Shown here piece after piece: positions 1 through 59,244 of a stretch of DNA of 59,244 bases. Position numbers and translations under genes: made by a program. Below the pieces are notes generated by a model. It was not told the DNA's origin. It worked only from the letters and a program-made list of their open reading frames with translations, and did no database searches. How positions within the stretch are numbered: position 1 is the first letter of the stretch; every line of letters starts with the position of its first letter. This stretch comes from a virus. Its lineage: Duplodnaviria; Caudoviricetes. Location of the stretch: positions 1 to 59,244 of IMG/VR virus record IMGVR_UViG_3300042922_001463; one strand, written 5' to 3'.

Positions 1-342
1 TCATCCGCCGATCCGCAGCCAGTGGCGCACGGCATTCACCGCCGTGTCGCTGGCATAGGCCAGCATCGCGCCGAAGGAGATGCCGCCAAGTGCCAGCAGC
101 CCGGCGAAGCCAAGCCCGATGGTCTTCATCCGCTTCCACTCTTCGGTCTGCGGTTTGATCTCCTTGCTCAATGTGTTCTCGATCGCATCGAAGCGAGCAT
201 CGCTCATGTCCCGATGCTGGGCCGAGACCGCAACATCGACGGCGACGGCCGTCTTGAGCTCGGAGACCTCATCCTTGAGAGCATCCTGCCCCCGCAGCAC
301 ATCGCGGAGCAGGCCAAGGATCTGATCACTGCTGTCCGACAT
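1..342 (-). CDS. Phage membrane protein, coiled coil plus C-terminal TM (holin/DUF1515-like)
   Basis: Coiled N-terminus, hydrophobic IGLGFAGLLALGGISFGAML, last gene of lysis cluster. Confidence 0.6.
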   Translation of the reverse strand: MSDSSDQILGLLRDVLRGQDALKDEVSELKTAVAVDVAVSAQHRDMSDARFDAIENTLSKEIKPQTEEWKRMKTIGLGFAGLLALGGISFGAMLAYASDTAVNAVRHWLRIGG

Positions 343-665
343 CAGCGGGCGCCCTCAGCCTGTCCGCTCTGCAGCAGTGCGTCATAGCTCCGCACCGCTG
401 CCATCTGCCGGCCCGTGGCGCAGCCATAGGCGCCGATTGCCCGCGTCGCCATCACGCTTGGGTCGCGCGCCGGCTCCAGCGGGCACGCTGCCCGCAGCGT
501 CGGGTCGATCGACTGCACCGTCTTAGCGAGGGGCTCGGTTGCCGGCGGCGGGGCGACGGGCGTGATCGATGAGCTCGCGCACGCGGCGATACTCATCGTC
601 AGAGAAATCGCAGCCAGCGCCCTTGCCAGCCGTGCGTAGATCCTCTTCGAGCTTGGAAACCTCAT
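342..665 (-). CDS. o-spanin (Rz1-like lipoprotein)
   Basis: MRFPSSKR signal peptide, lipobox SIAAC, Pro-rich; overlaps 3' end of the i-spanin in another frame; start re-called to ATG 665. Confidence 0.75.
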   Translation of the reverse strand: MRFPSSKRIYARLARALAAISLTMSIAACASSSITPVAPPPATEPLAKTVQSIDPTLRAACPLEPARDPSVMATRAIGAYGCATGRQMAAVRSYDALLQSGQAEGAR

Positions 666-1032
666 GTCGCATATCCTCCGCGTCGTCATCGGCCTGCGCT
701 GCAATGTCGGAAAGCCGGGTGTTGAGCGCCTGCACCCGTCGGATCTGCTCGTTCTGTTCCTCGAGCAGGGCGTCGCGCTGAGCAATGGCGCGATCTCGCG
801 CGGCGACCTGCTCGCGCAACTTGTCGGCCTCGCACACGGCCTGTGCGGAGCCGACGCCGGCGAGATAGCAAGCTGCCGCGAGGCACACGATGCCGCCGGC
901 GGCGGCGAGACGTGGCAGTCTGACGAGCGGCAGCAGCGAATAGCCCAGCAGCCCGACGCCGAGCAGTGCCATGCCGCCGGCGCCGAAGCTCGGCGCCCAT
1001 GCTGGAAGGAAGGACAGGAGGGTCGCGATCAT
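523..1032 (-). CDS. i-spanin (Rz-like)
   Basis: N-terminal TM segments then long coiled coil, downstream of endolysin and holin. Confidence 0.75.
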   Translation of the reverse strand: MIATLLSFLPAWAPSFGAGGMALLGVGLLGYSLLPLVRLPRLAAAGGIVCLAAACYLAGVGSAQAVCEADKLREQVAARDRAIAQRDALLEEQNEQIRRVQALNTRLSDIAAQADDDAEDMRHEVSKLEEDLRTAGKGAGCDFSDDEYRRVRELIDHARRPAAGNRAPR

Positions 1033-1313
1033 TGCGCGAAGCCCTCCGGAGGCTGGTCGGCCGGCCGCTCGCCGTGCTTGTCGAACCAGCGGTTCGTGGC
1101 GTCCCGCTGGTTCTTGTCGTCCCAGGTCGCGCCGAAGATGTACGAGCCGAGCGTGCCGCCGGCGACCAGCGAAAGGTTGGTGACGATGACGCGGTTAAGC
1201 TCTGTGTCGGCTCCGAACACGGCGAGATAGGCGATCAGCCCCCCGCAGAAGAGCATGACCGCAAGCACGTACCGGCGGCGGATATTCCAAGGCGCCGTGA
1301 AGTCCTTCATCAC
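1029..1313 (-). CDS. Holin
   Basis: 94 aa, two TM helices, charged C-tail, directly after endolysin. Confidence 0.65.
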   Translation of the reverse strand: MMKDFTAPWNIRRRYVLAVMLFCGGLIAYLAVFGADTELNRVIVTNLSLVAGGTLGSYIFGATWDDKNQRDATNRWFDKHGERPADQPPEGFAQ

Positions 1314-2110
1314 AGCCTCGCCGCCTGGACGTGCATCCAGTCATAGTTCCGGGCGCGCCCGAGGCTGAGCCAGCCTTCCGCCTCCCAGAACTTCCAGAAC
1401 GCCTCGGCATCGGGCCGCGCCAGGCGCGCGCGGTCGCGGCCCCATTCGAGCTGGTTGCGTTCCGGATCGAAGTCGATCGCGATGCCCCATGAATGCATGG
1501 AGTAGGACGAGCCGCCGCGCATCTTGCGCACGTTCAGCGAACCGCCGAAGAGATCCAGCCCGAGGTTCCTGATCTCGTCCATGCCGTAGTGATCAAGCAC
1601 CCTGGCCAGCACCCGGCCGGCGCTGTCGGCGACCTTGCGGTGCAGGCTGATCGACTTGACCTTCTGGCCCTTGTCCCACGCGATCCGCATCGGATACGGC
1701 AGCGCGAGCTTGACCTGATCTGTGCCCACATTGCCGTAGAACGCCGGCACGCCGCTCTGACGCGGCCACACGCCATCGGCAACCTTGGGCGGCACGGGCT
1801 CGCTGTCGCGCCAGGTCTCGACCTCCTTGTGGCCGCGGAGCCGCGCGTCCCAGACCTGGAGCGCGTAGCGGGTCTGCGGGCCGGTGAGGCCGTCGATGGC
1901 GCCGGTCTCGATGCCGTGCAGCTTCATCACGGCCTGCTTCGCCGCGAGCTCCTTGCGGGCAGGCGCCCAGGCGGTGAAGCCCTTCACGCCGGCCTCGGTG
2001 AGCAGCGCATTGATCGCCGTCTCGGTCTTGCTGCCCCAATCACCGTCGACGGCAAGCGGGGGCTTCCAGCCGCGCGCGTTCAGCGCGGACTGCAGGTCAC
2101 GCAGTTCCAT
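1310..2110 (-). CDS. Endolysin: PG-binding domain plus M15 Zn peptidase
   Basis: VDGDWGSKT / IDGLTGPQT PG-binding repeats; SMHSWGIAIDF and DWMHVQ M15 motifs. Confidence 0.9.
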   Translation of the reverse strand: MELRDLQSALNARGWKPPLAVDGDWGSKTETAINALLTEAGVKGFTAWAPARKELAAKQAVMKLHGIETGAIDGLTGPQTRYALQVWDARLRGHKEVETWRDSEPVPPKVADGVWPRQSGVPAFYGNVGTDQVKLALPYPMRIAWDKGQKVKSISLHRKVADSAGRVLARVLDHYGMDEIRNLGLDLFGGSLNVRKMRGGSSYSMHSWGIAIDFDPERNQLEWGRDRARLARPDAEAFWKFWEAEGWLSLGRARNYDWMHVQAARL

Positions 2111-2123
2111 GGTGGGCTCCTAG

Positions 2124-2153
2124 AAATTAAAAAGCCGCCCGAAGGGGCGGCTT
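2124..2153 (-). terminator. Intrinsic terminator upstream of endolysin
   Basis: Minus strand AAGCCGCCC-CTTC-GGGCGGCTT followed by a T-rich tail. Confidence 0.7.
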
Positions 2154-2174
2154 GTGACGGAATGAGAGGAAGCG

Positions 2175-2354
2175 TTAGGCAGCCCAGCGGCGACGCTGGC
2201 AGCCGAAGCGGCGGACGATCACCGACGGATGCCCGGCCGCCCATTCATTCATGGCGGCGAAGCATTCCATGGGCAGCAGCGCCTGCGTCGGCACGCGCTC
2301 CTCCCGGCAGGCCGCCGGCTGCGCAAGCAGGCACACCCACAGCACCAGGTGCAT
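2175..2354 (-). CDS. Small Cys-containing exported protein (59 aa, absent from the ORF track)
   Basis: GGAG RBS; MHLVLWVCLLAQPAACREERVPTQALLPMECFAAMNEWAAGHPSVIVRRFGCQRRRWAA. Confidence 0.65.
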   Translation of the reverse strand: MHLVLWVCLLAQPAACREERVPTQALLPMECFAAMNEWAAGHPSVIVRRFGCQRRRWAA

Positions 2355-2386
2355 GCTAGTCTCCAGATTGTCAGGGGGATCACGCG

Positions 2387-2584
2387 ATGCAGTTCAGCAC
2401 CGAGTGGTGGGCGGGCTTCGGCCTCGTCTTCGCGGCCATCGGCACGATCACCGTCATGTTCTGCTGGTGGATGGATCGGCGCATCGCGCGCTTCGCGGCT
2501 GACGACGCCGAGGTGCAGGAACGCCTGAGCCGCAGCGCGAGAAGCAACGCCGTCGAACGTGGCGCCAGAAAGGAAAAGCCGTGA
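2387..2584 (+). CDS. Small single-TM moron protein
   Basis: GGGGA RBS, hydrophobic N-half; GTGA overlap with next ORF. Confidence 0.55.
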   Translation: MQFSTEWWAGFGLVFAAIGTITVMFCWWMDRRIARFAADDAEVQERLSRSARSNAVERGARKEKP

Positions 2585-2778
2585 GCGACGAAAAGAGGCT
2601 GCTTGAGATGCTGTCCGAACTAGAAGGAGCGATCGAGGATCATTCCTACGCCCTCGCTGCGGCTCGCAAGCCGTCGCTGACGCGAGAGGAGCGGCTGGCA
2701 GTGGTCAGAGCCAGCAGAAGGTCCTGGCGGCAACTCGAGGAAGCTTGGCAGGCCGTCGACAAGTTGGCGGCTCAATAG
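2581..2778 (+). CDS. Small helical hypothetical protein
   Basis: Coupled to previous ORF, protein-like composition. Confidence 0.55.
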   Translation: MSDEKRLLEMLSELEGAIEDHSYALAAARKPSLTREERLAVVRASRRSWRQLEEAWQAVDKLAAQ

Positions 2779-2876
2779 AGTTGACCGGCGATGGGTCCCT
2801 AAGGGGACGGACCCTGAGAACTTGACCTAGTATCCGGCCATAAGCACGTATCTCGGCTAGATCTAGGCACTGACGC

Positions 2877-3275
2877 ATGACACTCGCCCCGCTACTCGAC
2901 GCTTCGGCAGCCATTCAACTACATGCCTTCAGCGCGATGGCGGCGCTCGCGCTCGGCGTCGCGCAGTTGGTAGCTCCCAAGGGCACTCTGCCGCACCGTA
3001 CAGTCGGATGGGCCTGGGCGGCGCTGATGCTGATCGTGGCGGTGAGCTCCTTCTGGATACATGAAATGCGCTGGATCGGCCCGTTTGGCCCGATTCATCT
3101 ACTCTCCCTCTACGTGCTGTGGGCACTGCCGACGGGTGTACTCAGCGCCCGCCGTCATGTCGTGCCGCGCCATGCCGCCGCCATGCGGGGGCTATTCTTC
3201 GGCGGATTGGTGCTCGCGGGGCTTTTCACGCTCTGGCCGGGACGGATTATGAACCAAGTCGTTTTCGGCCCCTGA
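2877..3275 (+). CDS. DUF2306-like membrane protein
   Basis: PKGTLPHRTVGW, GPIHLLS and FTLWPGRIM motifs; 4 TM segments. Confidence 0.75.
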   Translation: MTLAPLLDASAAIQLHAFSAMAALALGVAQLVAPKGTLPHRTVGWAWAALMLIVAVSSFWIHEMRWIGPFGPIHLLSLYVLWALPTGVLSARRHVVPRHAAAMRGLFFGGLVLAGLFTLWPGRIMNQVVFGP

Positions 3276-3282
3276 CGAGCGG

Positions 3283-3729
3283 TCAGTTCGGCCAGTGCAC
3301 GTCGTCGGTGATGTCGGCCGGCATCGGGTCCGCCGCCTGCAAGGCGAAGCTGGCCTGCCAGATCGGCTGGCGGAAGTTCGCCGAGGCGAGGAGCACCTGC
3401 TGCCACTCGGCCGCCGTGACAGAAACCGGGCCGGTGCTGGTCAGGATGAGGATCTCGGTCGCCGGCACGCCGGCATTGATGGCGGCATTGGCGAGCATGG
3501 TCACCTCGTCCCAGCCCTTCATGTCTTCAGGCGCGGTCGCAATGTGATGCACGCCGCGCTCGTCGCCGAAGTCGTAGTCGAAGCCCAGAGCGAGGCGGCG
3601 CTCACGCTCGGCAAGAACCTGGGCGACAGAGGGCGGCAGCGAGGCGTCGGCTTCATACTGCGCCACAGTCTCAGCATCGGCCTCGGTGATCTCGCCAGTT
3701 GTAGAATTGAGTATCAACATCTCACTCAC
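3283..3729 (-). CDS. Tail-fibre-associated protein (DUF4376-like)
   Basis: Follows tail fibre; AERERRLALGF...WP C-terminus typical of fibre chaperones. Confidence 0.6.
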   Translation of the reverse strand: MSEMLILNSTTGEITEADAETVAQYEADASLPPSVAQVLAERERRLALGFDYDFGDERGVHHIATAPEDMKGWDEVTMLANAAINAGVPATEILILTSTGPVSVTAAEWQQVLLASANFRQPIWQASFALQAADPMPADITDDVHWPN

Positions 3730-4907
3730 TCCGGATAGCCGACAAGAGTCAGCTTAGCGTTGTTAGCGGTGAAGTTAACCGTTGAAAGTAGACGAAGCGT
3801 GGTAACTCGACCCGTTTGCGTATAAACCTTGTTGGATCGCTGCACTAAACTCCATCCGGTAGTGAACGCATTTTCCGTGCTTAGTATACCAGCACGTTGA
3901 TTGACGCCGCCGGGGAAAATGCCGGCTTCAAGGTTAGCTTCCCACGACGAACTCAAAGTCATCTGAACCGCCAACTGATTGAACACCGACGCAAACGTTG
4001 CGGAGGACATCGCAACGGACGTGTTCGAATAACTGTCCGTGGCTGTTAGGAAAGTTGCTCCATTATCATAGCTAAAGCGGCCAAAGATAACCTGGTTTCC
4101 ACCGGTCGTAAGGTTCTGGACGAACAGTTTGAAGTGCGAATATCCGGCCGGCAGCACGACATCGATCGCCGCAACGGCCGCACTTACCGTCGTCACTGAT
4201 ACCACCCGCGCCGCCTTGCCTAAGCCGATATTGGCCTGAGCCTGCGCCTGCTGCGGCGTGGTGAGCGTCTGCGCGCCATAACGGAGCACGTCGGCTAGAC
4301 CCAACGTCGCGCGGGCCGTGGCCGCGTCGGCGTCGTCCATGACGGTCGCCATGTAGGCCGACGGCGGCACATAGACCTGCCACCCCGAAAGCCCCCTGAT
4401 GAACTGCTGGCCGGTCGCGATGTTGTAGACGAGCCAGCCGCCTTCCGTCGTCGTGAACTGCCAGGCGGAGCCGGTCCACTGCGCGAGGTTGTTGGCCTGC
4501 CCAACCCAGGCTCCGGTCGGTGCCGTCCACACCAGGTAAAAGTCGCCGGCGACCGGCGAGACTGGCGGCGCGTTGGGGATGCCCTGCACCCGATAGACGG
4601 GCGCCGCGGCCTTAATGATGCCGGCGCGGGCGATCATGCCCCGAACCTGCTCGGCGAGATATCCGGAGGTGAAGCGCTGCGGTGCGTCGAAGCGCAGCAC
4701 ATAGGGGACACCCACCTGATCGGCCGTCACCGCGACGGCCAGTTCCAGATGATTGGCATCGGTCGGCGAGGCGATCGTCTTCGCGGGAAGGTCGCCAATC
4801 TCGATCGTATCGCCGGGCAGAACGCCGCTCCAGAGCCCGCCGGTCAGCGTAACTGTCGTGCCGGCGCTGGCCACCGAGACGGTGCCGGTGCTGTAGAATT
4901 CGGGCAT
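3726..4907 (-). CDS. Tail fibre / receptor-binding protein with DUF2793-like domain
   Basis: YSTGTVSV N-terminus, PPVSPVAGDFYLV..PTGAWVGQ motif, QQAQAQANIG linker, variable C-terminus. Confidence 0.8.
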   Translation of the reverse strand: MPEFYSTGTVSVASAGTTVTLTGGLWSGVLPGDTIEIGDLPAKTIASPTDANHLELAVAVTADQVGVPYVLRFDAPQRFTSGYLAEQVRGMIARAGIIKAAAPVYRVQGIPNAPPVSPVAGDFYLVWTAPTGAWVGQANNLAQWTGSAWQFTTTEGGWLVYNIATGQQFIRGLSGWQVYVPPSAYMATVMDDADAATARATLGLADVLRYGAQTLTTPQQAQAQANIGLGKAARVVSVTTVSAAVAAIDVVLPAGYSHFKLFVQNLTTGGNQVIFGRFSYDNGATFLTATDSYSNTSVAMSSATFASVFNQLAVQMTLSSSWEANLEAGIFPGGVNQRAGILSTENAFTTGWSLVQRSNKVYTQTGRVTTLRLLSTVNFTANNAKLTLVGYPE

Positions 4908-4922
4908 GTTGTCCTCGAGGAA

Positions 4923-6272
4923 TTAGACGTCGGAAACGTTCAGCATCGACGCGAACCCGGGTGCCGTGACCGTGTAGCTGCTCGGGCGATCCCACCCATA
5001 GGTGGTGCGGCTGGAGACGTAGCCGCGCAGCCCCTCATAGGCGAGGTACACGCCGAGCCCGCTGTCGAACATCATCACGCCCTTGAATGAGACGCTGCCG
5101 TTCGCGCACCACCAGTAGTTCGCCTGCTGGTCGTAGAGCATGAAGAACGGGAATGGCGCGCCCGCTCCGGATGGTGGCGGGTCGGGAAGGAAGTAGCTCC
5201 CGGTCGGAGCGCTCGCATTGATGGCCGCAAAATCCTTGAAGCGGGCGAACATGCGCTTCGAACTGAAAATCAGGTCAGCCGGCGTCGAGACGTCGTAATC
5301 AACCCCAGCCCGAGTAACGGCCAGGCCTTCTGCCGCCGAGGCGAAGCACCGCGTGATGCCGGCACCCGGATCGGCGCCGCCCTCCCACGCGGGATCACCG
5401 CCGACGATGGCGTAGCGTATATTCGAGCCGGCACCGCTGCTCGTGATAAGGATCTGGTTGGCGCTGAGCCAGTAGATTTGGCACCCGGATTCGGTGTGGT
5501 TGGGCAATCCCATCCCGTATGCAATCACCGGAGGATAGTTCGGGTAGGACCGGGCGAGCGTCACCACGGAGGCCGCCCACAAGGTGGACGGCTGCTCCGG
5601 CTGGCCCAGCGGGTCGCTGGTGGTCGATCCCGTCACACCGACGGTCCCGGTCTCCGCGATCTGGAAGGCGTTCCTCCGCGTCGTGAAGAGCATGTCGTCG
5701 AGACCGGCTGTATCGACGTTGATGATGCCCGGGCGGGAAATATGCAGGCCCGGGCCGTGCAGCGGATGATTGCCGAAGAAGATGCCGTTGCCGCCGCCAC
5801 CTTCGGCCGCTGTGCCGTTGACCCCGAAGACGTAGAAGACGTAGTCGACGCCGGTTCGCTGCGGCGAAAGCAGGATGCTGTTGGTCTGCAGCGTCACCCC
5901 GCAGGTGCCGTAGCCGCGCTGATACGACACCGTCGTGGCGGCGCCGCTCGACGGCGTGTAGCTCATCGTCCCGGGACCGCGGCGAACCCAGGCCAGCGTC
6001 GGCCGCGTCTGATTGTTTCCCGCCGACGGCAGGATCTTGACGCGCCGCGTCGGCGTGTAGGCCCCTGCCGCCGGATAGGTGACGGTGAAGTCGGTCAGGC
6101 TGGCGGCTGTTCGCACCCCGTTCGAGAGCAGGCGCAATCCGTTGAGCCAGAAGCTGTCGAAGGTGAGGTAGCGCTCATCGAGGGCGAGGTTGGACGCGTC
6201 GTAGCCGATGAGGGCCGTTCGCAGCCGCTTGATCGTCCCGCCGAAGGAATCGATGAAGATATGGTCCGGCAC
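4923..6272 (-). CDS. Tail tip accessory structural protein
   Basis: Between J-like gene and fibre; repeated GL.(I/V)(S/T)R.G..V...D..F segments. Confidence 0.65.
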   Translation of the reverse strand: MPDHIFIDSFGGTIKRLRTALIGYDASNLALDERYLTFDSFWLNGLRLLSNGVRTAASLTDFTVTYPAAGAYTPTRRVKILPSAGNNQTRPTLAWVRRGPGTMSYTPSSGAATTVSYQRGYGTCGVTLQTNSILLSPQRTGVDYVFYVFGVNGTAAEGGGGNGIFFGNHPLHGPGLHISRPGIINVDTAGLDDMLFTTRRNAFQIAETGTVGVTGSTTSDPLGQPEQPSTLWAASVVTLARSYPNYPPVIAYGMGLPNHTESGCQIYWLSANQILITSSGAGSNIRYAIVGGDPAWEGGADPGAGITRCFASAAEGLAVTRAGVDYDVSTPADLIFSSKRMFARFKDFAAINASAPTGSYFLPDPPPSGAGAPFPFFMLYDQQANYWWCANGSVSFKGVMMFDSGLGVYLAYEGLRGYVSSRTTYGWDRPSSYTVTAPGFASMLNVSDV

Positions 6273-6274
6273 GG

Positions 6275-9200
6275 CTAGCTCGATATCCGGAAGGTGCCGG
6301 CATTCAGATCGAGAACCACCTTGCCGTCCGCCGACCGAATGATCCCGGCGGTGAGCGTTCCCACGTTGCCCGTGATCGCCGACAGGGCACCGACGTTGAA
6401 CTTCACCGCCGTGATCGACCCATCGACGATGAGGTCGCCCTGAATGAAGATGCCCGAGGCATTCGACACAAAGGGCGATACCCGCAGCCCGTTCGCCAAC
6501 CGCGTCAGCACGAACAGATCGGCCTCGGCCTCGAAGGTCGAAAAGGTGACGCCAGCGTTGCTGTAGGCCGCGATCATCATGGCGGCGCGCGTCGTGTAGA
6601 CGCCGTCGGTCACCTGCGCTGCCGCCTCATAGGCCGCCAGCGCCCCGGCCGGCAGAGAGACCGCCGCCACGGTGCGGAAGGTCACGTTGGCGTCGAGATT
6701 GTCGAGTTCGGCCTGCAGCTGCACGACCTGCGACGCGATGCCGGCGACGTCGTCGGCGACGACGGTGATCTTCTCCGTGTAGGAAGCCGTCACCCGCTCG
6801 GCAGAGGCGGTCAGCTGAAATCCCCATTCCTCCTTGTCGAGCCAGTTCTGGGAATCCTGTTCCGCGAGAAGCTCCGCCATCCGCTCATTGGCGAGATTGG
6901 TCGCAGCCAGAGCCTCGCCGATCTGCCGCTCGACATAGTCCCGCACCCCCTTCTCGAGGTTCTCCAGCGAGACCTGCACGTTGTCGGCGCGCGTCGTCGG
7001 CTGCGCCAGATCGTAATAGGCCCACGGCCCCTGCTTGCCGGCGGCGTTCACCGCGGCGACGCCGAGGCGCAGCGCCAGCGGCTCCACCTGCGCCGAGAGC
7101 TTGGGCATCCGCACGTCCGGCAGCGGCGTCCAGCTCTCGCCCTCGTCATAGGAGACGCGGGCGACGTAGAAGACCGCGCCGGGCACTGGCCCCCACTCGG
7201 CGACGATGCGGCAGGGCACCTCATTGGCGATGAAGCGGGCGGTCAGCAGAAGGGGCTGCGGAAAGGTCGGATTGCGCGGCGTGGTGGCTTCCGGCAGCGG
7301 CGGCGGCTCAGTCAGATCCTCGTCATGCACGCGGGCGTCGTCGACGAAGAGTTCCAGCGACACCCGGTCGCCCGCCGGCGCCGCCCGTGTGACGATGCAG
7401 CGGCGCTGCCAGGTCGTGCCCAGCCCGATGGCGAAGCTCGGAAGCTCGCCGCCCTCAGAGCGCGCCAGCGCGGCGTCCAGCGTGCCCTGTGCCGCTTCCA
7501 CGCTCGCCAGGTCGGCGCCGTCGAGGATGGCGATGCCGTCATTGGCGCCGCGCGCGCACTTGATCGGGCCGAAGGGCCGGCCGCGCTTGTCGCGGATCAG
7601 GATATAATGCTGGCCGGCCACCCACGCCGGGGCTTCGTGCAGATAGAGCGCATTGCCGACGCGGCGCGTCACCTTGCCGGAGGCACCCCATTGCTGCGGC
7701 AGATCCGATTGCAGCAGCACCGGCGCGCCGAGATAGAGCAGGCGGCCGTCATGCTCGGTCGTAAGCCGCACATTGATGCGGCGATAGAGGTTCTGCCGCA
7801 GCAGGAAATCGACCTCGCGCTGCGCCTGCGCCCGCTTCACGATGGGCAGCTGCAGCCTTGTCGCGCGGGCGATCTGCACTTCGCTGGCGGAGCGCGGCGC
7901 CACGGCCTCGGCCAACTGCCAGGTGCTCTCGTCGAGATATTCGAGCACGGCGCACTGCGCCTCGTCGGTCGGTCGCAGCAGATACTCGATCTCCAGCGAG
8001 CCGCGCACGATCTCCTGGTCGGTGATGAGCATGCGCGGCACGCTCGACCACTGCTCGCGCACCAGCGACAGCGTGCCGGCCATCCACACATGCTTGGCGC
8101 GGCAGGCCGAGAGCGCGGTATCGAGCGCCTGCGGCACCGGCACCGTGGCGGCGAAGTCATGGTCGAACGTGTCGCCCCGCGCGGCACAGGTGGCGGCGAG
8201 ATCGACGAAGGCCTGAAAGTCCAGCCGCGACAGCGGCAGGCTGCCGCCATAGGACGTGTTGGTGACGATATCGAGCGCCGCCCAGGCCGGCGAACGGGTC
8301 GGCTGCTCCACCCAGGCCGAGCCGTTCCAAACGGGCAGGATGCGCGTCGCCACCTCGGAAAGGCGGGACAGCGCGTCGCCGGAGAACTGGTCGGTGGCCT
8401 TGGCGCGGATGGCGATCGTCGAGACCGGGAAGCTCTGCGGCCCGGTCAGGAAGGCGCGCAGTTCGCCCCAAGTGATCTGGTCGACGATGTTGCTCTCGGT
8501 CGCCTTCGCCGTCGTGCGCCGAACCCGCACCTCATAGCGGCCGGCAGGGACATCTGCGGCGAGGCTGAAGCGGATCTGCGACTTCGAACAGAACGGCAGC
8601 GCCGGGCCGAAGCCGAGCGTGCTCCAAGAACCATCGCCCGTCGGCGCGCCGGCATCATTGACCGGGCGGTACTGCGCCAGCACCGGCACGTAGTGCGGGG
8701 TCAGCACGCCCTCATCGTTCTGAAGGCCGCAGCCCTGCGGCATGATCAGATCGACCACCAGGCGCGTCGCCTGCGTACCTGCGGCGTTGGCGATGAAGCC
8801 GCCGGTCCACGCCGGGAAGTCGAGTTCCTGCCCGCTCACCTCGGCCGAGGATTCGACGTTCACCGGGAACAGCGTCACCTGCTGGCCGGGATTGTAGAAA
8901 GCGATCTGCACTCCCTGAAATTGCGGGTTCACGCCGGTGCCGCTGGTCCACAGCGGCGTGTCCTCGATCAGGATCTGTTCGGGCTGGAGCCGGCCCTCGC
9001 CGCGCGACAGCAGCACATGGATGTACTGATCGTTCCCCTCATAGCTCGACCATTCCGGGGCGGCCTTGTCGAGCACGCGCTTGCGCCGTCCATAGCAGGA
9101 AGGAATCGGTTCCAGCGGGCGGGCGAGGTTGAGGCCGGTTCCCCAGCTGTAGATCGGGTCGGGCTCGGCCTGACTGCCCCCCGGCTTCACCGCCATCAGC

Positions 9201-9595
9201 GTGTTGATGAGGAAACCGCCGCCGACCATGATCGCGCCGGCGGCGACCTTGGCCGCCACCGTCCCGGCGCCGAACAGCGCGCCGCCCGCCCAGGGGGCGA
9301 AGGCGGACAGGGCGATGACTCCGACGAGCCCGGCAATGGAGTTCTGCGTCAGGCCGCCGCCACGCGGGCGGGACAGGAACTCGACCGCCGAACCCTTGCG
9401 GATGCGGCGGGAATTCCAGTTCGACCGCAGCACCGGCTGGCCGTCGACAAGGCAGATCGTCGGCAGGGTGGTGGTGTTCCAGCCGGTGCGGCGCAGGAAG
9501 CTGGAGATCGTCTCGTTGCGCCTAGGCAGAGCGCGCGCGAGTTCGATCCCCGGCAGCGCGATATGCAGCACCGGCAGGTAGGCAACAGCGGCCAT
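6275..9595 (-). CDS. Host-specificity / central tail tip protein (lambda J-like)
   Basis: About 1106 aa; ARPLEPIPSCYG, GRYEVRVRR, PTRSPAWAALD; start re-called to ATG 9595. Confidence 0.88.
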   Translation of the reverse strand: MAAVAYLPVLHIALPGIELARALPRRNETISSFLRRTGWNTTTLPTICLVDGQPVLRSNWNSRRIRKGSAVEFLSRPRGGGLTQNSIAGLVGVIALSAFAPWAGGALFGAGTVAAKVAAGAIMVGGGFLINTLMAVKPGGSQAEPDPIYSWGTGLNLARPLEPIPSCYGRRKRVLDKAAPEWSSYEGNDQYIHVLLSRGEGRLQPEQILIEDTPLWTSGTGVNPQFQGVQIAFYNPGQQVTLFPVNVESSAEVSGQELDFPAWTGGFIANAAGTQATRLVVDLIMPQGCGLQNDEGVLTPHYVPVLAQYRPVNDAGAPTGDGSWSTLGFGPALPFCSKSQIRFSLAADVPAGRYEVRVRRTTAKATESNIVDQITWGELRAFLTGPQSFPVSTIAIRAKATDQFSGDALSRLSEVATRILPVWNGSAWVEQPTRSPAWAALDIVTNTSYGGSLPLSRLDFQAFVDLAATCAARGDTFDHDFAATVPVPQALDTALSACRAKHVWMAGTLSLVREQWSSVPRMLITDQEIVRGSLEIEYLLRPTDEAQCAVLEYLDESTWQLAEAVAPRSASEVQIARATRLQLPIVKRAQAQREVDFLLRQNLYRRINVRLTTEHDGRLLYLGAPVLLQSDLPQQWGASGKVTRRVGNALYLHEAPAWVAGQHYILIRDKRGRPFGPIKCARGANDGIAILDGADLASVEAAQGTLDAALARSEGGELPSFAIGLGTTWQRRCIVTRAAPAGDRVSLELFVDDARVHDEDLTEPPPLPEATTPRNPTFPQPLLLTARFIANEVPCRIVAEWGPVPGAVFYVARVSYDEGESWTPLPDVRMPKLSAQVEPLALRLGVAAVNAAGKQGPWAYYDLAQPTTRADNVQVSLENLEKGVRDYVERQIGEALAATNLANERMAELLAEQDSQNWLDKEEWGFQLTASAERVTASYTEKITVVADDVAGIASQVVQLQAELDNLDANVTFRTVAAVSLPAGALAAYEAAAQVTDGVYTTRAAMMIAAYSNAGVTFSTFEAEADLFVLTRLANGLRVSPFVSNASGIFIQGDLIVDGSITAVKFNVGALSAITGNVGTLTAGIIRSADGKVVLDLNAGTFRISS

Positions 9596-9600
9596 GAAGA

Positions 9601-10017
9601 TCAGTCCGTTACGGGCTCGAAGAAGCGGATGCGCCCCCAGCCCTGCATGCGCAGGGCGGCGACCGGATCGAGGCGAGAGCCGGAGCCCTCGTCGCAATGG
9701 GAGACGAGGCGTTCGGGGGCGAGCCAAACGCCGATATGAGCGGCGCGATCAGCGCGCCCCATGGCGACCAGCGCGCCGTCGGCGGCACTGATCAAGCCCG
9801 GCGCCGGCGGCACGGCCTCATGCCACCTCTGGCGCTCCGGATGGCCTTCTATGGTCTCGATCATCCAGCGCCAGCCGGGATGCTCCGGCAGAACGACGTC
9901 CGGAAGGTCGCGGCCGAACAGCTCGCGCTCGACAAGCTTCGCGTGATGCCAGCAAGAATAGTCCGGCGACCAGCGCCGACCGATCAGGCCGGCGAGGAAG
10001 GCGCTGCGATCCGTCAT
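9601..10017 (-). CDS. NlpC/P60-like tail assembly protein (gpK-like)
   Basis: LIGRRW...SCWH...HIGVW...VSH catalytic pattern. Confidence 0.8.
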   Translation of the reverse strand: MTDRSAFLAGLIGRRWSPDYSCWHHAKLVERELFGRDLPDVVLPEHPGWRWMIETIEGHPERQRWHEAVPPAPGLISAADGALVAMGRADRAAHIGVWLAPERLVSHCDEGSGSRLDPVAALRMQGWGRIRFFEPVTD

Positions 10018-10550
10018 CGCACCAGCCCCGCGAAAGCGGCGCGGGTGTAGACGTTGCGCGGGAATTTCTTGTTGCCGAGGTTCGACAGAGAGGCCGCTCC
10101 GGTCACGGAGCTGCCGACCACCTTCGCCTTGGAGATCAGGAACTCCACCGGTCCATAGATCGGCTCGGAAGGGTCGTCGTCGCGATACTCGCGGTAGATC
10201 GCCTTGAGGTCGGCATTGTAGCCGACGGCCGCCTCGAGATAGGCGGTCAGCTCGCGCGCGACGTTGTCGATGGCGATCGGCGCCTGCGGAATCTGCCCCT
10301 GCGAGAGCTCGGCGAAGGGCGAGGTGAAGGCCGCCGGCTCGAAGATCGCCATCTGGCCGGGATTGAACAGCCCGCCCGGCTCAATGCCGAGCGAGCGGGG
10401 CATGACGTCATGCACTAGGCGTGCCGGCACTTCATTGCCCTCTTCGTCCTGAATCGCCGGGTGCTGCAGCTCCAGCGTGACGAAGACGTCGAAGTCCGTG
10501 GTGCTGGAAGCCTCCGCCTCTTCCCACGCGGCGTTGTGGGGCACGCTCAT
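10014..10550 (-). CDS. Minor tail protein (DUF1833 / gpL-like)
   Basis: TLELQHP...IDNV..., C-terminal FPRNVYTRAAFAGL; start re-called. Confidence 0.8.
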   Translation of the reverse strand: MSVPHNAAWEEAEASSTTDFDVFVTLELQHPAIQDEEGNEVPARLVHDVMPRSLGIEPGGLFNPGQMAIFEPAAFTSPFAELSQGQIPQAPIAIDNVARELTAYLEAAVGYNADLKAIYREYRDDDPSEPIYGPVEFLISKAKVVGSSVTGAASLSNLGNKKFPRNVYTRAAFAGLVR

Positions 10551-10939
10551 GGCGACACCGGCACGAGCTCGGCCGGCAGCACGAGCAGCGAGAACGACAC
10601 CATGGTCTCGGCGCCGATCGAGCCATACTGGATGCCGCCGGCGCCACCGATGATCTGCACGACGCGAGTCGTATAGGTCTGGCCGTCCAGCGACACCGGC
10701 ATGAGGAAGCGCGTCGCGCCGCCGCCGATCGTCGCGAGGAAGGCCGTGAAGCTGGCCATCTGCGCGCCGGTCAGGCCGCGACCCCACCTGCCTGTGCCGA
10801 CGCCGTCACCGGGACGGCGCCGCTGACGCGTGTCCCCGCCTTCCATCTCGGTGGAGATCACCTCCCGACCCGGAACATAGCCCCATGCGGATCGCTCCGG
10901 GCGGAATGGGACCGCGCTCGGCCATTCAGCGTATGCCAT
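10547..10939 (-). CDS. Distal tail protein (gpM-like)
   Basis: WP...STEMEGGDTRQRRR motif directly after tape measure. Confidence 0.75.
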   Translation of the reverse strand: MAYAEWPSAVPFRPERSAWGYVPGREVISTEMEGGDTRQRRRPGDGVGTGRWGRGLTGAQMASFTAFLATIGGGATRFLMPVSLDGQTYTTRVVQIIGGAGGIQYGSIGAETMVSFSLLVLPAELVPVSP

Positions 10940-13900
10940 TAGCCCAGATCCCCACGGCGCAGGCCGTAACGGCGTTCGACTGCCGTAGCGACGTCTCCGC
11001 CATCTTCGAATTGCCGGCTCACCTCGTCAGCGGCGACACGGCGCATCATCAGCTCGATGTCGATTCCGCCATCAGCTCCCATCGTCGCCCGCGTCCGTGC
11101 GGTGTAACCCGCCGGGGCATTGCTGACGTGTACCGAGATGCGCGGCGGCGCCATGGGCCGGCTGTTGTCATTCGCCGTGCCGCGGAACGCCCGCAGCGCA
11201 TCGGCGACACCGACGGCGCCACCGGCGTCATAGCCCCTGAGACCGCGATGCAGCGCGTCGAGGTTGCCGACGCCGGCGCTCCGGACCGCCTCCTGCGAGA
11301 ACACGAACTCGCCGCGATGCACGAGACCGGCGGCGTCGTACTTGCCGCCGGCGCCGGTGTACCCGCCGGTCGCGTAGATCGAGCCGGAGGCCGCCGCGAA
11401 ACCAGAAGAAGCCCCGGTAGATGGCGCCCCGAAGTTGAGAAATCCGGCCACGATGCTGCCCAGCGTGTTGCTACCGCTCGTGCCCGGCCCGAAGAGGCTC
11501 GCCGCCAGGTTCTGCATCGCGATGTCGAGAACGACGTTCAGTGCGCGCTTGGCGGCGTTCTCCAGCGCCTCCATGGCATCCGCGCCGTCGAGGATGTCGC
11601 TGACGAAGCCGGAGAGGAAATCGCCGGCTATGTCCCGGGTGGTGCTGAGGATGGCGTTCAGCCGCAGCGCCTGTGCCTCGAAGGAATCCAGGTCGACGGC
11701 GAGGCCGGCGGAGCGCAGCGTCGAGGCGATCTGCTGATCGATCGGGCCGCGGCCCAGCTGATCGCGCTCAAACTGGATATCCGCCATCAGGTTCAGGCGC
11801 GCCGTCAGCTCCGCCTTGCGGCCGAGCTCGGCGTTCTGCTGCTTCAGCAGTTCAAGCTGGCGTTCATCTACGGCGGTGCCGTTGGCTTCGGCCTCACGCT
11901 TCAGTTCCCAATAGCTCTGGAAGTTGGCCCGGAGCTCGGCGACCTCGCCAGCCGTCTTCCCGATGAGATCGGCTTCAAGTTCCTGCGCTGCGACGCTCTG
12001 CTGCGCGCCGAGCAGACGATCCCGACCGGCCTGGTCAAGTGCCACCGTCGCCTGCGTCAGTTCGCGCGTAGCCGCCGCCTCGGCGCGCGCGGCCGCGGTC
12101 TTGCCGTCGGCCCCTTCGGTCTCTGCCCGGTAGCGCTCAAGTGCCGCCGACGCGGCCGCACGCTGTTCCGGCGTGATCGCCTTCAGCAGGGCGATCTCAA
12201 GTTCCTGCTCACGGCGAACGACCTCGGCCTGCGGAACAAGGTTCCCATAGGCGTCGGTCATCGACCGGATTTGGTTCGTGACGCCTTCGAGGGCCCTTTG
12301 CTGCCCAGCCGTATCACCAAGACCGTGATCGAGGGCGCGCTGCAAATCAGCCTGCTGCTCCTGAAGACGGAGCAGATCCCCGTAGCGGCTGTCCCAAGAA
12401 CGAAGCGCGTCGCCGCCCGCTGTCGAGTATCGGTTGAGCTGAGCTTCGTTGGCGCGCAGCGCGGATAGTCGCCGCTGCTGCTCCATGTAATCCTCGACCA
12501 CGGCCATCTCGGCCTCGATCGCGGACTTCCTCCATCCCGCCCACGACGGAGTTTCCTCGAGATTGCGCTGCAAGTCCGCCAAGCGCTGCTGCGTCAGCGG
12601 AATCTCGAAGCTCTCACTAATGATTTTGCCAGTATTAGCAAAGCCTTCGGAGATCGAGTTCGAGACGGACTTCCACGCGCGCCCGAGGGCGGTCAACCGG
12701 CTTTCCGCCTGAGGCAGCACGCGAACCAAGCGGTCGAGCAGCACTGCCTGTGCTTCGGTGGTACGGTTCGCCGCCTCAAGCCCCTTTACGTATTGAAGCG
12801 TTGTATCATCGAGAAAATTCAGCTTGAGGTTCAGATCATCGGCACCCTTTGCCGGATCTGCGAATGCTTCTGCCAATTCTTGCCCGGCCTGCACGACGTC
12901 GCCCGTCGTGATGCTTGCATAGTTCGCAGCAGCTTCGGTTAGTCCGATAAAGAACTGCGTCCCGATACGACCGGTCGCCGCGAACGCGCCAGCAATATCG
13001 CGCGCCGCCCCTTGGGAGATGTCGGCGGCATCAGCGGCCGCGGATGCAATAGCCATAATATCTTGCACCGAGGCGCCAGTTTCACGCCCTCGGCCGGCTA
13101 GTGCGGCTTGCAGTTCCTTTTCCGCCAAGATCCAGCTGGCATAGGCGGCGGTTGCCGTCACCCCTACCGCCGCGATAGCCGTGACCGCCGCGCCCATTGG
13201 CGTGACTAGACCGGCCATCGAATTTCCCAGCGCGCGCACGCCAGCGACCACACCGCCCTCGCGGGTGGAGAGGATCTGGTAGATCTGGCCCGCCTGCGAC
13301 GCGAAGACCTGCATGGGGTTGGCCCCCATCGCCAGCATCGTGACGATGTCGTTGATTTGAAAGGACAAATTCGACAGGTCGAAGGTGCTCAGCGTGCGGC
13401 GCGTTTGCTCAAAGCCGCGAAGCATGACGATCTGCTGCGCGAAGGCGTCCTTGGTCCGCTGGATCGAAGCGGCACGCTCGGTCTCGGTCAGGATGCCGAG
13501 TTTGGCCGCCTGATTGATCTCTTGGAGATTATCGAGGTAAACGCGCTGCACCTGCGCGAGCGGCAGGTATTTCTCCCGCAGGCGCTGGATTTCGTTGCCG
13601 ACCGCGGCGATGTCGGCCGCACGCGTGTCAGTGCCGAAATCATCGCGCACGCCGAGGCGCTGATTGATGCCCGCCTGCGCCGCGGCCGATCGCGCACGTG
13701 CGAGTTCCGCTTCAGCATCCCGGGCCTTCACCACCTCGGCGATGTAGCGCTCATATTCTCGGCGCACCGAGGCGACCGCGTCCGCCTCGGCCTTCGCGCT
13801 CGCGGCACCGAGACTTCCGAAGAGCCCATTGGCCCGCTCGTTGGCGGACTGGCGAGCGGAAAACGGAGCCGACGCCCGACCAAGCCCGCTGAGCGCGCGC

Positions 13901-14655
13901 TCCGCCGCAAAGATCCGACTGCGAAGCGCCTCTTCCTGTTCAAGCTGGCGATTGATCGCGGCCTGCGCCTCGCTGACACCCCGCAAGGAGACGATTTGGT
14001 CCGCAAACGCCTGCTTGACGCGAGAGATAGCCGCGGCGCGCTCACCTTCGGTCAGGGCGCCTGTGCGCGCCGCTTCGTTGATCTCGGCGAGCGTCTCTCG
14101 GTAACGCCGCTGCTCGGCGGTGAGCGGAACATATTTCTCTCGGAGACGCTGGATCTGCTCGCCGAAGGCGGCGATGTCGGCGGCGCGGGCTTCAGTGCTG
14201 AAGTCGTTGCGAACGCCGAGCACAGCGTTGTAGCTCTGCTGCGCTGCTGCGGCCGCCGCGATGGCCTGCGTCTCCTCTTGGACGCGGCGCGTCATCTCTT
14301 GCTGCGCGGCCGAAACGATCCGATGCTTGGCATGCATCAGGTCGAGCGTCCGGGCGTATTCCTCTGCGGTCATCCGCCCGGTTTGAAGGGCACGATCCAG
14401 CTTCTGGTGCTCGCGAGCGAGCATCTGAAGGACGCGGTATTCATCATCGTAACGTCGGCGCACCGTGTCCGCCGCACGGCCGGCGTCGAGTTGGCGCTTC
14501 GTCACCGTGTCGGTGGTGAGAGCCATGGTCTCACCGGTGCGCGCGACATTGCCCTGCGCCGCCGCGACGCCCAGCAAATCGCGCTCAACCTTATCGAGAC
14601 CACGGCTCTCGCCTTGAACGACAAGGCGCCGGATCTGTTCGACGGTGGTGGCCAT
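10939..14655 (-). CDS. Tape measure protein
   Basis: About 1238 aa, Ala-rich helical; NLSFQINDIVTMLAMGANPMQVF; C-terminal ATGGYTGAGGKYDAAGLVHRGEFV. Confidence 0.93.
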   Translation of the reverse strand: MATTVEQIRRLVVQGESRGLDKVERDLLGVAAAQGNVARTGETMALTTDTVTKRQLDAGRAADTVRRRYDDEYRVLQMLAREHQKLDRALQTGRMTAEEYARTLDLMHAKHRIVSAAQQEMTRRVQEETQAIAAAAAAQQSYNAVLGVRNDFSTEARAADIAAFGEQIQRLREKYVPLTAEQRRYRETLAEINEAARTGALTEGERAAAISRVKQAFADQIVSLRGVSEAQAAINRQLEQEEALRSRIFAAERALSGLGRASAPFSARQSANERANGLFGSLGAASAKAEADAVASVRREYERYIAEVVKARDAEAELARARSAAAQAGINQRLGVRDDFGTDTRAADIAAVGNEIQRLREKYLPLAQVQRVYLDNLQEINQAAKLGILTETERAASIQRTKDAFAQQIVMLRGFEQTRRTLSTFDLSNLSFQINDIVTMLAMGANPMQVFASQAGQIYQILSTREGGVVAGVRALGNSMAGLVTPMGAAVTAIAAVGVTATAAYASWILAEKELQAALAGRGRETGASVQDIMAIASAAADAADISQGAARDIAGAFAATGRIGTQFFIGLTEAAANYASITTGDVVQAGQELAEAFADPAKGADDLNLKLNFLDDTTLQYVKGLEAANRTTEAQAVLLDRLVRVLPQAESRLTALGRAWKSVSNSISEGFANTGKIISESFEIPLTQQRLADLQRNLEETPSWAGWRKSAIEAEMAVVEDYMEQQRRLSALRANEAQLNRYSTAGGDALRSWDSRYGDLLRLQEQQADLQRALDHGLGDTAGQQRALEGVTNQIRSMTDAYGNLVPQAEVVRREQELEIALLKAITPEQRAAASAALERYRAETEGADGKTAAARAEAAATRELTQATVALDQAGRDRLLGAQQSVAAQELEADLIGKTAGEVAELRANFQSYWELKREAEANGTAVDERQLELLKQQNAELGRKAELTARLNLMADIQFERDQLGRGPIDQQIASTLRSAGLAVDLDSFEAQALRLNAILSTTRDIAGDFLSGFVSDILDGADAMEALENAAKRALNVVLDIAMQNLAASLFGPGTSGSNTLGSIVAGFLNFGAPSTGASSGFAAASGSIYATGGYTGAGGKYDAAGLVHRGEFVFSQEAVRSAGVGNLDALHRGLRGYDAGGAVGVADALRAFRGTANDNSRPMAPPRISVHVSNAPAGYTARTRATMGADGGIDIELMMRRVAADEVSRQFEDGGDVATAVERRYGLRRGDLG

Positions 14656-14722
14656 GGAGGATCCTTGCCGCGACGAAAGCGGGACAGCTAATCTCGTCAT
14701 CGTCGACCCTGGGGGAACAGCG

Positions 14723-15037
14723 ATGCGGATCTTTCTCGTCGTCTTGTTGATCGCCGTGATTGCTACAGGCGCAATTGCCTATACGCAGCTGTCTTTCTTC
14801 TCTGTTCAACCTATTGGCGCCGTGCCGGAAGGTCGAACAGTTTTGTTGCTACGAAACGGCCCGATGGAATTCATCGACAGCGCCGATGCGATATGCATGA
14901 GAACCACAGGTAGTGTGACACTACTATGTCGCGGCGCCGTATTGGGCCGCGTGTCTTCGTCACCGATATTGCTGCGACTGCCTTATCAACGATGGCTTTA
15001 CCTTATGTCGACAGATGGTCGAGAGTTTGGAGGATAG
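14723..15037 (+). CDS. Membrane-anchored/secreted moron protein
   Basis: GGGGGA RBS, signal peptide MRIFLVVLLIAV, lower GC, opposite strand to late genes. Confidence 0.7.
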   Translation: MRIFLVVLLIAVIATGAIAYTQLSFFSVQPIGAVPEGRTVLLLRNGPMEFIDSADAICMRTTGSVTLLCRGAVLGRVSSSPILLRLPYQRWLYLMSTDGREFGG

Positions 15038-15043
15038 AAAGCG

Positions 15044-15083
15044 GGCACAGGGAGACGATCTTGCGCATCGACCTCCCTGTGCC
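15044..15083 (-). terminator. 11-bp hairpin closing the pentamer array (probably bidirectional)
   Basis: GGCACAGGGAG (15044-54) / CTCCCTGTGCC (15073-83). Confidence 0.65.
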
Positions 15084-15294
15084 TGACAGCGCACGCCGCG
15101 CCTAGTCAAACCGCGACTTCTCTCGTCCCGCCTCGCCACACACAGCCCTGCCGCGCCGGCCTCGACTGGACAAGCCTTGCCCTGCCAAACCTCTCCACGT
15201 CAAACCTGGCCCCGCCTCGCCGTGCCTGCCATGCCAGAACAAGCCGTATCTAGGCTTGCCTTGCCGTGCCGCAACTCTCCTTGCCTGCCCTGCC
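15084..15294 (-). repeat. Non-coding GGY-NN pentamer array; putative guide-RNA array in three phased blocks
   Basis: Minus strand: GGCA|GGCAA GGAGA GTTGC GGCAC GGCAA GGCAA GCCTA GATAC GGCTT GTTCT GGCAT|GGCA|13 pentamers|GGCC|14 pentamers|GTCA. Confidence 0.9.
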
Positions 15295-15332
15295 GAGATC
15301 CCTGCCAGACCGATGGGCCATCGGCCTTCGCA

Positions 15333-15839
15333 CTACTCCGCCGCGATCTGCGGCTGTTCCACGCCGCCGAGGCTCTCGATAGCCGCAGCGAAAACACCGG
15401 GGTCACGGCCGACATGGATCAGCGCGGCCTGATACCGCGTGAGCCAGGCGCGCAGCGCGAGAGCCGCCTGCCGGCAATGCTCCGTCATATGCGCCGGGTC
15501 ATCCGGATCGACGAGGACATATCCTCCCCCATCCCGCCTTCCACCGATGGGAGATAGCACCATCGGCATCGGCGCTTCGCGTACCAATATTGTGCCCTTT
15601 CGGCCGATCTCCTCGACCTTGAACGACACGCGCAGGTCGCGGGCGAAGTCGCGCGCCTGTTCGACCTGATAGGCGTGCGCAGCCTTGTCCCGATCCCATT
15701 CGAACCATTCGTAGGCGGGATGTTCGACGCCCTTCTCGCGGACCTCGTCGAGAAAGAGGCCTGGGTTGAACTGGCCGTTATGACGAAGAGCGAACTCGCG
15801 GACGATCTCCTGACGGCGTTCTTTGGTGAAGCGGCTCAT
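15333..15839 (-). CDS. Partner protein of the RAMP-like gene
   Basis: HPAYEWFEWDRDKAAHAYQVEQAR motif; TGATG coupling to upstream gene. Confidence 0.8.
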   Translation of the reverse strand: MSRFTKERRQEIVREFALRHNGQFNPGLFLDEVREKGVEHPAYEWFEWDRDKAAHAYQVEQARDFARDLRVSFKVEEIGRKGTILVREAPMPMVLSPIGGRRDGGGYVLVDPDDPAHMTEHCRQAALALRAWLTRYQAALIHVGRDPGVFAAAIESLGGVEQPQIAAE

Positions 15840-16594
15840 CAGGCAGCCCTCCGCCTTACTTCGCCATGGAAGAACTCCATCAGGTCGGTCGTGTCGCGGT
15901 CGGCATATCCCGGCGCGTTCAGCGCCTCGATCTGCGCCGGCCGGCCATGGTCGGCGATGAGTTCATCCCATTCGGCGTCTTCCTCGCCCTCGCCGAGGAC
16001 CCGGAAGCTGCCGTATGCGCCCTTGCCCTTCTCCTGCCGGTAGTCGCCGACGCCGACCAGAACGCCCGCGTTGCAGAGAAGCGCCACGACCGAGGCGACT
16101 GAGAGCTGAGGCGTGATGAACTGGATCTCAACCTCCGCGCCCCATTTCGGCAGGAAGGCACGGGTCCGGACGTCCGGCGTCTTGTTGATGTCGGCCGAGC
16201 GGACGACGTCCATGCGCAGCTGCGGCACGCCATAGAGCGGCGCGAAGTCGCCCGGCATGAACAGCAGGCGCTGTGCCGACGTCTTCGTGAGGCCGGGCGT
16301 CTCCAGAGCGGCCGTGGACATGGCCGCTTTGATCGCGACAACGCGCAGGCCGAGAGCAGTCGGTCCGGCGGGGAGGATCTCGGCGCTGTCGCGAAATTCC
16401 TGCAGAGGGTCGTGCTTGATCTGCGCTCGGTCCGCCCGCCCCTTCTTCTGGCCACCGACGAGCAGCTGCTGCTTCGCCTTGTTGGCCATGCGGTTCTGGA
16501 ACAGCGGCGTGACGCCGATGACCCGCAGCTTCACCGATCCGCGGCGAAGCGGCTGCACTGTGACTTCTTCGATGTCCGAAGGCTTCTTGGCCAT
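15839..16594 (-). CDS. Cas7/RAMP-like RNA-binding protein (Vipr-like)
   Basis: GGAGA RBS; first strand LRVIGVTPLFQN; C-terminal Gly-rich loop GVLVGVGDYRQEKGKGAYGSFRV; start re-called to ATG 16594 (251 aa). Confidence 0.8.
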   Translation of the reverse strand: MAKKPSDIEEVTVQPLRRGSVKLRVIGVTPLFQNRMANKAKQQLLVGGQKKGRADRAQIKHDPLQEFRDSAEILPAGPTALGLRVVAIKAAMSTAALETPGLTKTSAQRLLFMPGDFAPLYGVPQLRMDVVRSADINKTPDVRTRAFLPKWGAEVEIQFITPQLSVASVVALLCNAGVLVGVGDYRQEKGKGAYGSFRVLGEGEEDAEWDELIADHGRPAQIEALNAPGYADRDTTDLMEFFHGEVRRRAA

Positions 16595-16605
16595 TGTCAG
16601 TCTCC

Positions 16606-16670
16606 ATGGGCATCCGGCCCGCCAAGACCTGGATGCGTACAGGTGGTCGCTCACGACCGCCGGAGCCCAT
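16606..16670 (-). ncRNA. Predicted three-way-junction RNA in the leader of the RAMP-like gene
   Basis: 12-bp outer stem (16606-18 / 16659-70, one bulge) enclosing ACCTG/CAGGT and GGTCG/CGACC hairpins; abuts the RBS. Confidence 0.5.
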
Positions 16671-16729
16671 GAAGCTCGCGGTCGCATCAAATCCCCATGG
16701 CGGCGGGGAATTCGTGATGTCGGGTGTTC

Positions 16730-17392
16730 TCAGCTCGCCAGAGCGAGCCGCTCGATGTCGTTGATCAGGGCGATGGTCGCGTTGCAGTCGTCGCCGGTCC
16801 AGTTGCTGGCATCTTGCCGGCGGACGACGGCGACCTTCACCGCGAGATCGGAGAGAGAGGTCGCCGGCGTGGTGAGGATTTCGTCCTCGATCGCGCAGAG
16901 CGCCTCGTACGCGGTGATGGAGGTTTCCTCGGCGGCGTCTAGGCCGATCTCATCGCGCAGCCGCTTGAGGTCGCTCTCCCACCGACGGACGGCATCTGCC
17001 CTCGCCTGCGCCTTGTCAGCGAGCTCGTGCCAGTTCCTCTTTCGGTACTTGGCGGCCAGGCCTTCCCATTGGGCGATGGTGCCAACGGTACGATACCGGC
17101 CATCAGGCTGACGCTCTTCCGACCAGCGGGCAGAGAACATGAAGCCGTTCGGCACGTATGCCTCTCCCGGCCTTATGGGCTTCAGGTCGGCGTAGAGCCG
17201 CCCTACCCTCTCTGCCTCGTCGCTGGTGCTCTCGTAAGCGGCCAACGCCGCATCGAACTGCGGCTTCAGCATCGCGATAGCGCTGCTGGCCATCGCTGGC
17301 AGCGGGATCGTCAGTCCAGCCGCCACCCCGGCGCCAAGGCCGGTGAGGAACCGGCGCCGGGATGTGTTAGTCCTTGTCGTAGCTTCGACCAT
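16730..17392 (-). CDS. Hypothetical phage protein with Tat-like N-terminus
   Basis: SRRRFLTGLGAG; C-terminal ILTTPATSLSDLAVKV motif; GGAG RBS. Confidence 0.7.
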   Translation of the reverse strand: MVEATTRTNTSRRRFLTGLGAGVAAGLTIPLPAMASSAIAMLKPQFDAALAAYESTSDEAERVGRLYADLKPIRPGEAYVPNGFMFSARWSEERQPDGRYRTVGTIAQWEGLAAKYRKRNWHELADKAQARADAVRRWESDLKRLRDEIGLDAAEETSITAYEALCAIEDEILTTPATSLSDLAVKVAVVRRQDASNWTGDDCNATIALINDIERLALAS

Positions 17393-17419
17393 CGGACTGA
17401 ACTCCGTGGTTGGGGTTAG

Positions 17420-17510
17420 GGCCGGGAGGAAGTTGCCGCTTCCTGCCGGCCTGCTTTCGTGATAACACGATTACACTGATTGTCAACTCATGTTATCACG
17501 ATAACACCAA
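17420..17510. promoter_or_regulatory. Divergent promoter/operator region plus leader hairpin
   Basis: Perfect inverted repeat CGTGATAACA (17458-67) / TGTTATCACG (17491-500); minus-strand TTGACA-N16-TATCAC; hairpin 17420-17451. Confidence 0.7.
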
Positions 17511-17792
17511 ATGCGCGCACCCGAGACTGGAACGCTAGTCGGAGTCCGGCTTCAGGCTGACGACCTCACAACCCTCGATGGCTGGCGGCGTCAGCAGGAC
17601 GATCTTCCTTCGCGCCCTGAAGCGATCCGCAGGCTGACCGCGTTCGCGCTCGCCCTCGCGCCTCACTTTGAAGAGGTCAAGGGCGTCATAGGCGACGCCA
17701 TCTCCACGGACGAAGGCGACCTCATCGACCCGGCACATCGAGCGCTGTTGGATGCACTTGTCGAGGCCAATGAAGCTGTGCGCAGCTCATGA
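17511..17792 (+). CDS. Ribbon-helix-helix (Arc/CopG-like) repressor, probably leaderless
   Basis: LVGVRL...LDGWRRQQDDLPSRPEAIRRL. Confidence 0.8.
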   Translation: MRAPETGTLVGVRLQADDLTTLDGWRRQQDDLPSRPEAIRRLTAFALALAPHFEEVKGVIGDAISTDEGDLIDPAHRALLDALVEANEAVRSS

Positions 17793-17930
17793 CCCTCGGG
17801 CCCCTGCGGAATCGCTGCGGGCAGCACAAGTCGGTCACGAAAACGCCCGCGAACCTAGCGGCCGCGGGCGTCTATCGCTGACAAACATGGCCCCACCTGC
17901 TCCCGCGGGACAGGGCGCCCGAAGATCAAT

Positions 17931-18494
17931 CTAATGGGCGGCGACCACCCGAAGCGGGGCCGGCTTCGACGCCGACTGCGAACGATACTGGACCGTGGCC
18001 GCGCGTGCGATCGCTGCCTCCACGCCCCGATTGGTCAGCTTCGCAGCGTATCTTGGCATGAGTTCGGCCGTCTCGGGCCACCGCAGGAACAGCGCGACCA
18101 ATCCGCTCGCCAGCGCCGTCTCGAACGCATCGCCGAGATCTGGCCGGGCGGTCCGCATCTGCGTCAGGTCGTCGAAGAACCTCTGATCCTCCGCGCTGGT
18201 CGCTCGCAGCTTCGCGGTCGGCTTGCACAGCTTTTCCGCCAGGATAGTCGCCTGCTTCCTGTCCGCTGAGATGTCGCTGATGGCGAGCAGCATCTCGACC
18301 GCGCTGGGAACCGCGGCCGGATCGGTGACGAACTTCTCCATTGCCTCGTAGTGCTGGCGGAGGTTGTCGGCGGCTGCCTTGTAGCGGACGGCAGCGGCGC
18401 GCGCGTGCTCACGTCGCGTGGTGATCACGTGCCAGCCCAGCGAGATGATGGCGGCTACGAAGACATAGGCCCACATATCATCCATTTGCGGCAT
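17931..18494 (-). CDS. Membrane-anchored moron protein
   Basis: N-terminal TM (WAYVFVAAIISLGW) then helical domain. Confidence 0.65.
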   Translation of the reverse strand: MPQMDDMWAYVFVAAIISLGWHVITTRREHARAAAVRYKAAADNLRQHYEAMEKFVTDPAAVPSAVEMLLAISDISADRKQATILAEKLCKPTAKLRATSAEDQRFFDDLTQMRTARPDLGDAFETALASGLVALFLRWPETAELMPRYAAKLTNRGVEAAIARAATVQYRSQSASKPAPLRVVAAH

Positions 18495-18844
18495 CGTTTT
18501 CGTCTCGTCTTTCGAGGGCCCTATTGCCAGAACCCTGTGTCCGCGACAACCTTTTCCGAGCCTTCTCGCGCACGGCGGCGCCGCGTTCGCGTTCAATCTT
18601 CTCAACTTCGAGGGCCGCCAGCCGTTCCTTATAGGCGTCCGACCGGTCCCTTCTCCAGAAATAGGCCCCGCCGAGGAAGACGACAATCGTCACCGCGAGA
18701 TATTGATCCAGCCCGGCGCGGATTAGCACGCCAGTGAAGACCAACAGTGATCACGACAAACGCGTCTAGGCCATCCAGTCCGAGCTTGAGCATCGGGCCT
18801 AGGATGCTCTTCAGTAGGTCCACGTCGGCCCTCGGCTCCGGCAT
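18478..18844 (-). pseudogene. Frameshifted membrane protein gene
   Basis: ORF MPEPRAD...AFVVI and ORF LLVFTGVLIRAG... join with a one-base shift at about 18748. Confidence 0.55.
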
Positions 18845-18959
18845 CGTGACGCAAGGATGCGGCCTTCGCGCAAAAATTGCAATGCCTCATGATACCTACG
18901 CCAATCGGAGGATGTCAGAGGAGCGCGGGGCTCATACGCCTTGGCGTCGCGGCGCCTGA

Positions 18960-19691
18960 CTAGGCGGGATTGGACGGGCTGAGATTCGTGCCGGCGACGG
19001 CCTCGGTGAGTGCCGCCGACATCTTCGAGATCAGCGTATGGAAGCGCTCGAAGGCGTCCGGCCCCGTGATCCCGAGCCGCTCCGCATAGCGGTCGATAGC
19101 AGTGAATGGGATGCCGCCATGCGGGCCGGGCGTCCGGTCCGACAGCAGCGTCCAGAACGCCTTCCATTCGAGCTCGAGGTGATCCGCCAGCGCCGGCCGC
19201 TCGGCGAGCGCCTTCGGCGTCACCCCCTCCTCGCGGCCGAGGTCTTCCAGCCACTGCAGCTGGTCGCCCCATGCCACCATCCAGCGCAGCATGGCGGTCA
19301 GGTTGCTCGCATCGGCTTCCAGCGAGGCAACGCCGCGATCGGCGACGATCCCGCCGGCCGCGACGCAGGCGCCGGCCAGATACTCGCCGATCTCCGGATC
19401 GGTCAGCAGGTCGACGGTGCAGGGTTCGTCCAGGCTCCAGTCGACGACGACAGTGCGGACGAGCACCTCCGCGAGGATCCTCGCCGAGACTTCCGGCGGC
19501 ATCTTCTCCTTGTGCTCGTCCGGGAGCTCCCGAACGAGTTCGCCGCGCAGCTTCGCCGCCTCGGTATTGCGCAGGCTGCGGGCCTTGACGTCGAGGCTGA
19601 TGCCGAGCTCGTCGAGAACGATGCCCTTCACCCACGCCCCACCGGCGGCCTTGACCTTTGCCGCCCTGAGATCACCGACCTTCAGTTTCAC
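18960..19691 (-). CDS. Tail assembly chaperone, G- and T-like parts in one frame
   Basis: After tail tube; VVDWS in G-like half; WKAFWTL...IPFTAIDRYA T-like half. Confidence 0.75.
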   Translation of the reverse strand: MKLKVGDLRAAKVKAAGGAWVKGIVLDELGISLDVKARSLRNTEAAKLRGELVRELPDEHKEKMPPEVSARILAEVLVRTVVVDWSLDEPCTVDLLTDPEIGEYLAGACVAAGGIVADRGVASLEADASNLTAMLRWMVAWGDQLQWLEDLGREEGVTPKALAERPALADHLELEWKAFWTLLSDRTPGPHGGIPFTAIDRYAERLGITGPDAFERFHTLISKMSAALTEAVAGTNLSPSNPA

Positions 19692-19870
19692 GAGGTCTTC
19701 TCCTGCTTAGCGGCGGGCTTGGCCCAGCGCGCGTGCTTCTTGGCGACGATGAGCTCGGCGTAATCCGCCGGCACATCGTCGGGAACGGAGAGGGTCTCGC
19801 CGGCGGCGAAGTCGCGCCGGCGACCCTCGGGGTAGCCCGTGAAGGGCTCCACGATTTCGACCGTCTTCAT
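19688..19870 (-). CDS. Small virion-region hypothetical protein
   Basis: AGGA RBS, MKTVEIVEPFTGY; overlaps next start codon. Confidence 0.6.
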   Translation of the reverse strand: MKTVEIVEPFTGYPEGRRRDFAAGETLSVPDDVPADYAELIVAKKHARWAKPAAKQEKTS

Positions 19871-19896
19871 GGGGATGTCCTGTTGGGCGCGGTCCA

Positions 19897-20823
19897 TCAG
19901 GCGACGGCGCGCGTGATCTTCACCGAGCAGGCCTCGGTGGCGTCGAGGACGGCGCGGTACGGAATCGACATCATTACGTCGTCGTTGTTGCCGCCGATCT
20001 GCTTGGCGCCGTCGAGGAAAATGATCTTGGGCAGCAGGACCGTGTATTTCTTGCCGCTGTCCTTGCCGATGTTGAAGCTCAGTGCGCCGCCGCCGTGGTC
20101 GAGCACCGCCTGGTAGAGCGCCTGGCTCTCGAAATAGGCCTCAAGGGTGCCGGTGCTGTCGAAGCGGCCCGCGCCGAACTCCTCCGTATACAGCGAGCCG
20201 ACCACGGGCCGTTCGCGGAGGTTGTTGTTGAACTCGAGGTTGAGGCTCCGCACCTTCGGCACCGGATTGAGACCGGCGACGGCCAGGGCCGCGACATGAG
20301 CGGAAGACGTCAGGATCGGCTCGGTCGTCGCCGCCGTATAGGTGGCGCCGGTGACGATCGCCGAGGCGAGCGTCTCCTTCTGGCCGACCAGTCCGACCGA
20401 ACCGGTGACCTTCGCGCGCGCCGCGATGGCGAGGGAGAAGGTGTTGACGGTGCAGCCGGTATAGCGGTGGAAGCTGTCGGTGGCGCCGAGCTCCAGCGTC
20501 TCTTCCACGGTGAAATACTTCGGGGTGATGCCGTTCTTCAGGACGTTGGTGGTCCAGGTGCCGCGCAGCGCCGCCTCGAGCATGTCGTCGAAGGTGCTGT
20601 AGGAGAATTCGAACGGATAGGCGCCGCTGACGCCGAGGCCCAGCAGACCTTCGTCGGGCACGTTGCGGTCAGCCCGGAGCTCGTCGCTGGTCTGCGTCGT
20701 CTTGTTGGTGCGCGGCCCGCCGCCGGTGGTGCGGAAGGTCTTGAAGGTCGGGGTGGCCGGCGTGGCGCCATACGTCGCCTCGGCGACATAGGCGATCCGC
20801 GCCTCGCTCGAATTGGCAGGCAT
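19897..20823 (-). CDS. Major tail tube protein
   Basis: IAYVAEATYGATP, SDELRADR, GTLEAYF motifs. Confidence 0.88.
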   Translation of the reverse strand: MPANSSEARIAYVAEATYGATPATPTFKTFRTTGGGPRTNKTTQTSDELRADRNVPDEGLLGLGVSGAYPFEFSYSTFDDMLEAALRGTWTTNVLKNGITPKYFTVEETLELGATDSFHRYTGCTVNTFSLAIAARAKVTGSVGLVGQKETLASAIVTGATYTAATTEPILTSSAHVAALAVAGLNPVPKVRSLNLEFNNNLRERPVVGSLYTEEFGAGRFDSTGTLEAYFESQALYQAVLDHGGGALSFNIGKDSGKKYTVLLPKIIFLDGAKQIGGNNDDVMMSIPYRAVLDATEACSVKITRAVA

Positions 20824-20847
20824 GGCAGTTCTCCGATGTGAGGAAAG

Positions 20848-21258
20848 TCAGCCGAGGAAGTCGGCGTCGTAGGCAATGGCGCAGCTCAGCGCCCAATAGT
20901 TGCCGTCGTCGTTCCGGTCATCGAGGACGGCGGGCGAAGCCCCCGAGGTGCGGACCGGACCGAAGTTCCGATGCCGGAAATGAGCGCGCAACTCGTCGAG
21001 CCAGGCGGTCCAGTCGATGACGCCGGCGCCGCGCGGGATCATCAGCACGAAGCGGATCGCACCTTCCTCGCGCTGTAGGTTTTCACCCGGCGCGCCGATG
21101 CTGGCGGCGCTCTCCTGTGCCAGTGGATACTGCACGGCGAGGAAAGGATCGCCGCCGGCCGGCGGCTGGAAGGTCTCGTTGGGATACTCGATCGGGGTGC
21201 GCGTCCAGAAGGCGTCCACCCTCTCCTTCACCGCGATCATCACCGCTGCCGAGGCCAT
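20848..21258 (-). CDS. Tail terminator protein
   Basis: YPNETFQPP...EEG...PRGAG pattern; position before tail tube. Confidence 0.75.
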   Translation of the reverse strand: MASAAVMIAVKERVDAFWTRTPIEYPNETFQPPAGGDPFLAVQYPLAQESAASIGAPGENLQREEGAIRFVLMIPRGAGVIDWTAWLDELRAHFRHRNFGPVRTSGASPAVLDDRNDDGNYWALSCAIAYDADFLG

Positions 21259-21260
21259 GA

Positions 21261-21935
21261 CTACCTCACCCTGATCACAATTGCGGGCTGGCGGCTTTCG
21301 CGTTCCATCCGAATGGCTGACTGCCGAGCGGGTTGATTTCGCATCGCCCGGCGCTCGGCGCGGTTGGCCGCACCGGGCACATAGCCGAGCAGCGGCGAGC
21401 GATAAGTGAACCGGATGCTGGCGACATTGTTGAACCGCCGGCGCGCCAGCACGGTGACCGCTTCATAGACGCCGTCCGGCGCCTGCTTCGAGAGACCGCG
21501 TTCGATCTTGCGTGCGTAGGGCTGCAGGTTGAGGAAGACGTACTCCTCCGCCGGCGGCACCTCGGCGCCGGGAGCGATCTCGACGCCGTCGGCATAGAAG
21601 GCGTGGCTATCCTGATATCGGCCGGTGAGCACCGGGGAGTGCTTCACCAGCATCTCGCCGACCCATTCGAACAGGTCGTTCAGCAGGTCGAACTCGAAGA
21701 CGATGACGCCATCGGGCTTCACGCTTTCCAGTGGTGCGCCGAGGCGGCCATCGACATAGGTCTCATGTGGCGGCACCAAGCCGGTGGCGCGGCGGTTGAT
21801 CTCCTGCGCCTCGGCGAGCGCCTGTCGGGCATAACCAGCCAGCCGCTTGCCGCGCTCCGCCGGCGGCTCGCCCTCACGGATCGCCAGCATGATGCTGCGC
21901 TCGATCGGCTCGATCCGCGTGGTGACCTTGGCCAC
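21261..21935 (-). CDS. Neck / tail completion protein (HK97 gp10-like)
   Basis: SPVLTGRY and PYARKIERGLSKQAPDG motifs. Confidence 0.75.
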   Translation of the reverse strand: MAKVTTRIEPIERSIMLAIREGEPPAERGKRLAGYARQALAEAQEINRRATGLVPPHETYVDGRLGAPLESVKPDGVIVFEFDLLNDLFEWVGEMLVKHSPVLTGRYQDSHAFYADGVEIAPGAEVPPAEEYVFLNLQPYARKIERGLSKQAPDGVYEAVTVLARRRFNNVASIRFTYRSPLLGYVPGAANRAERRAMRNQPARQSAIRMERESRQPAIVIRVR

Positions 21936-22294
21936 TATCCGCGGACCTGCAGGTCGATGCGGACCAGCTCGCCGCCGAGATAGATCGGCTCGGCAGCGAT
22001 CACGGCGCGGGCCCGGCCGGCCGACACCAGCGTATCGCCAGCTTTCGGCGGCTCCGGAGCGCCGGAAGGCCAGCCGGCCGCATTGATCTGCGTCGGCGAC
22101 ATCACAACCTCGCTGTCCCCTTGGGTGATGCCCCCCACAAGCTCGTCCGGCGCATAGCCGCGGAGCGTGATGCGAACGGTGACGTCGACGCTGTTTTTCG
22201 TCGTTCCCGACCAGGTGGAGCGACGCAGAACGGCGTCTTGGCCGTGACGTCGGAGTTGCTTGTCGAGCGCGGCGATGGCGGCGGCCGGCGTCAT
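21935..22294 (-). CDS. Head closure / head-tail joining protein
   Basis: Size, position, C-terminal LQVRG. Confidence 0.7.
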   Translation of the reverse strand: MTPAAAIAALDKQLRRHGQDAVLRRSTWSGTTKNSVDVTVRITLRGYAPDELVGGITQGDSEVVMSPTQINAAGWPSGAPEPPKAGDTLVSAGRARAVIAAEPIYLGGELVRIDLQVRG

Positions 22295-22298
22295 CGCG

Positions 22299-22898
22299 TT
22301 AACCCATCAACGGGGCCACGTAGGGCCGGAGCAGTTGAGCCGCCGTCGGGCTGGTCAGCCGGTCATCGCCCCCAGGCACGCGATAGGAGAAAGACCCGAC
22401 GTCTTCGACCGTTTCGGACTTCAGGAGTTCGTCCCTGTCGCGTGCGGTGTGGTAGGCGGCGGCCTCCAAGGCGACGGCCCGCTCAACAGGAAGTGGCAGC
22501 GTGCGAGAGCCGTCCGGCGAAAGGACAAACCCCGCCTTGTAGGTAACGTCGATGGCCTCGCGCCAAGCTCGGCAGCAGCCGGCGCGTCGAAACCACTGCC
22601 CGTCTGCCTCGTAGTCGGCCGGGGACAGGGCTGCACCGCCCAAATTGAACGTCACGACCTCGGTTATCGGCCCGCGAGACAGCATGAACTCCGCGCCGCG
22701 GATGTCGCAGCGCTCGAACGTCTCCCGATAGGTCTGCGAGGGAAAGATTCGGCGGCAAAAATCGGCCACGGCGGCCGAAGCGTGGTCGATGAGGAGCACG
22801 ATCTGCGGATCTGTCAGCGATCCGAAGTCGGCAAGGACCTTGGCGCGCTCGATCGTCGTCAGCGCCATCGATTCCGCAGGCGTGACGACGATCAGCAT
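22299..22898 (-). CDS. Head-tail adaptor (gp6-like)
   Basis: LTTIERAK...ASAAVADFCRR, VTYKAGF, LLRPY. Confidence 0.8.
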   Translation of the reverse strand: MLIVVTPAESMALTTIERAKVLADFGSLTDPQIVLLIDHASAAVADFCRRIFPSQTYRETFERCDIRGAEFMLSRGPITEVVTFNLGGAALSPADYEADGQWFRRAGCCRAWREAIDVTYKAGFVLSPDGSRTLPLPVERAVALEAAAYHTARDRDELLKSETVEDVGSFSYRVPGGDDRLTSPTAAQLLRPYVAPLMG

Positions 22899-22904
22899 GG
22901 TGCC

Positions 22905-23573
22905 TCAGTCCTTCTTGGCGCGCTTGGCGAGGAATTCAGCCTTGCCGTCGGCATCGAGGCCGTTGAACGCCTCGGCTTCGGCCTTCGAGAGCTTCTCGGC
23001 GACCTCTTTGCCGTCGGTGTCGAGCACCGAATAGCTGCCGCCACCGCGGTGAGAGGCTTTCAGGCCGATCGGGGCTGAATTCGCCGTCTTTCCGCCTTCC
23101 TCGCCGGCCTGACCCGCCTGCGCAGCGGCGATAGCGGCCGGCGCAGATGACGGCATCGGCGCTCCAGGAGCCGCAAGCGGCTGTTCCGTCACGCCGGATG
23201 CAGGATCGACACCGAAAACGGCTTCGGCGCCTTCCATTTCACGGACCAACTGCTCCTTGGCAGCGGCAACCATCTCGGCATGGACGAGATTGCCGCTCCA
23301 CGGAGTGCCAGAGCGCGCAATCATCGCCTTCAGTTCTTCATCCGAGGCGGCGGCAAGCTTGCGGTCGAACGCCGCGATCATGCGGCCGTCGAGCGCGGCC
23401 TTTGCCGCCGCCTCAGCATCGTCATTCTTGCTCGGCTTGACGTAGCCGGCTTCGACAAGGCCGTCGAAATGAGCATCCACAAAGGGATATTCGCGATCGA
23501 CGGCCAGTATTTCGGTGCTCATGCCGTCCACCGCATAGGGGAACGACTTCACCACGATGCCATGGCGTGCCAT
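22905..23573 (-). CDS. Hypothetical head-region protein
   Basis: Good codon usage; between capsid and adaptor genes. Confidence 0.65.
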   Translation of the reverse strand: MARHGIVVKSFPYAVDGMSTEILAVDREYPFVDAHFDGLVEAGYVKPSKNDDAEAAAKAALDGRMIAAFDRKLAAASDEELKAMIARSGTPWSGNLVHAEMVAAAKEQLVREMEGAEAVFGVDPASGVTEQPLAAPGAPMPSSAPAAIAAAQAGQAGEEGGKTANSAPIGLKASHRGGGSYSVLDTDGKEVAEKLSKAEAEAFNGLDADGKAEFLAKRAKKD

Positions 23574-23632
23574 GGGGCGAACTCCTCTGCTTCCGGGCGG
23601 ACTAGACGGCGCCGCTCAGGGCGCCGTCGTCG

Positions 23633-24058
23633 TCACACAGGCGGGTTGGGGGTCGGGCGGAGGTTGTTGCGACCGAGAAGCCAGACGGCCGCAATGGAGG
23701 CATTGCCCGCGTTGCCGCTCGGCGTGATCGTCGCGCGGATATACTGCTTGCCGCCGACATAACCGATCTTCCGGACCGTATCGTCGGCCGCGAAGGTGAA
23801 GCCGGCGTTCGCCAGCGTGCCGTTCAGCTGATCGGCCGGTACCGGAGTGGCGTCGGACAGGTTCGCCTGGTCGCCATGCTCGAAAGTCACGGCGAAGGTC
23901 GCGTCGGCATCGGCAAGACCGCCGATGAGAAGGGCCAGCGCGGCGGATTCAGCGCCGAGCCGGTTCAGGATCTGCGTGACGATCGGGGTGTTGTCCGCCA
24001 CCGCGGCTCCCGGAGAGATCGCTCGCTTCAGGTCGATATTAGAGATCAGGTCCCGCAT
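23633..24058 (-). CDS. Putative head decoration protein
   Basis: GGAGG RBS; follows major capsid; IGYVGGKQYIRA motif. Confidence 0.65.
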   Translation of the reverse strand: MRDLISNIDLKRAISPGAAVADNTPIVTQILNRLGAESAALALLIGGLADADATFAVTFEHGDQANLSDATPVPADQLNGTLANAGFTFAADDTVRKIGYVGGKQYIRATITPSGNAGNASIAAVWLLGRNNLRPTPNPPV

Positions 24059-24139
24059 CGCAGGAGCCTCCATGAGCAAAACGGAGCCAGACGCGCCGGG
24101 AGAGCCGGCGCGCTGGTCATTCCCGTCGATGAGAAAGGG

Positions 24140-25519
24140 TCAGCCCGCCGAGACGGCCTGAAGGGCGAAGGCCTCGAAGTCGACGACGTCGCCGCCGACG
24201 CGAGCACGGGTGTAGAACTCCACGAAGGGCTTCGAGGAGTAGGGATCGCGCAGCACGCGGATTCCGAGGCGGTCCACGACGGTGTAACCGGCGCGGAAGT
24301 CGCCGAAGGCCACCGGCAGCGCACCCGCCGCAACGGCCGGCATGTCGTCAGCGCGGCGGATGGAGTGGCCGAGCAGCATGGACGGCTGGCCCTCCTGCAG
24401 ACCGGGGCGCCAGATGTACTGGCCCTGCTCGTCCTTGAAGAGCATCACCGAGGCGACGGTGCCGCGCTTCATCAGCCAGTTGGCATTGGCGAGGTAACGG
24501 TCCTTCAGGCTGAACATCAGCCGGATGAGGCCGTCCGGCGTGAGGCTGGTGGCATTGCCAGACGCGACCTGAAGGATGGTGCCGCGGGCACCGTCCGCCC
24601 CTGCCGGGTAGGTCAGGATGCCGCGCGGCTTCTTGATGCCGTTGCCCGAGATGAAGGCCGTCGCACGCATGCGCGCGAACTTCTCCGACACCTTGCGCGC
24701 CAGCCAGGCTTCGATGTCGATGCCGGCATCTTCCAGCAGCTGCTGGGTGACCTTCGGCTTCGCATAGATCTCGAAGACGGGGATGCGCTGGACGCCGACC
24801 TGCGGGGTGCTGGTCTCCGGCCGGGCATCGGTCTCGCCGACCCAACCGGCACCGGCTTCGTCGGTGTCGATCGCGACTTCGAGCGCATCGGTGGAGACGG
24901 TCTCGTGGGTCGCGAGTTCGTCGATGGGCGACGTCTCATAGACCTTGGCGATGATGCGGGAGGAAACGGAGGTCGGCACAAGATAGCCGCCGTCCGGGTC
25001 CGAGCCCACCAACATCGCCTTCTGCTCGTCCTGCGAGAGGAAATTGACCTCGCGCCGGAGCGAATTGCCGAACGCCGCCTCATATGCCTTGTATTCGTCG
25101 ACGCTGACGCTTTCCGGCGTGAGGACCGTGGTCGACTTCAGCTCGCCGCGCCGGGAAAGCGCGACGCGCTTGAACTGAAGGGCATCTTCGATGCGCTTCT
25201 GGCCGGCGTCGCCGCCAGCGCCGGGACGATTCAGGCGCTTCTCGAAGCCATCGAGACGCTCGGCACCCGCCTTGGCGTCGTCGATGATCTTCTTCACGCG
25301 CTCTTCGATGGCATCGTGCTTCGCAGCGATGCCGTTGGTGAGAGCTTCGAGGTCCTTCTTGAACTGCGGGCTCTCCAGCAGCTTGGCGCCGGCCTTCTCG
25401 GCAAGGTCGCGGACCTCCTTGAGGTCCTTCTCCATCGTCGATTTCAGGCCGGCGACATCGTCGCCAAATTTCTTCACTTCGCGCTGCACATCCTGCAGCA
25501 CGTCATCGATCTCGGGCAT
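24140..25519 (-). CDS. HK97-fold major capsid protein
   Basis: Coiled delta domain, DGGYLVP, FISGNGIKKPRGIL, FGDF, RVGG. Confidence 0.95.
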   Translation of the reverse strand: MPEIDDVLQDVQREVKKFGDDVAGLKSTMEKDLKEVRDLAEKAGAKLLESPQFKKDLEALTNGIAAKHDAIEERVKKIIDDAKAGAERLDGFEKRLNRPGAGGDAGQKRIEDALQFKRVALSRRGELKSTTVLTPESVSVDEYKAYEAAFGNSLRREVNFLSQDEQKAMLVGSDPDGGYLVPTSVSSRIIAKVYETSPIDELATHETVSTDALEVAIDTDEAGAGWVGETDARPETSTPQVGVQRIPVFEIYAKPKVTQQLLEDAGIDIEAWLARKVSEKFARMRATAFISGNGIKKPRGILTYPAGADGARGTILQVASGNATSLTPDGLIRLMFSLKDRYLANANWLMKRGTVASVMLFKDEQGQYIWRPGLQEGQPSMLLGHSIRRADDMPAVAAGALPVAFGDFRAGYTVVDRLGIRVLRDPYSSKPFVEFYTRARVGGDVVDFEAFALQAVSAG

Positions 25520-25542
25520 GTCGCCCTCCGTAGTGAGGTGGG

Positions 25543-26268
25543 TTACCGGATCTGGTTGCCAGTCGAGCGGAGCTGCTCGAGCAGGGCATCCAGGCTCTTG
25601 CTCGCCCCAGCCTCACGCTGTGCGATGCGCGCCACCCGCGACACGAGCGCGGTGGCGGTTTTCCGAGAGAAGCCGCCTGCCTCGCGCAGGAACTTCTCCA
25701 CGTCGGAAAGGGTGTGGATGTCGTCGACCGACTTCACGCCGTCGACGAGCGCTTCCGGGTTCATGCCGAACAGCACGACGCTGACCTCCATGAGGTCGAG
25801 CTTCTTGATCGTGCGGTAGGGTTCCTCCGGCTTGGTGCCGATGGTGTAGTCCTTGGCGCGGTAGCCGATAGACAGGCCGTCGAGCTCGCCCTCGCGCATC
25901 GCGGCGTGGATCATCTTGCCGCGCTCGCTCTCGACGAAGAGGCGGCCTTCGACGCGGAGGCCGACGCTGTCCTCGCTCATCTTGGTCCACTTGCCGATGG
26001 GAACCATGTCCTCGGCGGAGCCGCCCCAGCCGCCACCATGCTGCAGCAGCATCTTGGGCAGCTTGCTCTTGGTGCCCCACTCCTTCAGCGTGGCCTTGAA
26101 GGCGCCCGGCTTGATGACGTCGCCGCCATAATCCTCGATGTTGAACACCGAGCCGTAACCTTCGAAGGTTCCGTCGGCCGCGTTGTCGGCGAACTTGACC
26201 TCGAAGCTGATGTTCAGGCGGCCGTCGTCCTTCTCCGCCGCCTTGAACTGCATAGGTTCACGGTTCAT
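25543..26268 (-). CDS. HK97 prohead protease
   Basis: FEGYGSVF, MLLQH, GLSIGY, LMEVSVV. Confidence 0.95.
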   Translation of the reverse strand: MNREPMQFKAAEKDDGRLNISFEVKFADNAADGTFEGYGSVFNIEDYGGDVIKPGAFKATLKEWGTKSKLPKMLLQHGGGWGGSAEDMVPIGKWTKMSEDSVGLRVEGRLFVESERGKMIHAAMREGELDGLSIGYRAKDYTIGTKPEEPYRTIKKLDLMEVSVVLFGMNPEALVDGVKSVDDIHTLSDVEKFLREAGGFSRKTATALVSRVARIAQREAGASKSLDALLEQLRSTGNQIR

Positions 26269-27538
26269 CGCTCGGTCGCTCCGGCTTCGGCGGCGTCGCC
26301 ATCAATGGGGTTCCGTCTTCCTGCACGATCGCGGAATTGGCGGGCATGCGGGGCCGGTTAATCCCGGCCACATACGGCATGTCTTCGAACTCGCGCGGCT
26401 CCTCCGGGAGCATCCAGCCGGCGTCGATGCCGGACTTGTAGAATTCGGCCCGGGTCTTGTGGTCGCCGCGCAGCATCTCGGTGTCGACGAAGCGCATGTA
26501 GAGGCCGCGGCGCCGCTCTTCCTTGGTGAGCAGCCAGCGGTCAGCGCTTGATTCCAGCCGGCGGTGTAACGGGCGGACGGTGTGATCGTGATGCATGAGC
26601 TTCATCTGCTCGGACGAAGCAAAGGTGGCGTTCTTGTCGCCGGTGTAGCCGACCATGATCGGCAGCACGCCCATGGCTCGGCAGATTTCCTCGATCTGGA
26701 AGCCGCGGGTTTGGAGATGTTGAGCGTCGACGCCTGACATTTGCTGCGACTGCCACTTGGCGGCTCGATCAAGGATCATCGTCCGGCCGGTGTTGTGGAC
26801 GCCGCGATAGTGAGCCTCGATCCACTTCCGGTAGAATTTGAAGCCAGTTTCATCGATCGTGCCGTCGATCGACACGATGCCGCCAGGTCGGGCGCCGTTG
26901 GCATGCATGCGGGCGTGGCTTGCTTCGGTCGCGATTGCGAGGCCCAAAGCTTCCCGGGCCAGCTTGATCGTCTCCAGCCCCATGAACCCGTTCCACGAGC
27001 CACCGCGGATGTGCCAGATCTCCCTTGAGGTGAAGGTCTGGCGTGCGCCGTCGGGCGCCGTAACTGTGTACGAGAGGGTCCAATCGGGGTTCTGTGTCAC
27101 CTCGACGTGGCCCGGCTGGAAGGGGATCAACTCCGCCACCTCGCCGCGCACCCGATTCACGAACACATAGGCGTTGCGGCAGATCGCCAGGTGAAGACCG
27201 ATGGTCTCGCGGAATTCGAAGCCGGACTGAAACTCGTTGGGCTCGGTCGACATGATGTCGGTGAGCGGATGTTCCGGTTCCTCCCGACGCTCGACACGGC
27301 TGACGACCGGTACCTTCCGGTACGGCTTGAACGGCACCGAGCAAATGCATTCCGCGATGATGGACGCGCAACGCAGGGCGGTGGTGACCTCGAGCGCCCG
27401 CTTCCACGTCACCGCGATGCCCGAGGCGGATTGGTGTCCTCCGAAGAGATCGCTCCAGATTTCCTCCGCAGCGCCGTATCGCGTGCCGGAATCGTCCTTG
27501 GCCTCAACTCCCAGCACACTCGACAGAAAGCCGCGCAT
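26258..27538 (-). CDS. HK97-family portal protein
   Basis: PNEFQSGFEF, IWHIRG, NGARPGG, EEICRAMGV; start re-called. Confidence 0.95.
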   Translation of the reverse strand: MRGFLSSVLGVEAKDDSGTRYGAAEEIWSDLFGGHQSASGIAVTWKRALEVTTALRCASIIAECICSVPFKPYRKVPVVSRVERREEPEHPLTDIMSTEPNEFQSGFEFRETIGLHLAICRNAYVFVNRVRGEVAELIPFQPGHVEVTQNPDWTLSYTVTAPDGARQTFTSREIWHIRGGSWNGFMGLETIKLAREALGLAIATEASHARMHANGARPGGIVSIDGTIDETGFKFYRKWIEAHYRGVHNTGRTMILDRAAKWQSQQMSGVDAQHLQTRGFQIEEICRAMGVLPIMVGYTGDKNATFASSEQMKLMHHDHTVRPLHRRLESSADRWLLTKEERRRGLYMRFVDTEMLRGDHKTRAEFYKSGIDAGWMLPEEPREFEDMPYVAGINRPRMPANSAIVQEDGTPLMATPPKPERPSDEP

Positions 27539-27729
27539 CAGCTGCGCCTCGCGCCAAGCACGGCCACGACGATGAACGCCATGCCCGCCGCGATTAACGC
27601 CGACGGCACGTGCATCATCGAGATGCCGGCCACGACGAGAGCCACACCGAGCACGGCAAGCGCGTCCCACACAATCGTGCGGGCTCCCACCGCGGCGGGA
27701 GCGCCCTCAGCATCATCCGCCATGCTCAA
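27538..27729 (-). CDS. Small two-TM protein upstream of portal
   Basis: Hydrophobic 63 aa, coupled to terL and portal. Confidence 0.65.
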   Translation of the reverse strand: MSMADDAEGAPAAVGARTIVWDALAVLGVALVVAGISMMHVPSALIAAGMAFIVVAVLGARRS

Positions 27730-29600
27730 TCTCCCAGGAGGCGCTCGACGGCGTCTTCCGCTTCCCAGAACGAGCGCCCCTTGGGCTTCACGTTCTTGAT
27801 GGCAAAGCCGGTGGCCATGGCGATGGTGACCATTCCGTCGATACGGCCACGCGACCGCTTTTTGTCGAAGGCTCTGTTGTTCATGCCGTCCGAGGTGACA
27901 TGCGCGTTCGCAGCGCAGGAATAGGTCACCGGCGAAGCGTCAATGAGGATCGTCTTGTTCAGGATCCTGTCCTCGAGCGTCTCGGTGGATCGGGGCATGC
28001 AAAGTCGCTCGATCGGCTTCTTCTGCTCGTCGAGCTGCTTATAGAACAACACCCTCGTGCCCTGGCCGTGCGGCACCAGCATCAATCCGGTTCCGCGGAT
28101 GGTCTCGGGACCTTCATAAAGCCAGGCGACAAGCCCGACCTGCTCGCACGCATCCATGAATTCGCCGATGCCGGCAGGATCGAATGCGAGCCCTTGAACG
28201 TCATGGCTGGCGCAGAGCTTCGCCACCAAGGCGGCAACGAAGGTCTTATCGATCACGGCTCCATCGACGGCGGTGAGATGATCTTCCAGCACCCACCGGT
28301 CGTAAGGTGCCTGATCCGCCTTGACCCGCTCCGCTAGGCCGTTCTTCGTCGTCCAGTACCAGGTCTTCGCGTAGAGTTTCCCGTCCTTCAGCCAGACCGC
28401 GGTCAGGGCGGTGAGGTCATTTTTCTGCGACAGGTCGAGAGACAGCCAGCAGGGGCAGCCCTTGAATTCATCCGGATTGACCTTGCCCTGAACGGCCGAC
28501 CAAGCCTCCTCTGCAATCCAGAACTCCGTCGCGCCGATCGGAATGCCAAAGTACAGGCGCTTTACTGATAGCGACGTCGACAGGAGGACCTTGGCGGTCT
28601 TCACCTGGCCACGGATGTTCTCGATTGGAAAGGTGATACCAAGAGCAGGGAGCGCCTTCGGCCAGCACTTTTCGTTCTCGAAGACCGTTTCCCTATCCTT
28701 CGTGTCGACCCGCGCAACGAAGGCGAACGCCTCGTCGTCGTCGACCTCCCCTTTTGCGACCTTCTGGTAGAACTCCGAGTATTCGGTGCCGACCAGCTGC
28801 GTCGAGGATGGCGTATTGGTGCCGAGCAGCATGAGAGCGTCACCCGGCATCTTGCCGATAGCGCCCTTCCACACCTCGATCGACGTGTTGTTCTTGAACT
28901 CGTGGATTTCGTCGGCCAGTACCGCCGCCGGACGCGGGCCGGATATGGCCTCGCCGTTCGCCAGCGACTGGAATTTCGAGCTCGTTTCCGGATGCTCGAT
29001 CTTCCAGGCGTTGTCGAGCTCGCCACGGATGATGACCTCGCCGCGTTGCTCGAGGGTGTCGGTCTCGTCGTCGCCGGGTGGAATCGGCGCTCGGCACATC
29101 GCCACGGCGTCCTTGAACAGGACGTTTGCGGTCGCGCGGTCCTGACCGATTGAATAGACCTCCGAACGCTGGATGCCGTACCAGCCCATGAGGTAGAGGC
29201 CGATCGCCGCCATGAAGGGGCTCTTGGCCTGCCCCTTCCCCGTTTCGAACCACCCGTGCCGAAATCTCATGCGGCCCGTCGCCAGCCGCCAGCCGAACAG
29301 AGAGCCTCCGCAGAAGACGTGCCACGGCAGCGGGTGAAACGGTTTGCCCTGCAGCGACCCAGCCGTGATGCTCAGAACCGCCGGCATGAAGCGGAGAGGG
29401 ACCGCCGCCTTCTCCGGCCGCCAGAAGAGGCCCCGGCGCTCACCATCGCGGATGTCGCGGAGATGGCGCTCCGCCGCGTGACAGACCAACTCCCCTGCTA
29501 CGATACGACCGGCGACAACTTGCCTAGCCCAATCGGTCGTCGGGTCACTTGGATACTGGCCGGAGGAACTCGTCCGCGGCGCGCTGGGCTTTCTTGCCAC
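27726..29600 (-). CDS. terL: Terminase large subunit
   Basis: Walker A GKGQAKS, Walker B VLADEIH, nuclease LDLSQKNDLTA, RIDG. Confidence 0.95.
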   Translation of the reverse strand: MARKPSAPRTSSSGQYPSDPTTDWARQVVAGRIVAGELVCHAAERHLRDIRDGERRGLFWRPEKAAVPLRFMPAVLSITAGSLQGKPFHPLPWHVFCGGSLFGWRLATGRMRFRHGWFETGKGQAKSPFMAAIGLYLMGWYGIQRSEVYSIGQDRATANVLFKDAVAMCRAPIPPGDDETDTLEQRGEVIIRGELDNAWKIEHPETSSKFQSLANGEAISGPRPAAVLADEIHEFKNNTSIEVWKGAIGKMPGDALMLLGTNTPSSTQLVGTEYSEFYQKVAKGEVDDDEAFAFVARVDTKDRETVFENEKCWPKALPALGITFPIENIRGQVKTAKVLLSTSLSVKRLYFGIPIGATEFWIAEEAWSAVQGKVNPDEFKGCPCWLSLDLSQKNDLTALTAVWLKDGKLYAKTWYWTTKNGLAERVKADQAPYDRWVLEDHLTAVDGAVIDKTFVAALVAKLCASHDVQGLAFDPAGIGEFMDACEQVGLVAWLYEGPETIRGTGLMLVPHGQGTRVLFYKQLDEQKKPIERLCMPRSTETLEDRILNKTILIDASPVTYSCAANAHVTSDGMNNRAFDKKRSRGRIDGMVTIAMATGFAIKNVKPKGRSFWEAEDAVERLLGD

Positions 29601-29982
29601 GTTGCACCTTTCCGGCCTTGGCGCGACGAACAGGCGCTATGCCGAGCTCCGCCTCGAGCACCCGGATATGCTCATCCGCCTGGCGCATGATGGTCCAGTA
29701 GGGGCTGACCTGAGGGACCTTCGTCCGGCGTGCTTTGAGGATGGTTCCGTGCTCGGCGATCTGCCGTGCCGCCCGCCGATACTCGACGTAGAACTCGACG
29801 AGACGCTGCATCGCGTGGCCGTTGACGATCGCCAGCGTGCTCGCCCCCTTCATCTCGCGTTCGATGATGCCCCATCGCTCGTGAGCTTCGGCGATGTCGA
29901 GCTCGTCGGCGAACTGGGAGGTCCAATCCGGCTCCGGAGGAATCCCGTCGCCACCGTCGACGGAGGTAAGTTGCATCGTCAT
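29545..29982 (-). CDS. terS: Terminase small subunit (P27 family)
   Basis: PPEPDW...IAEHG...SPY...ELGIAPVRRAK. Confidence 0.88.
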   Translation of the reverse strand: MTMQLTSVDGGDGIPPEPDWTSQFADELDIAEAHERWGIIEREMKGASTLAIVNGHAMQRLVEFYVEYRRAARQIAEHGTILKARRTKVPQVSPYWTIMRQADEHIRVLEAELGIAPVRRAKAGKVQRGKKAQRAADEFLRPVSK

Positions 29983-29989
29983 CCCCTAC

Positions 29990-30100
29990 GGGGATGGCCG
30001 AAACCCCCCTTCCAAAATCTGCGAGCAGTGCGAATGCTTGACCCCATGCGGTCCGGGCCCCGGTCGCTCTAGAGATTTAGCACCCCCCCGGGGGTACTGC
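29990..30100. other. Probable cos / packaging-initiation region
   Basis: Between HNH and terS; minus-strand G-run followed by AAATCTCT...GACCG; position inferred from cos phages. Confidence 0.4.
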
Positions 30101-30478
30101 TCAGCCTCTTCGGTTCCAAGGGTGGTTCGGGTCGAGTGGCCGACCGTCGACCGTGCAGCCGCGCATCCCGCCATCGCCGCGTTCTTCGCGCTGCTTTGAG
30201 CTTGAGTGATGCTCGACGCAGAGTGGCTGCCAGTTGTGCTTGTCCCAGAACAGGGCTCGCGCCTTCGCCAGTTCATCGGGCGTGCGGGCCTCGGCAAGGC
30301 GATGCGGCACGATGTGATCGACGATCGTTGCTTTCGTCCGGCTGCCCTGCAGCGCACATCGACAGCACCATTCGTGAGTGCGCAGGAACTCCCTGCGCAC
30401 CTTGTCCCACTTGCTGTCGTAGCCGCGCTGGCGAGCTCCAGGTCGCACGCCGTCAGGTCTCCTGCTCGGCAATGCCAC
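30101..30478 (-). CDS. Packaging-associated HNH endonuclease
   Basis: RGYDSKW, CCRC, VDHIVPH, NWQPLCVEHHS. Confidence 0.9.
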   Translation of the reverse strand: MALPSRRPDGVRPGARQRGYDSKWDKVRREFLRTHEWCCRCALQGSRTKATIVDHIVPHRLAEARTPDELAKARALFWDKHNWQPLCVEHHSSSKQREERGDGGMRGCTVDGRPLDPNHPWNRRG

Positions 30479-30548
30479 GCCGACACCTCACCACGCGCCA
30501 GGCCCGGTGCTGCGTCGCCCATTCGTTCATGGCGGCAGTGCATTCCAT
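30453..30548 (-). pseudogene. Remnant paralog of the 2175-2354 small protein
   Basis: MECTAAMNEWATQH vs MECFAAMNEWAAGH; 29 of 33 nt identical. Confidence 0.55.
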
Positions 30549-30614
30549 CGACTGACCTCTTGGCTGGGTTCTGCCGAAGATGCAGGATCGGCGGGTTGTC
30601 AGGTGGGGCGCACC

Positions 30615-30815
30615 ATGGCCAAACATGAGAAGTCGCCGAGGGAGCGCGCTGCTCGCGCGCTATGTCGTCTATCCGGCAACCCTGAGAACGCGATGTTCGA
30701 AGGGGAGCCAATGTGGAAGAGCTTCCTCGATGAAGTCGACACGGTCTTGATCGCGGCACTCAGCGAGGAAGAATGGCGCAGGATCCGCGCCATCGATCCC
30801 CCAGATCCCGAATAA
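30615..30815 (+). CDS. Small hypothetical moron protein
   Basis: SPRERAARALC...PMWKSF; purine-rich RBS. Confidence 0.65.
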   Translation: MAKHEKSPRERAARALCRLSGNPENAMFEGEPMWKSFLDEVDTVLIAALSEEEWRRIRAIDPPDPE

Positions 30816-30833
30816 GGTTCCTGCCGCCAGGCG

Positions 30834-30859
30834 GGAACTGCCCTGCTCACGGACGGGTT
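30834..30859 (+). promoter_or_regulatory. EcfG / sigmaT-type promoter
   Basis: GGAAC-N17-GGTT about 30 nt upstream of the PRC-barrel gene. Confidence 0.6.
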
Positions 30860-30888
30860 GAGATGGCACACCATTAGGAGTGCCAATC

Positions 30889-31203
30889 ATGGACCACGCC
30901 AATCACGTTCGCCTTCTGCCCTCGGAACTCACCTCCGACGTTCTCGAGAGCGCACCCATCTATGGCCCGGACGACGAGAAGATCGGGTCGGTCTCTCATC
31001 TGCACGGCAGTGGGCCCGATTCCAGCGTAGTGGTGGACGTCGGCGGCTTCCTCGGAATCGGTGCCAAGCCGGTTGCTCTGCCGATCCAAGATCTGGACTT
31101 CATGCGCGATGAAAGCGGTGAGGTCCATGCCGTCACCCGCTGGACAAAGGAACAGCTAAACGATCTGCCAGAACACACGGACGACTCCAAGTTCTCTGCC
31201 TGA
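30889..31203 (+). CDS. PRC-barrel domain protein
   Basis: IYGPDDEKIGSV...VVDVGGFLGIGAKPVAL. Confidence 0.9.
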   Translation: MDHANHVRLLPSELTSDVLESAPIYGPDDEKIGSVSHLHGSGPDSSVVVDVGGFLGIGAKPVALPIQDLDFMRDESGEVHAVTRWTKEQLNDLPEHTDDSKFSA

Positions 31204-31237
31204 CTTTAACTCCCGCGCTCTTTCCCGCGCAGTGAAC

Positions 31238-31272
31238 ACGCCCGCTGCTTCTTGTACAGCGGGCGTTCGTTT
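31238..31272. terminator. Terminator between convergent morons
   Basis: ACGCCCGCTG / CAGCGGGCGT stem followed by TCGTTT. Confidence 0.6.
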
Positions 31273-31294
31273 CTCAGTTGGACACTTCGATCCT

Positions 31295-32209
31295 CTACCG
31301 CGCTCTCACATACAGATTGTCGTCATCGCGCTGATAACCGCCAATGGCAGCGGCGACGGCAGCGATGAATGCCCCGACCATCATAGAGAGTGCGGCAAGA
31401 AGGGCGAAGGTCGCGCTCGCCCTGCGGGCCGTATCCGCCGCCTGCTGCGCCTTCACCTTGGCGTCGTTCACCTGCTTCAGCACCGCATCAACCCGCGCCG
31501 TGGCGTCAGCCTGGGAAAGTCCTGTCCGCGCCGCTACCAACTGGCCAAGATAGGCCTTGTCGCCGGCCGAAACCTCGCCCGCCGCCGCACTGGCCAAGAG
31601 GATCCGGGAGGCCTGCGCCGCCGCTGCAGCGTCGCCCTCGGGTCCGGGTGCCGCTGTTTGAGCAGGATCGCTTGGGCGGAACAACGCATCCACGAAATAG
31701 GCAGTCGCGTTTGAACCCTCCTCAGACCCAGCGTTGGACGTCGCACCGGCCGAAGCGCCCACCGCAGCGCCGGAGGCGATCGTCGATGCAGCCTGCACGC
31801 CGGTGCTGACAGTCGACGAAATAGCGGAGCCTAGAACGGACACGACGAGCAGAGTGGCGAGCGCCCAGGCCAGAAAGCCATGGGCGGTATCGCGAAACAT
31901 CGCCTCGCCTGTCTTGGGTCCCGTCCACTTCGTCCGTAGGCGGCCGGTGAGATAGCCTCCTAGCCCCGACGAAAGCCACTGGACGACGACCAGCCAGATG
32001 GCCGTGGAGACAGCGAATGTTGTGACGCTGGCGCTCTCGTTGGCCCAAGGGGAAACCATCGTTAGCCCGATGCCCGAGCCAACCAGCATCAAAACCAGCG
32101 TCAAAGCCGAGGCGGCAACGGCGCCTGCGATGACTGGTCCCCAGCTTACAGCGGATGAAGACGATTCAACCGTCGCTGCGGTCGTCGTCGCTGAATATGT
32201 CTCGGCCAT
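31295..32209 (-). CDS. Multi-TM membrane protein (SWG.VIAG family, stress-regulon type)
   Basis: GGAGG RBS; SAVSWGPVIAGAV, GGYLTGRLR, RDTAHGFLAW. Confidence 0.8.
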   Translation of the reverse strand: MAETYSATTTAATVESSSSAVSWGPVIAGAVAASALTLVLMLVGSGIGLTMVSPWANESASVTTFAVSTAIWLVVVQWLSSGLGGYLTGRLRTKWTGPKTGEAMFRDTAHGFLAWALATLLVVSVLGSAISSTVSTGVQAASTIASGAAVGASAGATSNAGSEEGSNATAYFVDALFRPSDPAQTAAPGPEGDAAAAAQASRILLASAAAGEVSAGDKAYLGQLVAARTGLSQADATARVDAVLKQVNDAKVKAQQAADTARRASATFALLAALSMMVGAFIAAVAAAIGGYQRDDDNLYVRAR

Positions 32210-32307
32210 GGATTTCCTCCTGACTGAACAGCGCGAGAGCGTGTCATGGAGGGCCCAGGATCGCCGTCGTGCCGGCGGTTTCACGGCTCGTGAGTTCCGC
32301 GCCTGAT

Positions 32308-32333
32308 AACAGGAGGATGGTTACGAAGGTTCC
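32308..32333 (-). promoter_or_regulatory. EcfG / sigmaT-type promoter
   Basis: Minus strand GGAAC-N17-TGTT. Confidence 0.55.
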
Positions 32334-32357
32334 TTGGCGAGAGCGCGTCTCGGGCAC

Positions 32358-32388
32358 AAAAAAACGCCCGCAGCGGGAGCAGCGGGCG
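32358..32388 (-). terminator. Terminator of the leftward early operon
   Basis: CGCCCGC stem followed by T7 on the minus strand. Confidence 0.7.
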
Positions 32389-32471
32389 CATTTCGTTCCG
32401 ATCATGAATTTCGTCGGCAATTAGGACTGATTTGCTCGATCTACGCAAGAGGGTGCCCTCGGCTTGCGCAC

Positions 32472-33167
32472 CTATTTGTACGTGATGTCGAGCTCCCTTT
32501 CCTCGTGGCCCCACAATGGCCTATCCGCCCGCTGTGCTCGCACTCTCGGCTTCGGCCCGTGCTTCTCCTCCATCGGATCGTGCGGCCGCTCCATTCGCCA
32601 CAGGCGGGCAAGCTGACCGAGGCCGGCTTTCAGGACCTGGAGGAGCGCGAAGTCGATCTCGGCATCGCGAAGTACGACGCTCTCCATCACCGCGAACACC
32701 TGTCGCTTGTCCGACAGGCGCCGTATGGCATTCATGGCCGCGCTGTGCTGCACGAGCACGCGCTCCCGGCGTTCCTCGTCCGTCTCGCGCTCCGCCGCCG
32801 TCCCCGACCTCTCCGAACGATTGCGGCTGTCGCTGTCGACTTCATCGGCCACCATCTGGCCCATGGCCGAACCGGGCATCACCGGTGCGGCGAGCACCTG
32901 GTGAAACTCGCCGACCAGCTTGCGCCAGCGGTCGCCGGCCCAATACTCGGATTCCGTGATCTTGCCGGCGAGCAGCAGGCGGCCAAGGGCGTTCTCTGCC
33001 AGTTGGTCGCTGCGGCGCCCCTTGCCGAGCCAGGCGCGGTGCGGCTGCGAGAGCGCCACGTCCATGACGCCCCGAAGCCCACGGGCCGCGCGCTCGGCGT
33101 TCGCCTCGGAGAGCTTCCCCGACCGAGTGCGTCGCCCTTCTTTCCTCTTCCGTCCCTTGCGTGCCAT
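32472..33167 (-). CDS. Putative late-gene activator / antiterminator (Q position)
   Basis: Basic N-terminus, LGRLLLAGKITESEYWAG, C-terminal LKAGLGQLA; last early gene. Confidence 0.6.
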   Translation of the reverse strand: MARKGRKRKEGRRTRSGKLSEANAERAARGLRGVMDVALSQPHRAWLGKGRRSDQLAENALGRLLLAGKITESEYWAGDRWRKLVGEFHQVLAAPVMPGSAMGQMVADEVDSDSRNRSERSGTAAERETDEERRERVLVQHSAAMNAIRRLSDKRQVFAVMESVVLRDAEIDFALLQVLKAGLGQLARLWRMERPHDPMEEKHGPKPRVRAQRADRPLWGHEERELDITYK

Positions 33168-33182
33168 CGTCCCTCTCCGCCG

Positions 33183-34202
33183 CTACCGTTCGCCTGCCGC
33201 TTGCTGTCGCCAGTCCGGCCCGTCTCGGCTCGGTGGCCACTCGCTGGGAAGCCGCCTCCCGGTCATCTTGTTCGGACGGCCAGCAAATGGGCGCGCCGGA
33301 TAAACCTCCGCCCTCAGCGGGAGCCCGGCTTCATCGGCGACGGTCTGCCAAGCATCCCACTGAGGTGTGCCGAGCTCGACGATGACGCCGCCGGGGAAGT
33401 TCGGCTGGAATGACCTCCGCAGTGCGGCCACGCCGGGGCTGTCTGGCGCCCTCGGCTTCAGCGAGACGGCGAAGTTTTTGAACGTGCCGCGGAGATAGGC
33501 CGACGGGTCGGTCATTTTCCGGTGTTCCTTGGCACAGACTGCGCGGTAGGCCGGGATTGCTGCCACCGCGGCCTTGCACTCGTCCTCGGTCAGCTTGAGC
33601 CATTGGCGATGGCCGCGGTGCTTGGGCCATGCCTGCGAGGGGCCGTACTCAGCCAGGAAGGCGAGATAGGCCGGATCGGCCTCCCATCCCGCTTCCCCTG
33701 ACGAAGTCCCCTCGCCCACCGCCCCCTTGGGGGCTATGGGGGTATTTGTTCTCTTTTCCGTATTTGGTTCTTCTATATGCACAGCCTGAATAGCCGCGCG
33801 CGGCAAAGCCGGTTGTGGGTGGTGTTTAGGTGTGTCGAGAGCCACAACCGGATTTTCAGGCTGTGGCTCAACGCCGTCAGCATCGTCAGAGGCGCTATCC
33901 ATAGTGTCGGCTGGCTCGTCGTACACAACATAGTCGATGCCGTTGAATGCACGGGTGACCGGATCGCGGGTCCGTTCCCGTTTTATCCAGCCCGCGTCGA
34001 CTAGCTCGGCAACGACGCGCTGCGTCTTGTCTCGGCCGATCTTGAAGCGCTCAGAAAGATGGGCGAGTTCGACGTTCCAGTCCCCCGGCCGGGAGCGCAG
34101 ATAGCAGAGCACGCCCATGGCTTCCGCTGACAGACGCTCATCGTCCAGGACGGCATTCGGTAGGACCGTGAAGTTGCGGTTGTAGCGGCGACGGATGATC
34201 AC
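33183..34202 (-). CDS. Phage replication initiator (N-terminal HTH, lambda O-like)
   Basis: NFTVLPNAVLDDERLSAEAMGVLCYLRSRPGDW...ELVDAGWI; internal repeats. Confidence 0.82.
   Translation of the reverse strand: MIIRRRYNRNFTVLPNAVLDDERLSAEAMGVLCYLRSRPGDWNVELAHLSERFKIGRDKTQRVVAELVDAGWIKRERTRDPVTRAFNGIDYVVYDEPADTMDSASDDADGVEPQPENPVVALDTPKHHPQPALPRAAIQAVHIEEPNTEKRTNTPIAPKGAVGEGTSSGEAGWEADPAYLAFLAEYGPSQAWPKHRGHRQWLKLTEDECKAAVAAIPAYRAVCAKEHRKMTDPSAYLRGTFKNFAVSLKPRAPDSPGVAALRRSFQPNFPGGVIVELGTPQWDAWQTVADEAGLPLRAEVYPARPFAGRPNKMTGRRLPSEWPPSRDGPDWRQQAAGER
33743..33869. other. Putative replication origin inside the initiator gene
   Basis: Inverted repeat GAGCCACA...TGTGGCTC (33839-69); inverted pairs of CACAGCCTGAA and CCACAACCGG; adjacent AT-rich 33743-78. 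Confidence 0.55.
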
Positions 34203-34522
34203 GGATCTGTCTCCGCAACCTTTCCGGCTGCCAGCAAGTCGAGGACCGTGCCGATCGGGGAAAGCGCCCTGCCCTGCTCGTCACGCGATAGGCCGTGTCT
34301 CAGCACATCGGGGCTGGCGCCGTGCTGCAGAGCGATGGACGTCACCACCGCGGCGTCTCGGGCATTCACCTCGACATCGGTCCCGGCCTTCGGGCCACAG
34401 AGGAAGATCTCGCCCAGGCGGCCGTCGTCGTAATAACCGAACGTGGCCGTGTAGCTGATGCCCTTCACTTCGATCTCGAAGCTCTCGGCGGCGCGGCGGT
34501 CGGGGAGCAGTTCGCGCGTCAT
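34199..34522 (-). CDS. Stand-alone NrdJ C-terminal (TSCPD)-like protein
   Basis: RELLPDRR...YDDGRLGEIF...SIALQHG. Confidence 0.72.
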   Translation of the reverse strand: MTRELLPDRRAAESFEIEVKGISYTATFGYYDDGRLGEIFLCGPKAGTDVEVNARDAAVVTSIALQHGASPDVLRHGLSRDEQGRALSPIGTVLDLLAAGKVAETDP

Positions 34523-34635
34523 GGACGCCCCCCGACCGAGAACAGACGAGTTTGCTTCGAATTTTCGCGGAACCTTACGGCATGTGGGGCGTTCGCCGCT
34601 GGATCAAGGGTGACGCCTAAAGCGTGGGGACGACG

Positions 34636-34929
34636 GTGGAAATTCTCCGCAGACTGACGGGGACGGGCATGTTGCGCCCGCCCGGCATGGCAGCTGCCAA
34701 AGCTGAGTACTGGATCTCCGTAAGGCGCCGAAAGACCGGCCCAAAAGCCGGCGAGGTGATCATTGGCGGGCAGGTCGAGACCAATATGGCCGCGCTTCTC
34801 AGCGCTCGCGACGGTCGCGCCTGGCTGACGCTGGAGACCGGTGCGATCTACGAGGTGGAACTGCACCACCTCACCACCACGACGGCCGAGTTCCGCGTAT
34901 TGCCTCCCTTCGATAACCTGCTCGACTAA
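34636..34929 (+). CDS. Antisense-inserted hypothetical protein (paralog of 51346-51624)
   Basis: LTGTGMLR...AWLTLETG. Confidence 0.6.
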   Translation: MEILRRLTGTGMLRPPGMAAAKAEYWISVRRRKTGPKAGEVIIGGQVETNMAALLSARDGRAWLTLETGAIYEVELHHLTTTTAEFRVLPPFDNLLD

Positions 34930-35001
34930 AGCGCACTTGTGCACATTTGAGCCCGGGCCTGCGTCCGATAGAGTATCGTGCTGGGTAGGGAGTTCGCCGT
35001 T

Positions 35002-35244
35002 ATGCCCCATGGGCTGCAACTGCCACTTGCCAGACCGATCGTGTTGCAGGGTGATCCACCCCGCACGATCGACACTTTCTTGGCAGCTGTTGAGTTTCTG
35101 GCTTCGAGCGAGGGGCCGCGCTCCCCGGAGGTCGAGGCCACCATCGATCAGCTCATCGCCGCCGGGCAGAGCGGAGAGCCCTCGGCCGTAGACGACGTAA
35201 CTGACCGGCTCGTGCTGTTGCTGCGTCAGCGCGGGCAGTTGTGA
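35002..35244 (+). CDS. Small protein, DUF982-like
   Basis: PLARPIVL...TIDTFLAAVEFL; paralog of next ORF. Confidence 0.6.
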   Translation: MPHGLQLPLARPIVLQGDPPRTIDTFLAAVEFLASSEGPRSPEVEATIDQLIAAGQSGEPSAVDDVTDRLVLLLRQRGQL

Positions 35245-35325
35245 GGTGACGGCTCGGCCCTGCGCTTCTCGCGCCGAGCCTGCTGTCAGATGAAACCAGT
35301 GAGCGGCTTCGCGCTTATTGGCTCG

Positions 35326-35565
35326 ATGGCACCGCACTGGCACACACCTCTGCCCGAGCCGATAGCGCTCACGTCCGGAACGTCGCTGCACACGCTGCTC
35401 GACGTCGGTGCTTTCCTGCGCGCGAACTACGAAGGCCGGCGCACGCCTCCGGTTGAGGCCACTATTTCTGCCCTGCTGCGCGCTGCGGACACCGGTGATG
35501 AAGCAGACCGGCACCTCGCCTACGAGCGCGTGGCGCGCCTCCTTCGCTTCAACCGCCTGATCTGA
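35326..35565 (+). CDS. Small protein, DUF982-like
   Basis: PLPEPIAL...LHTLLDVGAFL; shares P.VEATI..L..A motif. Confidence 0.6.
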   Translation: MAPHWHTPLPEPIALTSGTSLHTLLDVGAFLRANYEGRRTPPVEATISALLRAADTGDEADRHLAYERVARLLRFNRLI

Positions 35566-35576
35566 CGTCCACGCTG

Positions 35577-36185
35577 TCATCCGGCCGCCTCCGTGGCGTC
35601 GAACTTCGTCGCTTCGTTGCCCCAGGTATCCCAGCCGGCGCGCGACTGCCGGGAGAAGACGGACACACGCCGCGCCTCCGGCCACGCCTTCTCAACGGCC
35701 GCGTAGAACTCGTCGGGCTTGCGGGAATGCTCCCTGGCAACGCCGTCGATCGCATCGGCTTCGAGCGTCTCGACGAGATTGGGGAAGCCGGCTCCCTTCC
35801 ATGACGACCCGGGCAGCCGCGCGATGATGTACGGCTCGTGGAGCGACCGGGCGACATAGCCCGTGCCCCAACGCGCCTTGCCTGACGGGTATCGCTTGGT
35901 CCATCCGCCGCCGGTCACCGGCAGCAGGCCCCAACCACGGATCACCTCGACATGGGCGCCGATCGCCACGAGCGGCCAGGTGCACCACATGATGCACACG
36001 CCGCCGGGCGCTATCAGATTGCCGACCGGCAGAGCCTTGATGTCCTCCAGCGACATCGTCTGGTACTGCGCCTGGGCGGACTTCTTCTCCCCCTTGGCCG
36101 AACGAAGGGCGAAGGTCCACGCGGGGTCGAGCTCGACCACGTCATAGGCAAACATCGACAGAGGGAAGAACGGCCAGCCGGTCAC
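35577..36185 (-). CDS. MT-A70 family adenine methyltransferase
   Basis: YDVVELDPAW, YQTMSLEDIKALPV, REHSRKP, FSRQSRAGWDTWGNE. Confidence 0.9.
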   Translation of the reverse strand: MTGWPFFPLSMFAYDVVELDPAWTFALRSAKGEKKSAQAQYQTMSLEDIKALPVGNLIAPGGVCIMWCTWPLVAIGAHVEVIRGWGLLPVTGGGWTKRYPSGKARWGTGYVARSLHEPYIIARLPGSSWKGAGFPNLVETLEADAIDGVAREHSRKPDEFYAAVEKAWPEARRVSVFSRQSRAGWDTWGNEATKFDATEAAG

Positions 36186-37585
36186 GCTGCGTTCTCCTGC
36201 AGCATGGCCTCGAGCGCCTTCACCTCCGCAGCCACATCGGCGCCGGACGTCACCAGCCCGTCGATCTTGCGCACGGCGTGCAGCACGGTCGTATGGTCGC
36301 GCCCGCCGAAGCGCCGGCCGATCTCCGGCAGCGAGCGCAGGGTCAGCGTCTTGGCGAGGTACATCGCGATCTGACGCGGCTTCACCACGTTCGCGGTGCG
36401 ACGCTGGGAGAGGATGTCGGCGCGGCTGACGCTGTAGCGCTTCGTCACCGCGCGCATGATGTCGTCGATCCGGATCCTCTTCGGCTCGGCCGTGCGGATG
36501 AGGTCCCGCAACGCCGATTCCGCCACCTCTGGCGTGATCTCACGGCCGGTCAGCTGGTTGTGCGCCAGTAGACGGTTGAGCGCGCCGTCGAGGTCCCTCC
36601 CCGTGCGTCCGCAGTGGCGGGCGACATATCGGAGAATGTCCGGCTCGATGCCGAATCCCGGATACTGCTGGGTGAGCACGCTGAGGCGGGATGTCAGGAT
36701 GCCGAGCTTGAGCTCTTCCTCCAGCGGGGCGATCTCGACGACAAGCCCGCCCGCCATACGAGACCGCGCACGCTCGTCCATGGCGTCGAACTCGGCGGGT
36801 GAGCGGTCGGCGGCGAGCACCACCTGGCGGCGGCACGCGATCACGGTGTTGAGCGTGTAGGCGAACTCCTGAAGGACGCTCTTGCCCTGCAGGAACTGCA
36901 CGTCATCGATGATGAGCACGTCTGCGGCGCGCAGGGCCTCCTGGAACGCCGCGGCCGACTGGCTCTTCAGCGCGGCCACGAAGCCGAACATGAAGCGCTC
37001 GGCGGTCAGGTACAGGACGCGGCGCCCACCTTCGGCGCTGGCGGCAGCGATGGCCTGAAGCAGGTGCGTCTTGCCCAGCCCGACGCCACCATGAAGGAAC
37101 AGCGGGTTGAACACCGGATCGCTGATGAGCGGGCCGCCTGCGACCCTCTTGGCCGCGGCGTGGGCGAGGCGGTTGGAATCGCCCAGCCTGAAGGCGTCGA
37201 AGGTCAGCCGAGGATCGAGCGGCGATGAGAGCGGCGCGTCTTCGACATGAACCGGCGGCGTAGCGGGCGCCAGCCGCGGCGCCGGCATGCTCACCGGAAC
37301 GGGACGGGCGGGCCGGGATGGCGGGTTCAGCTTCGCCTGGCGGACGTTGATGACGAGGCGAACGCCCGGCTCGACGGTCTGCCAGATCTCGGTCAGCACC
37401 GCCTCATAGTGCTGCGCGATCCAGACCTTAAGGAATCGCGTCGGGACCGAGAGCACGACGACGTCATCGGCGCAGCTCTCGAACTCCAGCCGGATGAACC
37501 AGCTCGCGTAGACCTCCTCGCCCACGCGCGCCCTCAGGATGGTGCGGAGGCGGGTCCAGGTCTCGGCATCGACGGTCGTTTCCAT
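36182..37585 (-). CDS. dnaA: Full-length DnaA homologue (prophage-encoded)
   Basis: Domain I YASWF..PTRF..WI; FNPLFLHGGVGLGKTHLL; IIDDVQF; domain IV RQIAMYLAKTLTLRSLPEIGRRFGGRDHTTVLHAVRKI. Confidence 0.95.
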   Translation of the reverse strand: METTVDAETWTRLRTILRARVGEEVYASWFIRLEFESCADDVVVLSVPTRFLKVWIAQHYEAVLTEIWQTVEPGVRLVINVRQAKLNPPSRPARPVPVSMPAPRLAPATPPVHVEDAPLSSPLDPRLTFDAFRLGDSNRLAHAAAKRVAGGPLISDPVFNPLFLHGGVGLGKTHLLQAIAAASAEGGRRVLYLTAERFMFGFVAALKSQSAAAFQEALRAADVLIIDDVQFLQGKSVLQEFAYTLNTVIACRRQVVLAADRSPAEFDAMDERARSRMAGGLVVEIAPLEEELKLGILTSRLSVLTQQYPGFGIEPDILRYVARHCGRTGRDLDGALNRLLAHNQLTGREITPEVAESALRDLIRTAEPKRIRIDDIMRAVTKRYSVSRADILSQRRTANVVKPRQIAMYLAKTLTLRSLPEIGRRFGGRDHTTVLHAVRKIDGLVTSGADVAAEVKALEAMLQENAA

Positions 37586-37596
37586 CGCGGCCACCC

Positions 37597-38556
37597 TCAA
37601 TGTTGGAGAAAGGCGACGCGCCGGCGGCTCTGCCAGCACAGCGCGCAGGTGGAGCAGGATTCCGTCTTGCCGATCTGCTGCGGACAGAGCACGGCGTCGG
37701 GCGGAAGCTGCCGGGGATGCTCGATCGTCACCGTCGAGCATTCGTCGATCAGCGCGTTCGAGAAGCGGATGGCGAAGCGGTCCCAGCGCGCCATGACCAG
37801 GCGCACGAGCGCACGCGCAACGGGATCGTCGATGCCGTCGATGCGGGCGGTGAAGCCGAAGACATGCAGGGCAGGATATCGGTCGAGGAACCCGGCCCAC
37901 AGGGCGACATAGTCCGGCGAGTAGAAGTCGCCGAGCACATGGAGCCGAACGGCGAAACCACGAGGGTGCCGCGATTGCAGGATGGCGAGCTCATGCCCGA
38001 GCCTCTCTTCCAGCGCAGCGCCGTGCTGCACGCGCTTGGCCCAGCGCATATGATTGCCGTAACAGGAGCGCCAATGCCGGCAGGAGACCTGGCACGTCGC
38101 CCGCTCCTCCAGCGTCAGCGTGTAGACCGGGAAGCCCGTCCAGGCGCCCTTGCGGATTTCGCCGCCGATCTTCCAGTGGTTCACGCCCGAGACGAGGATG
38201 TTAAGCAGCCCGTCGACCGGGACAACCGTCGAGGGATAGAGGGTGCGGTCCTCGACCAGGGCGACATGATCGACCGGCGGCATGTTCGCCGCTCGTTCAG
38301 TAGCCACCTTGGGAGCGTGACGGCTGACGCTCTGCTTGGACCGTCGCCGCTTGCCGACGGCGAGGCCAAGCGCCTTCCGTCGGCTGTGGACGAGTTGCTT
38401 GGAGCAGCCGAAGCGATCCGCGATCTCGGAATCCGTCAGTTCCTCCGCCACCGCCGCGCGCAGAGCATCCTCCGGCAGCTTGGGGCGCCGGCCGGGCCGC
38501 ACCGGGAACGGCACGACCTGCTGCTGGAGAAGGTTCGGGAGGATCCGGCCGGTCAC
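37597..38556 (-). CDS. HTH plus GP88-like (radical-SAM-like Cys motif) protein
   Basis: N-terminal HTH (SEIADRFGCS), TCQVSCRHWRSCY, VRLHVLGDFY, CSTCALCW. Confidence 0.72.
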   Translation of the reverse strand: MTGRILPNLLQQQVVPFPVRPGRRPKLPEDALRAAVAEELTDSEIADRFGCSKQLVHSRRKALGLAVGKRRRSKQSVSRHAPKVATERAANMPPVDHVALVEDRTLYPSTVVPVDGLLNILVSGVNHWKIGGEIRKGAWTGFPVYTLTLEERATCQVSCRHWRSCYGNHMRWAKRVQHGAALEERLGHELAILQSRHPRGFAVRLHVLGDFYSPDYVALWAGFLDRYPALHVFGFTARIDGIDDPVARALVRLVMARWDRFAIRFSNALIDECSTVTIEHPRQLPPDAVLCPQQIGKTESCSTCALCWQSRRRVAFLQH

Positions 38557-38927
38557 GTCGCCGCTCCCAAGCGGGCCGCCAAGGCGGTCCGATCCTCGAG
38601 CGAATATCCCGTACCCCACCGCGTGATGATGGTGATTCCGAAGGGTCTCAGCTTCTTGCGCATCTTGCAGATGAAGACGTCGACGATCTTGAGCTCAGCT
38701 TCGTCCTTCGCTGTCGAGCGATACAGCGCGGCCATCACGGCGTCCTTCGTCGCGATCTCCCGACGAAGAAGCACGCCAAAGACGCAGGCCTCGCTGCGTG
38801 TCAGGCGCCATTCGATTGGCACGAGAGCATCGATGCTCATGCCCATCAGACCTTCGAGTTGTTCGACGCGGAGTTGGAGACGCTCGTTCTCCGCCTCAAG
38901 CGCCTCAATTCGCGCGCTTTCGTCCAC
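38553..38927 (-). CDS. Receiver-less OmpR-type winged helix, CtrA-like
   Basis: LYRSTAKDEAELKIVDVFICKMRKKL...TRWGTGY; N-terminal coiled coil. Confidence 0.85.
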   Translation of the reverse strand: MDESARIEALEAENERLQLRVEQLEGLMGMSIDALVPIEWRLTRSEACVFGVLLRREIATKDAVMAALYRSTAKDEAELKIVDVFICKMRKKLRPFGITIITRWGTGYSLEDRTALAARLGAAT

Positions 38928-39756
38928 GTGGGCGTCCCTTGAACCAGATGATGCCGAGCGCGCGCCAAAGCGGCACGTTGTGTGCGGCGGCGAACACCTT
39001 CGCCTCCTGCTCGGCGCGTTCACCCATCATGAGGATGGTGGTTGAGAGATCCTCGGCGGTGATTTCTCCGGAATACTCCGGGTCGTTCAGGAGCATCTCG
39101 ACGGCCCGCACTCCGGCCGCGGGAATGGGCGCCATTTTCGCCTTGACGAGAATTTCGAGCATCTGACGTGCCCGCATTGCGCCGCGACGGTTGATCAGCG
39201 CCATGATTGCCGCCACCGCCATGGTGTCGCCGGCCTTGAAGCCGCTATTGCCGGGCGAGACCCGCAACACACGCACGCCGGCCCTATCGCAAACCTGCTG
39301 GAGGGTGACTGCGTCCGGATCGCCGGCGGCGACAGCGGCGACATGCAGTTGAGTGGCCGTAACAGCTATGCGGTCCTTGTTATGACCGATGAACGCCCGA
39401 GCTCGCGCCTCCCGATCGCTCGCCTCCACCACCATCACGGGGATTTCGTCCACCGAGGGATGTGAGGCAGCCGCGATGGCCGTGTGTTGGCCGTCGATCA
39501 CCTCCAAACCGTCATCGGTCTCCACGACCACCGGCGGCTTGAAGCGCCGCCAATCCCAGTCCGCCACGATGCGCCGGATCAGTGAAACCGACCGCTCGGA
39601 CAGATTTCGTTGGTAGCCCTCATCGACAATGAGGGCGTCCGGGGCCACCCAACGGAAGCCGGGCCGCGCCGAGGCGTCGCCGCCGGGCTCGATACCCGGC
39701 ATGCCCATCGCCCGTATCGCTCGACGACTGTTCTGCTGACCCGCTCCGGTGGACAT
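38905..39756 (-). CDS. ParB/Srx-like N-terminal domain protein
   Basis: LIVDEGYQR...VIDGQHT. Confidence 0.8.
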   Translation of the reverse strand: MSTGAGQQNSRRAIRAMGMPGIEPGGDASARPGFRWVAPDALIVDEGYQRNLSERSVSLIRRIVADWDWRRFKPPVVVETDDGLEVIDGQHTAIAAASHPSVDEIPVMVVEASDREARARAFIGHNKDRIAVTATQLHVAAVAAGDPDAVTLQQVCDRAGVRVLRVSPGNSGFKAGDTMAVAAIMALINRRGAMRARQMLEILVKAKMAPIPAAGVRAVEMLLNDPEYSGEITAEDLSTTILMMGERAEQEAKVFAAAHNVPLWRALGIIWFKGRPRGRKRAN

Positions 39757-39776
39757 CGCGCTCTCCCGCCGGCCGC

Positions 39777-40046
39777 TCAGCCGACCATCCCGAGCGAGGC
39801 GAGGTAGAGGTCGACGATCGCCTCGTGCTCGGCGCGCTGGTCGGCGTCCTGCCGCCGGATCTTCAGGATCTCCTTCAGCGCCTTGACGTCGAAGCCGGTG
39901 CCCTTGGCCTCAGCGAAGACGTCCTTGATGTCGTCGGAAACGGTCTTCTTCTCCTCCTCCAGGCGCTCAATGCGCTCGATGAAGGAGATCAACTGCTCCT
40001 TGGCGAAGTCGGCGGCAGACGGCTCGTCGTTCGGTATTTCGGGCAT
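39777..40046 (-). CDS. gapR: GapR (DUF2312) nucleoid-associated protein
   Basis: [38 protein letters not shown]...LYLASLGM. Confidence 0.92.
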
Positions 40047-40078
40047 GGCTAGGCCTCGGTGTTTAGGCGCGCCGGGGA

Positions 40079-40327
40079 TCAGCGCGCGAAAAGGTCCGCC
40101 ACCGGCGCGGGCGGCCGCGCGGCGGGCTTGGGTTGCTTGAGCTCGGTAGCGATGAGCGCGGAGGTGATCTCGACGAGCTCTTTGCTGGTCTTGGCGCGGC
40201 GGTCGTGTGCCTGCTTCAGCCGCTGGTATTCAGCGATCTTGTCAGCGCGGGCGGCGGCCAGCTTGCGCCGACGTATCTCCGTCGGTGTCGGCTTCGGGTC
40301 GGCCGTCTTGAGGTAGGTGCGCGACAT
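40079..40327 (-). CDS. Small basic hypothetical protein
   Basis: GAGGA RBS, within operon. Confidence 0.6.
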
Positions 40328-40342
40328 GGCGATTGATCCTCG

Positions 40343-40498
40343 TCACTTGGCGAAGAGCGTGGCGAGCAGGTTCGCCGCCAAGTCGATGAGGTCTTTGGTG
40401 AAGTGCTGCCGCTCGCGCCGGCGGCGAGCAGCGGGCCGCTCGAAGGAGAGGTGCTCGCCGCGAGGCCGACTGGCCTTGAACGTTGTTCGCTTCGTCAC
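40343..40498 (-). CDS. Small hypothetical protein (51 aa, absent from the ORF track)
   Basis: GGAGG RBS, GTGA overlap with CII-like gene. Confidence 0.5.
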   Translation of the reverse strand: MTKRTTFKASRPRGEHLSFERPAARRRRERQHFTKDLIDLAANLLATLFAK

Positions 40499-41037
40499 CG
40501 CCCGCCTCCCTGTTTGGGAAGCCGGCTCACATTGCTGGCGGCTGCCGCTTTGACCTCGGCGCAGTCCTCCCGCAGATCGTCGACGGCGCGAGCGAGGTCG
40601 GCCGCTGCGCGTTCGATCCGTTCGGCATCGGTGACGGAATAGCGGCCGTCCGCCCTCGCCTCGGCAACGGCGTGGGCGACGTCGGCGAACTCCCGCAGCA
40701 CGGCGTTGTGCCGAGCGTCGATATTGACCCCTTTGTCAGGGTCATCGTCTTCCGCGCGGGTGAGCTGGTGGCCGCTGTAGTCGGCCATGACCTTGGTGAC
40801 GTATGGGCGTCCGCAATCCGCTTCCAGCACCATGGCCGACAGAAGCGGGATCAGGTCCTTGTCCTGCTGGTAGCGATAGACACTGCCAGGGTGAACACCG
40901 AGGAGCTCGGCGCTGCGTTCCGCGCCGCCGCATTCGGTGATCAGGTCCCGGGTGGCTGCAACGATGCGCAAACGCCAGGCGCGCGGCAAAGGGTGTTCAG
41001 CCAAGATGCCCCTCCCCTGCGAAATTCCCCCGTTCAT
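40495..41037 (-). CDS. CII-like phage regulator
   Basis: ATRDLITECGGAER...VLEADCGRPYVT...ADGRYS; directly after cro. Confidence 0.72.
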   Translation of the reverse strand: MNGGISQGRGILAEHPLPRAWRLRIVAATRDLITECGGAERSAELLGVHPGSVYRYQQDKDLIPLLSAMVLEADCGRPYVTKVMADYSGHQLTRAEDDDPDKGVNIDARHNAVLREFADVAHAVAEARADGRYSVTDAERIERAAADLARAVDDLREDCAEVKAAAASNVSRLPKQGGGR

Positions 41038-41139
41038 TAGCGGAGGTATTGGGAGACACGGCGTGCGAGAACGTTGTCCAGACGACACGCGACTTGAACG
41101 TGGAGGCCGGACCGCCGGCGGGGAGAAGCAGTAGACCAA

Positions 41140-41379
41140 TCATGCGGCCTCCCCGTCGTTGGTGGCGGCCACACCGGGCATCTCGAAGAACCAGGCATCA
41201 TCCCAAGCCAACCCGCGGCTCTTGGCGGCCTCGCGGATGCGCGCCAGTTGAGCCCTGTCCGGCTGAAGGTCGCCCTTCTCCCAGCGAGACACCGTCGCCT
41301 GCGTGGTGCCCGCGATAGCGGCAAGCTCCGCCTGGGAGATATCGAGGACCGATTTGCGGATGATGGGCATCGGGTTCAT
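41140..41379 (-). CDS. cro: Cro-like HTH repressor
   Basis: ISQAELAAIAGTTQATVSRWEKG; divergent from cI. Confidence 0.88.
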   Translation of the reverse strand: MNPMPIIRKSVLDISQAELAAIAGTTQATVSRWEKGDLQPDRAQLARIREAAKSRGLAWDDAWFFEMPGVAATNDGEAA

Positions 41380-41389
41380 ATACATGAAC

Positions 41390-41462
41390 ATACTCATATG
41401 CATGACCATGGCAAGGCAAATCATGCACTCGTGCATTAGATTTGCTTTATGCGTTCGCGTAT
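41390..41462. promoter_or_regulatory. OR: three 14-bp operators
   Basis: ATACTCATATGCAT (41390), ATGCACTCGTGCAT (41423), ATGCGTTCGCGTAT (41449). Confidence 0.75.
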
Positions 41463-41471
41463 GAGGTTGTC

Positions 41472-42146
41472 ATGGATGTCGTGGGAACGGTCGACGCGAT
41501 CCTGAAGGCTAGGAACTGGACGCACGAGGAACTCGCTGCGGCCATTGGCGTGACACAGCCGGCTGTGTCGCGCTGGGCATCAGGGAAGGTCATTCCGCGC
41601 GGCGAGAGCTACTTGAAGCTCATGGCCCTTCGGGAAGAGGTGGAGGGTGGAGCGCCGCTTGATGCTGCCCGCCCCGTTCGCGCGCAAATCGTGCCGACGC
41701 CCATTTCTGGAAAGGCCAGCGCCGGCGTCTTCCAAGAGATTGATGACTTCGAGAACCAGGATCCCGCCGAAGTTCTTGTAGCTCGCGACCCGCGGTTCCC
41801 GCACGCCCGCGTCGTCGTCTTCGATGTCGACGGCAATTCCATGAATGCATTCGACCCACCGATCCCGGACGGCTCTCGCGTCAGCGGCCCCGTCTTTGAG
41901 GACATCCGCGAGGTTCCGCGAAACGGCATGGCCGTGGTCATCCAGCGATCAACTGCTGACGGGCAGATGCTCGAGTGGTCGGTGAAGGAGATCGAGGTGC
42001 GGGAGGACGGCTACACGTTCCATCCCCGCTCCACGGATGCCCGCTACAAGCCAATCGTCGTCGATACCGACCTCAATGCCGATGACGGGAAAAAGGTCGA
42101 GATCATTGCGCTGGTGACGGATGTTACGCGGCCGGTGAGGTGGTAA
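41472..42146 (+). CDS. cI: CI repressor (HTH plus S24 autopeptidase)
   Basis: THEELAAAIGVTQPAVSRW; Ala-Gly site ASAG; GNSM and SVK catalytic residues. Confidence 0.92.
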   Translation: MDVVGTVDAILKARNWTHEELAAAIGVTQPAVSRWASGKVIPRGESYLKLMALREEVEGGAPLDAARPVRAQIVPTPISGKASAGVFQEIDDFENQDPAEVLVARDPRFPHARVVVFDVDGNSMNAFDPPIPDGSRVSGPVFEDIREVPRNGMAVVIQRSTADGQMLEWSVKEIEVREDGYTFHPRSTDARYKPIVVDTDLNADDGKKVEIIALVTDVTRPVRW

Positions 42147-42172
42147 GGAACTCATCGCCAGGGGGCTTGCCA

Positions 42173-42676
42173 ATGGTCGGAGATGACCCTGTTTTGCCGC
42201 GCACATTGCGGCAGGAAAGCTTGTCGAAAGTCTATGTGCGCGCCGTAGCGGCAGCTGCCGGCTATGATGTCGCCACCACCGAGTTCGACATGGAAGGGAT
42301 CGACCTCACAGTCGTCGCTGGCGGCCATATGCGGCCTCGCTTGGATATACAACTGAAAGCAACGACAACCCTGCCACTCAGTATAGGCCCCATCCAATTC
42401 CCTCTGAAGCGCCGCAACTACGACTTATTGCGCGAGCCAAGCCTGACACCTCGAATATTGGTTGTATTGGACTTGCCTAGCAACGAGGACGACTGGCTTT
42501 CAATTGAACCTAATGCCCTTATCATGCGCAAATGCGCCTTTTGGGCCAACCTCCGCTCTTATCCATCGACCACCAATACAGACTCTGTTACAATCTCGTT
42601 AGACACAGGACGTCGCTTTGACGTTGAGGGCCTCCAAGGCCTTATGGAGCAAGCACGCAAAGGGGCGATCACGTGA
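42173..42676 (+). CDS. DUF4365-like PD-(D/E)xK protein
   Basis: YVRAVAAAAG, GIDL, DIQLKAT, NYDLLR, PRILVV. Confidence 0.8.
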   Translation: MVGDDPVLPRTLRQESLSKVYVRAVAAAAGYDVATTEFDMEGIDLTVVAGGHMRPRLDIQLKATTTLPLSIGPIQFPLKRRNYDLLREPSLTPRILVVLDLPSNEDDWLSIEPNALIMRKCAFWANLRSYPSTTNTDSVTISLDTGRRFDVEGLQGLMEQARKGAIT

Positions 42677-43809
42677 AGGCGGTCATTCTAGATCCCGACG
42701 CCTTGCGGGCTATATCGCCGGCCGCCCTCGCCGCCTTTGCCAGAGGCGAGGGATGGAGAAAGCTTGAGCCTTATGGCGCCCATGCGGATGTCTATGTTGG
42801 TGTAGATCGCCCCGAGATCGTATTGCCTCGCACAGATCGTTTGGCGGACTACGCTTCTACGGTTTCAAGGCTTATCGAAGCGTTCTCAAGCGCGGCAGAG
42901 CGGGACGAATTAGCCACCTATCGGGATTTAGTTGGCGCCGATCGCGACGTCGTGAGGGTTCGCTCGTTCGGCGCGGATGATGATGGCTCCGTATCGCTTG
43001 ATGCCGGCGTAAAGATTGTAGCTCAGGCACGCGAAATGCTTCTTGCTGCTGCCTGCGCTGTTCACTCTCCGCAACCTCTGTATCGCGCCGGCGCGAACAA
43101 AGAAGCCGCAGAGTATATGCGTCGCGTGAGGCTTGGTCAGACGGAGCACGGAAGCTTCGTCGTGACCCTTCTGGCTCCCGTCCCTCCGCAACTACAGCCT
43201 CAACTTTCGCTCGACGACAACTGGATCGCTTTTGAAGACGAGCCGATGGAGCGAATGGTGACGAGGCGCCTAATCGAAGCGCTTGAGGCCTCACGCAGCG
43301 CAGCCGAAATGGCGCTGTCTGGAGAGGTCAGCGCCTTCGATAAGGTCATATCATCAGGCGTAAGCGCAAACCTTTGCGAGGCTGTTGCTGGATTGATAGA
43401 TCAATCAGCAGGACTCGACATTAGTGTGACTTGGGCAAGAACGCGCCCCGCTCCAGAGACCTTTCGAAGGATCAGCTTTTCCCAAAACGACGCAGAGATC
43501 CTCAAGGAAGTAGCGCGCATATTCAGATTAAAGCAGCCGAAACCGGACGTCACCTTGTATGGAACAGTACATAAGTTAAAGCGCGATCAGGATGAATTCG
43601 ACGGCGTAGTCACACTGAAGGCAATCATCGAAGATAAGCTCCAATCGGTACAAGCCGTACTTGATCAGGCAAACTACCGTGCTGCGATAAAAGCGCATGA
43701 CGAGCAAAAGTCTATTATAATCACTGGAGACCTTGAGCGCGTGGGGCAGAGGTGGCAACTCACGAATGGCAACATTCGAGAGTTGCTTGCCGAGGACGAG
43801 GATAGCTAG
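42673..43809 (+). CDS. Partner of the DUF4365-like gene, unknown function
   Basis: GTGA overlap, lower GC; LGQTEHGSFV, GVSANLCEA. Confidence 0.8.
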   Translation: MKAVILDPDALRAISPAALAAFARGEGWRKLEPYGAHADVYVGVDRPEIVLPRTDRLADYASTVSRLIEAFSSAAERDELATYRDLVGADRDVVRVRSFGADDDGSVSLDAGVKIVAQAREMLLAAACAVHSPQPLYRAGANKEAAEYMRRVRLGQTEHGSFVVTLLAPVPPQLQPQLSLDDNWIAFEDEPMERMVTRRLIEALEASRSAAEMALSGEVSAFDKVISSGVSANLCEAVAGLIDQSAGLDISVTWARTRPAPETFRRISFSQNDAEILKEVARIFRLKQPKPDVTLYGTVHKLKRDQDEFDGVVTLKAIIEDKLQSVQAVLDQANYRAAIKAHDEQKSIIITGDLERVGQRWQLTNGNIRELLAEDEDS

Positions 43810-43814
43810 AAGCC

Positions 43815-43865
43815 CTACCCCGCCTCCAACACCCCCTCCGGCACTTCGCCATAGCTGGCGATCAG
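43815..43865 (-). pseudogene. Orphan diverged copy of the last 17 codons of gene 44392-44640
   Basis: LIASYGEVPEGVLEAG* vs LIASYGEVPEGMLEPG*. Confidence 0.75.
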
Positions 43866-43872
43866 ATCAAGC

Positions 43873-43903
43873 GCCCGCCCTCCTCGTGAGCGGCGGGCTT
43901 TTT
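43873..43903 (+). terminator. Intrinsic terminator of the cI operon
   Basis: GCCCGCC / GGCGGGC stem plus T5. Confidence 0.7.
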
Positions 43904-44016
43904 CGTAGCTGCTCCCGCCCGGCCTTGAATGGCGCGGCAGCCCGGTTCAGCCATCGTTCATGTCACTCCTGCTTTCCTCTAAACAAGGGGCGGAAGACCC
44001 GGACGTGGAGGAAGCG

Positions 44017-44376
44017 ATGGACAGACGTTCATTCCTCACTGGCCTGTTGGGACTTTCTGGCGCCGCCGCTACGGCGAGCTGGCTTGTCCCGGCGGCTGAA
44101 GCCACACCGCTAGAGCAGCTTCGAAATCTGCCATCCACGTCCGACGGTGAACTCGCCGATACCGTTGGCGAAACGCCGGACGGGACAGCGGTCGAAGATG
44201 TTCAGTGGGATCGCCGCCGCCGCCGCTATCGCCGTCGCCGTGGATATCGCTATCGGAACAGGCGTCGCTACTGGGCCCGCCGTCGATATTGGCGCGGCCG
44301 CCGTCGCCGCTTCTGCCGCACGCGCTGGAATCGGTGGGGCAGACCCTACCGGCGGTGCTATTGGCGCAGGTGGTGA
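44017..44376 (+). CDS. Tat-signal protein with Arg/Trp-rich protamine-like tail
   Basis: GGAGG RBS, MDRRSFL, RRRRRYRRRR...C...C. Confidence 0.8.
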   Translation: MDRRSFLTGLLGLSGAAATASWLVPAAEATPLEQLRNLPSTSDGELADTVGETPDGTAVEDVQWDRRRRRYRRRRGYRYRNRRRYWARRRYWRGRRRRFCRTRWNRWGRPYRRCYWRRW

Positions 44377-44391
44377 TGGGTGTAGCTGAAG

Positions 44392-44640
44392 CTATCCGGG
44401 CTCCAGCATTCCCTCGGGAACTTCGCCATAGCTCGCGATCAGCACTGGCGGTTCGGCGTCGCCGCTCTCCGGTTCCACTTCGGTTGAGAACGCGATAGCG
44501 CCAGCCTTCACCAGGCTTAGGCGCTTCGCCACCCGCTCCGCGTCCTCAGCGCTGCGGACTTCCATCGGAATCCCCGCCTTGATCCGACCGCGCTTGCCAG
44601 CTTCAAAGGGCTGGACGACATAGAACGTCTTCTTGGTCAT
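44392..44640 (-). CDS. Small phage protein in LexA-box operon
   Basis: GGAGG RBS; FYVVQPF...GAIAFS...YGEVP. Confidence 0.75.
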   Translation of the reverse strand: MTKKTFYVVQPFEAGKRGRIKAGIPMEVRSAEDAERVAKRLSLVKAGAIAFSTEVEPESGDAEPPVLIASYGEVPEGMLEPG

Positions 44641-44972
44641 TGGATCCTCCTGGGCGGCAAGGGAAGCCGATCCGGCCGCTCTTCGCGCCGAGGCTTCGAA
44701 TTGCGTAGGGCGTATTGCGCCATGCTGAGATCGGCGGGATGCAGCGCCAGCTCGGACATGATGATCGCCGCTAGGGATGGATTCTCGGCGACATAGTCGA
44801 CCACGCCGGCTAGGAAGCGAGGATCCTCGGCGAGCACCCTGATCGCCATCGGCTCGATTCCCGTCAGCGTCAGAAATTGGGTCAGCCTGTCCGGCTGCTT
44901 CGCGATTGTCCCAAGTACCGCTATCGCGATCCATTCCGCTCGGTCGCGGCTCACTGGCGGCGCGTCATGCAT
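44637..44972 (-). CDS. DUF3572-like protein
   Basis: IAVLGTIA..PDRLTQFLTLTG...DPRFLAGVVDY. Confidence 0.75.
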   Translation of the reverse strand: MHDAPPVSRDRAEWIAIAVLGTIAKQPDRLTQFLTLTGIEPMAIRVLAEDPRFLAGVVDYVAENPSLAAIIMSELALHPADLSMAQYALRNSKPRREERPDRLPLPPRRIQ

Positions 44973-45204
44973 AAGACGGCTCCGTGATATCTGCGGCGCC
45001 CACGATGATGCCAATCGGCATCTCGCATGCCTTGCAGGCGAACTTCTGCTCCGCAAGGAACTGGCTCTCTAGCAACTCGTCCAGACAGGTCGGGGCATCC
45101 TCGACGGCCGGCACGTCGAGACGGTGTGCCGTATCTACCTTGCAGTTGAAGCACCGGATTTTCAGTTGAAAGCGGGCTGCGACTCGTTCCTTTGGCATAT
45201 CCAC
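44965..45204 (-). CDS. Small Zn-finger protein
   Basis: CFNC...CKAC. Confidence 0.7.
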   Translation of the reverse strand: MDMPKERVAARFQLKIRCFNCKVDTAHRLDVPAVEDAPTCLDELLESQFLAEQKFACKACEMPIGIIVGAADITEPSYA

Positions 45205-45215
45205 GCACCCTGAAT

Positions 45216-45230
45216 GTTCTGCTTATGTTC
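45216..45230. promoter_or_regulatory. Alphaproteobacterial LexA (SOS) box
   Basis: GTTC-TGCTTAT-GTTC about 12 nt upstream of the 45204 start; degenerate third half-site GTTA at 45238. Confidence 0.8.
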
Positions 45231-45272
45231 TCATTCTGTTAACGATTGAGCGGCGAGTCGAGTCGATTCGCC

Positions 45273-45342
45273 ATACTTCCGCGCATATTTTTTCATGCAC
45301 CAATGCATGATCCCTATTGTCAACGATCATGCACATAAGTAT
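45273..45342. promoter_or_regulatory. OL: three 14-bp operators matching OR
   Basis: ATACTTCCGCGCAT (45273), ATGCACCAATGCAT (45295), ATGCACATAAGTAT (45329). Confidence 0.75.
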
Positions 45343-45440
45343 GTTCATGTCATCGGCGCTCCTGCTGATGCGTGCCCGGCGGTGAGCCACTGCCCCCCGG
45401 TTAGCCGCCGGGCACGTCAACCGCTGATGGGATTTCCGCC

Positions 45441-45692
45441 ATGTGCGATTGCATCGAGCAGATCGACGCGAAGCTCGCCGAGCACAACAGCAAGCTCCAG
45501 ATCGGCTTCACTTTCGGAACGCCGGATCGCCCCGGCTTCACCTTTCCTGCGCTGACGACCGACAAGATCGACAAGCGCAATCGCGACAAGATGGGCGCGA
45601 TCCCGACCTTCTGCCCGTTCTGCGGCGAGAGGTACGTCGCCATTCCGGAGGCGCCGCAGCGCCCCGAGGCCGATCGCGCGCCGGCCCACTGA
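45441..45692 (+). CDS. Small Cys-rich early protein
   Basis: MCDC...FCPFCG. Confidence 0.75.
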   Translation: MCDCIEQIDAKLAEHNSKLQIGFTFGTPDRPGFTFPALTTDKIDKRNRDKMGAIPTFCPFCGERYVAIPEAPQRPEADRAPAH

Positions 45693-45785
45693 ACTCTGGC
45701 AGGTGCCAAGCACCGCCCGGCCGGATCGCTCCTCCCTGAAAACCCAAGTCGATCCGGCCGCCCTCCCCTTCGAAGGACGATGATC

Positions 45786-46151
45786 ATGTCCGACAAGAGC
45801 ATCGCGACAGAGCTCTCATCCATCTCGACCGCCGCTGCAGATGTGCTCGCCGAGCGCCGTCGGCAGGTCGAGGTCGAGGGATGGACTGCCGAGCACGACG
45901 ACCAGCACAGGCGCGGCCAGCTGGCGAGCGCTGGGGCGGCATATGCGATGGGTGTCACGGGGGTAGAAAGCTTTTTGACCCGCCCCGGACAGCCCACCGA
46001 ACGCGTCGCGAGTAGATTTTGGCCTTGGTCCGATGACTGGTGGAAGCCAAAGGACCGCCGCCACAACCTGGTGCGCGCCGCCGCCCTGCTCATCGCCGAG
46101 ATCGAGCGGCTGGATCGCGCAGCCGAGCGTGCCGGAGGCGAGCATGGCTAA
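45786..46151 (+). CDS. Conserved phage hypothetical protein
   Basis: DVLAERRRQ..EGWT.EHDD...WPW...WWKP...LVRAAALLIAEIERLDR. Confidence 0.85.
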   Translation: MSDKSIATELSSISTAAADVLAERRRQVEVEGWTAEHDDQHRRGQLASAGAAYAMGVTGVESFLTRPGQPTERVASRFWPWSDDWWKPKDRRHNLVRAAALLIAEIERLDRAAERAGGEHG

Positions 46152-46353
46152 GCTCCGTCCCGCCACCAACGAACAGCGCATTCGCGCCAAGGCCGCCGAA
46201 TTCCGGTTGCGCGCCGCGCTTGAAGACGCCGAGGCAGCCGACTGCCCGAAGCTCGCCCATCACATTCGCAGCGCTCTCAAGTCCGCTGACGGCGCCCGCC
46301 GCCACATGGAGCGTCGGCGCGCCGCAACCTCTCAGCGGAGTGATCAGCCGTGA
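46144..46353 (+). CDS. Small hypothetical protein
   Basis: GGAGG RBS, coupled on both sides. Confidence 0.6.
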   Translation: MAKLRPATNEQRIRAKAAEFRLRAALEDAEAADCPKLAHHIRSALKSADGARRHMERRRAATSQRSDQP

Positions 46354-46598
46354 TCGCCTCATCTGTCGTGACCGCACCGTCGGCCATTCGTAAGCGCTCC
46401 ATCGTCATCGCCGGCCACAAGACAAGCGTTTCCATGGAAGACGCGTTCTGGTCGGCCCTTCGCGACATTGCGGCGGCATCCAAGCGGACGCTCTCCGACT
46501 TGGTCGCCGAGGTGGATGCAACTCGCGACAACGGCAACCTGTCCTCGGCGCTCCGCCTGCGCGTGCTGGCCTATTACCAGAACGGGAGGCCGCAGTGA
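46350..46598 (+). CDS. RHH_4-type ribbon-helix-helix protein
   Basis: KRSIVIAGHKTSVSMEDAFW...NLSSALRL. Confidence 0.88.
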   Translation: MIASSVVTAPSAIRKRSIVIAGHKTSVSMEDAFWSALRDIAAASKRTLSDLVAEVDATRDNGNLSSALRLRVLAYYQNGRPQ

Positions 46599-46804
46599 TC
46601 GCGCCCTCGGCCGCTCCGAGCGAGTTGCAGCAGACACCTGCCTACCTCGCCAGAGAGCCCCTCGCCCTGGTGATCAGCCAAGTGGAGACGATGCTGGCGC
46701 AAAGCCAGGACACGACCGCTGTCCTTCAGGAGCAGCTCCGAAACCTGAAGGCGTTCGACCGTCGGCTCCGTGACATGCCGCTGGATGAGGTGCGCCATGG
46801 GTAG
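46595..46804 (+). CDS. Small coiled-coil hypothetical protein
   Basis: GTGA coupling, RBS. Confidence 0.55.
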   Translation: MIAPSAAPSELQQTPAYLAREPLALVISQVETMLAQSQDTTAVLQEQLRNLKAFDRRLRDMPLDEVRHG

Positions 46805-47174
46805 CACCATTTTCAGCGCCAAGCGGCGGACCGAAATTGCGGCGACCCGCAGGCTGTTCGTTCAGCGCTTTCCGCGCTGCTTCCGCGCCCCCGGCATGAC
46901 CAAACTGCCGCTCGCACGAACTATCTACCAAGACCTCCGCCAGGAGTTGCCCGAGGTGCGCGGCCGGCTGCTCCGCGACGCGCTGCACGACTACACCACC
47001 GGCCGCTCGTACCTCCGAGTTCTGATCGAAGACGCCTCGCGCGTCGACCTCGACGGCTGGCCGGTGAGCGTCGTCTCCGAGGCCGAGGCCCGCAATGCCC
47101 GACGCCAGTTGCGCGACCTCCTCACCCAGTTCGCCCCGAAGGAAAAGGACCATGTTGCACACCCTGCTGCATGA
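46797..47174 (+). CDS. ProQ/FinO-domain RNA chaperone
   Basis: RFPRCF...LPLARTIYQDL...ALHDYT...YL...RVDLDG...V. Confidence 0.8.
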   Translation: MGSTIFSAKRRTEIAATRRLFVQRFPRCFRAPGMTKLPLARTIYQDLRQELPEVRGRLLRDALHDYTTGRSYLRVLIEDASRVDLDGWPVSVVSEAEARNARRQLRDLLTQFAPKEKDHVAHPAA

Positions 47175-47253
47175 AGCGGCGGCCTTGGCCGCGCTCGGGC
47201 TCTTCGTCGCCGCTGTCGGCCTCTGGTCCGGCATTCTGACAGGAGCGGTCTGA
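47152..47253 (+). CDS. 33-aa single-TM peptide (absent from the ORF track)
   Basis: AAGGA RBS; TGATG coupling to next gene. Confidence 0.5.
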   Translation: MLHTLLHEAAALAALGLFVAAVGLWSGILTGAV

Positions 47254-47453
47254 TGGAATCCGCTGCCCTCGCCTCCGAGGTCGCCAGCGCCAACCGGCAG
47301 TTCTGGTACGCCCTGACGATGGGAGCCACGCTCATGTTCCCCTTCGTCGTGCTCGCCTTCGTCCTCGGCCTTCGCTTCGCCGATCAGGACGATTTCCCCG
47401 ACCCGCACGCCCACCCCTATGGCGACGATCCCGGACAGGTGCCGCATGGCTGA
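47253..47453 (+). CDS. Small TM protein
   Basis: AGGAG RBS; hydrophobic core. Confidence 0.6.
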   Translation: MESAALASEVASANRQFWYALTMGATLMFPFVVLAFVLGLRFADQDDFPDPHAHPYGDDPGQVPHG

Positions 47454-47652
47454 CATCGTCGACGCCATGGCGATCACGCTCGCCCAATCCTCCGTCGACC
47501 TCTCCGACGAAGCGGAGACGGCCATCCTCCTGCTGGAGGCGGGCTACGACGAGCATGAGATCACAGACGTTCGCCACCTCGCCGTCCGCGAGGCGCGCCA
47601 CCGCCGGCATGTGAACGCCATCTGCGCCGGCATGGAGGTCGCCCATGGGTGA
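47446..47652 (+). CDS. Small hypothetical protein
   Basis: Coupled overlaps within operon. Confidence 0.6.
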   Translation: MADIVDAMAITLAQSSVDLSDEAETAILLLEAGYDEHEITDVRHLAVREARHRRHVNAICAGMEVAHG

Positions 47653-48265
47653 CGTGACCTATGTCGCCAAGGGCGCCGAGATCTCCGCTTGCGGCACCTA
47701 TCGCTACCGCCTCTGGCGCGAGTGGCGTCTCCATCCCTTGCCGGCGCAATGGGATATGTGGGCGGAGAACGACGGCACCCCGATCGTCGACGGCGCCGGC
47801 GCGCAGCTCGGCGAGCCCAAAGCCTGCGTCTTCGTCATGCTCAACCCGTCGACAGCCGACGGCGAGGAAGACGACCCGACCATTCGCCGCTGCGTCGGCT
47901 TCGCTCGGGCATGGGGCTATGACCGCCTCGAAGCTATCAACCTCTTCGCCCACCGCTCCACCGACCCCAAGGCGCTGTTGGCGCTCAAACATGATCAGGA
48001 CCCGGTTGGCGTCTTCAATCAGCGGGCCTTCCATGGAGTTCTGTTCGGCGGATATCCCCTCGGCGTCATCGTCTGCGCATGGGGCTCCCACGGCGCCCAT
48101 CTTGGCCAGGACGAGACGGCCCTCGGCTGGCTTGGCAATCACGAACGGTATGCGCTCGGGTTGACCAAGGACGGCCACCCCCGCCATCCCCTCTACGTCA
48201 AAGCAGACGCGTCGCCGGTGGAGTTTCGACCCGCGCGCGGCACGCGGAGCTATGCCCATGGCTGA
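47645..48265 (+). CDS. DUF1643 protein
   Basis: YRYRLWR, FVMLNPSTAD..DDPTIRRC, NLFA, AWG, PRHPLY. Confidence 0.9.
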   Translation: MGDVTYVAKGAEISACGTYRYRLWREWRLHPLPAQWDMWAENDGTPIVDGAGAQLGEPKACVFVMLNPSTADGEEDDPTIRRCVGFARAWGYDRLEAINLFAHRSTDPKALLALKHDQDPVGVFNQRAFHGVLFGGYPLGVIVCAWGSHGAHLGQDETALGWLGNHERYALGLTKDGHPRHPLYVKADASPVEFRPARGTRSYAHG

Positions 48266-49304
48266 CCCTCGCAAGCTCGACGTCCGCCTGCACGACACTC
48301 GGGTCGGCATATGGCAGGAGGATCCGAACGATCCGACCTTCAAGAGCCAGATCTTCGACGGCATCATTCGCCTGCTGCGGCGGCGTGGCTGGACGGTCAC
48401 CCACGATCCGCACACCCTCAAGCACTACCGCTGCATTTCCAAGTACACCCGGCTGGCACGTAAGGGAAACCTGCACGCATCGCTGCAGGTCCACGGCCGC
48501 TCGATCGAGTTCGAATGCTGGGCTGAGACCTGGCAGAAGGTGAACGTCAACGGGCACCGCTACGACTTCGATAAGCGCCAGCGGTTCGATTACATCGATC
48601 GGCTCCGGCTCGAGCTCGAAGAGCGGGCGATCATCGTGTGGCTGTCCGATCGCGCCGCGGTGTCGGTCGATCGACACAAGCCGATGCCGAGCACCGGGGC
48701 GATCACCGCTCTCGACTTCCTCAAGGCTGGCTATGCCAAGTCCTGGCACACCGACAAGGCGCTCGGTCGCCCGACATGGGGACAGGATTACAACCGCAAG
48801 AGCGCCGATGGCTTCCTGCTGGAGCACGGGGCAACGGTCTGGACGACGGACGGCAAGGGCCGGCTCATCCGCGGCGTCGCCTACTACCACAACAACAATA
48901 TGTGGTGGGTCGTTGCCGGGCCGCACACGCTGCTCAATCAGGCATGCCGGGAGATCTATGCCGAGCAGCCGGACGACCTTCGCCGTAAGCGCAATGGGCG
49001 TGCGCGTCGAAACCGGCTTGAGCGGGAACTCGCGAAGGCGGTCTCGGTTCACGACTATCGCCGCGCCGAGATCCTGAAGCGCATCATCTTCGGCGATGAG
49101 CCGGTCTACCGCATCTGGTCCCGCAAGAACGACTGCTTCTATGCGCCTCAGTACTGCGGCTACACGACCGATGAGAACCGCGCCGGCCGCTACACGCGAG
49201 CGGAAGCCGAGCGTGAGGTGCGCCGCGTTCCCCATCATCTGCACGCCATAGGGCCGGACGGCCGGCGGGAAGACTTCGGCATGGCGGGGGCGGCCCATGG
49301 CTGA
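48258..49304 (+). CDS. Hypothetical phage protein
   Basis: Long coupled ORF with good codon usage; C-terminal GYT...AGRYT.AEA. Confidence 0.8.
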   Translation: MADPRKLDVRLHDTRVGIWQEDPNDPTFKSQIFDGIIRLLRRRGWTVTHDPHTLKHYRCISKYTRLARKGNLHASLQVHGRSIEFECWAETWQKVNVNGHRYDFDKRQRFDYIDRLRLELEERAIIVWLSDRAAVSVDRHKPMPSTGAITALDFLKAGYAKSWHTDKALGRPTWGQDYNRKSADGFLLEHGATVWTTDGKGRLIRGVAYYHNNNMWWVVAGPHTLLNQACREIYAEQPDDLRRKRNGRARRNRLERELAKAVSVHDYRRAEILKRIIFGDEPVYRIWSRKNDCFYAPQYCGYTTDENRAGRYTRAEAEREVRRVPHHLHAIGPDGRREDFGMAGAAHG

Positions 49305-50247
49305 CCGCTCCGCCATCGAATGGACCGACGCGACGTGGAATCCCATCGTCGGCTGTTCGGTCGTCTCTGCCGGCTGCACCAACTGCTACGCCATGAAGAT
49401 GGGCGGCCGACTTCAATCGATTGCGGAAGCGGAGCGTGCCGCGAACATCATCGGAATCACGCAGTACGTTGGGCTGACCGAAAAGAGTAAGGCCGGGCCG
49501 GTGTGGACCGGCAAGGTCACGCTCGCGCCCGAGCACATCATCGCCCAGCCGCTTCGCTGGCGCCGGCCGCGGCGCATCTTCGTCAATTCGATGGGCGATC
49601 TCTTCCATGAGAGCGTGCCCGACGAGTGGATCGACCGCGCTTTCGCCGTCATGGCGCTGACCCAGCAGCACACCTATCAGGTGTTGACGAAGCGCTCGGC
49701 GCGGATGCGGGAATACGTCGGCCAGTGGTTCGAGCGGCTCGCTCGCTACGATGTTCCCGTCGAGCATCCGACCGGCCGCGCCAACTTCCGTGACCTCGTC
49801 GACTGGCATGTCCTGCCGGCGGTTCTTCCGAACGTCTGGCTCGGCGTCTCGACCGAGGATCAGCGACGCGCCGACGAGCGCGTGCCCGATCTGCTTGCCA
49901 CGCCGGCGGCGATCCGCTTCGTCTCGGCCGAGCCGCTGCTCGGGCCGATCGACTTTCGACGCATCAGGATCGCCAGTGGCTGGTACGACGCACTCGCCAG
50001 CTGGCGCGATGTGGAAGAGCAGTTCCCGGGCATCGACGAAACGCTCGACCTCGTCATAGCCGGCGGCGAGAGCGGCATAGGGGCCCGGGTTTGGGATGGC
50101 TTCTATGCTGCCGCCCGATCGTTGCGGGTCCAGTGCAAGTCAGCTGGCACAGCCTTCTTCATGAAGCAGACACAAGGCGCGCTGAAGTCGCGCATGCCGG
50201 CGATCCCTGAGGACCTCATGATCAGGGAGATGCCCCATGCGCGGTAA
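49297..50247 (+). CDS. DUF5131 (phage Gp37/Gp68) protein
   Basis: IEWTDATWNP, GC..S.GCTNCYA, FVNSMGDLFH, EPLLG, GGESG, FFMKQ. Confidence 0.92.
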   Translation: MADRSAIEWTDATWNPIVGCSVVSAGCTNCYAMKMGGRLQSIAEAERAANIIGITQYVGLTEKSKAGPVWTGKVTLAPEHIIAQPLRWRRPRRIFVNSMGDLFHESVPDEWIDRAFAVMALTQQHTYQVLTKRSARMREYVGQWFERLARYDVPVEHPTGRANFRDLVDWHVLPAVLPNVWLGVSTEDQRRADERVPDLLATPAAIRFVSAEPLLGPIDFRRIRIASGWYDALASWRDVEEQFPGIDETLDLVIAGGESGIGARVWDGFYAAARSLRVQCKSAGTAFFMKQTQGALKSRMPAIPEDLMIREMPHAR

Positions 50248-50599
50248 GCACGGGCATCATGTAAAGGCCTCGCGTCAACACCGCTGGAAGCCCGGAAGCC
50301 GGGTCGGCTCGACAGGGCATGTAAAGGTGCGGGTAGGACGTGGCCATCCGCTCGCTGACCCGAATGGGTGGGCCTACGAGCATCTTGTTGTTTGGTGCGC
50401 TGCCGGTCGCCCGCGGCCCGGCCGTGGTGAAGTGTTGCACCACCTCAATGAGGATAAGACCGACAATCGCATCGAAAACCTGCATCTCATGACGAAGTCG
50501 GAGCACAACGCGCTCCACTTGCAGGCTCGGCCTCGCTGTCCGGAAACCGGCCGCCTCCTCGACGGCGTCGAGCACAACGCCATGCCGGAGGTGCGCTGA
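50237..50599 (+). CDS. HNH endonuclease (HNH_3-like)
   Basis: YEHLVV...VLHHLNEDKTDNRIENL...H. Confidence 0.85.
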   Translation: MRGKHGHHVKASRQHRWKPGSRVGSTGHVKVRVGRGHPLADPNGWAYEHLVVWCAAGRPRPGRGEVLHHLNEDKTDNRIENLHLMTKSEHNALHLQARPRCPETGRLLDGVEHNAMPEVR

Positions 50600-50601
50600 C
50601 C

Positions 50602-51045
50602 ATGCTCACCTCTCGCCAGCACGAGCTCCTTCGGTTCATCGACGGCTACGTCAAGCAGCGCGGATCCTCCCCGAACCTCGGCGAGATGGCCGAGGCGATG
50701 AACCTCAAGTCCAAGACCGGAATCAATCGGATGCTGAACGTGCTCGAGGATCGGGGCTTCGTCCGCCGCCTGCCGAACCGGGCGCGTTCGGTCGAGATCC
50801 TGCGCCTACACGATACGGCCACTACGGCCGCCCTCGACGACTTCCACAATCGCCTCCGGATCATGGTCGGCATCGACATGCACGAGCTCGTCGAAGCCGG
50901 CGCCATCGCGGCGAACGACCGGAACGCGTGGGAATCCTTCCGGCTCGATCCCTACCGGTTCTTCATCCGTGCCGATGACGACACCGCCGCGAAGATCTGG
51001 TCGGTGATCGAGCGGCGCGCGAACAAGCGAGGCTTCCATGTTTGA
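50602..51045 (+). CDS. LexA DNA-binding domain fused to a non-peptidase C-terminus
   Basis: MLTSRQHELL...EMAEAMNLKSKTGINR...LEDRGFVRRLPNRARSVEI. Confidence 0.85.
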   Translation: MLTSRQHELLRFIDGYVKQRGSSPNLGEMAEAMNLKSKTGINRMLNVLEDRGFVRRLPNRARSVEILRLHDTATTAALDDFHNRLRIMVGIDMHELVEAGAIAANDRNAWESFRLDPYRFFIRADDDTAAKIWSVIERRANKRGFHV

Positions 51046-51340
51046 GGCGCGCCCCGCTCGCGGAGGGAATGCAAATAGGAGCAGCCAGCCAGAGGTAAGA
51101 AATCCCGTACTGGCGCTGCCGGCCGCTCAACGCATCGCTGAGCTCTCGCCGGAGGCACGCGCACTGCTCGGTGACCTTCTCGGTGAGCTCGCTGCCGACG
51201 CGCGGAGCCGCGCTCAAAGGAGCTGGCTCCAGAATAAGGGGCCGATGGCTCTCTACTGGAAGGCGTTGAGCGTCTATGCCGCCCACCTGCGCCGAGCGCT
51301 GCGGAACATCAACACGATGCCGGCAGGTGACGGCCGATGA
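51038..51340 (+). CDS. Hypothetical phage protein
   Basis: GAGG RBS, overlap; KGPMALYWKA. Confidence 0.7.
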   Translation: MFEARPARGGNANRSSQPEVRNPVLALPAAQRIAELSPEARALLGDLLGELAADARSRAQRSWLQNKGPMALYWKALSVYAAHLRRALRNINTMPAGDGR

Positions 51341-51345
51341 CGCGA

Positions 51346-51624
51346 TCAGCACAGCGGTCTGCGCGGGTCCTCCCCCTCGCCTTCAGCGACATGCACCGCC
51401 AGTCCTGCGGGCGAGCAGCGCAACACGTCCACGCGCACCGACAGGCCAGATTCCAGCACGAGCGTCGCGTGTCGCGCGCCAGCCGCCTCAATCATGGTCG
51501 CCAGTTCAGCGAGGACCTCGCCGTCGATGCCCGCTGCGGTACGCGTCAGGTGGTAGCAAGCCGTGGAGGCCCCGAGGCCGGCCGTGCGCAGCCAGCCATG
51601 GCCCGAAATGACGGTCGTCGACAT
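51346..51624 (-). CDS. Antisense-inserted hypothetical protein (paralog of 34636-34929)
   Basis: GGAGA RBS; ISGHGWLR...ATLVLESG. Confidence 0.6.
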   Translation of the reverse strand: MSTTVISGHGWLRTAGLGASTACYHLTRTAAGIDGEVLAELATMIEAAGARHATLVLESGLSVRVDVLRCSPAGLAVHVAEGEGEDPRRPLC

Positions 51625-51779
51625 GTTCTCCCCCATGGTCCGACAACTCTGCGGACCAACGGGGGGCCGGGAACCACGTTCCAGGCGGTCACGCGCCTTC
51701 GAGGATCGCAGTTAACCCTTGGTTTCGATGGTGGCGAGGCATGAGCGCGCCCCTGTCCTACCGCGGGCACCACGAAGCT

Positions 51780-52256
51780 TCACCCAACTCGGCGCAGGAT
51801 GCGCAAAGGACTTGGGGTGACGATCTCCCAACAATCGAGATGCTCGTGCGCCTCAATCCGGAACGGCTGTGCGCCGGACCAATAACGCCGAGCGACCTCG
51901 GCCATGGAAAGACCGGCGACGGGTTGCACGCAATTGAAGTCGCCGCGGTGTTCGCCCGCCGATGCGTCTTCCTTCGTGACCTCGTAGATCACCGCGCGCG
52001 GGCTGCCCGTCCTTACGGCGTGCTGCACATAAAACTCGGCCACGGGGAGGCAGTCGCACGCGAAACAGGCGAAAAGCCGACTCGGCTTCTCAGGTGCGTG
52101 GGTAGCTCTCCATTCCTCCAATGCCATCTCGCGGTTCCAGTGCGAGTGCTGGTCGGCTCGGTCGCGCAAAAGGCGCCCCCAGTTCCCGGGCATCACCACG
52201 CTGCCAGGCGCCAGGAGGATCGGCGCCGAGTGGAAGAGCGGTCGCGTCGTAATCAT
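51780..52256 (-). CDS. DUF2441-like protein, possible ADP-ribosyltransferase fold
   Basis: LFH, LEEWR...PEKPSRLFACF, YW, WEI. Confidence 0.6.
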   Translation of the reverse strand: MITTRPLFHSAPILLAPGSVVMPGNWGRLLRDRADQHSHWNREMALEEWRATHAPEKPSRLFACFACDCLPVAEFYVQHAVRTGSPRAVIYEVTKEDASAGEHRGDFNCVQPVAGLSMAEVARRYWSGAQPFRIEAHEHLDCWEIVTPSPLRILRRVG

Positions 52257-52330
52257 GGCGGCGTTTCCTGCTGGATAGGAGCATCCACCACGATTGAACG
52301 GAGCGCGGACCCTGTCGAGAGGATCGCGGC

Positions 52331-54307
52331 ATGACGCGCAAGATCCTCGTCGCCGATCTTCTCTGCGGTGCCGGCGGCTCGTCGACCGGCGCGCAGCGCG
52401 CGCTTGCCGAGCTCGGGCTCGAGATGGAACTCGTCTGCGTCAACCACTGGCCGGTGGCGATCGACACCCATAGCCGCAACCATCCCGAGGCCCGGTACTA
52501 TGTGCAGGACATCTCGACGGTGCGACCGCACATCCTGGTGCCGGAGGGCTATCTCGACCTCCTGATGGCCTCGCCGACCTGCACACACCATTCGGTGGCG
52601 CGCGGCGGGAAGCCAACCAGCGACCAGCAGCGCAGCGATCCCTGGCACATCATCACCTGGCTCACCGAGCTCAGGGTGAAGCGCATCATCATCGAAAACG
52701 TGTGGGAGTTCATCGGCTGGGGGCCGGTCGACCCGAAGACGGGCAAGCCCATTCTCTCCCGCAAGGGCGAGTACTTCCACGCATGGATCGAGACCATCAA
52801 GCGGCTCGGCTTCGAGCCGGAGTGGCGCAAGCTGAACGCCGCCGACTATGGCGACGCCACCACGCGCCAGCGCTTCATCTTGATGGCGCGCTCCGACGGG
52901 CGGCGGGTGCACTGGCCCATGCCGACGCACCGCAAGCGCGACCAGATCTCCGATGACCTGTTTGGCGGCGCCAAGCCGTGGCGCCCGGCACGGGACATCA
53001 TCGACTGGCAGATCAAGGGCAAGTCGATCTTCAACCGGAAGAAGGCGCTCGCACCGAAGACGCTGGCGCGCATCTATGCCGGCGCGGTGAAATTCGGCTG
53101 GCCGGAGCCCTTTCTCGTCATCCTGCGAAACCACATGGCGGCGCAGGGCCTTGACCGGCCATTGCCGACCATAGCGGCGAACGCGACGCATATCGGGCTG
53201 GCGCAGCCGGTGATCGTCCGCAGCAACATGCATGGGCGGAAATCGCCGGGTGCGCGCGGTGCGCAGGATCCTTTGCCGACGATCACGACTGACGGCGACC
53301 TCGCCTTCGCCGAGCCCATCGTCCTGTCGCAGCACAACAGCGGCGCCGCGCGTTCGGCCGATGATCCCTTGCCCACCATCACCACGGGTGGGGCGGCGAC
53401 CGAGGACCATCCCGGCTGCGCGCGACCGATGCTGGTCGAGCCGTTCGTCATATCGCCACGGCATGGCAAGGACGATGCCGGTCCTCGGCCGCGCGCCGTA
53501 GGCGAGCCACTCCCGACGATTACGGCCGGCGGAAGCCAGGTCGCCATGGTTGAGCCTTTCGTGCTCTCCCGCCATGCGGAGGGCGCCGCCCGCTCTGTCG
53601 ACGAGCCAGTGCCTACTCAGGTCGCGAAGCACAGCCATCTGTTGATCACGTCTTACTACGGGCACGGCTGGCAAGAGAAAGCCGGCGCACCGCCGCCGTG
53701 CCAGAGCGCCGATGACCCGCTGCCGACCGTCACGGCCAAGGGCCGCTTCGGCATGGTGGTTCCCGTCACCCACTCGAAGGGCGGGAACGGAGCACGCGAC
53801 GTAGCGGAGCCGATTCCGACGCTGACGACGACCAAGGGCGGCGAATTCGCCGTCGTGATGCCGGTCACCCATCAGGACGGCAGCGACCGCGTGCGTGACG
53901 CTTCCGAGCCGCTCCCGACCATCACGGGCGCCAATCGCGGCGAGCTTGCCTTCATCGCCGCGCAGTTCGGCGAGCGCGAGGGCCAGGCGCCGCGCGTGCA
54001 TGACATCGGCGAGCCGATGCCGACCATCTGCGCCACCGGCGGCAGCACGACGCTCGTCGAGCCGGGGGACGGACAGCACTTCGACATCCTGTTCCGGATG
54101 CTGGAGCCGCACGAGCTCGCCGCTGCCATGGGCTTCAACACCGAGGAAGCAACCTATGAGTTCGCAGGCACCAAGACGGAACAGGTCAAGCAGATCGGCA
54201 ATGCCGTCGCCGTTCGGATGATGAAGGCGTGCGTCGGCGCGGTTATGGCCGATGCGGCGCCGAAGCGGCGTCAGAACGCCTCCGAGTTTCGGGATGCGGC
54301 CGAATGA
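52331..54307 (+). CDS. C5-cytosine DNA methyltransferase with repeat-expanded variable region
   Basis: DLLCGAGG, ASPTC, ENV, RQRF, QIGNAV; nine P(L/V/I/M)PT repeats. Confidence 0.93.
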   Translation: MTRKILVADLLCGAGGSSTGAQRALAELGLEMELVCVNHWPVAIDTHSRNHPEARYYVQDISTVRPHILVPEGYLDLLMASPTCTHHSVARGGKPTSDQQRSDPWHIITWLTELRVKRIIIENVWEFIGWGPVDPKTGKPILSRKGEYFHAWIETIKRLGFEPEWRKLNAADYGDATTRQRFILMARSDGRRVHWPMPTHRKRDQISDDLFGGAKPWRPARDIIDWQIKGKSIFNRKKALAPKTLARIYAGAVKFGWPEPFLVILRNHMAAQGLDRPLPTIAANATHIGLAQPVIVRSNMHGRKSPGARGAQDPLPTITTDGDLAFAEPIVLSQHNSGAARSADDPLPTITTGGAATEDHPGCARPMLVEPFVISPRHGKDDAGPRPRAVGEPLPTITAGGSQVAMVEPFVLSRHAEGAARSVDEPVPTQVAKHSHLLITSYYGHGWQEKAGAPPPCQSADDPLPTVTAKGRFGMVVPVTHSKGGNGARDVAEPIPTLTTTKGGEFAVVMPVTHQDGSDRVRDASEPLPTITGANRGELAFIAAQFGEREGQAPRVHDIGEPMPTICATGGSTTLVEPGDGQHFDILFRMLEPHELAAAMGFNTEEATYEFAGTKTEQVKQIGNAVAVRMMKACVGAVMADAAPKRRQNASEFRDAAE

Positions 54308-55038
54308 ATATCGCCACTCGATATGCGCATTTCTATTTCGCTAACGCGCGTCATTATGCGGGCGATGCGTTGTTCTATCGAATTACGATGTTCAACAAGA
54401 CCCAAATGCACAACGAACACACTGGTCTCCGCCTCAGCTATATGTTTATTGAATCTATCGATATCCCTCTTAGTAGGAATTTTGATCGCCGCCCGTTTTA
54501 CTTCCTCAGTAAGCACCAGCAGTTCTGCTTCAAGCGTCCTCACTGCGTCGAGTGTTTCCTCGCGGGACTTCGCGTCGTCGCCTGTATCAAGCCGCGCTCG
54601 CCAGACGATAGCGTGACTGAAGATCGGAGATGCGCGCCCGCGAAAAGTGGAGAGCTTGCCTTCCGCCTCAACGATCCATGCCAAGGACGATTGAAGTCCA
54701 AAGACTTCCGGCGCCAGTCGAATTTGGGAGATGATCACGTCAAGGCTGGTAAGGCATTCGTCGACCGTAAGATGTTCGGCATCGTATTCTCTTTTGGTAG
54801 AGAGCAACACGTCGCGCTCTGCAAGAAGCATCTGCACTCTGGCGAGGTCGGCTGTTGGTTTGGTCACCCGCCACGCAACGCCTGCAGCAAGGAGGGTCAT
54901 AAGCCCGCCGAGTATGCTTCCTGCAAAGCCGATCCAGGGATCGCCGAAGTTTCGCATCCAAAGGGCAAAGCCCACGGCCACCAGTGCTCCAACAGCACTG
55001 GAGCCGGACCATATGGCGACGTTGGCGAACCTGCTCAT
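54271..55038 (-). CDS. Antisense moron: two TMs plus helical domain
   Basis: Lower GC; WIGFAGSILGGLMTLLAA. Confidence 0.7.
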   Translation of the reverse strand: MSRFANVAIWSGSSAVGALVAVGFALWMRNFGDPWIGFAGSILGGLMTLLAAGVAWRVTKPTADLARVQMLLAERDVLLSTKREYDAEHLTVDECLTSLDVIISQIRLAPEVFGLQSSLAWIVEAEGKLSTFRGRASPIFSHAIVWRARLDTGDDAKSREETLDAVRTLEAELLVLTEEVKRAAIKIPTKRDIDRFNKHIAEAETSVFVVHLGLVEHRNSIEQRIARIMTRVSEIEMRISSGDIHSAASRNSEAF

Positions 55039-55135
55039 CTTCCGACGCTCTCCTCTCACCGCGCACTTGTCGAGATGGTGGCGGCATGATTGCACCGCTT
55101 TCTGTCACAGCTGGTTCTGAAGCGGGGTGCAGGCC

Positions 55136-55342
55136 ATGATATCCGCCTCCGCCCTCGACGATCTGCGCCGCAAGCATCTGGTGACCACGGCCGCCGGCAA
55201 ATGGGTGGTGCTGCGCCGCAGCAGCAAGAGCGGCGGCATGGTCGGCCCCTGCCCGGTCCATTCCCTCAAGACCGGCGCCACGGCCTTCGAATGCTGGTCG
55301 GCCAGCCAAATCTGCCCCCGCTGCGAGACGCACCATGGCTGA
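55136..55342 (+). CDS. Small CHC2 Zn-finger-like protein (primase N-terminus-like)
   Basis: LRR...VGPCPVH...F...C..C. Confidence 0.55.
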   Translation: MISASALDDLRRKHLVTTAAGKWVVLRRSSKSGGMVGPCPVHSLKTGATAFECWSASQICPRCETHHG

Positions 55343-55823
55343 GCCGAAACGCGTCCAGCTGACGAAGGTGGATGGCCGCACTGTCGTTCCGCCAGGGGCG
55401 ATAAGGGTCGACAGTGCGAGCCGTTGGTGGCCGCCGTTCGACGTTGACCATCCATTCCTCGCCAAGAGCCGCTCGACCTACATCGACGACCGCCAGCATC
55501 GACTGTGGCTACTCTCCAAGATGTACCGGCAGTGGATCACGGGCGAGCTAGTCAACAATTCCAGCTGGTGGCTCCTCACCGATGAGGAGGTGCGCCATCA
55601 ACTGCGGGTGCCCCCTGGTGTTGCAGAGATCCGAGCGGTGCTCGGCGGGAAAGTCCTCGCCGACTGGCCACCCATCGGCTGGCCCTGCATCGGTGACGTG
55701 CTGCTCTCGATCGCCAACCAGGCCGGGGATGGCACTCCCTACCCGACGGCTTCGGACAATTTCCGCCCTCGGTATCGAGCCGCCGCACGGCGCCCCGGTG
55801 AGAGCTGGAAGTACGGAGCCTGA
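55335..55823 (+). CDS. DUF4326-like protein
   Basis: PKRVQL...RVD..SRWWPPF...LGGKVLADW...PCIGDVLL..AN. Confidence 0.7.
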   Translation: MAEPKRVQLTKVDGRTVVPPGAIRVDSASRWWPPFDVDHPFLAKSRSTYIDDRQHRLWLLSKMYRQWITGELVNNSSWWLLTDEEVRHQLRVPPGVAEIRAVLGGKVLADWPPIGWPCIGDVLLSIANQAGDGTPYPTASDNFRPRYRAAARRPGESWKYGA

Positions 55824-55825
55824 CC

Positions 55826-56311
55826 ATGGCCGCCCGCATCGATTCCGGCATTCGCCCCAAGCTGAAGACCGCCCGCCCGAAACCCGGCCGCCGGCCGAAG
55901 CCGCCGCGCACGCGGCTTGAGGATCCGGAGCACCTGAAGATCATTCGGCAGCTGCCATGCCTTGTCAGCGGCAAGATGCCGGCCGGCGAGGCCGCCCACA
56001 TCCGCTATGCCAGCGCGATGCACGGCAAGCCGGTCACCGGCATAGGCACAAAGCCTGACGATAAGTGGTCCGTACCGCTCTGCGCCTGGTTCCACACCAT
56101 CAGTTCAGAGGCCCAGCATCGCTTTGGCGAGGAGTGGTGGTGGGAGCAGCGGAACATCGATCCGCTGTTCGTCGCCTCGAAGCTCTATGCAGTGTCGGTG
56201 ACGATGCGCGATGCCGGGATGGCCGAAGCAGAGATCGTCCAAGCTCTCGGCAAGATCGTATTGGCAGCCCACCACCTGTCGATGCCGCTCGCGGCCGGAG
56301 ATCAGGGATGA
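55826..56311 (+). CDS. DUF968-like HNH-fold protein
   Basis: HLKIIRQLPCL, AAHIR, GIGTKPDD..VPLC..H. Confidence 0.78.
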   Translation: MAARIDSGIRPKLKTARPKPGRRPKPPRTRLEDPEHLKIIRQLPCLVSGKMPAGEAAHIRYASAMHGKPVTGIGTKPDDKWSVPLCAWFHTISSEAQHRFGEEWWWEQRNIDPLFVASKLYAVSVTMRDAGMAEAEIVQALGKIVLAAHHLSMPLAAGDQG

Positions 56312-56580
56312 TCGGCCGCGCCCCATCCGTCAGGTTCCCGGTCGAGCCGCGGGACGTCCCACCTGCCAAGGCGGCACGACGTCTGCACCTCACACCGGCG
56401 GAATTCGCCGCCAAACTGCCGGAGCTGCAACGCCGTGGATTCCCCGCCGCGGACCCAACAACGGGGATGTACGACCTCAAGGCCATAGATGGCTGGATGG
56501 ATCGCCGCTCGGGCTTGACCACGGCCGCCAGCGCACGCGACGCTAGGGAGGTAGCCCGTGAGCGCATTGCGAACCTGTGA
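56308..56580 (+). CDS. xis: Excisionase-like protein
   Basis: AARRLHL...GFP..DP...YDLKAIDGWMDRR, directly before int. Confidence 0.75.
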   Translation: MIGRAPSVRFPVEPRDVPPAKAARRLHLTPAEFAAKLPELQRRGFPAADPTTGMYDLKAIDGWMDRRSGLTTAASARDAREVARERIANL

Positions 56581-56587
56581 GCCGCCT

Positions 56588-57914
<1,327 letters not shown>

Positions 57915-58059
57915 AACGACGGGCCGCAGCGGGCCGCGCGTCGAGTGCGGCGGGTGTTAAGGCAGCCCCCGCCGGGTGTCAAGCATGTCCGGCGGGCTTT
58001 CCAAGGCTTAACCTCGCCGAGGCATTATCAGCCACACTATAACTCGCCGGGGCTCGACC

Positions 58060-59244
58060 TCAGCCGGGAAGCTGCGGGCGCCGCTTGATGAGCAGCGCGT
58101 CGGCCAGCGCCATCGCCGCGATCAGCAGCGGCACCGAGAGGAAGGTGCCCGCCGGCCCCCACAGCCAGGTCCAGAACGCCATGGACAGGAAGACCGCGAA
58201 GGGATTGAGCGCCACCCGCCGCCCGATGATGAGCGGGGTGAGGAACTGCCCCTCTATGCTGGTGATCATCAGGAAGAACGCCGCCGGCAGGATCGCCTCG
58301 AGCAGGTCGGGGAAGGTGACGATGCCGGCCATCAGCAGAATCAGCGTCATCACCGCTGGCCCGACATAGGGGATGTAGTTCAGCACGCCGGCCGCCGCGC
58401 CCCAGAGCGGCGGGTTGGGCAGTCCGAGCGCCCAGGTCATCAGCGTGGTGGCGAGGCCGAGGCCGATATTGATGAAGGTCGCGGTCACGAGATAGGCGCC
58501 GAGCCGGTCCTCGATCTCGCGGAACACGCGCAGCGCGGTCAGCCGTGCCGAGCGCGGCCCCATCACCTGCACCACGCGCCGCTTGATCTGCACCCGCCCC
58601 GCCAGGAAGAACAGCAGCGAGCCGATGAACAGGATGAACTCGCCGATCACCGGCGTGACCAGCGTCACCATGCTCTCGATCATGCGCGAATTGGCGATCT
58701 CCACCACCATGGGCGGCTCGGCGACGCGGCCGATGGACTGGATCGATTCGATCAGCGTGCTGACGGTCTCCAGGCTCGGCTTCAGCACCGCGAAGCGCTG
58801 CTGGAGGATGGCGCCCACCTCCGGTGCTCGGCCCATCCAGTCCGCCACCGGCCCGGCCAGCGCCACCGCGGCGCCGTAAAGGCCGGCGATGAGGCCGACG
58901 ACGATCAGCAGCGAGCCGAGGGCGGTGGGCACGCCGCGCTTCGCCAGCCCCTCGATGGCGGGGCCGATGACGCTGCCGATGATGACCGCCGCGACGATGG
59001 GTATCAGCACCGCGCGGGCGACGAACAGCGCGGCGGCGAGGATGACGATGGCGGTGGCGATGATGGCGATCTGGGTGAGGCGGCGCCACTGACGCTCGCT
59101 GCGCCGCTCGGCGGGATCGATGCGGGCCGGCCCCGGCTCTCCCTCTACCCGGTCCGCCGCCTGGCCCGCCGTGCCCCGCCACATGTCCATGTCTGCCGCC
59201 TCGCCCCCGCCGCCGATGCTGCGTGAGGTGAGAACGTGCGCCAT
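58060..59244 (-). CDS. AI-2E family transporter (host gene)
   Basis: LNYIPYVGP, IEGQFLTPLIIG, WLWGPAG.FLSVP. Confidence 0.92.
   Translation of the reverse strand: MAHVLTSRSIGGGGEAADMDMWRGTAGQAADRVEGEPGPARIDPAERRSERQWRRLTQIAIIATAIVILAAALFVARAVLIPIVAAVIIGSVIGPAIEGLAKRGVPTALGSLLIVVGLIAGLYGAAVALAGPVADWMGRAPEVGAILQQRFAVLKPSLETVSTLIESIQSIGRVAEPPMVVEIANSRMIESMVTLVTPVIGEFILFIGSLLFFLAGRVQIKRRVVQVMGPRSARLTALRVFREIEDRLGAYLVTATFINIGLGLATTLMTWALGLPNPPLWGAAAGVLNYIPYVGPAVMTLILLMAGIVTFPDLLEAILPAAFFLMITSIEGQFLTPLIIGRRVALNPFAVFLSMAFWTWLWGPAGTFLSVPLLIAAMALADALLIKRRPQLPG

Follow-up and report, generated by a model that had tools for sequence, protein, structure and literature searches.

Does a phage gene set that couples a Cas7-like protein to a tract of five-nucleotide repeats form an RNA-guided system, and if so, of which kind? 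The question is raised by a minus-strand set comprising a 251-aa gene, a 168-aa gene, a pentamer tract and a terminal hairpin, located between the tail chaperone and tape measure genes of a 59,244-nt stretch of DNA (IMG/VR record IMGVR_UViG_3300042922_001463; the whole stretch is referred to as the window). The contig is siphovirus-type, the locus lies within the phage structural module, and the source entry is a virus record. A sequence-only reading of the window had described leftward genes between tail chaperone and tape measure, and all of the listed parts were found (Table 1). It had also pointed to a match with VIPR (Viral Interference Programmable Repeat), which silences DNA under RNA guidance in a CRISPR-like manner and is described in the text of two preprints of April 2026 (10.64898/2026.04.26.720920, 10.64898/2026.04.26.720927), and this match was borne out by a RAMP fold, by profile kinship to the Vipr protein of phage SUSP1, and by arrays beside the relatives. 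The locus is very probably a VIPR system that a siphovirus-type soil phage carries as cargo among its tail genes; the kind of system is thus already known, having been described in April 2026, and is not new.

Table 1. Features of the locus, with positions in the window, strand, and description or basis of the call.
Feature	Position	Strand	Description or basis
vipr	15839-16594	-	251-aa Cas7-type RAMP protein (predicted model, profile match)
vap-like accessory gene	15333-15839	-	168 aa; adjoins vipr in 39/41 related loci
Array leader	15277-15345	-	Covariation, covariance model
vrRNA A	15226-15285	-	12 pentamer units, 7 GGY; final unit GGCAG; register analysis
vrRNA B	15157-15226	-	14 units, 10 GGY; overlaps A by 1 nt, beginning on its final G; register analysis
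vrRNA C	15083-15157	-	13 units (8 GGY) and two degenerate units; first base is the last G of B
Terminal hairpin, then CGCTTTCT	15044-15083	-	Folding against shuffles; probable operon terminator
Tat-signal gene	16730-17392	-	220 aa; upstream of vipr; TIGR01409
RHH-like gene	17511-17792	+	93 aa; divergent; PHROG 4738

For the vipr product, an AF2 model (pLDDT 96.0, pTM 0.89) contained a single RRM core, whose first strand spans residues 17-27, together with a thumb hairpin at 125-148 and a G-loop at 181-195 (GVGDYRQEKGKGAYG), with no second RRM domain, followed by a helical extension of ~47 aa at the C terminus. The start codon is an ATG with GGAG 7 nt upstream, and relatives are 250-253 aa long. 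Foldseek searches of the PDB with this model returned 49 matches at E<=1e-3, headed by Csm3/Cas7 (E 1.8e-5), and VIA gave Z 10.9-8.7 over residues 15-204, with all 50 of the listed matches being CRISPR Cas7-family complexes or subunits. Model, Foldseek and VIA thus all placed the protein with Csm3/Cas7, as the sequence-only reading had claimed and as the comparison of predicted structures that it proposed as a check was meant to reveal. RRM core, thumb and glycine-rich loop are shared with Cas7/Csm3 backbone subunits (Z about 10), and, by homology, polymerization along a guide RNA at a fixed period would be shared as well.

In sequence, kinship pointed to Vipr. A single-sequence search with the 251-aa protein against SUSP1 Vipr gave E 0.035, and a profile built from 81 family sequences matched PDB entry 36pp_D ('SUSP1 Vipr protein') at E 3.3e-8, with the next match at E 0.61; the similarity was detected only by profile and spans only ~50 residues, covering the last strand and the G-loop. 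According to the text of one preprint, GGY is held in SUSP1 by H17, R138, D177, W178 and R179 (10.64898/2026.04.26.720927). R145, D184, Y185 and R186 of the protein studied here align to SUSP1 R138, D177, W178 and R179, and the counterpart of H17 was not alignable. R186 never varies across the aligned family, in which at least 90% of sequences have R145 and at least 90% have D184; 2128 representatives (50% identity clusters) matched the 251-aa protein at E<=1e-3. The SUSP1 chain is 202 aa, against 251 aa here, and the extra C-terminal helical part is found only in the longer protein.

The window was compared with related loci, 10 from genomes and 31 from viruses (n=42 in all), and GGY blocks were found directly after vipr in 41/42. 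Over 1814 units from 35 non-redundant arrays, the information at pentamer positions 1-5 was 1.61, 1.13, 0.62, 0.05 and 0.00 bits; the unit caller anchors on GGY, which inflates positions 1-3 and leaves the flat NN positions unaffected. The arrays held 160 distinct guides, 17 of which were common to non-identical arrays. Homologues therefore stand beside GGYNN arrays with different, hypervariable NN, the pattern that had been proposed for checking.

An orphan Cas7 left behind by a CRISPR-Cas system of type III or type I, fortuitously next to an unrelated G-rich simple repeat, would account for the best structural matches being Csm3/Cas7, but is exceedingly improbable, given that nearly all the loci compared have a pentamer array beside the gene and that the sole significant PDB sequence match is Vipr rather than a Cas protein. 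This explanation also lacks a CRISPR-Cas context: no CRISPR repeats of >=20 nt within 150 nt spacing were detected in the window except for one 2-copy chance pair, and PADLOC, run on 42 proteins of the window, gave no match to a cas model (for 30 others the comparison was with PHROGs alone), in agreement with the earlier statement that no CRISPR array is present. In comparison with class 1 CRISPR-Cas, the locus has no CRISPR repeats, Cas5, Cas6, Cas10, Cas11 or adaptation genes. The period here is 5 nt, with three bases presumably sequestered, against a 6-nt period with one flipped base for Cas7 as given in the preprint text (10.64898/2026.04.26.720920), and in contrast to Cas7 effector complexes the target of VIPR would be dsDNA, read through a gapped code.

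The array itself consists of GGY-NN pentamers over about 210 nt (15083-15294, minus strand). When 200-nt windows from the entire 59 kb are ranked by period-5 power, the top three start at 15126-15176 (2.57-2.98 vs a median of 0.30), and array self-identity was 0.51 at lag 5 vs 0.20-0.31 at lags not divisible by 5. Between 15095 and 15312, 29 GGY motifs were counted, 16 of them with another exactly 5 nt on; 5000 first-order Markov sequences averaged 1.35 such cases and never exceeded 8. The tract had been called strictly 5-nt-periodic; its periodicity is far above the null, but it is not strict, since the GGY blocks change register by -1 at 15285, 15226 and 15157. These shifts delimit three guides of 12, 14 and 13-15 units, and the tract fits three guides laid end to end so that neighbours share one base, that is, a staggered array. 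Among the relatives, the gaps that recur frequently between blocks are all -1 modulo 5, and a GGCAG terminal unit was present at 52/57 overlaps. The array in full folded better than shuffles (z -3.55); its sequence is hypervariable, and no reading was drawn from this fold. A second period-5 signal, at ~8900-9200, lies in tail-fibre coding sequence, where GGY pairs at +5 numbered 3 and 0, and was rejected.

Under the VIPR array definition, at least four tandem YNNGG (GGY/NN) units lie next to vipr, and the three blocks here have 12, 14 and 13. VIPR systems are sorted into types I-VII from the Vipr tree, the layout of the array and the vap gene, for which families vap1-6 are distinguished. Two type II exemplars, from Escherichia phage SUSP1 and a Pseudomonas fulva prophage, are described in the preprint texts (10.64898/2026.04.26.720920, 10.64898/2026.04.26.720927), and, as far as those texts go, the locus resembles them in having a minimal RAMP protein that includes a G-loop and a thumb, four alignable GGY-contact residues, a two-gene operon and GGY/NN guides in the 9-16-unit range, and in being phage-borne, without a CRISPR array and without self-targets. 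It differs from them, as described there, in that its guides abut with a 1-nt overlap and carry no invariable 3' tail, in the structured leader ahead of the array, and in an accessory protein without a recognizable fold. 'Staggered vrRNA arrays' are named in the legend of fig. S18 (10.64898/2026.04.26.720920), and, going by the legend alone, the arrangement here is alike, the end base of one guide being the start of the next. The main text of the same preprint does not name Alphaproteobacteria or Rhizobiales.

The 168-aa gene is coupled to vipr as had been claimed, its ATG and the vipr TGA sharing one base (TGATGA), and by tblastn the partner was placed next to vipr in the great majority of related loci (Table 1). 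The protein corresponds to PHROG 15946, labelled function unknown, and its Atlas clusters are viral, hypothetical and unnamed. It matched no Pfam or PADLOC family, and NCBIfam gave only a chance-level match (15.8 bits vs a cut-off of 2500). No match was obtained against the PDB by sequence (best E 0.26) or by fold with Foldseek (nothing at E<=1e-3), and in a wide VIA search the top Z was 4.2, for a match confined to a helical hairpin. Prediction of a complex between Vipr and this partner scored 0.00 and gave no verdict.

At the start of the array, a conserved YGC...GCR stem encloses a 6-bp hairpin and is followed by GGATC(A/T)YGG and two GGCAG units. Across ten copies from 9 loci, 7/9 pairs covaried and 98.9% of cells were paired, with a covariation score of 0.728 that was reached by 0/500 shuffles (slid controls <=0.126). 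The covariance model recovered its own site in the window, and beyond the 10 training copies it returned only weak matches (22-27 bits), located inside arrays. This covarying leader hairpin goes beyond what the VIPR preprint text describes. At the other end of the array, the hairpin that had been pointed out folds strongly (-30.5 kcal/mol, z -3.91, 0/200 shuffles folding as well); it was not called in a consensus terminator scan and is probably the operon terminator. A search of 14800-18000 against Rfam gave no family at E<=1, hence no hammerhead between the guides.

Several elements upstream of vipr that the sequence-only reading had counted as part of the system fared less well. The 'structured leader' ahead of the 251-aa gene (16595-16729) folded moderately better than shuffles (z -3.0, 2/200 as good) and was rejected as a system part, being unconserved in the relatives, with one 30-nt match in 1/41 loci. 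The operon had been credited with its own promoter, but a consensus scan of 14900-18000 called no promoter of sigma-70 type, and a TTGACA was noted by eye only. The 220-aa protein carries a twin-arginine signal (TIGR01409, 21.3 bits vs the NCBIfam cut-off of 16.7), and a counterpart was found in 0/41 related loci; judged by this distribution, the Tat gene is local cargo outside the conserved system. As to the divergent RHH regulator, a 93-aa ORF is indeed present, matching PHROG 4738 (transcriptional repressor, E 0.012), but it is loosely linked, relatives lying divergently upstream of vipr in 3/41 loci. The call of this gene is not certain, because an overlapping ORF on the minus strand has the higher GC3 (0.78 vs 0.67). 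The RHH-like protein may regulate the leftward operon. The spacer at 17393-17510 contains, by eye, the TTGACA and the inverted repeats TGTTATC-GT-GATAACA and TCGTG-TTAT-CACGA.

By analogy with the preprints, the operon would make Vipr, the conserved accessory protein, and one transcript with three vrRNAs, in which the leader hairpin would precede the staggered guides and the terminator would follow. Vipr would assemble into a filament with one protomer per unit, as homology with SUSP1 suggests, the thumb arginine and the G-loop Asp-aromatic-Arg sequestering G-G-Y and leaving two free bases to pair with dsDNA bearing the same dinucleotides with one skipped base between them. Predicted footprints would be about 35, 41 and 38-44 bp for guides A, B and C. 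Binding to DNA would silence its target by blocking transcription of a competing mobile element; in the preprint text, natural VIPR targets are mostly satellites or prophages (10.64898/2026.04.26.720920).

Targets were searched for under this rule, as NN dinucleotides separated by one skipped base (1-nt skip), a natural target being expected to match at >=80% of NN. Within the window, the best self-matches of guides A, B and C were 16/24, 17/28 and 20/30, compared with shuffled-guide maxima of 18, 20 and 21, and the best matches in the 41 related loci were 16/24, 19/28 and 19/30, compared with null maxima of 19, 21 and 22. Guide B at <=3 mismatches had no match in two genome sets (0/5 and 0/401), exact full-length patterns of A, B and C were found 0 times in viral contigs, and in metagenome contigs exact searches with guide A in full and with guide B units 1-11 both gave 0. 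Conversely, 100 guides of relatives (>=9 units) matched the window at best at 20/24, equal to the null top. The systems' own genomes likewise had no self-targets in the text of 10.64898/2026.04.26.720920, and the host and competitors of this phage were probably unsampled in these searches.

Two other readings of an otherwise genuine VIPR locus bear on these results. In one, the system is decaying, with intact protein genes and drifted guides that no longer direct binding. GGY is present in only 25/39 units (7/12, 10/14 and 8/13) vs up to 54/55 in some relatives (L035), and no search that was run returned a target; since 14/39 units are not GGY, some protomer sites may be poor. Decay is nonetheless improbable. 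Most of the other units retain G at position 1, as do 95% of units clade-wide, block boundaries, leader hairpin and terminator are intact, internal vrRNA degeneracy is frequent according to the preprint text (10.64898/2026.04.26.720920), and the target searches were narrow, using exact matches or guide B only. In the other, a working VIPR is aimed at chromosomal or plasmid genes of the host, in a regulation of the lysogenic-conversion type, rather than at competing phages or satellites. Such a role is unlikely here: guide B at <=3 mismatches was found in 0/406 genomes, and the predominance of satellites and prophages among natural targets speaks against it, although the viral contigs yielded no phage target and the text of a further preprint has vrRNAs directing VIPR to host-genome sites (10.64898/2026.10.15.759431). 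A working VIPR directed at competing elements remains the preferred reading.

Taken jointly, the features of this clade from alphaproteobacterial phages suggest a tentative model of how arrays are divided, which we regard as possible though not the likelier outcome. Guides would be tail-less; the leader hairpin would set the first register, as a filament nucleation site or a processing mark; GGCAG with the one-base overlap would mark the ends of guides or filaments, so that boundaries would be written in the repeat register with no separate handle; and the 168-aa partner, together with the C-terminal helices of Vipr, would read these marks.

The locus adds a large, high-GC clade from soil phages to a recently described family of RNA-guided DNA binders. 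It offers a clean natural staggered array, in which three guides overlap by one base and end in GGCAG units between a leader with covarying pairs and a probable terminator. Such an array could help to explain how individual guides are released and what sets the register, two points that would matter if VIPR were used as a compact programmable repressor.

The locus is a genuine VIPR (Viral Interference Programmable Repeat) system. Three bioRxiv preprints describe VIPR (10.64898/2026.04.26.720920, 10.64898/2026.04.26.720927, 10.64898/2026.10.15.759431). According to 10.64898/2026.04.26.720920, a system comprises a RAMP protein, Vipr, in most cases an accessory gene (vap), and vrRNAs built of 9-16 YNNGG repeats; seven types exist, VIPR occurs mostly in phages and proviruses, and double-stranded DNA is bound through pairing of NN only, each unit skipping one target base, and transcription is silenced. 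Here the source is a viral record 59,244 bases long, and insertion of the cassette in the tail-gene region, proposed by the sequence-only reading, was confirmed using PHROGs, with terminase, portal, protease, major head, connectors, a tail tube-like protein (19897-20823) and the tail assembly chaperone (18960-19691) to one side of it and the tape measure (10939-14700) to the other. Because structural genes of the siphovirus module, all on the same strand as the cassette, lie on both sides, the cassette is cargo within the tail-gene block.

TTGACA occurs in the spacer upstream of the Tat-like gene, along with two inverted repeats that have GTGTTATC in common (TGTTATC-GT-GATAACA and TCGTG-TTAT-CACGA) and resemble the operators of a small repressor; no sigma-70 promoter was called there by a consensus scan. 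ORFs overlap on opposite strands at 17511-17792 (+) and 17535-17738 (-), with GC3 of 0.67 vs 0.78, higher on the minus strand, and only the plus-strand RHH-like ORF had relatives at other loci and a weak PHROG match. Two further cargo genes, on either side of the cassette within the tail module, encode a small membrane-type protein (14645-15037, +; PHROG 37309, E 2.7e-29, a family without assigned function) and a 251-aa protein without a family (17931-18686, -). Two other genes of the phage resemble DNA methyltransferases (PADLOC MTase_II, E 2e-33 and 8e-32), and a further protein matches the candidate defence models PDC-M41B and PDC-M30B (E 3e-62); these genes lie at 35577-36185 (-), 52331-54307 (+) and 49297-50247 (+).

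Features of the cassette and copies of the leader element; L-numbers are handles of related loci
Feature	Coordinates	Strand	Description	Basis
Divergent ORF, 93 aa, RHH-like	17511-17792	+		weak PHROG match
Intergenic spacer	17393-17510		between RHH-like and Tat-like genes	ORF list and sequence
Tat-like gene, 220 aa	16730-17392	-	twin-arginine signal	TIGR01409, 21.3 bits vs cut-off 16.7
Spacer, 135 nt			between Tat-like gene and vipr	ORF list and sequence
vipr, 251 aa	15839-16594	-		ORF list and sequence
Accessory gene, 168 aa	15333-15839	-	its ATG and the vipr TGA have one base in common	
Non-coding G-rich tract		-	downstream of accessory gene	ORF list and sequence
Leader copy, window	15277-15345	-		alignment
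Leader units (2)	15294-15285	-		
Block A	15285-15226	-	12 units, 7 GGY	
Block B	15226-15157	-	14 units, 10 GGY	
Block C	15157-15093	-	13 units, 8 GGY; plus two degenerate units running into hairpin	
Strong hairpin	15044-15083	-	-30.5 kcal/mol, z -3.9	0/200 shuffles
Leader copies, relatives	L002:5350-5418; L005:5250-5318; L006:5269-5340; L012:5230-5299; L014:5494-5561; L018:1493-1562; L039:3250-3320			
Leader copies, L004	L004:5421-5490 and 5682-5748		one before each sub-array	

The vipr product had no match in Pfam, NCBIfam or PADLOC, and its PHROGs match is a family without assigned function; 2334 relatives were found at E<=1e-3 (among 3425 candidates), and 2128 representatives at 50% identity matched at E<=1e-3. 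The AlphaFold2 model, built on an alignment of 81 diverse homologues, was confident (pLDDT 96.0, pTM 0.89), and Foldseek against the PDB returned 49 matches at E<=1e-3 (best E 1.8e-5, with modest TM-scores of 0.3-0.4), with Csm3/Cas7 subunits from complexes of types III-A, VII and III-B at the top. After structural re-alignment (Z 10.9-8.7 over residues 15-204), all 50 entries listed were CRISPR Cas7-family complexes or subunits. A single-sequence search reached the SUSP1 Vipr protein (36pp_D) weakly, at E 0.035, and the 81-sequence profile at E 3.3e-8, with the next match at E 0.61; the aligned stretch covers the last strand and the glycine-rich loop. In the available text of 10.64898/2026.04.26.720927, GGY is held in SUSP1 Vipr by H17 and D177 (G1), R138 and W178 (G2), and R179 among others (Y3). 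By single-sequence alignment, in which H17 has no aligned counterpart, R138, D177, W178 and R179 correspond to R145, D184, Y185 and R186 of the window protein. R186 does not vary in the family alignment, where at least 90% of sequences retain R145 and D184. The window protein exceeds the 202-residue SUSP1 chain by about 47 residues; in the model the addition consists of three C-terminal helices (residues 207-250). A Cas7/RAMP-like protein in a VIPR-type system, as first read from the sequence, is thus supported by the fold, by the profile match and by arrays in 41 of 42 loci.

For co-occurrence, proteins of the window were searched by tblastn against 41 related loci, 10 from genomes (Bradyrhizobium, Microvirga, Methylobacterium, a Hoeflea MAG and further MAGs, plus two distant loci with 41% identity) and 31 from viral contigs. 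The accessory protein was found in 39 of the 41 loci, all but the two most distant, and the RHH-like protein in three, where it always lies upstream of vipr and diverges from it. The Tat-like protein, the neighbouring 251-aa protein, the small membrane protein, and the tail chaperone, tube protein and tape measure were each found in 0/41. Given this co-occurrence, the conserved unit consists of vipr together with its accessory gene and array, and it travels between differing phage backgrounds. The accessory protein, whose model was fair (pLDDT 87), gave no family or recognisable fold in family, sequence and structure searches.

The period-5 signal of the tract at 15095-15312 is real. The highest period-5 power of the whole window fell in three 200-nt windows starting at 15126-15176 (2.57-2.98 vs a median of 0.30), and self-identity was 0.51 at lag 5, 0.44 at lag 10 and 0.47 at lag 15, against 0.20-0.31 at other lags. 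The tract holds 29 GGY motifs, 16 with the next GGY exactly 5 nt on, vs a mean of 1.35 and a maximum of 8 in 5000 first-order Markov sequences; 14 units of the window array are non-GGY. The array is not 'strictly' periodic, as had been claimed: each GGY block keeps its own register, shifted by -1 from the preceding one, and at block boundaries the final G of GGCAG or GGCCG doubles as the first G of the following block. A weaker period-5 signal at about 8900-9200 was rejected as a second array, since it comes from ordinary coding sequence, that of the tail-fibre gene.

Arrays in the related loci were called by chaining GGY motifs spaced by multiples of 5, with a minimum of 4 motifs and of 55% conforming units. 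With the window counted, 41 of 42 loci had blocks 0.6-2.3 kb past the start of vipr; the sequence of the sole exception, L015, stops about 10 nt past the accessory gene. After removal of loci with identical arrays, the non-redundant set held 35 arrays, 187 blocks and 1814 units (median 10 units per block), with information of 1.61, 1.13 and 0.62 bits at positions 1-3, inflated since the caller anchors on GGY, and of 0.05 and 0.00 bits at positions 4-5, unbiased by the caller. Relatives are therefore flanked by pentamer arrays with different NN, as the check proposed in the sequence-only reading anticipated. These arrays hold 160 distinct guides, only 17 of them common to non-identical arrays; the 12 of these that are listed all fall within near-identical locus groups. 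Among 153 neighbouring block pairs, 48 share exactly one base and 29 have a gap of 4 nt, and the other frequent gaps (9, 14, 24, 29, 34, 59, 69, 84) are all -1 modulo 5; since such spacings prevail, the staggered array is the rule in the clade. Where blocks overlap by one base, the unit before the overlap is GGCAG 52 times out of 57, redundant loci included. L001, L003, L007, L008, L016, L017 and L019, mostly Bradyrhizobium-type, have an extra pentamer array at about 4766-4970, where it separates vipr from the accessory gene. In the window these two genes share one base.

A conserved leader, a subclade feature, precedes the array in the window and eight related loci, and runs from (T/C)GCG-purine-purine through a hairpin of at least 6 pairs with a GCC-rich loop to (C/T)TGGC-purine-purine-GGATC(A/T)(C/T)GG and one or two units ending in GGCAG. 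In the alignment of 10 copies, 89 of 90 cells were paired and 7 of 9 pairs had changed on both sides (compensatory), with a covariation score of 0.728 vs 0.285 for shuffles (0/500 reaching 0.728) and at most 0.126 with slid partners. When 39 sources were searched with a covariance model (L011, L013 and L020 omitted as duplicates of L001, L004 and L007), only these 10 copies matched strongly (63-82 bits). In the outer stem, upstream bases pair with the first GGC of the repeat tract, and the element might plausibly set the first register or act in processing. The hairpin has no counterpart in the examined text of the published VIPR descriptions.

Targets were searched under the published rule (NN pairing, one target base skipped per unit). 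No match better than shuffled guides was obtained for guides A, B and C (from blocks A-C) in the window and related loci, for guide B in 406 genomes (<=3 mismatches), or in viral and metagenome contigs (exact matches only), and relatives' guides likewise had no match in this phage better than shuffled guides. These searches were narrow. No self-targets were found in the window, as is reported for the VIPR systems in the available text of 10.64898/2026.04.26.720920.

VIPR as a kind was already described in 2026; the main text of 10.64898/2026.04.26.720920 does not name Alphaproteobacteria or Rhizobiales. If the mechanism of the preprints is taken over for this locus, one Vipr protomer would occupy each pentamer, sequestering GGY and presenting NN, which would pair with double-stranded DNA by a 1-nt skip and may thereby silence transcription of a competing element.

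Follow-up and report, generated by a model that had tools for sequence, protein, structure and literature searches.

A staggered VIPR guide array in a soil alphaproteobacterial phage and its probable targets in the tail tube, portal and tape-measure genes of sibling phages

VIPR (Viral Interference Programmable Repeat) was described in three 2026 bioRxiv preprints (10.64898/2026.04.26.720920, 10.64898/2026.04.26.720927 and 10.64898/2026.10.15.759431), which catalogue 664 VIPR loci; the statements made here about them refer to the portions of these texts available to us. A VIPR system combines vrRNAs with Vipr, which is a minimal RAMP protein, and with the accessory gene vap; each vrRNA consists of 9–16 repeats of a constant GGY and a variable NN followed by a 3′ tail (10.64898/2026.04.26.720920). 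According to the same source, double-stranded DNA is recognised by the NN dinucleotides under a "1-nt skip" rule, the skipped bases lying overwhelmingly at codon wobble positions, and targets are found on either strand with no PAM. Natural targets were called there at an NN match of at least 80%, without gaps, and the available part reports no self match of 80% or more in the clades examined. A supplementary legend of this preprint (Fig. S18) also mentions "staggered" arrays, where neighbouring vrRNAs share 1 nt.

Structural details come from the cryo-EM preprint (10.64898/2026.04.26.720927): one Vipr protomer is bound per repeat, GGY is buried, five RNA bases correspond to three DNA bases, and H17, R138, D177, W178 and R179 are the residues reading GGY in SUSP1 Vipr. 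In the October preprint (10.64898/2026.10.15.759431), guides are scored over all units and, in the portion available, they score lower on self than on rivals, while wobble skipping is said to prevent mutational escape. The Cas7/Csm3 backbone of class 1 CRISPR complexes resembles VIPR by its RAMP fold, glycine-rich loop and thumb, and by the use of one protomer per guide repeat unit with flipped bases. Pairing differs, since VIPR reads two bases for every 5 nt of guide and 3 nt of target, whereas class 1 CRISPR pairs 5/6 on both strands.

The virus record analysed is complete and 59,244 bp long (the window, by which we mean this whole stretch). The carrier is a 59-kb siphophage of Xanthobacteraceae-type hosts. 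A module composed of vipr, a candidate vap and a repeat array was located inside its tail-gene block, between the tail assembly chaperone region (PF23812, ORF 18960..19691) and the tape-measure gene (PF06791); vipr and the candidate vap lie upstream of the array on the same strand. The window carries neither a CRISPR repeat-spacer array nor cas genes, in contrast to class 1 CRISPR systems.

The gene at 15842..16594 (minus strand) encodes a minimal, Cas7-like RAMP protein of 251 aa with the G-loop GVGDYRQ. Its single sequence matched chain 36pp_D ("SUSP1 Vipr protein") only weakly (E 0.035), while a profile built from 12 array-linked homologues matched the same chain with E 1.6e-27, profile positions 20–205 aligning with chain positions 4–190 and the alignment covering 186 of the 207 profile positions. 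An AlphaFold (AF2) model with a pLDDT of 82.8 was submitted to Foldseek, and the top matches were Csm3/Cas7 proteins of type III CRISPR complexes (6ifn_F, E 4e-5; 31 matches at E ≤ 1e-3). The G-loop aligns with GVGDWRP of SUSP1, so that D-Y-R of the window stands opposite D177-W178-R179: D and R are kept and the Trp is replaced by Tyr. At the column of His17 the window has an Asn. An Arg-rich stretch of the thumb is conserved. Judged from these alignments, the predicted product of 15842..16594 is a Vipr homologue.

The adjacent gene (15333..15839, minus strand, 168 aa) overlaps the vipr stop and is a candidate vap, as its homologues adjoin vipr and arrays in seven other loci. No Pfam, NCBIfam or PADLOC family was found for it and no PDB sequence match below E 0.3, and the best Foldseek match of its model (pLDDT 65.6) had an E value of 1.4. 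This accessory gene without detectable PDB similarity separates the locus from the type II VIPR of SUSP1 (Vipr, vrRNAs and vap1; PDB 36pp), as does the alphaproteobacterial host range. Both systems are phage-borne and combine a homologous Vipr with a GGY-NN pentamer guide.

We then examined the array. Block 1, located by a script in which the spacing was varied, appeared at period 5 at 15282..15231 (minus strand) as 11 pentamers, each with G at the third base, which open in turn with the dinucleotides AA GA GC AC AA AA TA AC TT CT AT. A GGY-NN caller applied across all five registers extended this block to a first run (guide 1) of 13 units at 15226..15290 (minus strand), where the NN series begins with CA, continues with the eleven dinucleotides of block 1 as units 2–12 and ends with AG. 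The second run (guide 2) has 14 units at 15157..15226 and the third (guide 3) about 13 more degenerate units at 15093..15157, both on the minus strand. The register is shifted from run 1 to run 2, and successive runs overlap by exactly 1 nt, sharing the bases 15226 and 15157 respectively. This is the arrangement of the staggered VIPR systems, where a single continuous array holds guides whose starts overlap by 1 nt, as far as the figure legend available for these systems describes it. Runs of 13, 14 and about 13 tandem 5-nt GGY-NN units compare with the minimum of four, and typically 9–16, that characterises vrRNAs.

All 20 consecutive units of the best 100-nt stretch keep the first G, and no other period-5 run of G of this kind occurs in the window. 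The GGY motif is degenerate in five of the 11 block-1 units (GTT, GCC, GAT, GTT and GGA) and only its first G is invariant throughout run 1. The window thus differs from SUSP1 in keeping only the first G of GGY in run 1, with Asn for His17 and Tyr for Trp178 on the protein side. It also differs by the layout of the guides, three runs overlapping by 1 nt with one terminal hairpin as opposed to separate vrRNAs of about 100 nt with pseudoknot tails. This hairpin, a strong stem-loop at 15044..15083 (minus strand), lies directly 3′ of the array (MFE −44.6 kcal/mol for 15110..15000, z −3.7), and a stem of different sequence occupies the equivalent place in a sister phage, locus L006 (z −4.4), this comparison being one of two sequences. 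It could be the 3′ tail of the array or a terminator. A promoter and terminator scan of 14400–16000 returned no promoter-like site and did not call the hairpin as a terminator.

Searches with the array region against known RNAs and phages gave no match, neither in Rfam for 14600–15450 up to E 10 (the whole window yields only a tRNA) nor by blastn of 14700–15900 against 50,697 phage records. When IMG/VR was scanned for 18 G's spaced at period 5, at least 119 stretches were obtained, and array counts derived from them are lower bounds. Among the stretches listed, about 25 loci show the same build, a variable dinucleotide with a constant GGC or GGT, and several of these have stops in all frames. 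Vipr homologues (of the product of ORF 15839..16690) adjoin NNGGC arrays in at least 13 IMG/VR loci. A small plus-strand ORF at 14723..15034 has relatives only in the L006 contig and belongs to no family.

Several other readings of the repeats had been considered. Coding for pentapeptide repeats was rejected, as no minus-strand ORF of 80 aa or more crosses the array and the NNG triplets include TAG. TRAP in Bacillus binds RNA with 11 triplets separated by spacers of 2–3 nt, and the array resembles such RNA in that a conserved triplet recurs about every 5 nt and would be bound by a protein oligomer; here, in contrast, the constant triplet would be buried and the information carried by the spacers. 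A TRAP-like protein-binding RNA was dropped once Vipr had been identified, and no TRAP homologue was found. Two-quartet G-quadruplexes, a rut site for Rho on the C-rich plus strand, a decayed pentanucleotide microsatellite, and R-loop, Chi or primase-site arrays were likewise dropped as readings of the array after Vipr had been recognised.

Judged by its homology to the published systems, Vipr protomers would coat the array RNA, one per GGY-NN unit, with GGY buried and NN presented. Such a filament would bind double-stranded DNA of the form NN-x-NN-x, in which every third base is skipped, and once bound would silence transcription. This supposes that the array RNA would be transcribed and processed. 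The initial annotation of this DNA had proposed, from the letters of the array, a guide reading two of every three target bases with the skipped base at the wobble position. This proposal coincides with the published 1-nt skip rule, and a Vipr homologue is present at the locus. Its further suggestion that wobble skipping would blunt synonymous escape is likewise stated in the available text of the October preprint (10.64898/2026.10.15.759431).

We next consider the match on which that annotation was based. The tail tube gene (19897..20823, minus strand, 308 aa) is recognised by PF18906 (Phage_tube_2, E 5e-49) and phrog_290 (E 2.8e-73). Block 1, read as NN-x, had been said to agree with this gene at 16 of 22 read bases, with seven of 11 dinucleotides exact and the skipped base at the wobble position, and all of this was reproduced at 20064..20032 (minus strand). 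The site (20032..20064) corresponds to nt 760–792 of the ORF in phase 0, that is codons 254–264 (KDSGKKYTVLL), and scores 16/26 over the 13 units of guide 1. On both strands of the window it is the best site for block 1, the runner-up scoring 14. Neither the NN-x pattern nor the concatenated 22-mer gave a match anywhere in the window with up to three mismatches.

The warning that chance might suffice for this match proved justified. At least one window site of 16/22 or more was obtained for 8.1% of guides shuffled by dinucleotide and for 7.3% of guides shuffled by base (1000 permutations each), and with three blocks tried the chance of such a window match is roughly 1 in 5. The codon phase is little evidence, because the best matches of 348 out of 500 shuffled guides also place the skipped base at the GC-richest (wobble) phase, as an AT-rich guide meets here a genome of 66% GC. 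Local-score P values in the window alone were 0.28, 1.0 and 0.84 for guides 1, 2 and 3, so that none beats its shuffles. Within the window alone the tube match is not beyond chance, and its significance comes from evidence outside the window.

We therefore turn to 11 loci with tube homologues, among which L001 and L006 represent one phage and L003 and L007 another. At the aligned tube site, block 1 scored 19/22 in L001, L006 and L008, 18/22 in L002 and L004, 17/22 in L010, 16/22 in L003, L007 and L009, and 12/22 in L011 and L012. Compared with the 16/22 of the window itself, six of the 11 homologous loci are thus higher, three equal and two lower, as expected from the proposal that homologues would fit the guide better than self. 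Every site of at least 16/22 in 275 kb (n = 10) is the homologous tube site, in loci that were collected around tube homologues for this null test. A score of 19/22 or more was obtained anywhere in the same 275 kb by five of 1500 shuffled guides. Over all 13 units guide 1 reaches 19/26 (73%) on siblings, with P = 0.08 in this full-length test and P = 0.017 for the ungapped local score.

At the protein level, 16 of 120 homologues fit the guide-encoded peptide better than self. The best fits (KDANKKYTFLF and KDAGKKYTFLF) agree at nine of 11 residues, a value reached by shuffled guides in one of 3000 cases on 121 tube proteins. The exact peptide or target that had been predicted was not recovered: the exact 11-unit pattern had no match in IMG/VR or in JGI metagenome contigs, and nine of 11 remains the best among the 120 homologues.

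The same procedure was applied to guides 2 and 3, for which no comparable match had been noticed. This holds within the window but not in the sibling L008, whose tube protein is 96% identical to that of the window and in which no array was found. The best target of guide 2 is the portal gene of this contig (PF04860, L008:20591–20631), with 22/28 overall, 22/24 for units 1–12 and a local-score P of 0/300. A degenerate 12-unit pattern of guide 2 searched in all of IMG/VR retrieved the L008 contig only. For guide 3 the best targets are tape-measure genes, 21/26 (81%) in L008 and 20/26 in L004, with a local P of 0.033, and the own site in the tape-measure gene (ASWILAEKELQAA; 13103..13140, minus strand) scores 18/26. 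Each of the three L008 targets is on the sense strand of a long ORF and in its phase 0. Over the locally aligned units, each guide has a sibling target of at least 80% (19/22, or 86%, for guide 1, and the 22/24 and 21/26 just given for guides 2 and 3). The self scores of guides 1–3 (16/22, 17/28 and 18/26) are all under 80%.

Similarly, we examined the sister phage L006, whose orthologous array is about 80% identical to that of the window with indels of 15, 5 and 1 nt and also forms three staggered runs. Unit 5 of its guide 1 is AA instead of AC, by which the encoded T becomes N, the commonest residue of the family at this column (56/121). With this change, eight consecutive units (16/16) of the L006 guide match the tube genes of L002, L003, L004, L007 and L008 (P = 0/150). 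Its guide 3 matches the tape-measure gene of L008 over 11 consecutive units (22/22, P = 0/150), while guide 2 gave no match above chance. On the tube gene of L006 itself guide 1 scores 16/20 (80%), so that self-sparing is marginal in this phage. The annotation had named the tube gene of a related competitor as the true target, and this idea gains from both comparisons: siblings outscore self, and the sister-phage guide 1 fits KDANKKYT-type tube genes at 16/16.

Thus, the array at 15290..15093 (minus strand) is best explained as a staggered VIPR vrRNA array whose guides are probably aimed at the tube, portal and tape-measure genes of siblings. What the analysis demonstrates directly is the homology of Vipr, the build of the array and the statistics of the matches; the reading is supported because a VIPR system was identified and because siblings and the sister phage provide better matches than the window. 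Guide 1 would be directed at codons 254–264 of sibling tube genes, and 20032..20064 would be the carrier's own homologous copy of this site. Guides 2 and 3 would be directed at the portal and tape-measure genes of the same kind of sibling, and three mismatches in 22 would be tolerated by guide 1.

The mismatches raise the question of how well guide 1 fits any known phage. A perfect target (22/22) was found neither in IMG/VR, nor in JGI metagenome contigs, nor in family genomes, the best score being 19/22. In 401 family genomes the 11-unit pattern occurred at two places with up to three mismatches; a tube gene (NATTKKYTVLI) is one of these two, and a reversed-pattern control gave one place. With an 8-unit pattern at least 115 loci were obtained, the majority in low-GC contigs, and none of the matches listed exceeded 19/22. 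Guide 1 might then be a relic, matched perfectly to an extinct or unsampled tube allele such as KDATKKYTFL[IM] and inactive at present, with at least three mismatches to the known relatives. In agreement with this, each residue that the guide encodes is present in its family column (A in 55/121, F in 61/121) but never all together, and the GGY motifs of block 1 are partly degenerate. However, when the arrays of the window and L006 are compared, block 1 is conserved best and the remainder has diverged with indels, a pattern that suggests constraint. Moreover, the preprints, in the parts available, treat matches of at least 80% as target-grade, and sampling of soil phages is thin. We consider a relic guide unlikely.

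Alternatively, the VIPR array could be real and its likeness to the tube gene coincidental, produced by an AT-rich guide meeting a Lys/Tyr-rich codon run, with the real target elsewhere. The window-level permutations (7–8% of shuffles at 16/22, about 70% of shuffled best matches in wobble phase), the P of 0.08 for the 13-unit sibling score and the lack of a perfect target speak for coincidence. It is opposed by the restriction of all ten sites of 16/22 or more in 275 kb to the homologous tube site, by the low frequency of shuffles equalling the sibling score (5/1500) or the protein-level fit (1/3000), by the change of unit 5 from AC to AA in L006, which moves the guide toward the commonest family residue and gives 16/16, and by the convergence of guides 2 and 3 on the same sibling contig, L008. 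With these results coincidence appears highly improbable. Finally, we give hardly any weight to self-regulation, in which guide 1 would bind the own tube gene weakly (16/22) and tune late-gene expression rather than act on rivals: the site is indeed in the own genome and is the best one there, and the vipr-vap-array module lies inside the tail operon, but siblings beat self at all three guides, no guide beats its shuffles in the window, and self stands at 73% (62% over 13 units), whereas the available part of the preprint reports no self match of at least 80% in the clades examined (10.64898/2026.04.26.720920).

The initial annotation had supposed that self is spared by mismatches, and the scores agree with this, as siblings outscore self at all three guides; the own tube score of 73%, or 62% over 13 units, is below the 80% target level of the preprints. 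The own tube site differs at the read bases of codons 256–257 (SG in place of AN or TT in siblings) and of two later codons. Among tube proteins that are 94–97% identical, residues 256–257 are SG in the window, TT in L006, AN in L008, P0001 and P0002, and TN in P0003. The tape-measure site reads ILA in both phages with an array, compared with VNG in L008 and VAG in L004. These comparisons fit self-sparing by non-synonymous differences at read positions. They may equally reflect an ordinary variable loop together with linked inheritance of the module and the 5′ end of the tape-measure gene, and such linkage is conceivable because the homology shared by the window and L006 extends from the array into the tape-measure gene.

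In the codons that are targeted, the positions at which the two phages with an array depart from relatives lacking VIPR are exactly the read bases. One could imagine that the guides of this clade originate in the alleles that siblings carry of the phage's structural genes and that carriers then recode their own copies at the read positions, a scenario that we regard as decidedly unlikely. As an alternative to acquisition, rival alleles and self-escape could co-evolve without any acquisition machinery. The preprints, in the parts available, leave guide acquisition open. If guides did arise by templated copying of coding DNA into GGY-NN units, this would represent a primitive form of spacer acquisition.

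The kind of system found here is already known from the 2026 preprints and is not a new one. As in SUSP1 VIPR, the matches follow an NN-x reading that skips the codon wobble base, predicted targets are in competing mobile elements, and self scores below non-self. The predicted targets themselves differ: for this window they are the tube, tape-measure and portal genes of near-identical siblings, while those given in the available parts of the preprints are a satellite recombinase, lysis-lysogeny regulators and other VIPR loci.

The locus is a natural example of VIPR from an alphaproteobacterial soil phage, and its array is staggered. Its predicted targets are, for each of the three guides, virion genes of near-identical siblings, where the preprints, in the parts available, report satellites or regulators, and the copies of these genes in the carrier deviate precisely at the bases that are read. 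As such it may serve as a compact test bed for the tolerance of NN mismatches, for the way in which silencing of a phage's own homologues is avoided, and for the co-evolution of guides and targets.

The vrRNA array of the window (15290..15093, minus strand) was compared with its orthologue in L006, the contig of an array-bearing sister phage (L006:14356-14530). The indels that separate the two arrays measure 15 nt and 5 nt, i.e. whole units, plus a single nucleotide at a run junction, and conservation was much higher in block 1 (units 2-12 of run 1) than in runs 2 and 3. The predicted target of guide 2 is the portal gene (PF04860; L008:19832-20923, plus strand) of L008, a VIPR-less sibling provirus. 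This gene lies about 4.4 kb 3′ of the L008 tape-measure gene and in the same orientation, its product shares only 30% identity with the window portal, and it may be part of a second element adjoining the prophage.

We observed that the tube-to-tape-measure interval of the window is unusually long (about 5.2 kb) because of two minus-strand ORFs, 16730..17392 and 17931..18686, between vipr and the tail assembly chaperone gene; TIGR01409 (E 2.4e-4) marks a twin-arginine signal motif in the former. A small ORF of 104 aa with a hydrophobic N-terminus (14723..15037, plus strand) sits between the vrRNA hairpin and the start of the tape-measure gene, opposite in direction to the late genes. Its copy in the L006 contig is 95% identical; no relative was detected in IMG/VR outside that contig, and a family search gave no match. 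Close to the right end of the record, a tRNA-Asp gene (57838..57914, minus strand) is possibly an integration-site marker or a phage-borne tRNA.

A 7-unit GGY-NN-like run of the window (975..941, minus strand) is probably not a solo guide, since chance alone yields such short runs (5.9 per shuffled window). Among the IMG/VR matches listed, period-5 arrays were NNGCG-like in contigs L063 and L132 and NNGCC-like in L030, and further listed period-5 loci also showed constant triplets beyond NNGGC/NNGGT. All of these arrays with other triplets may represent candidate variant vrRNA consensus types.
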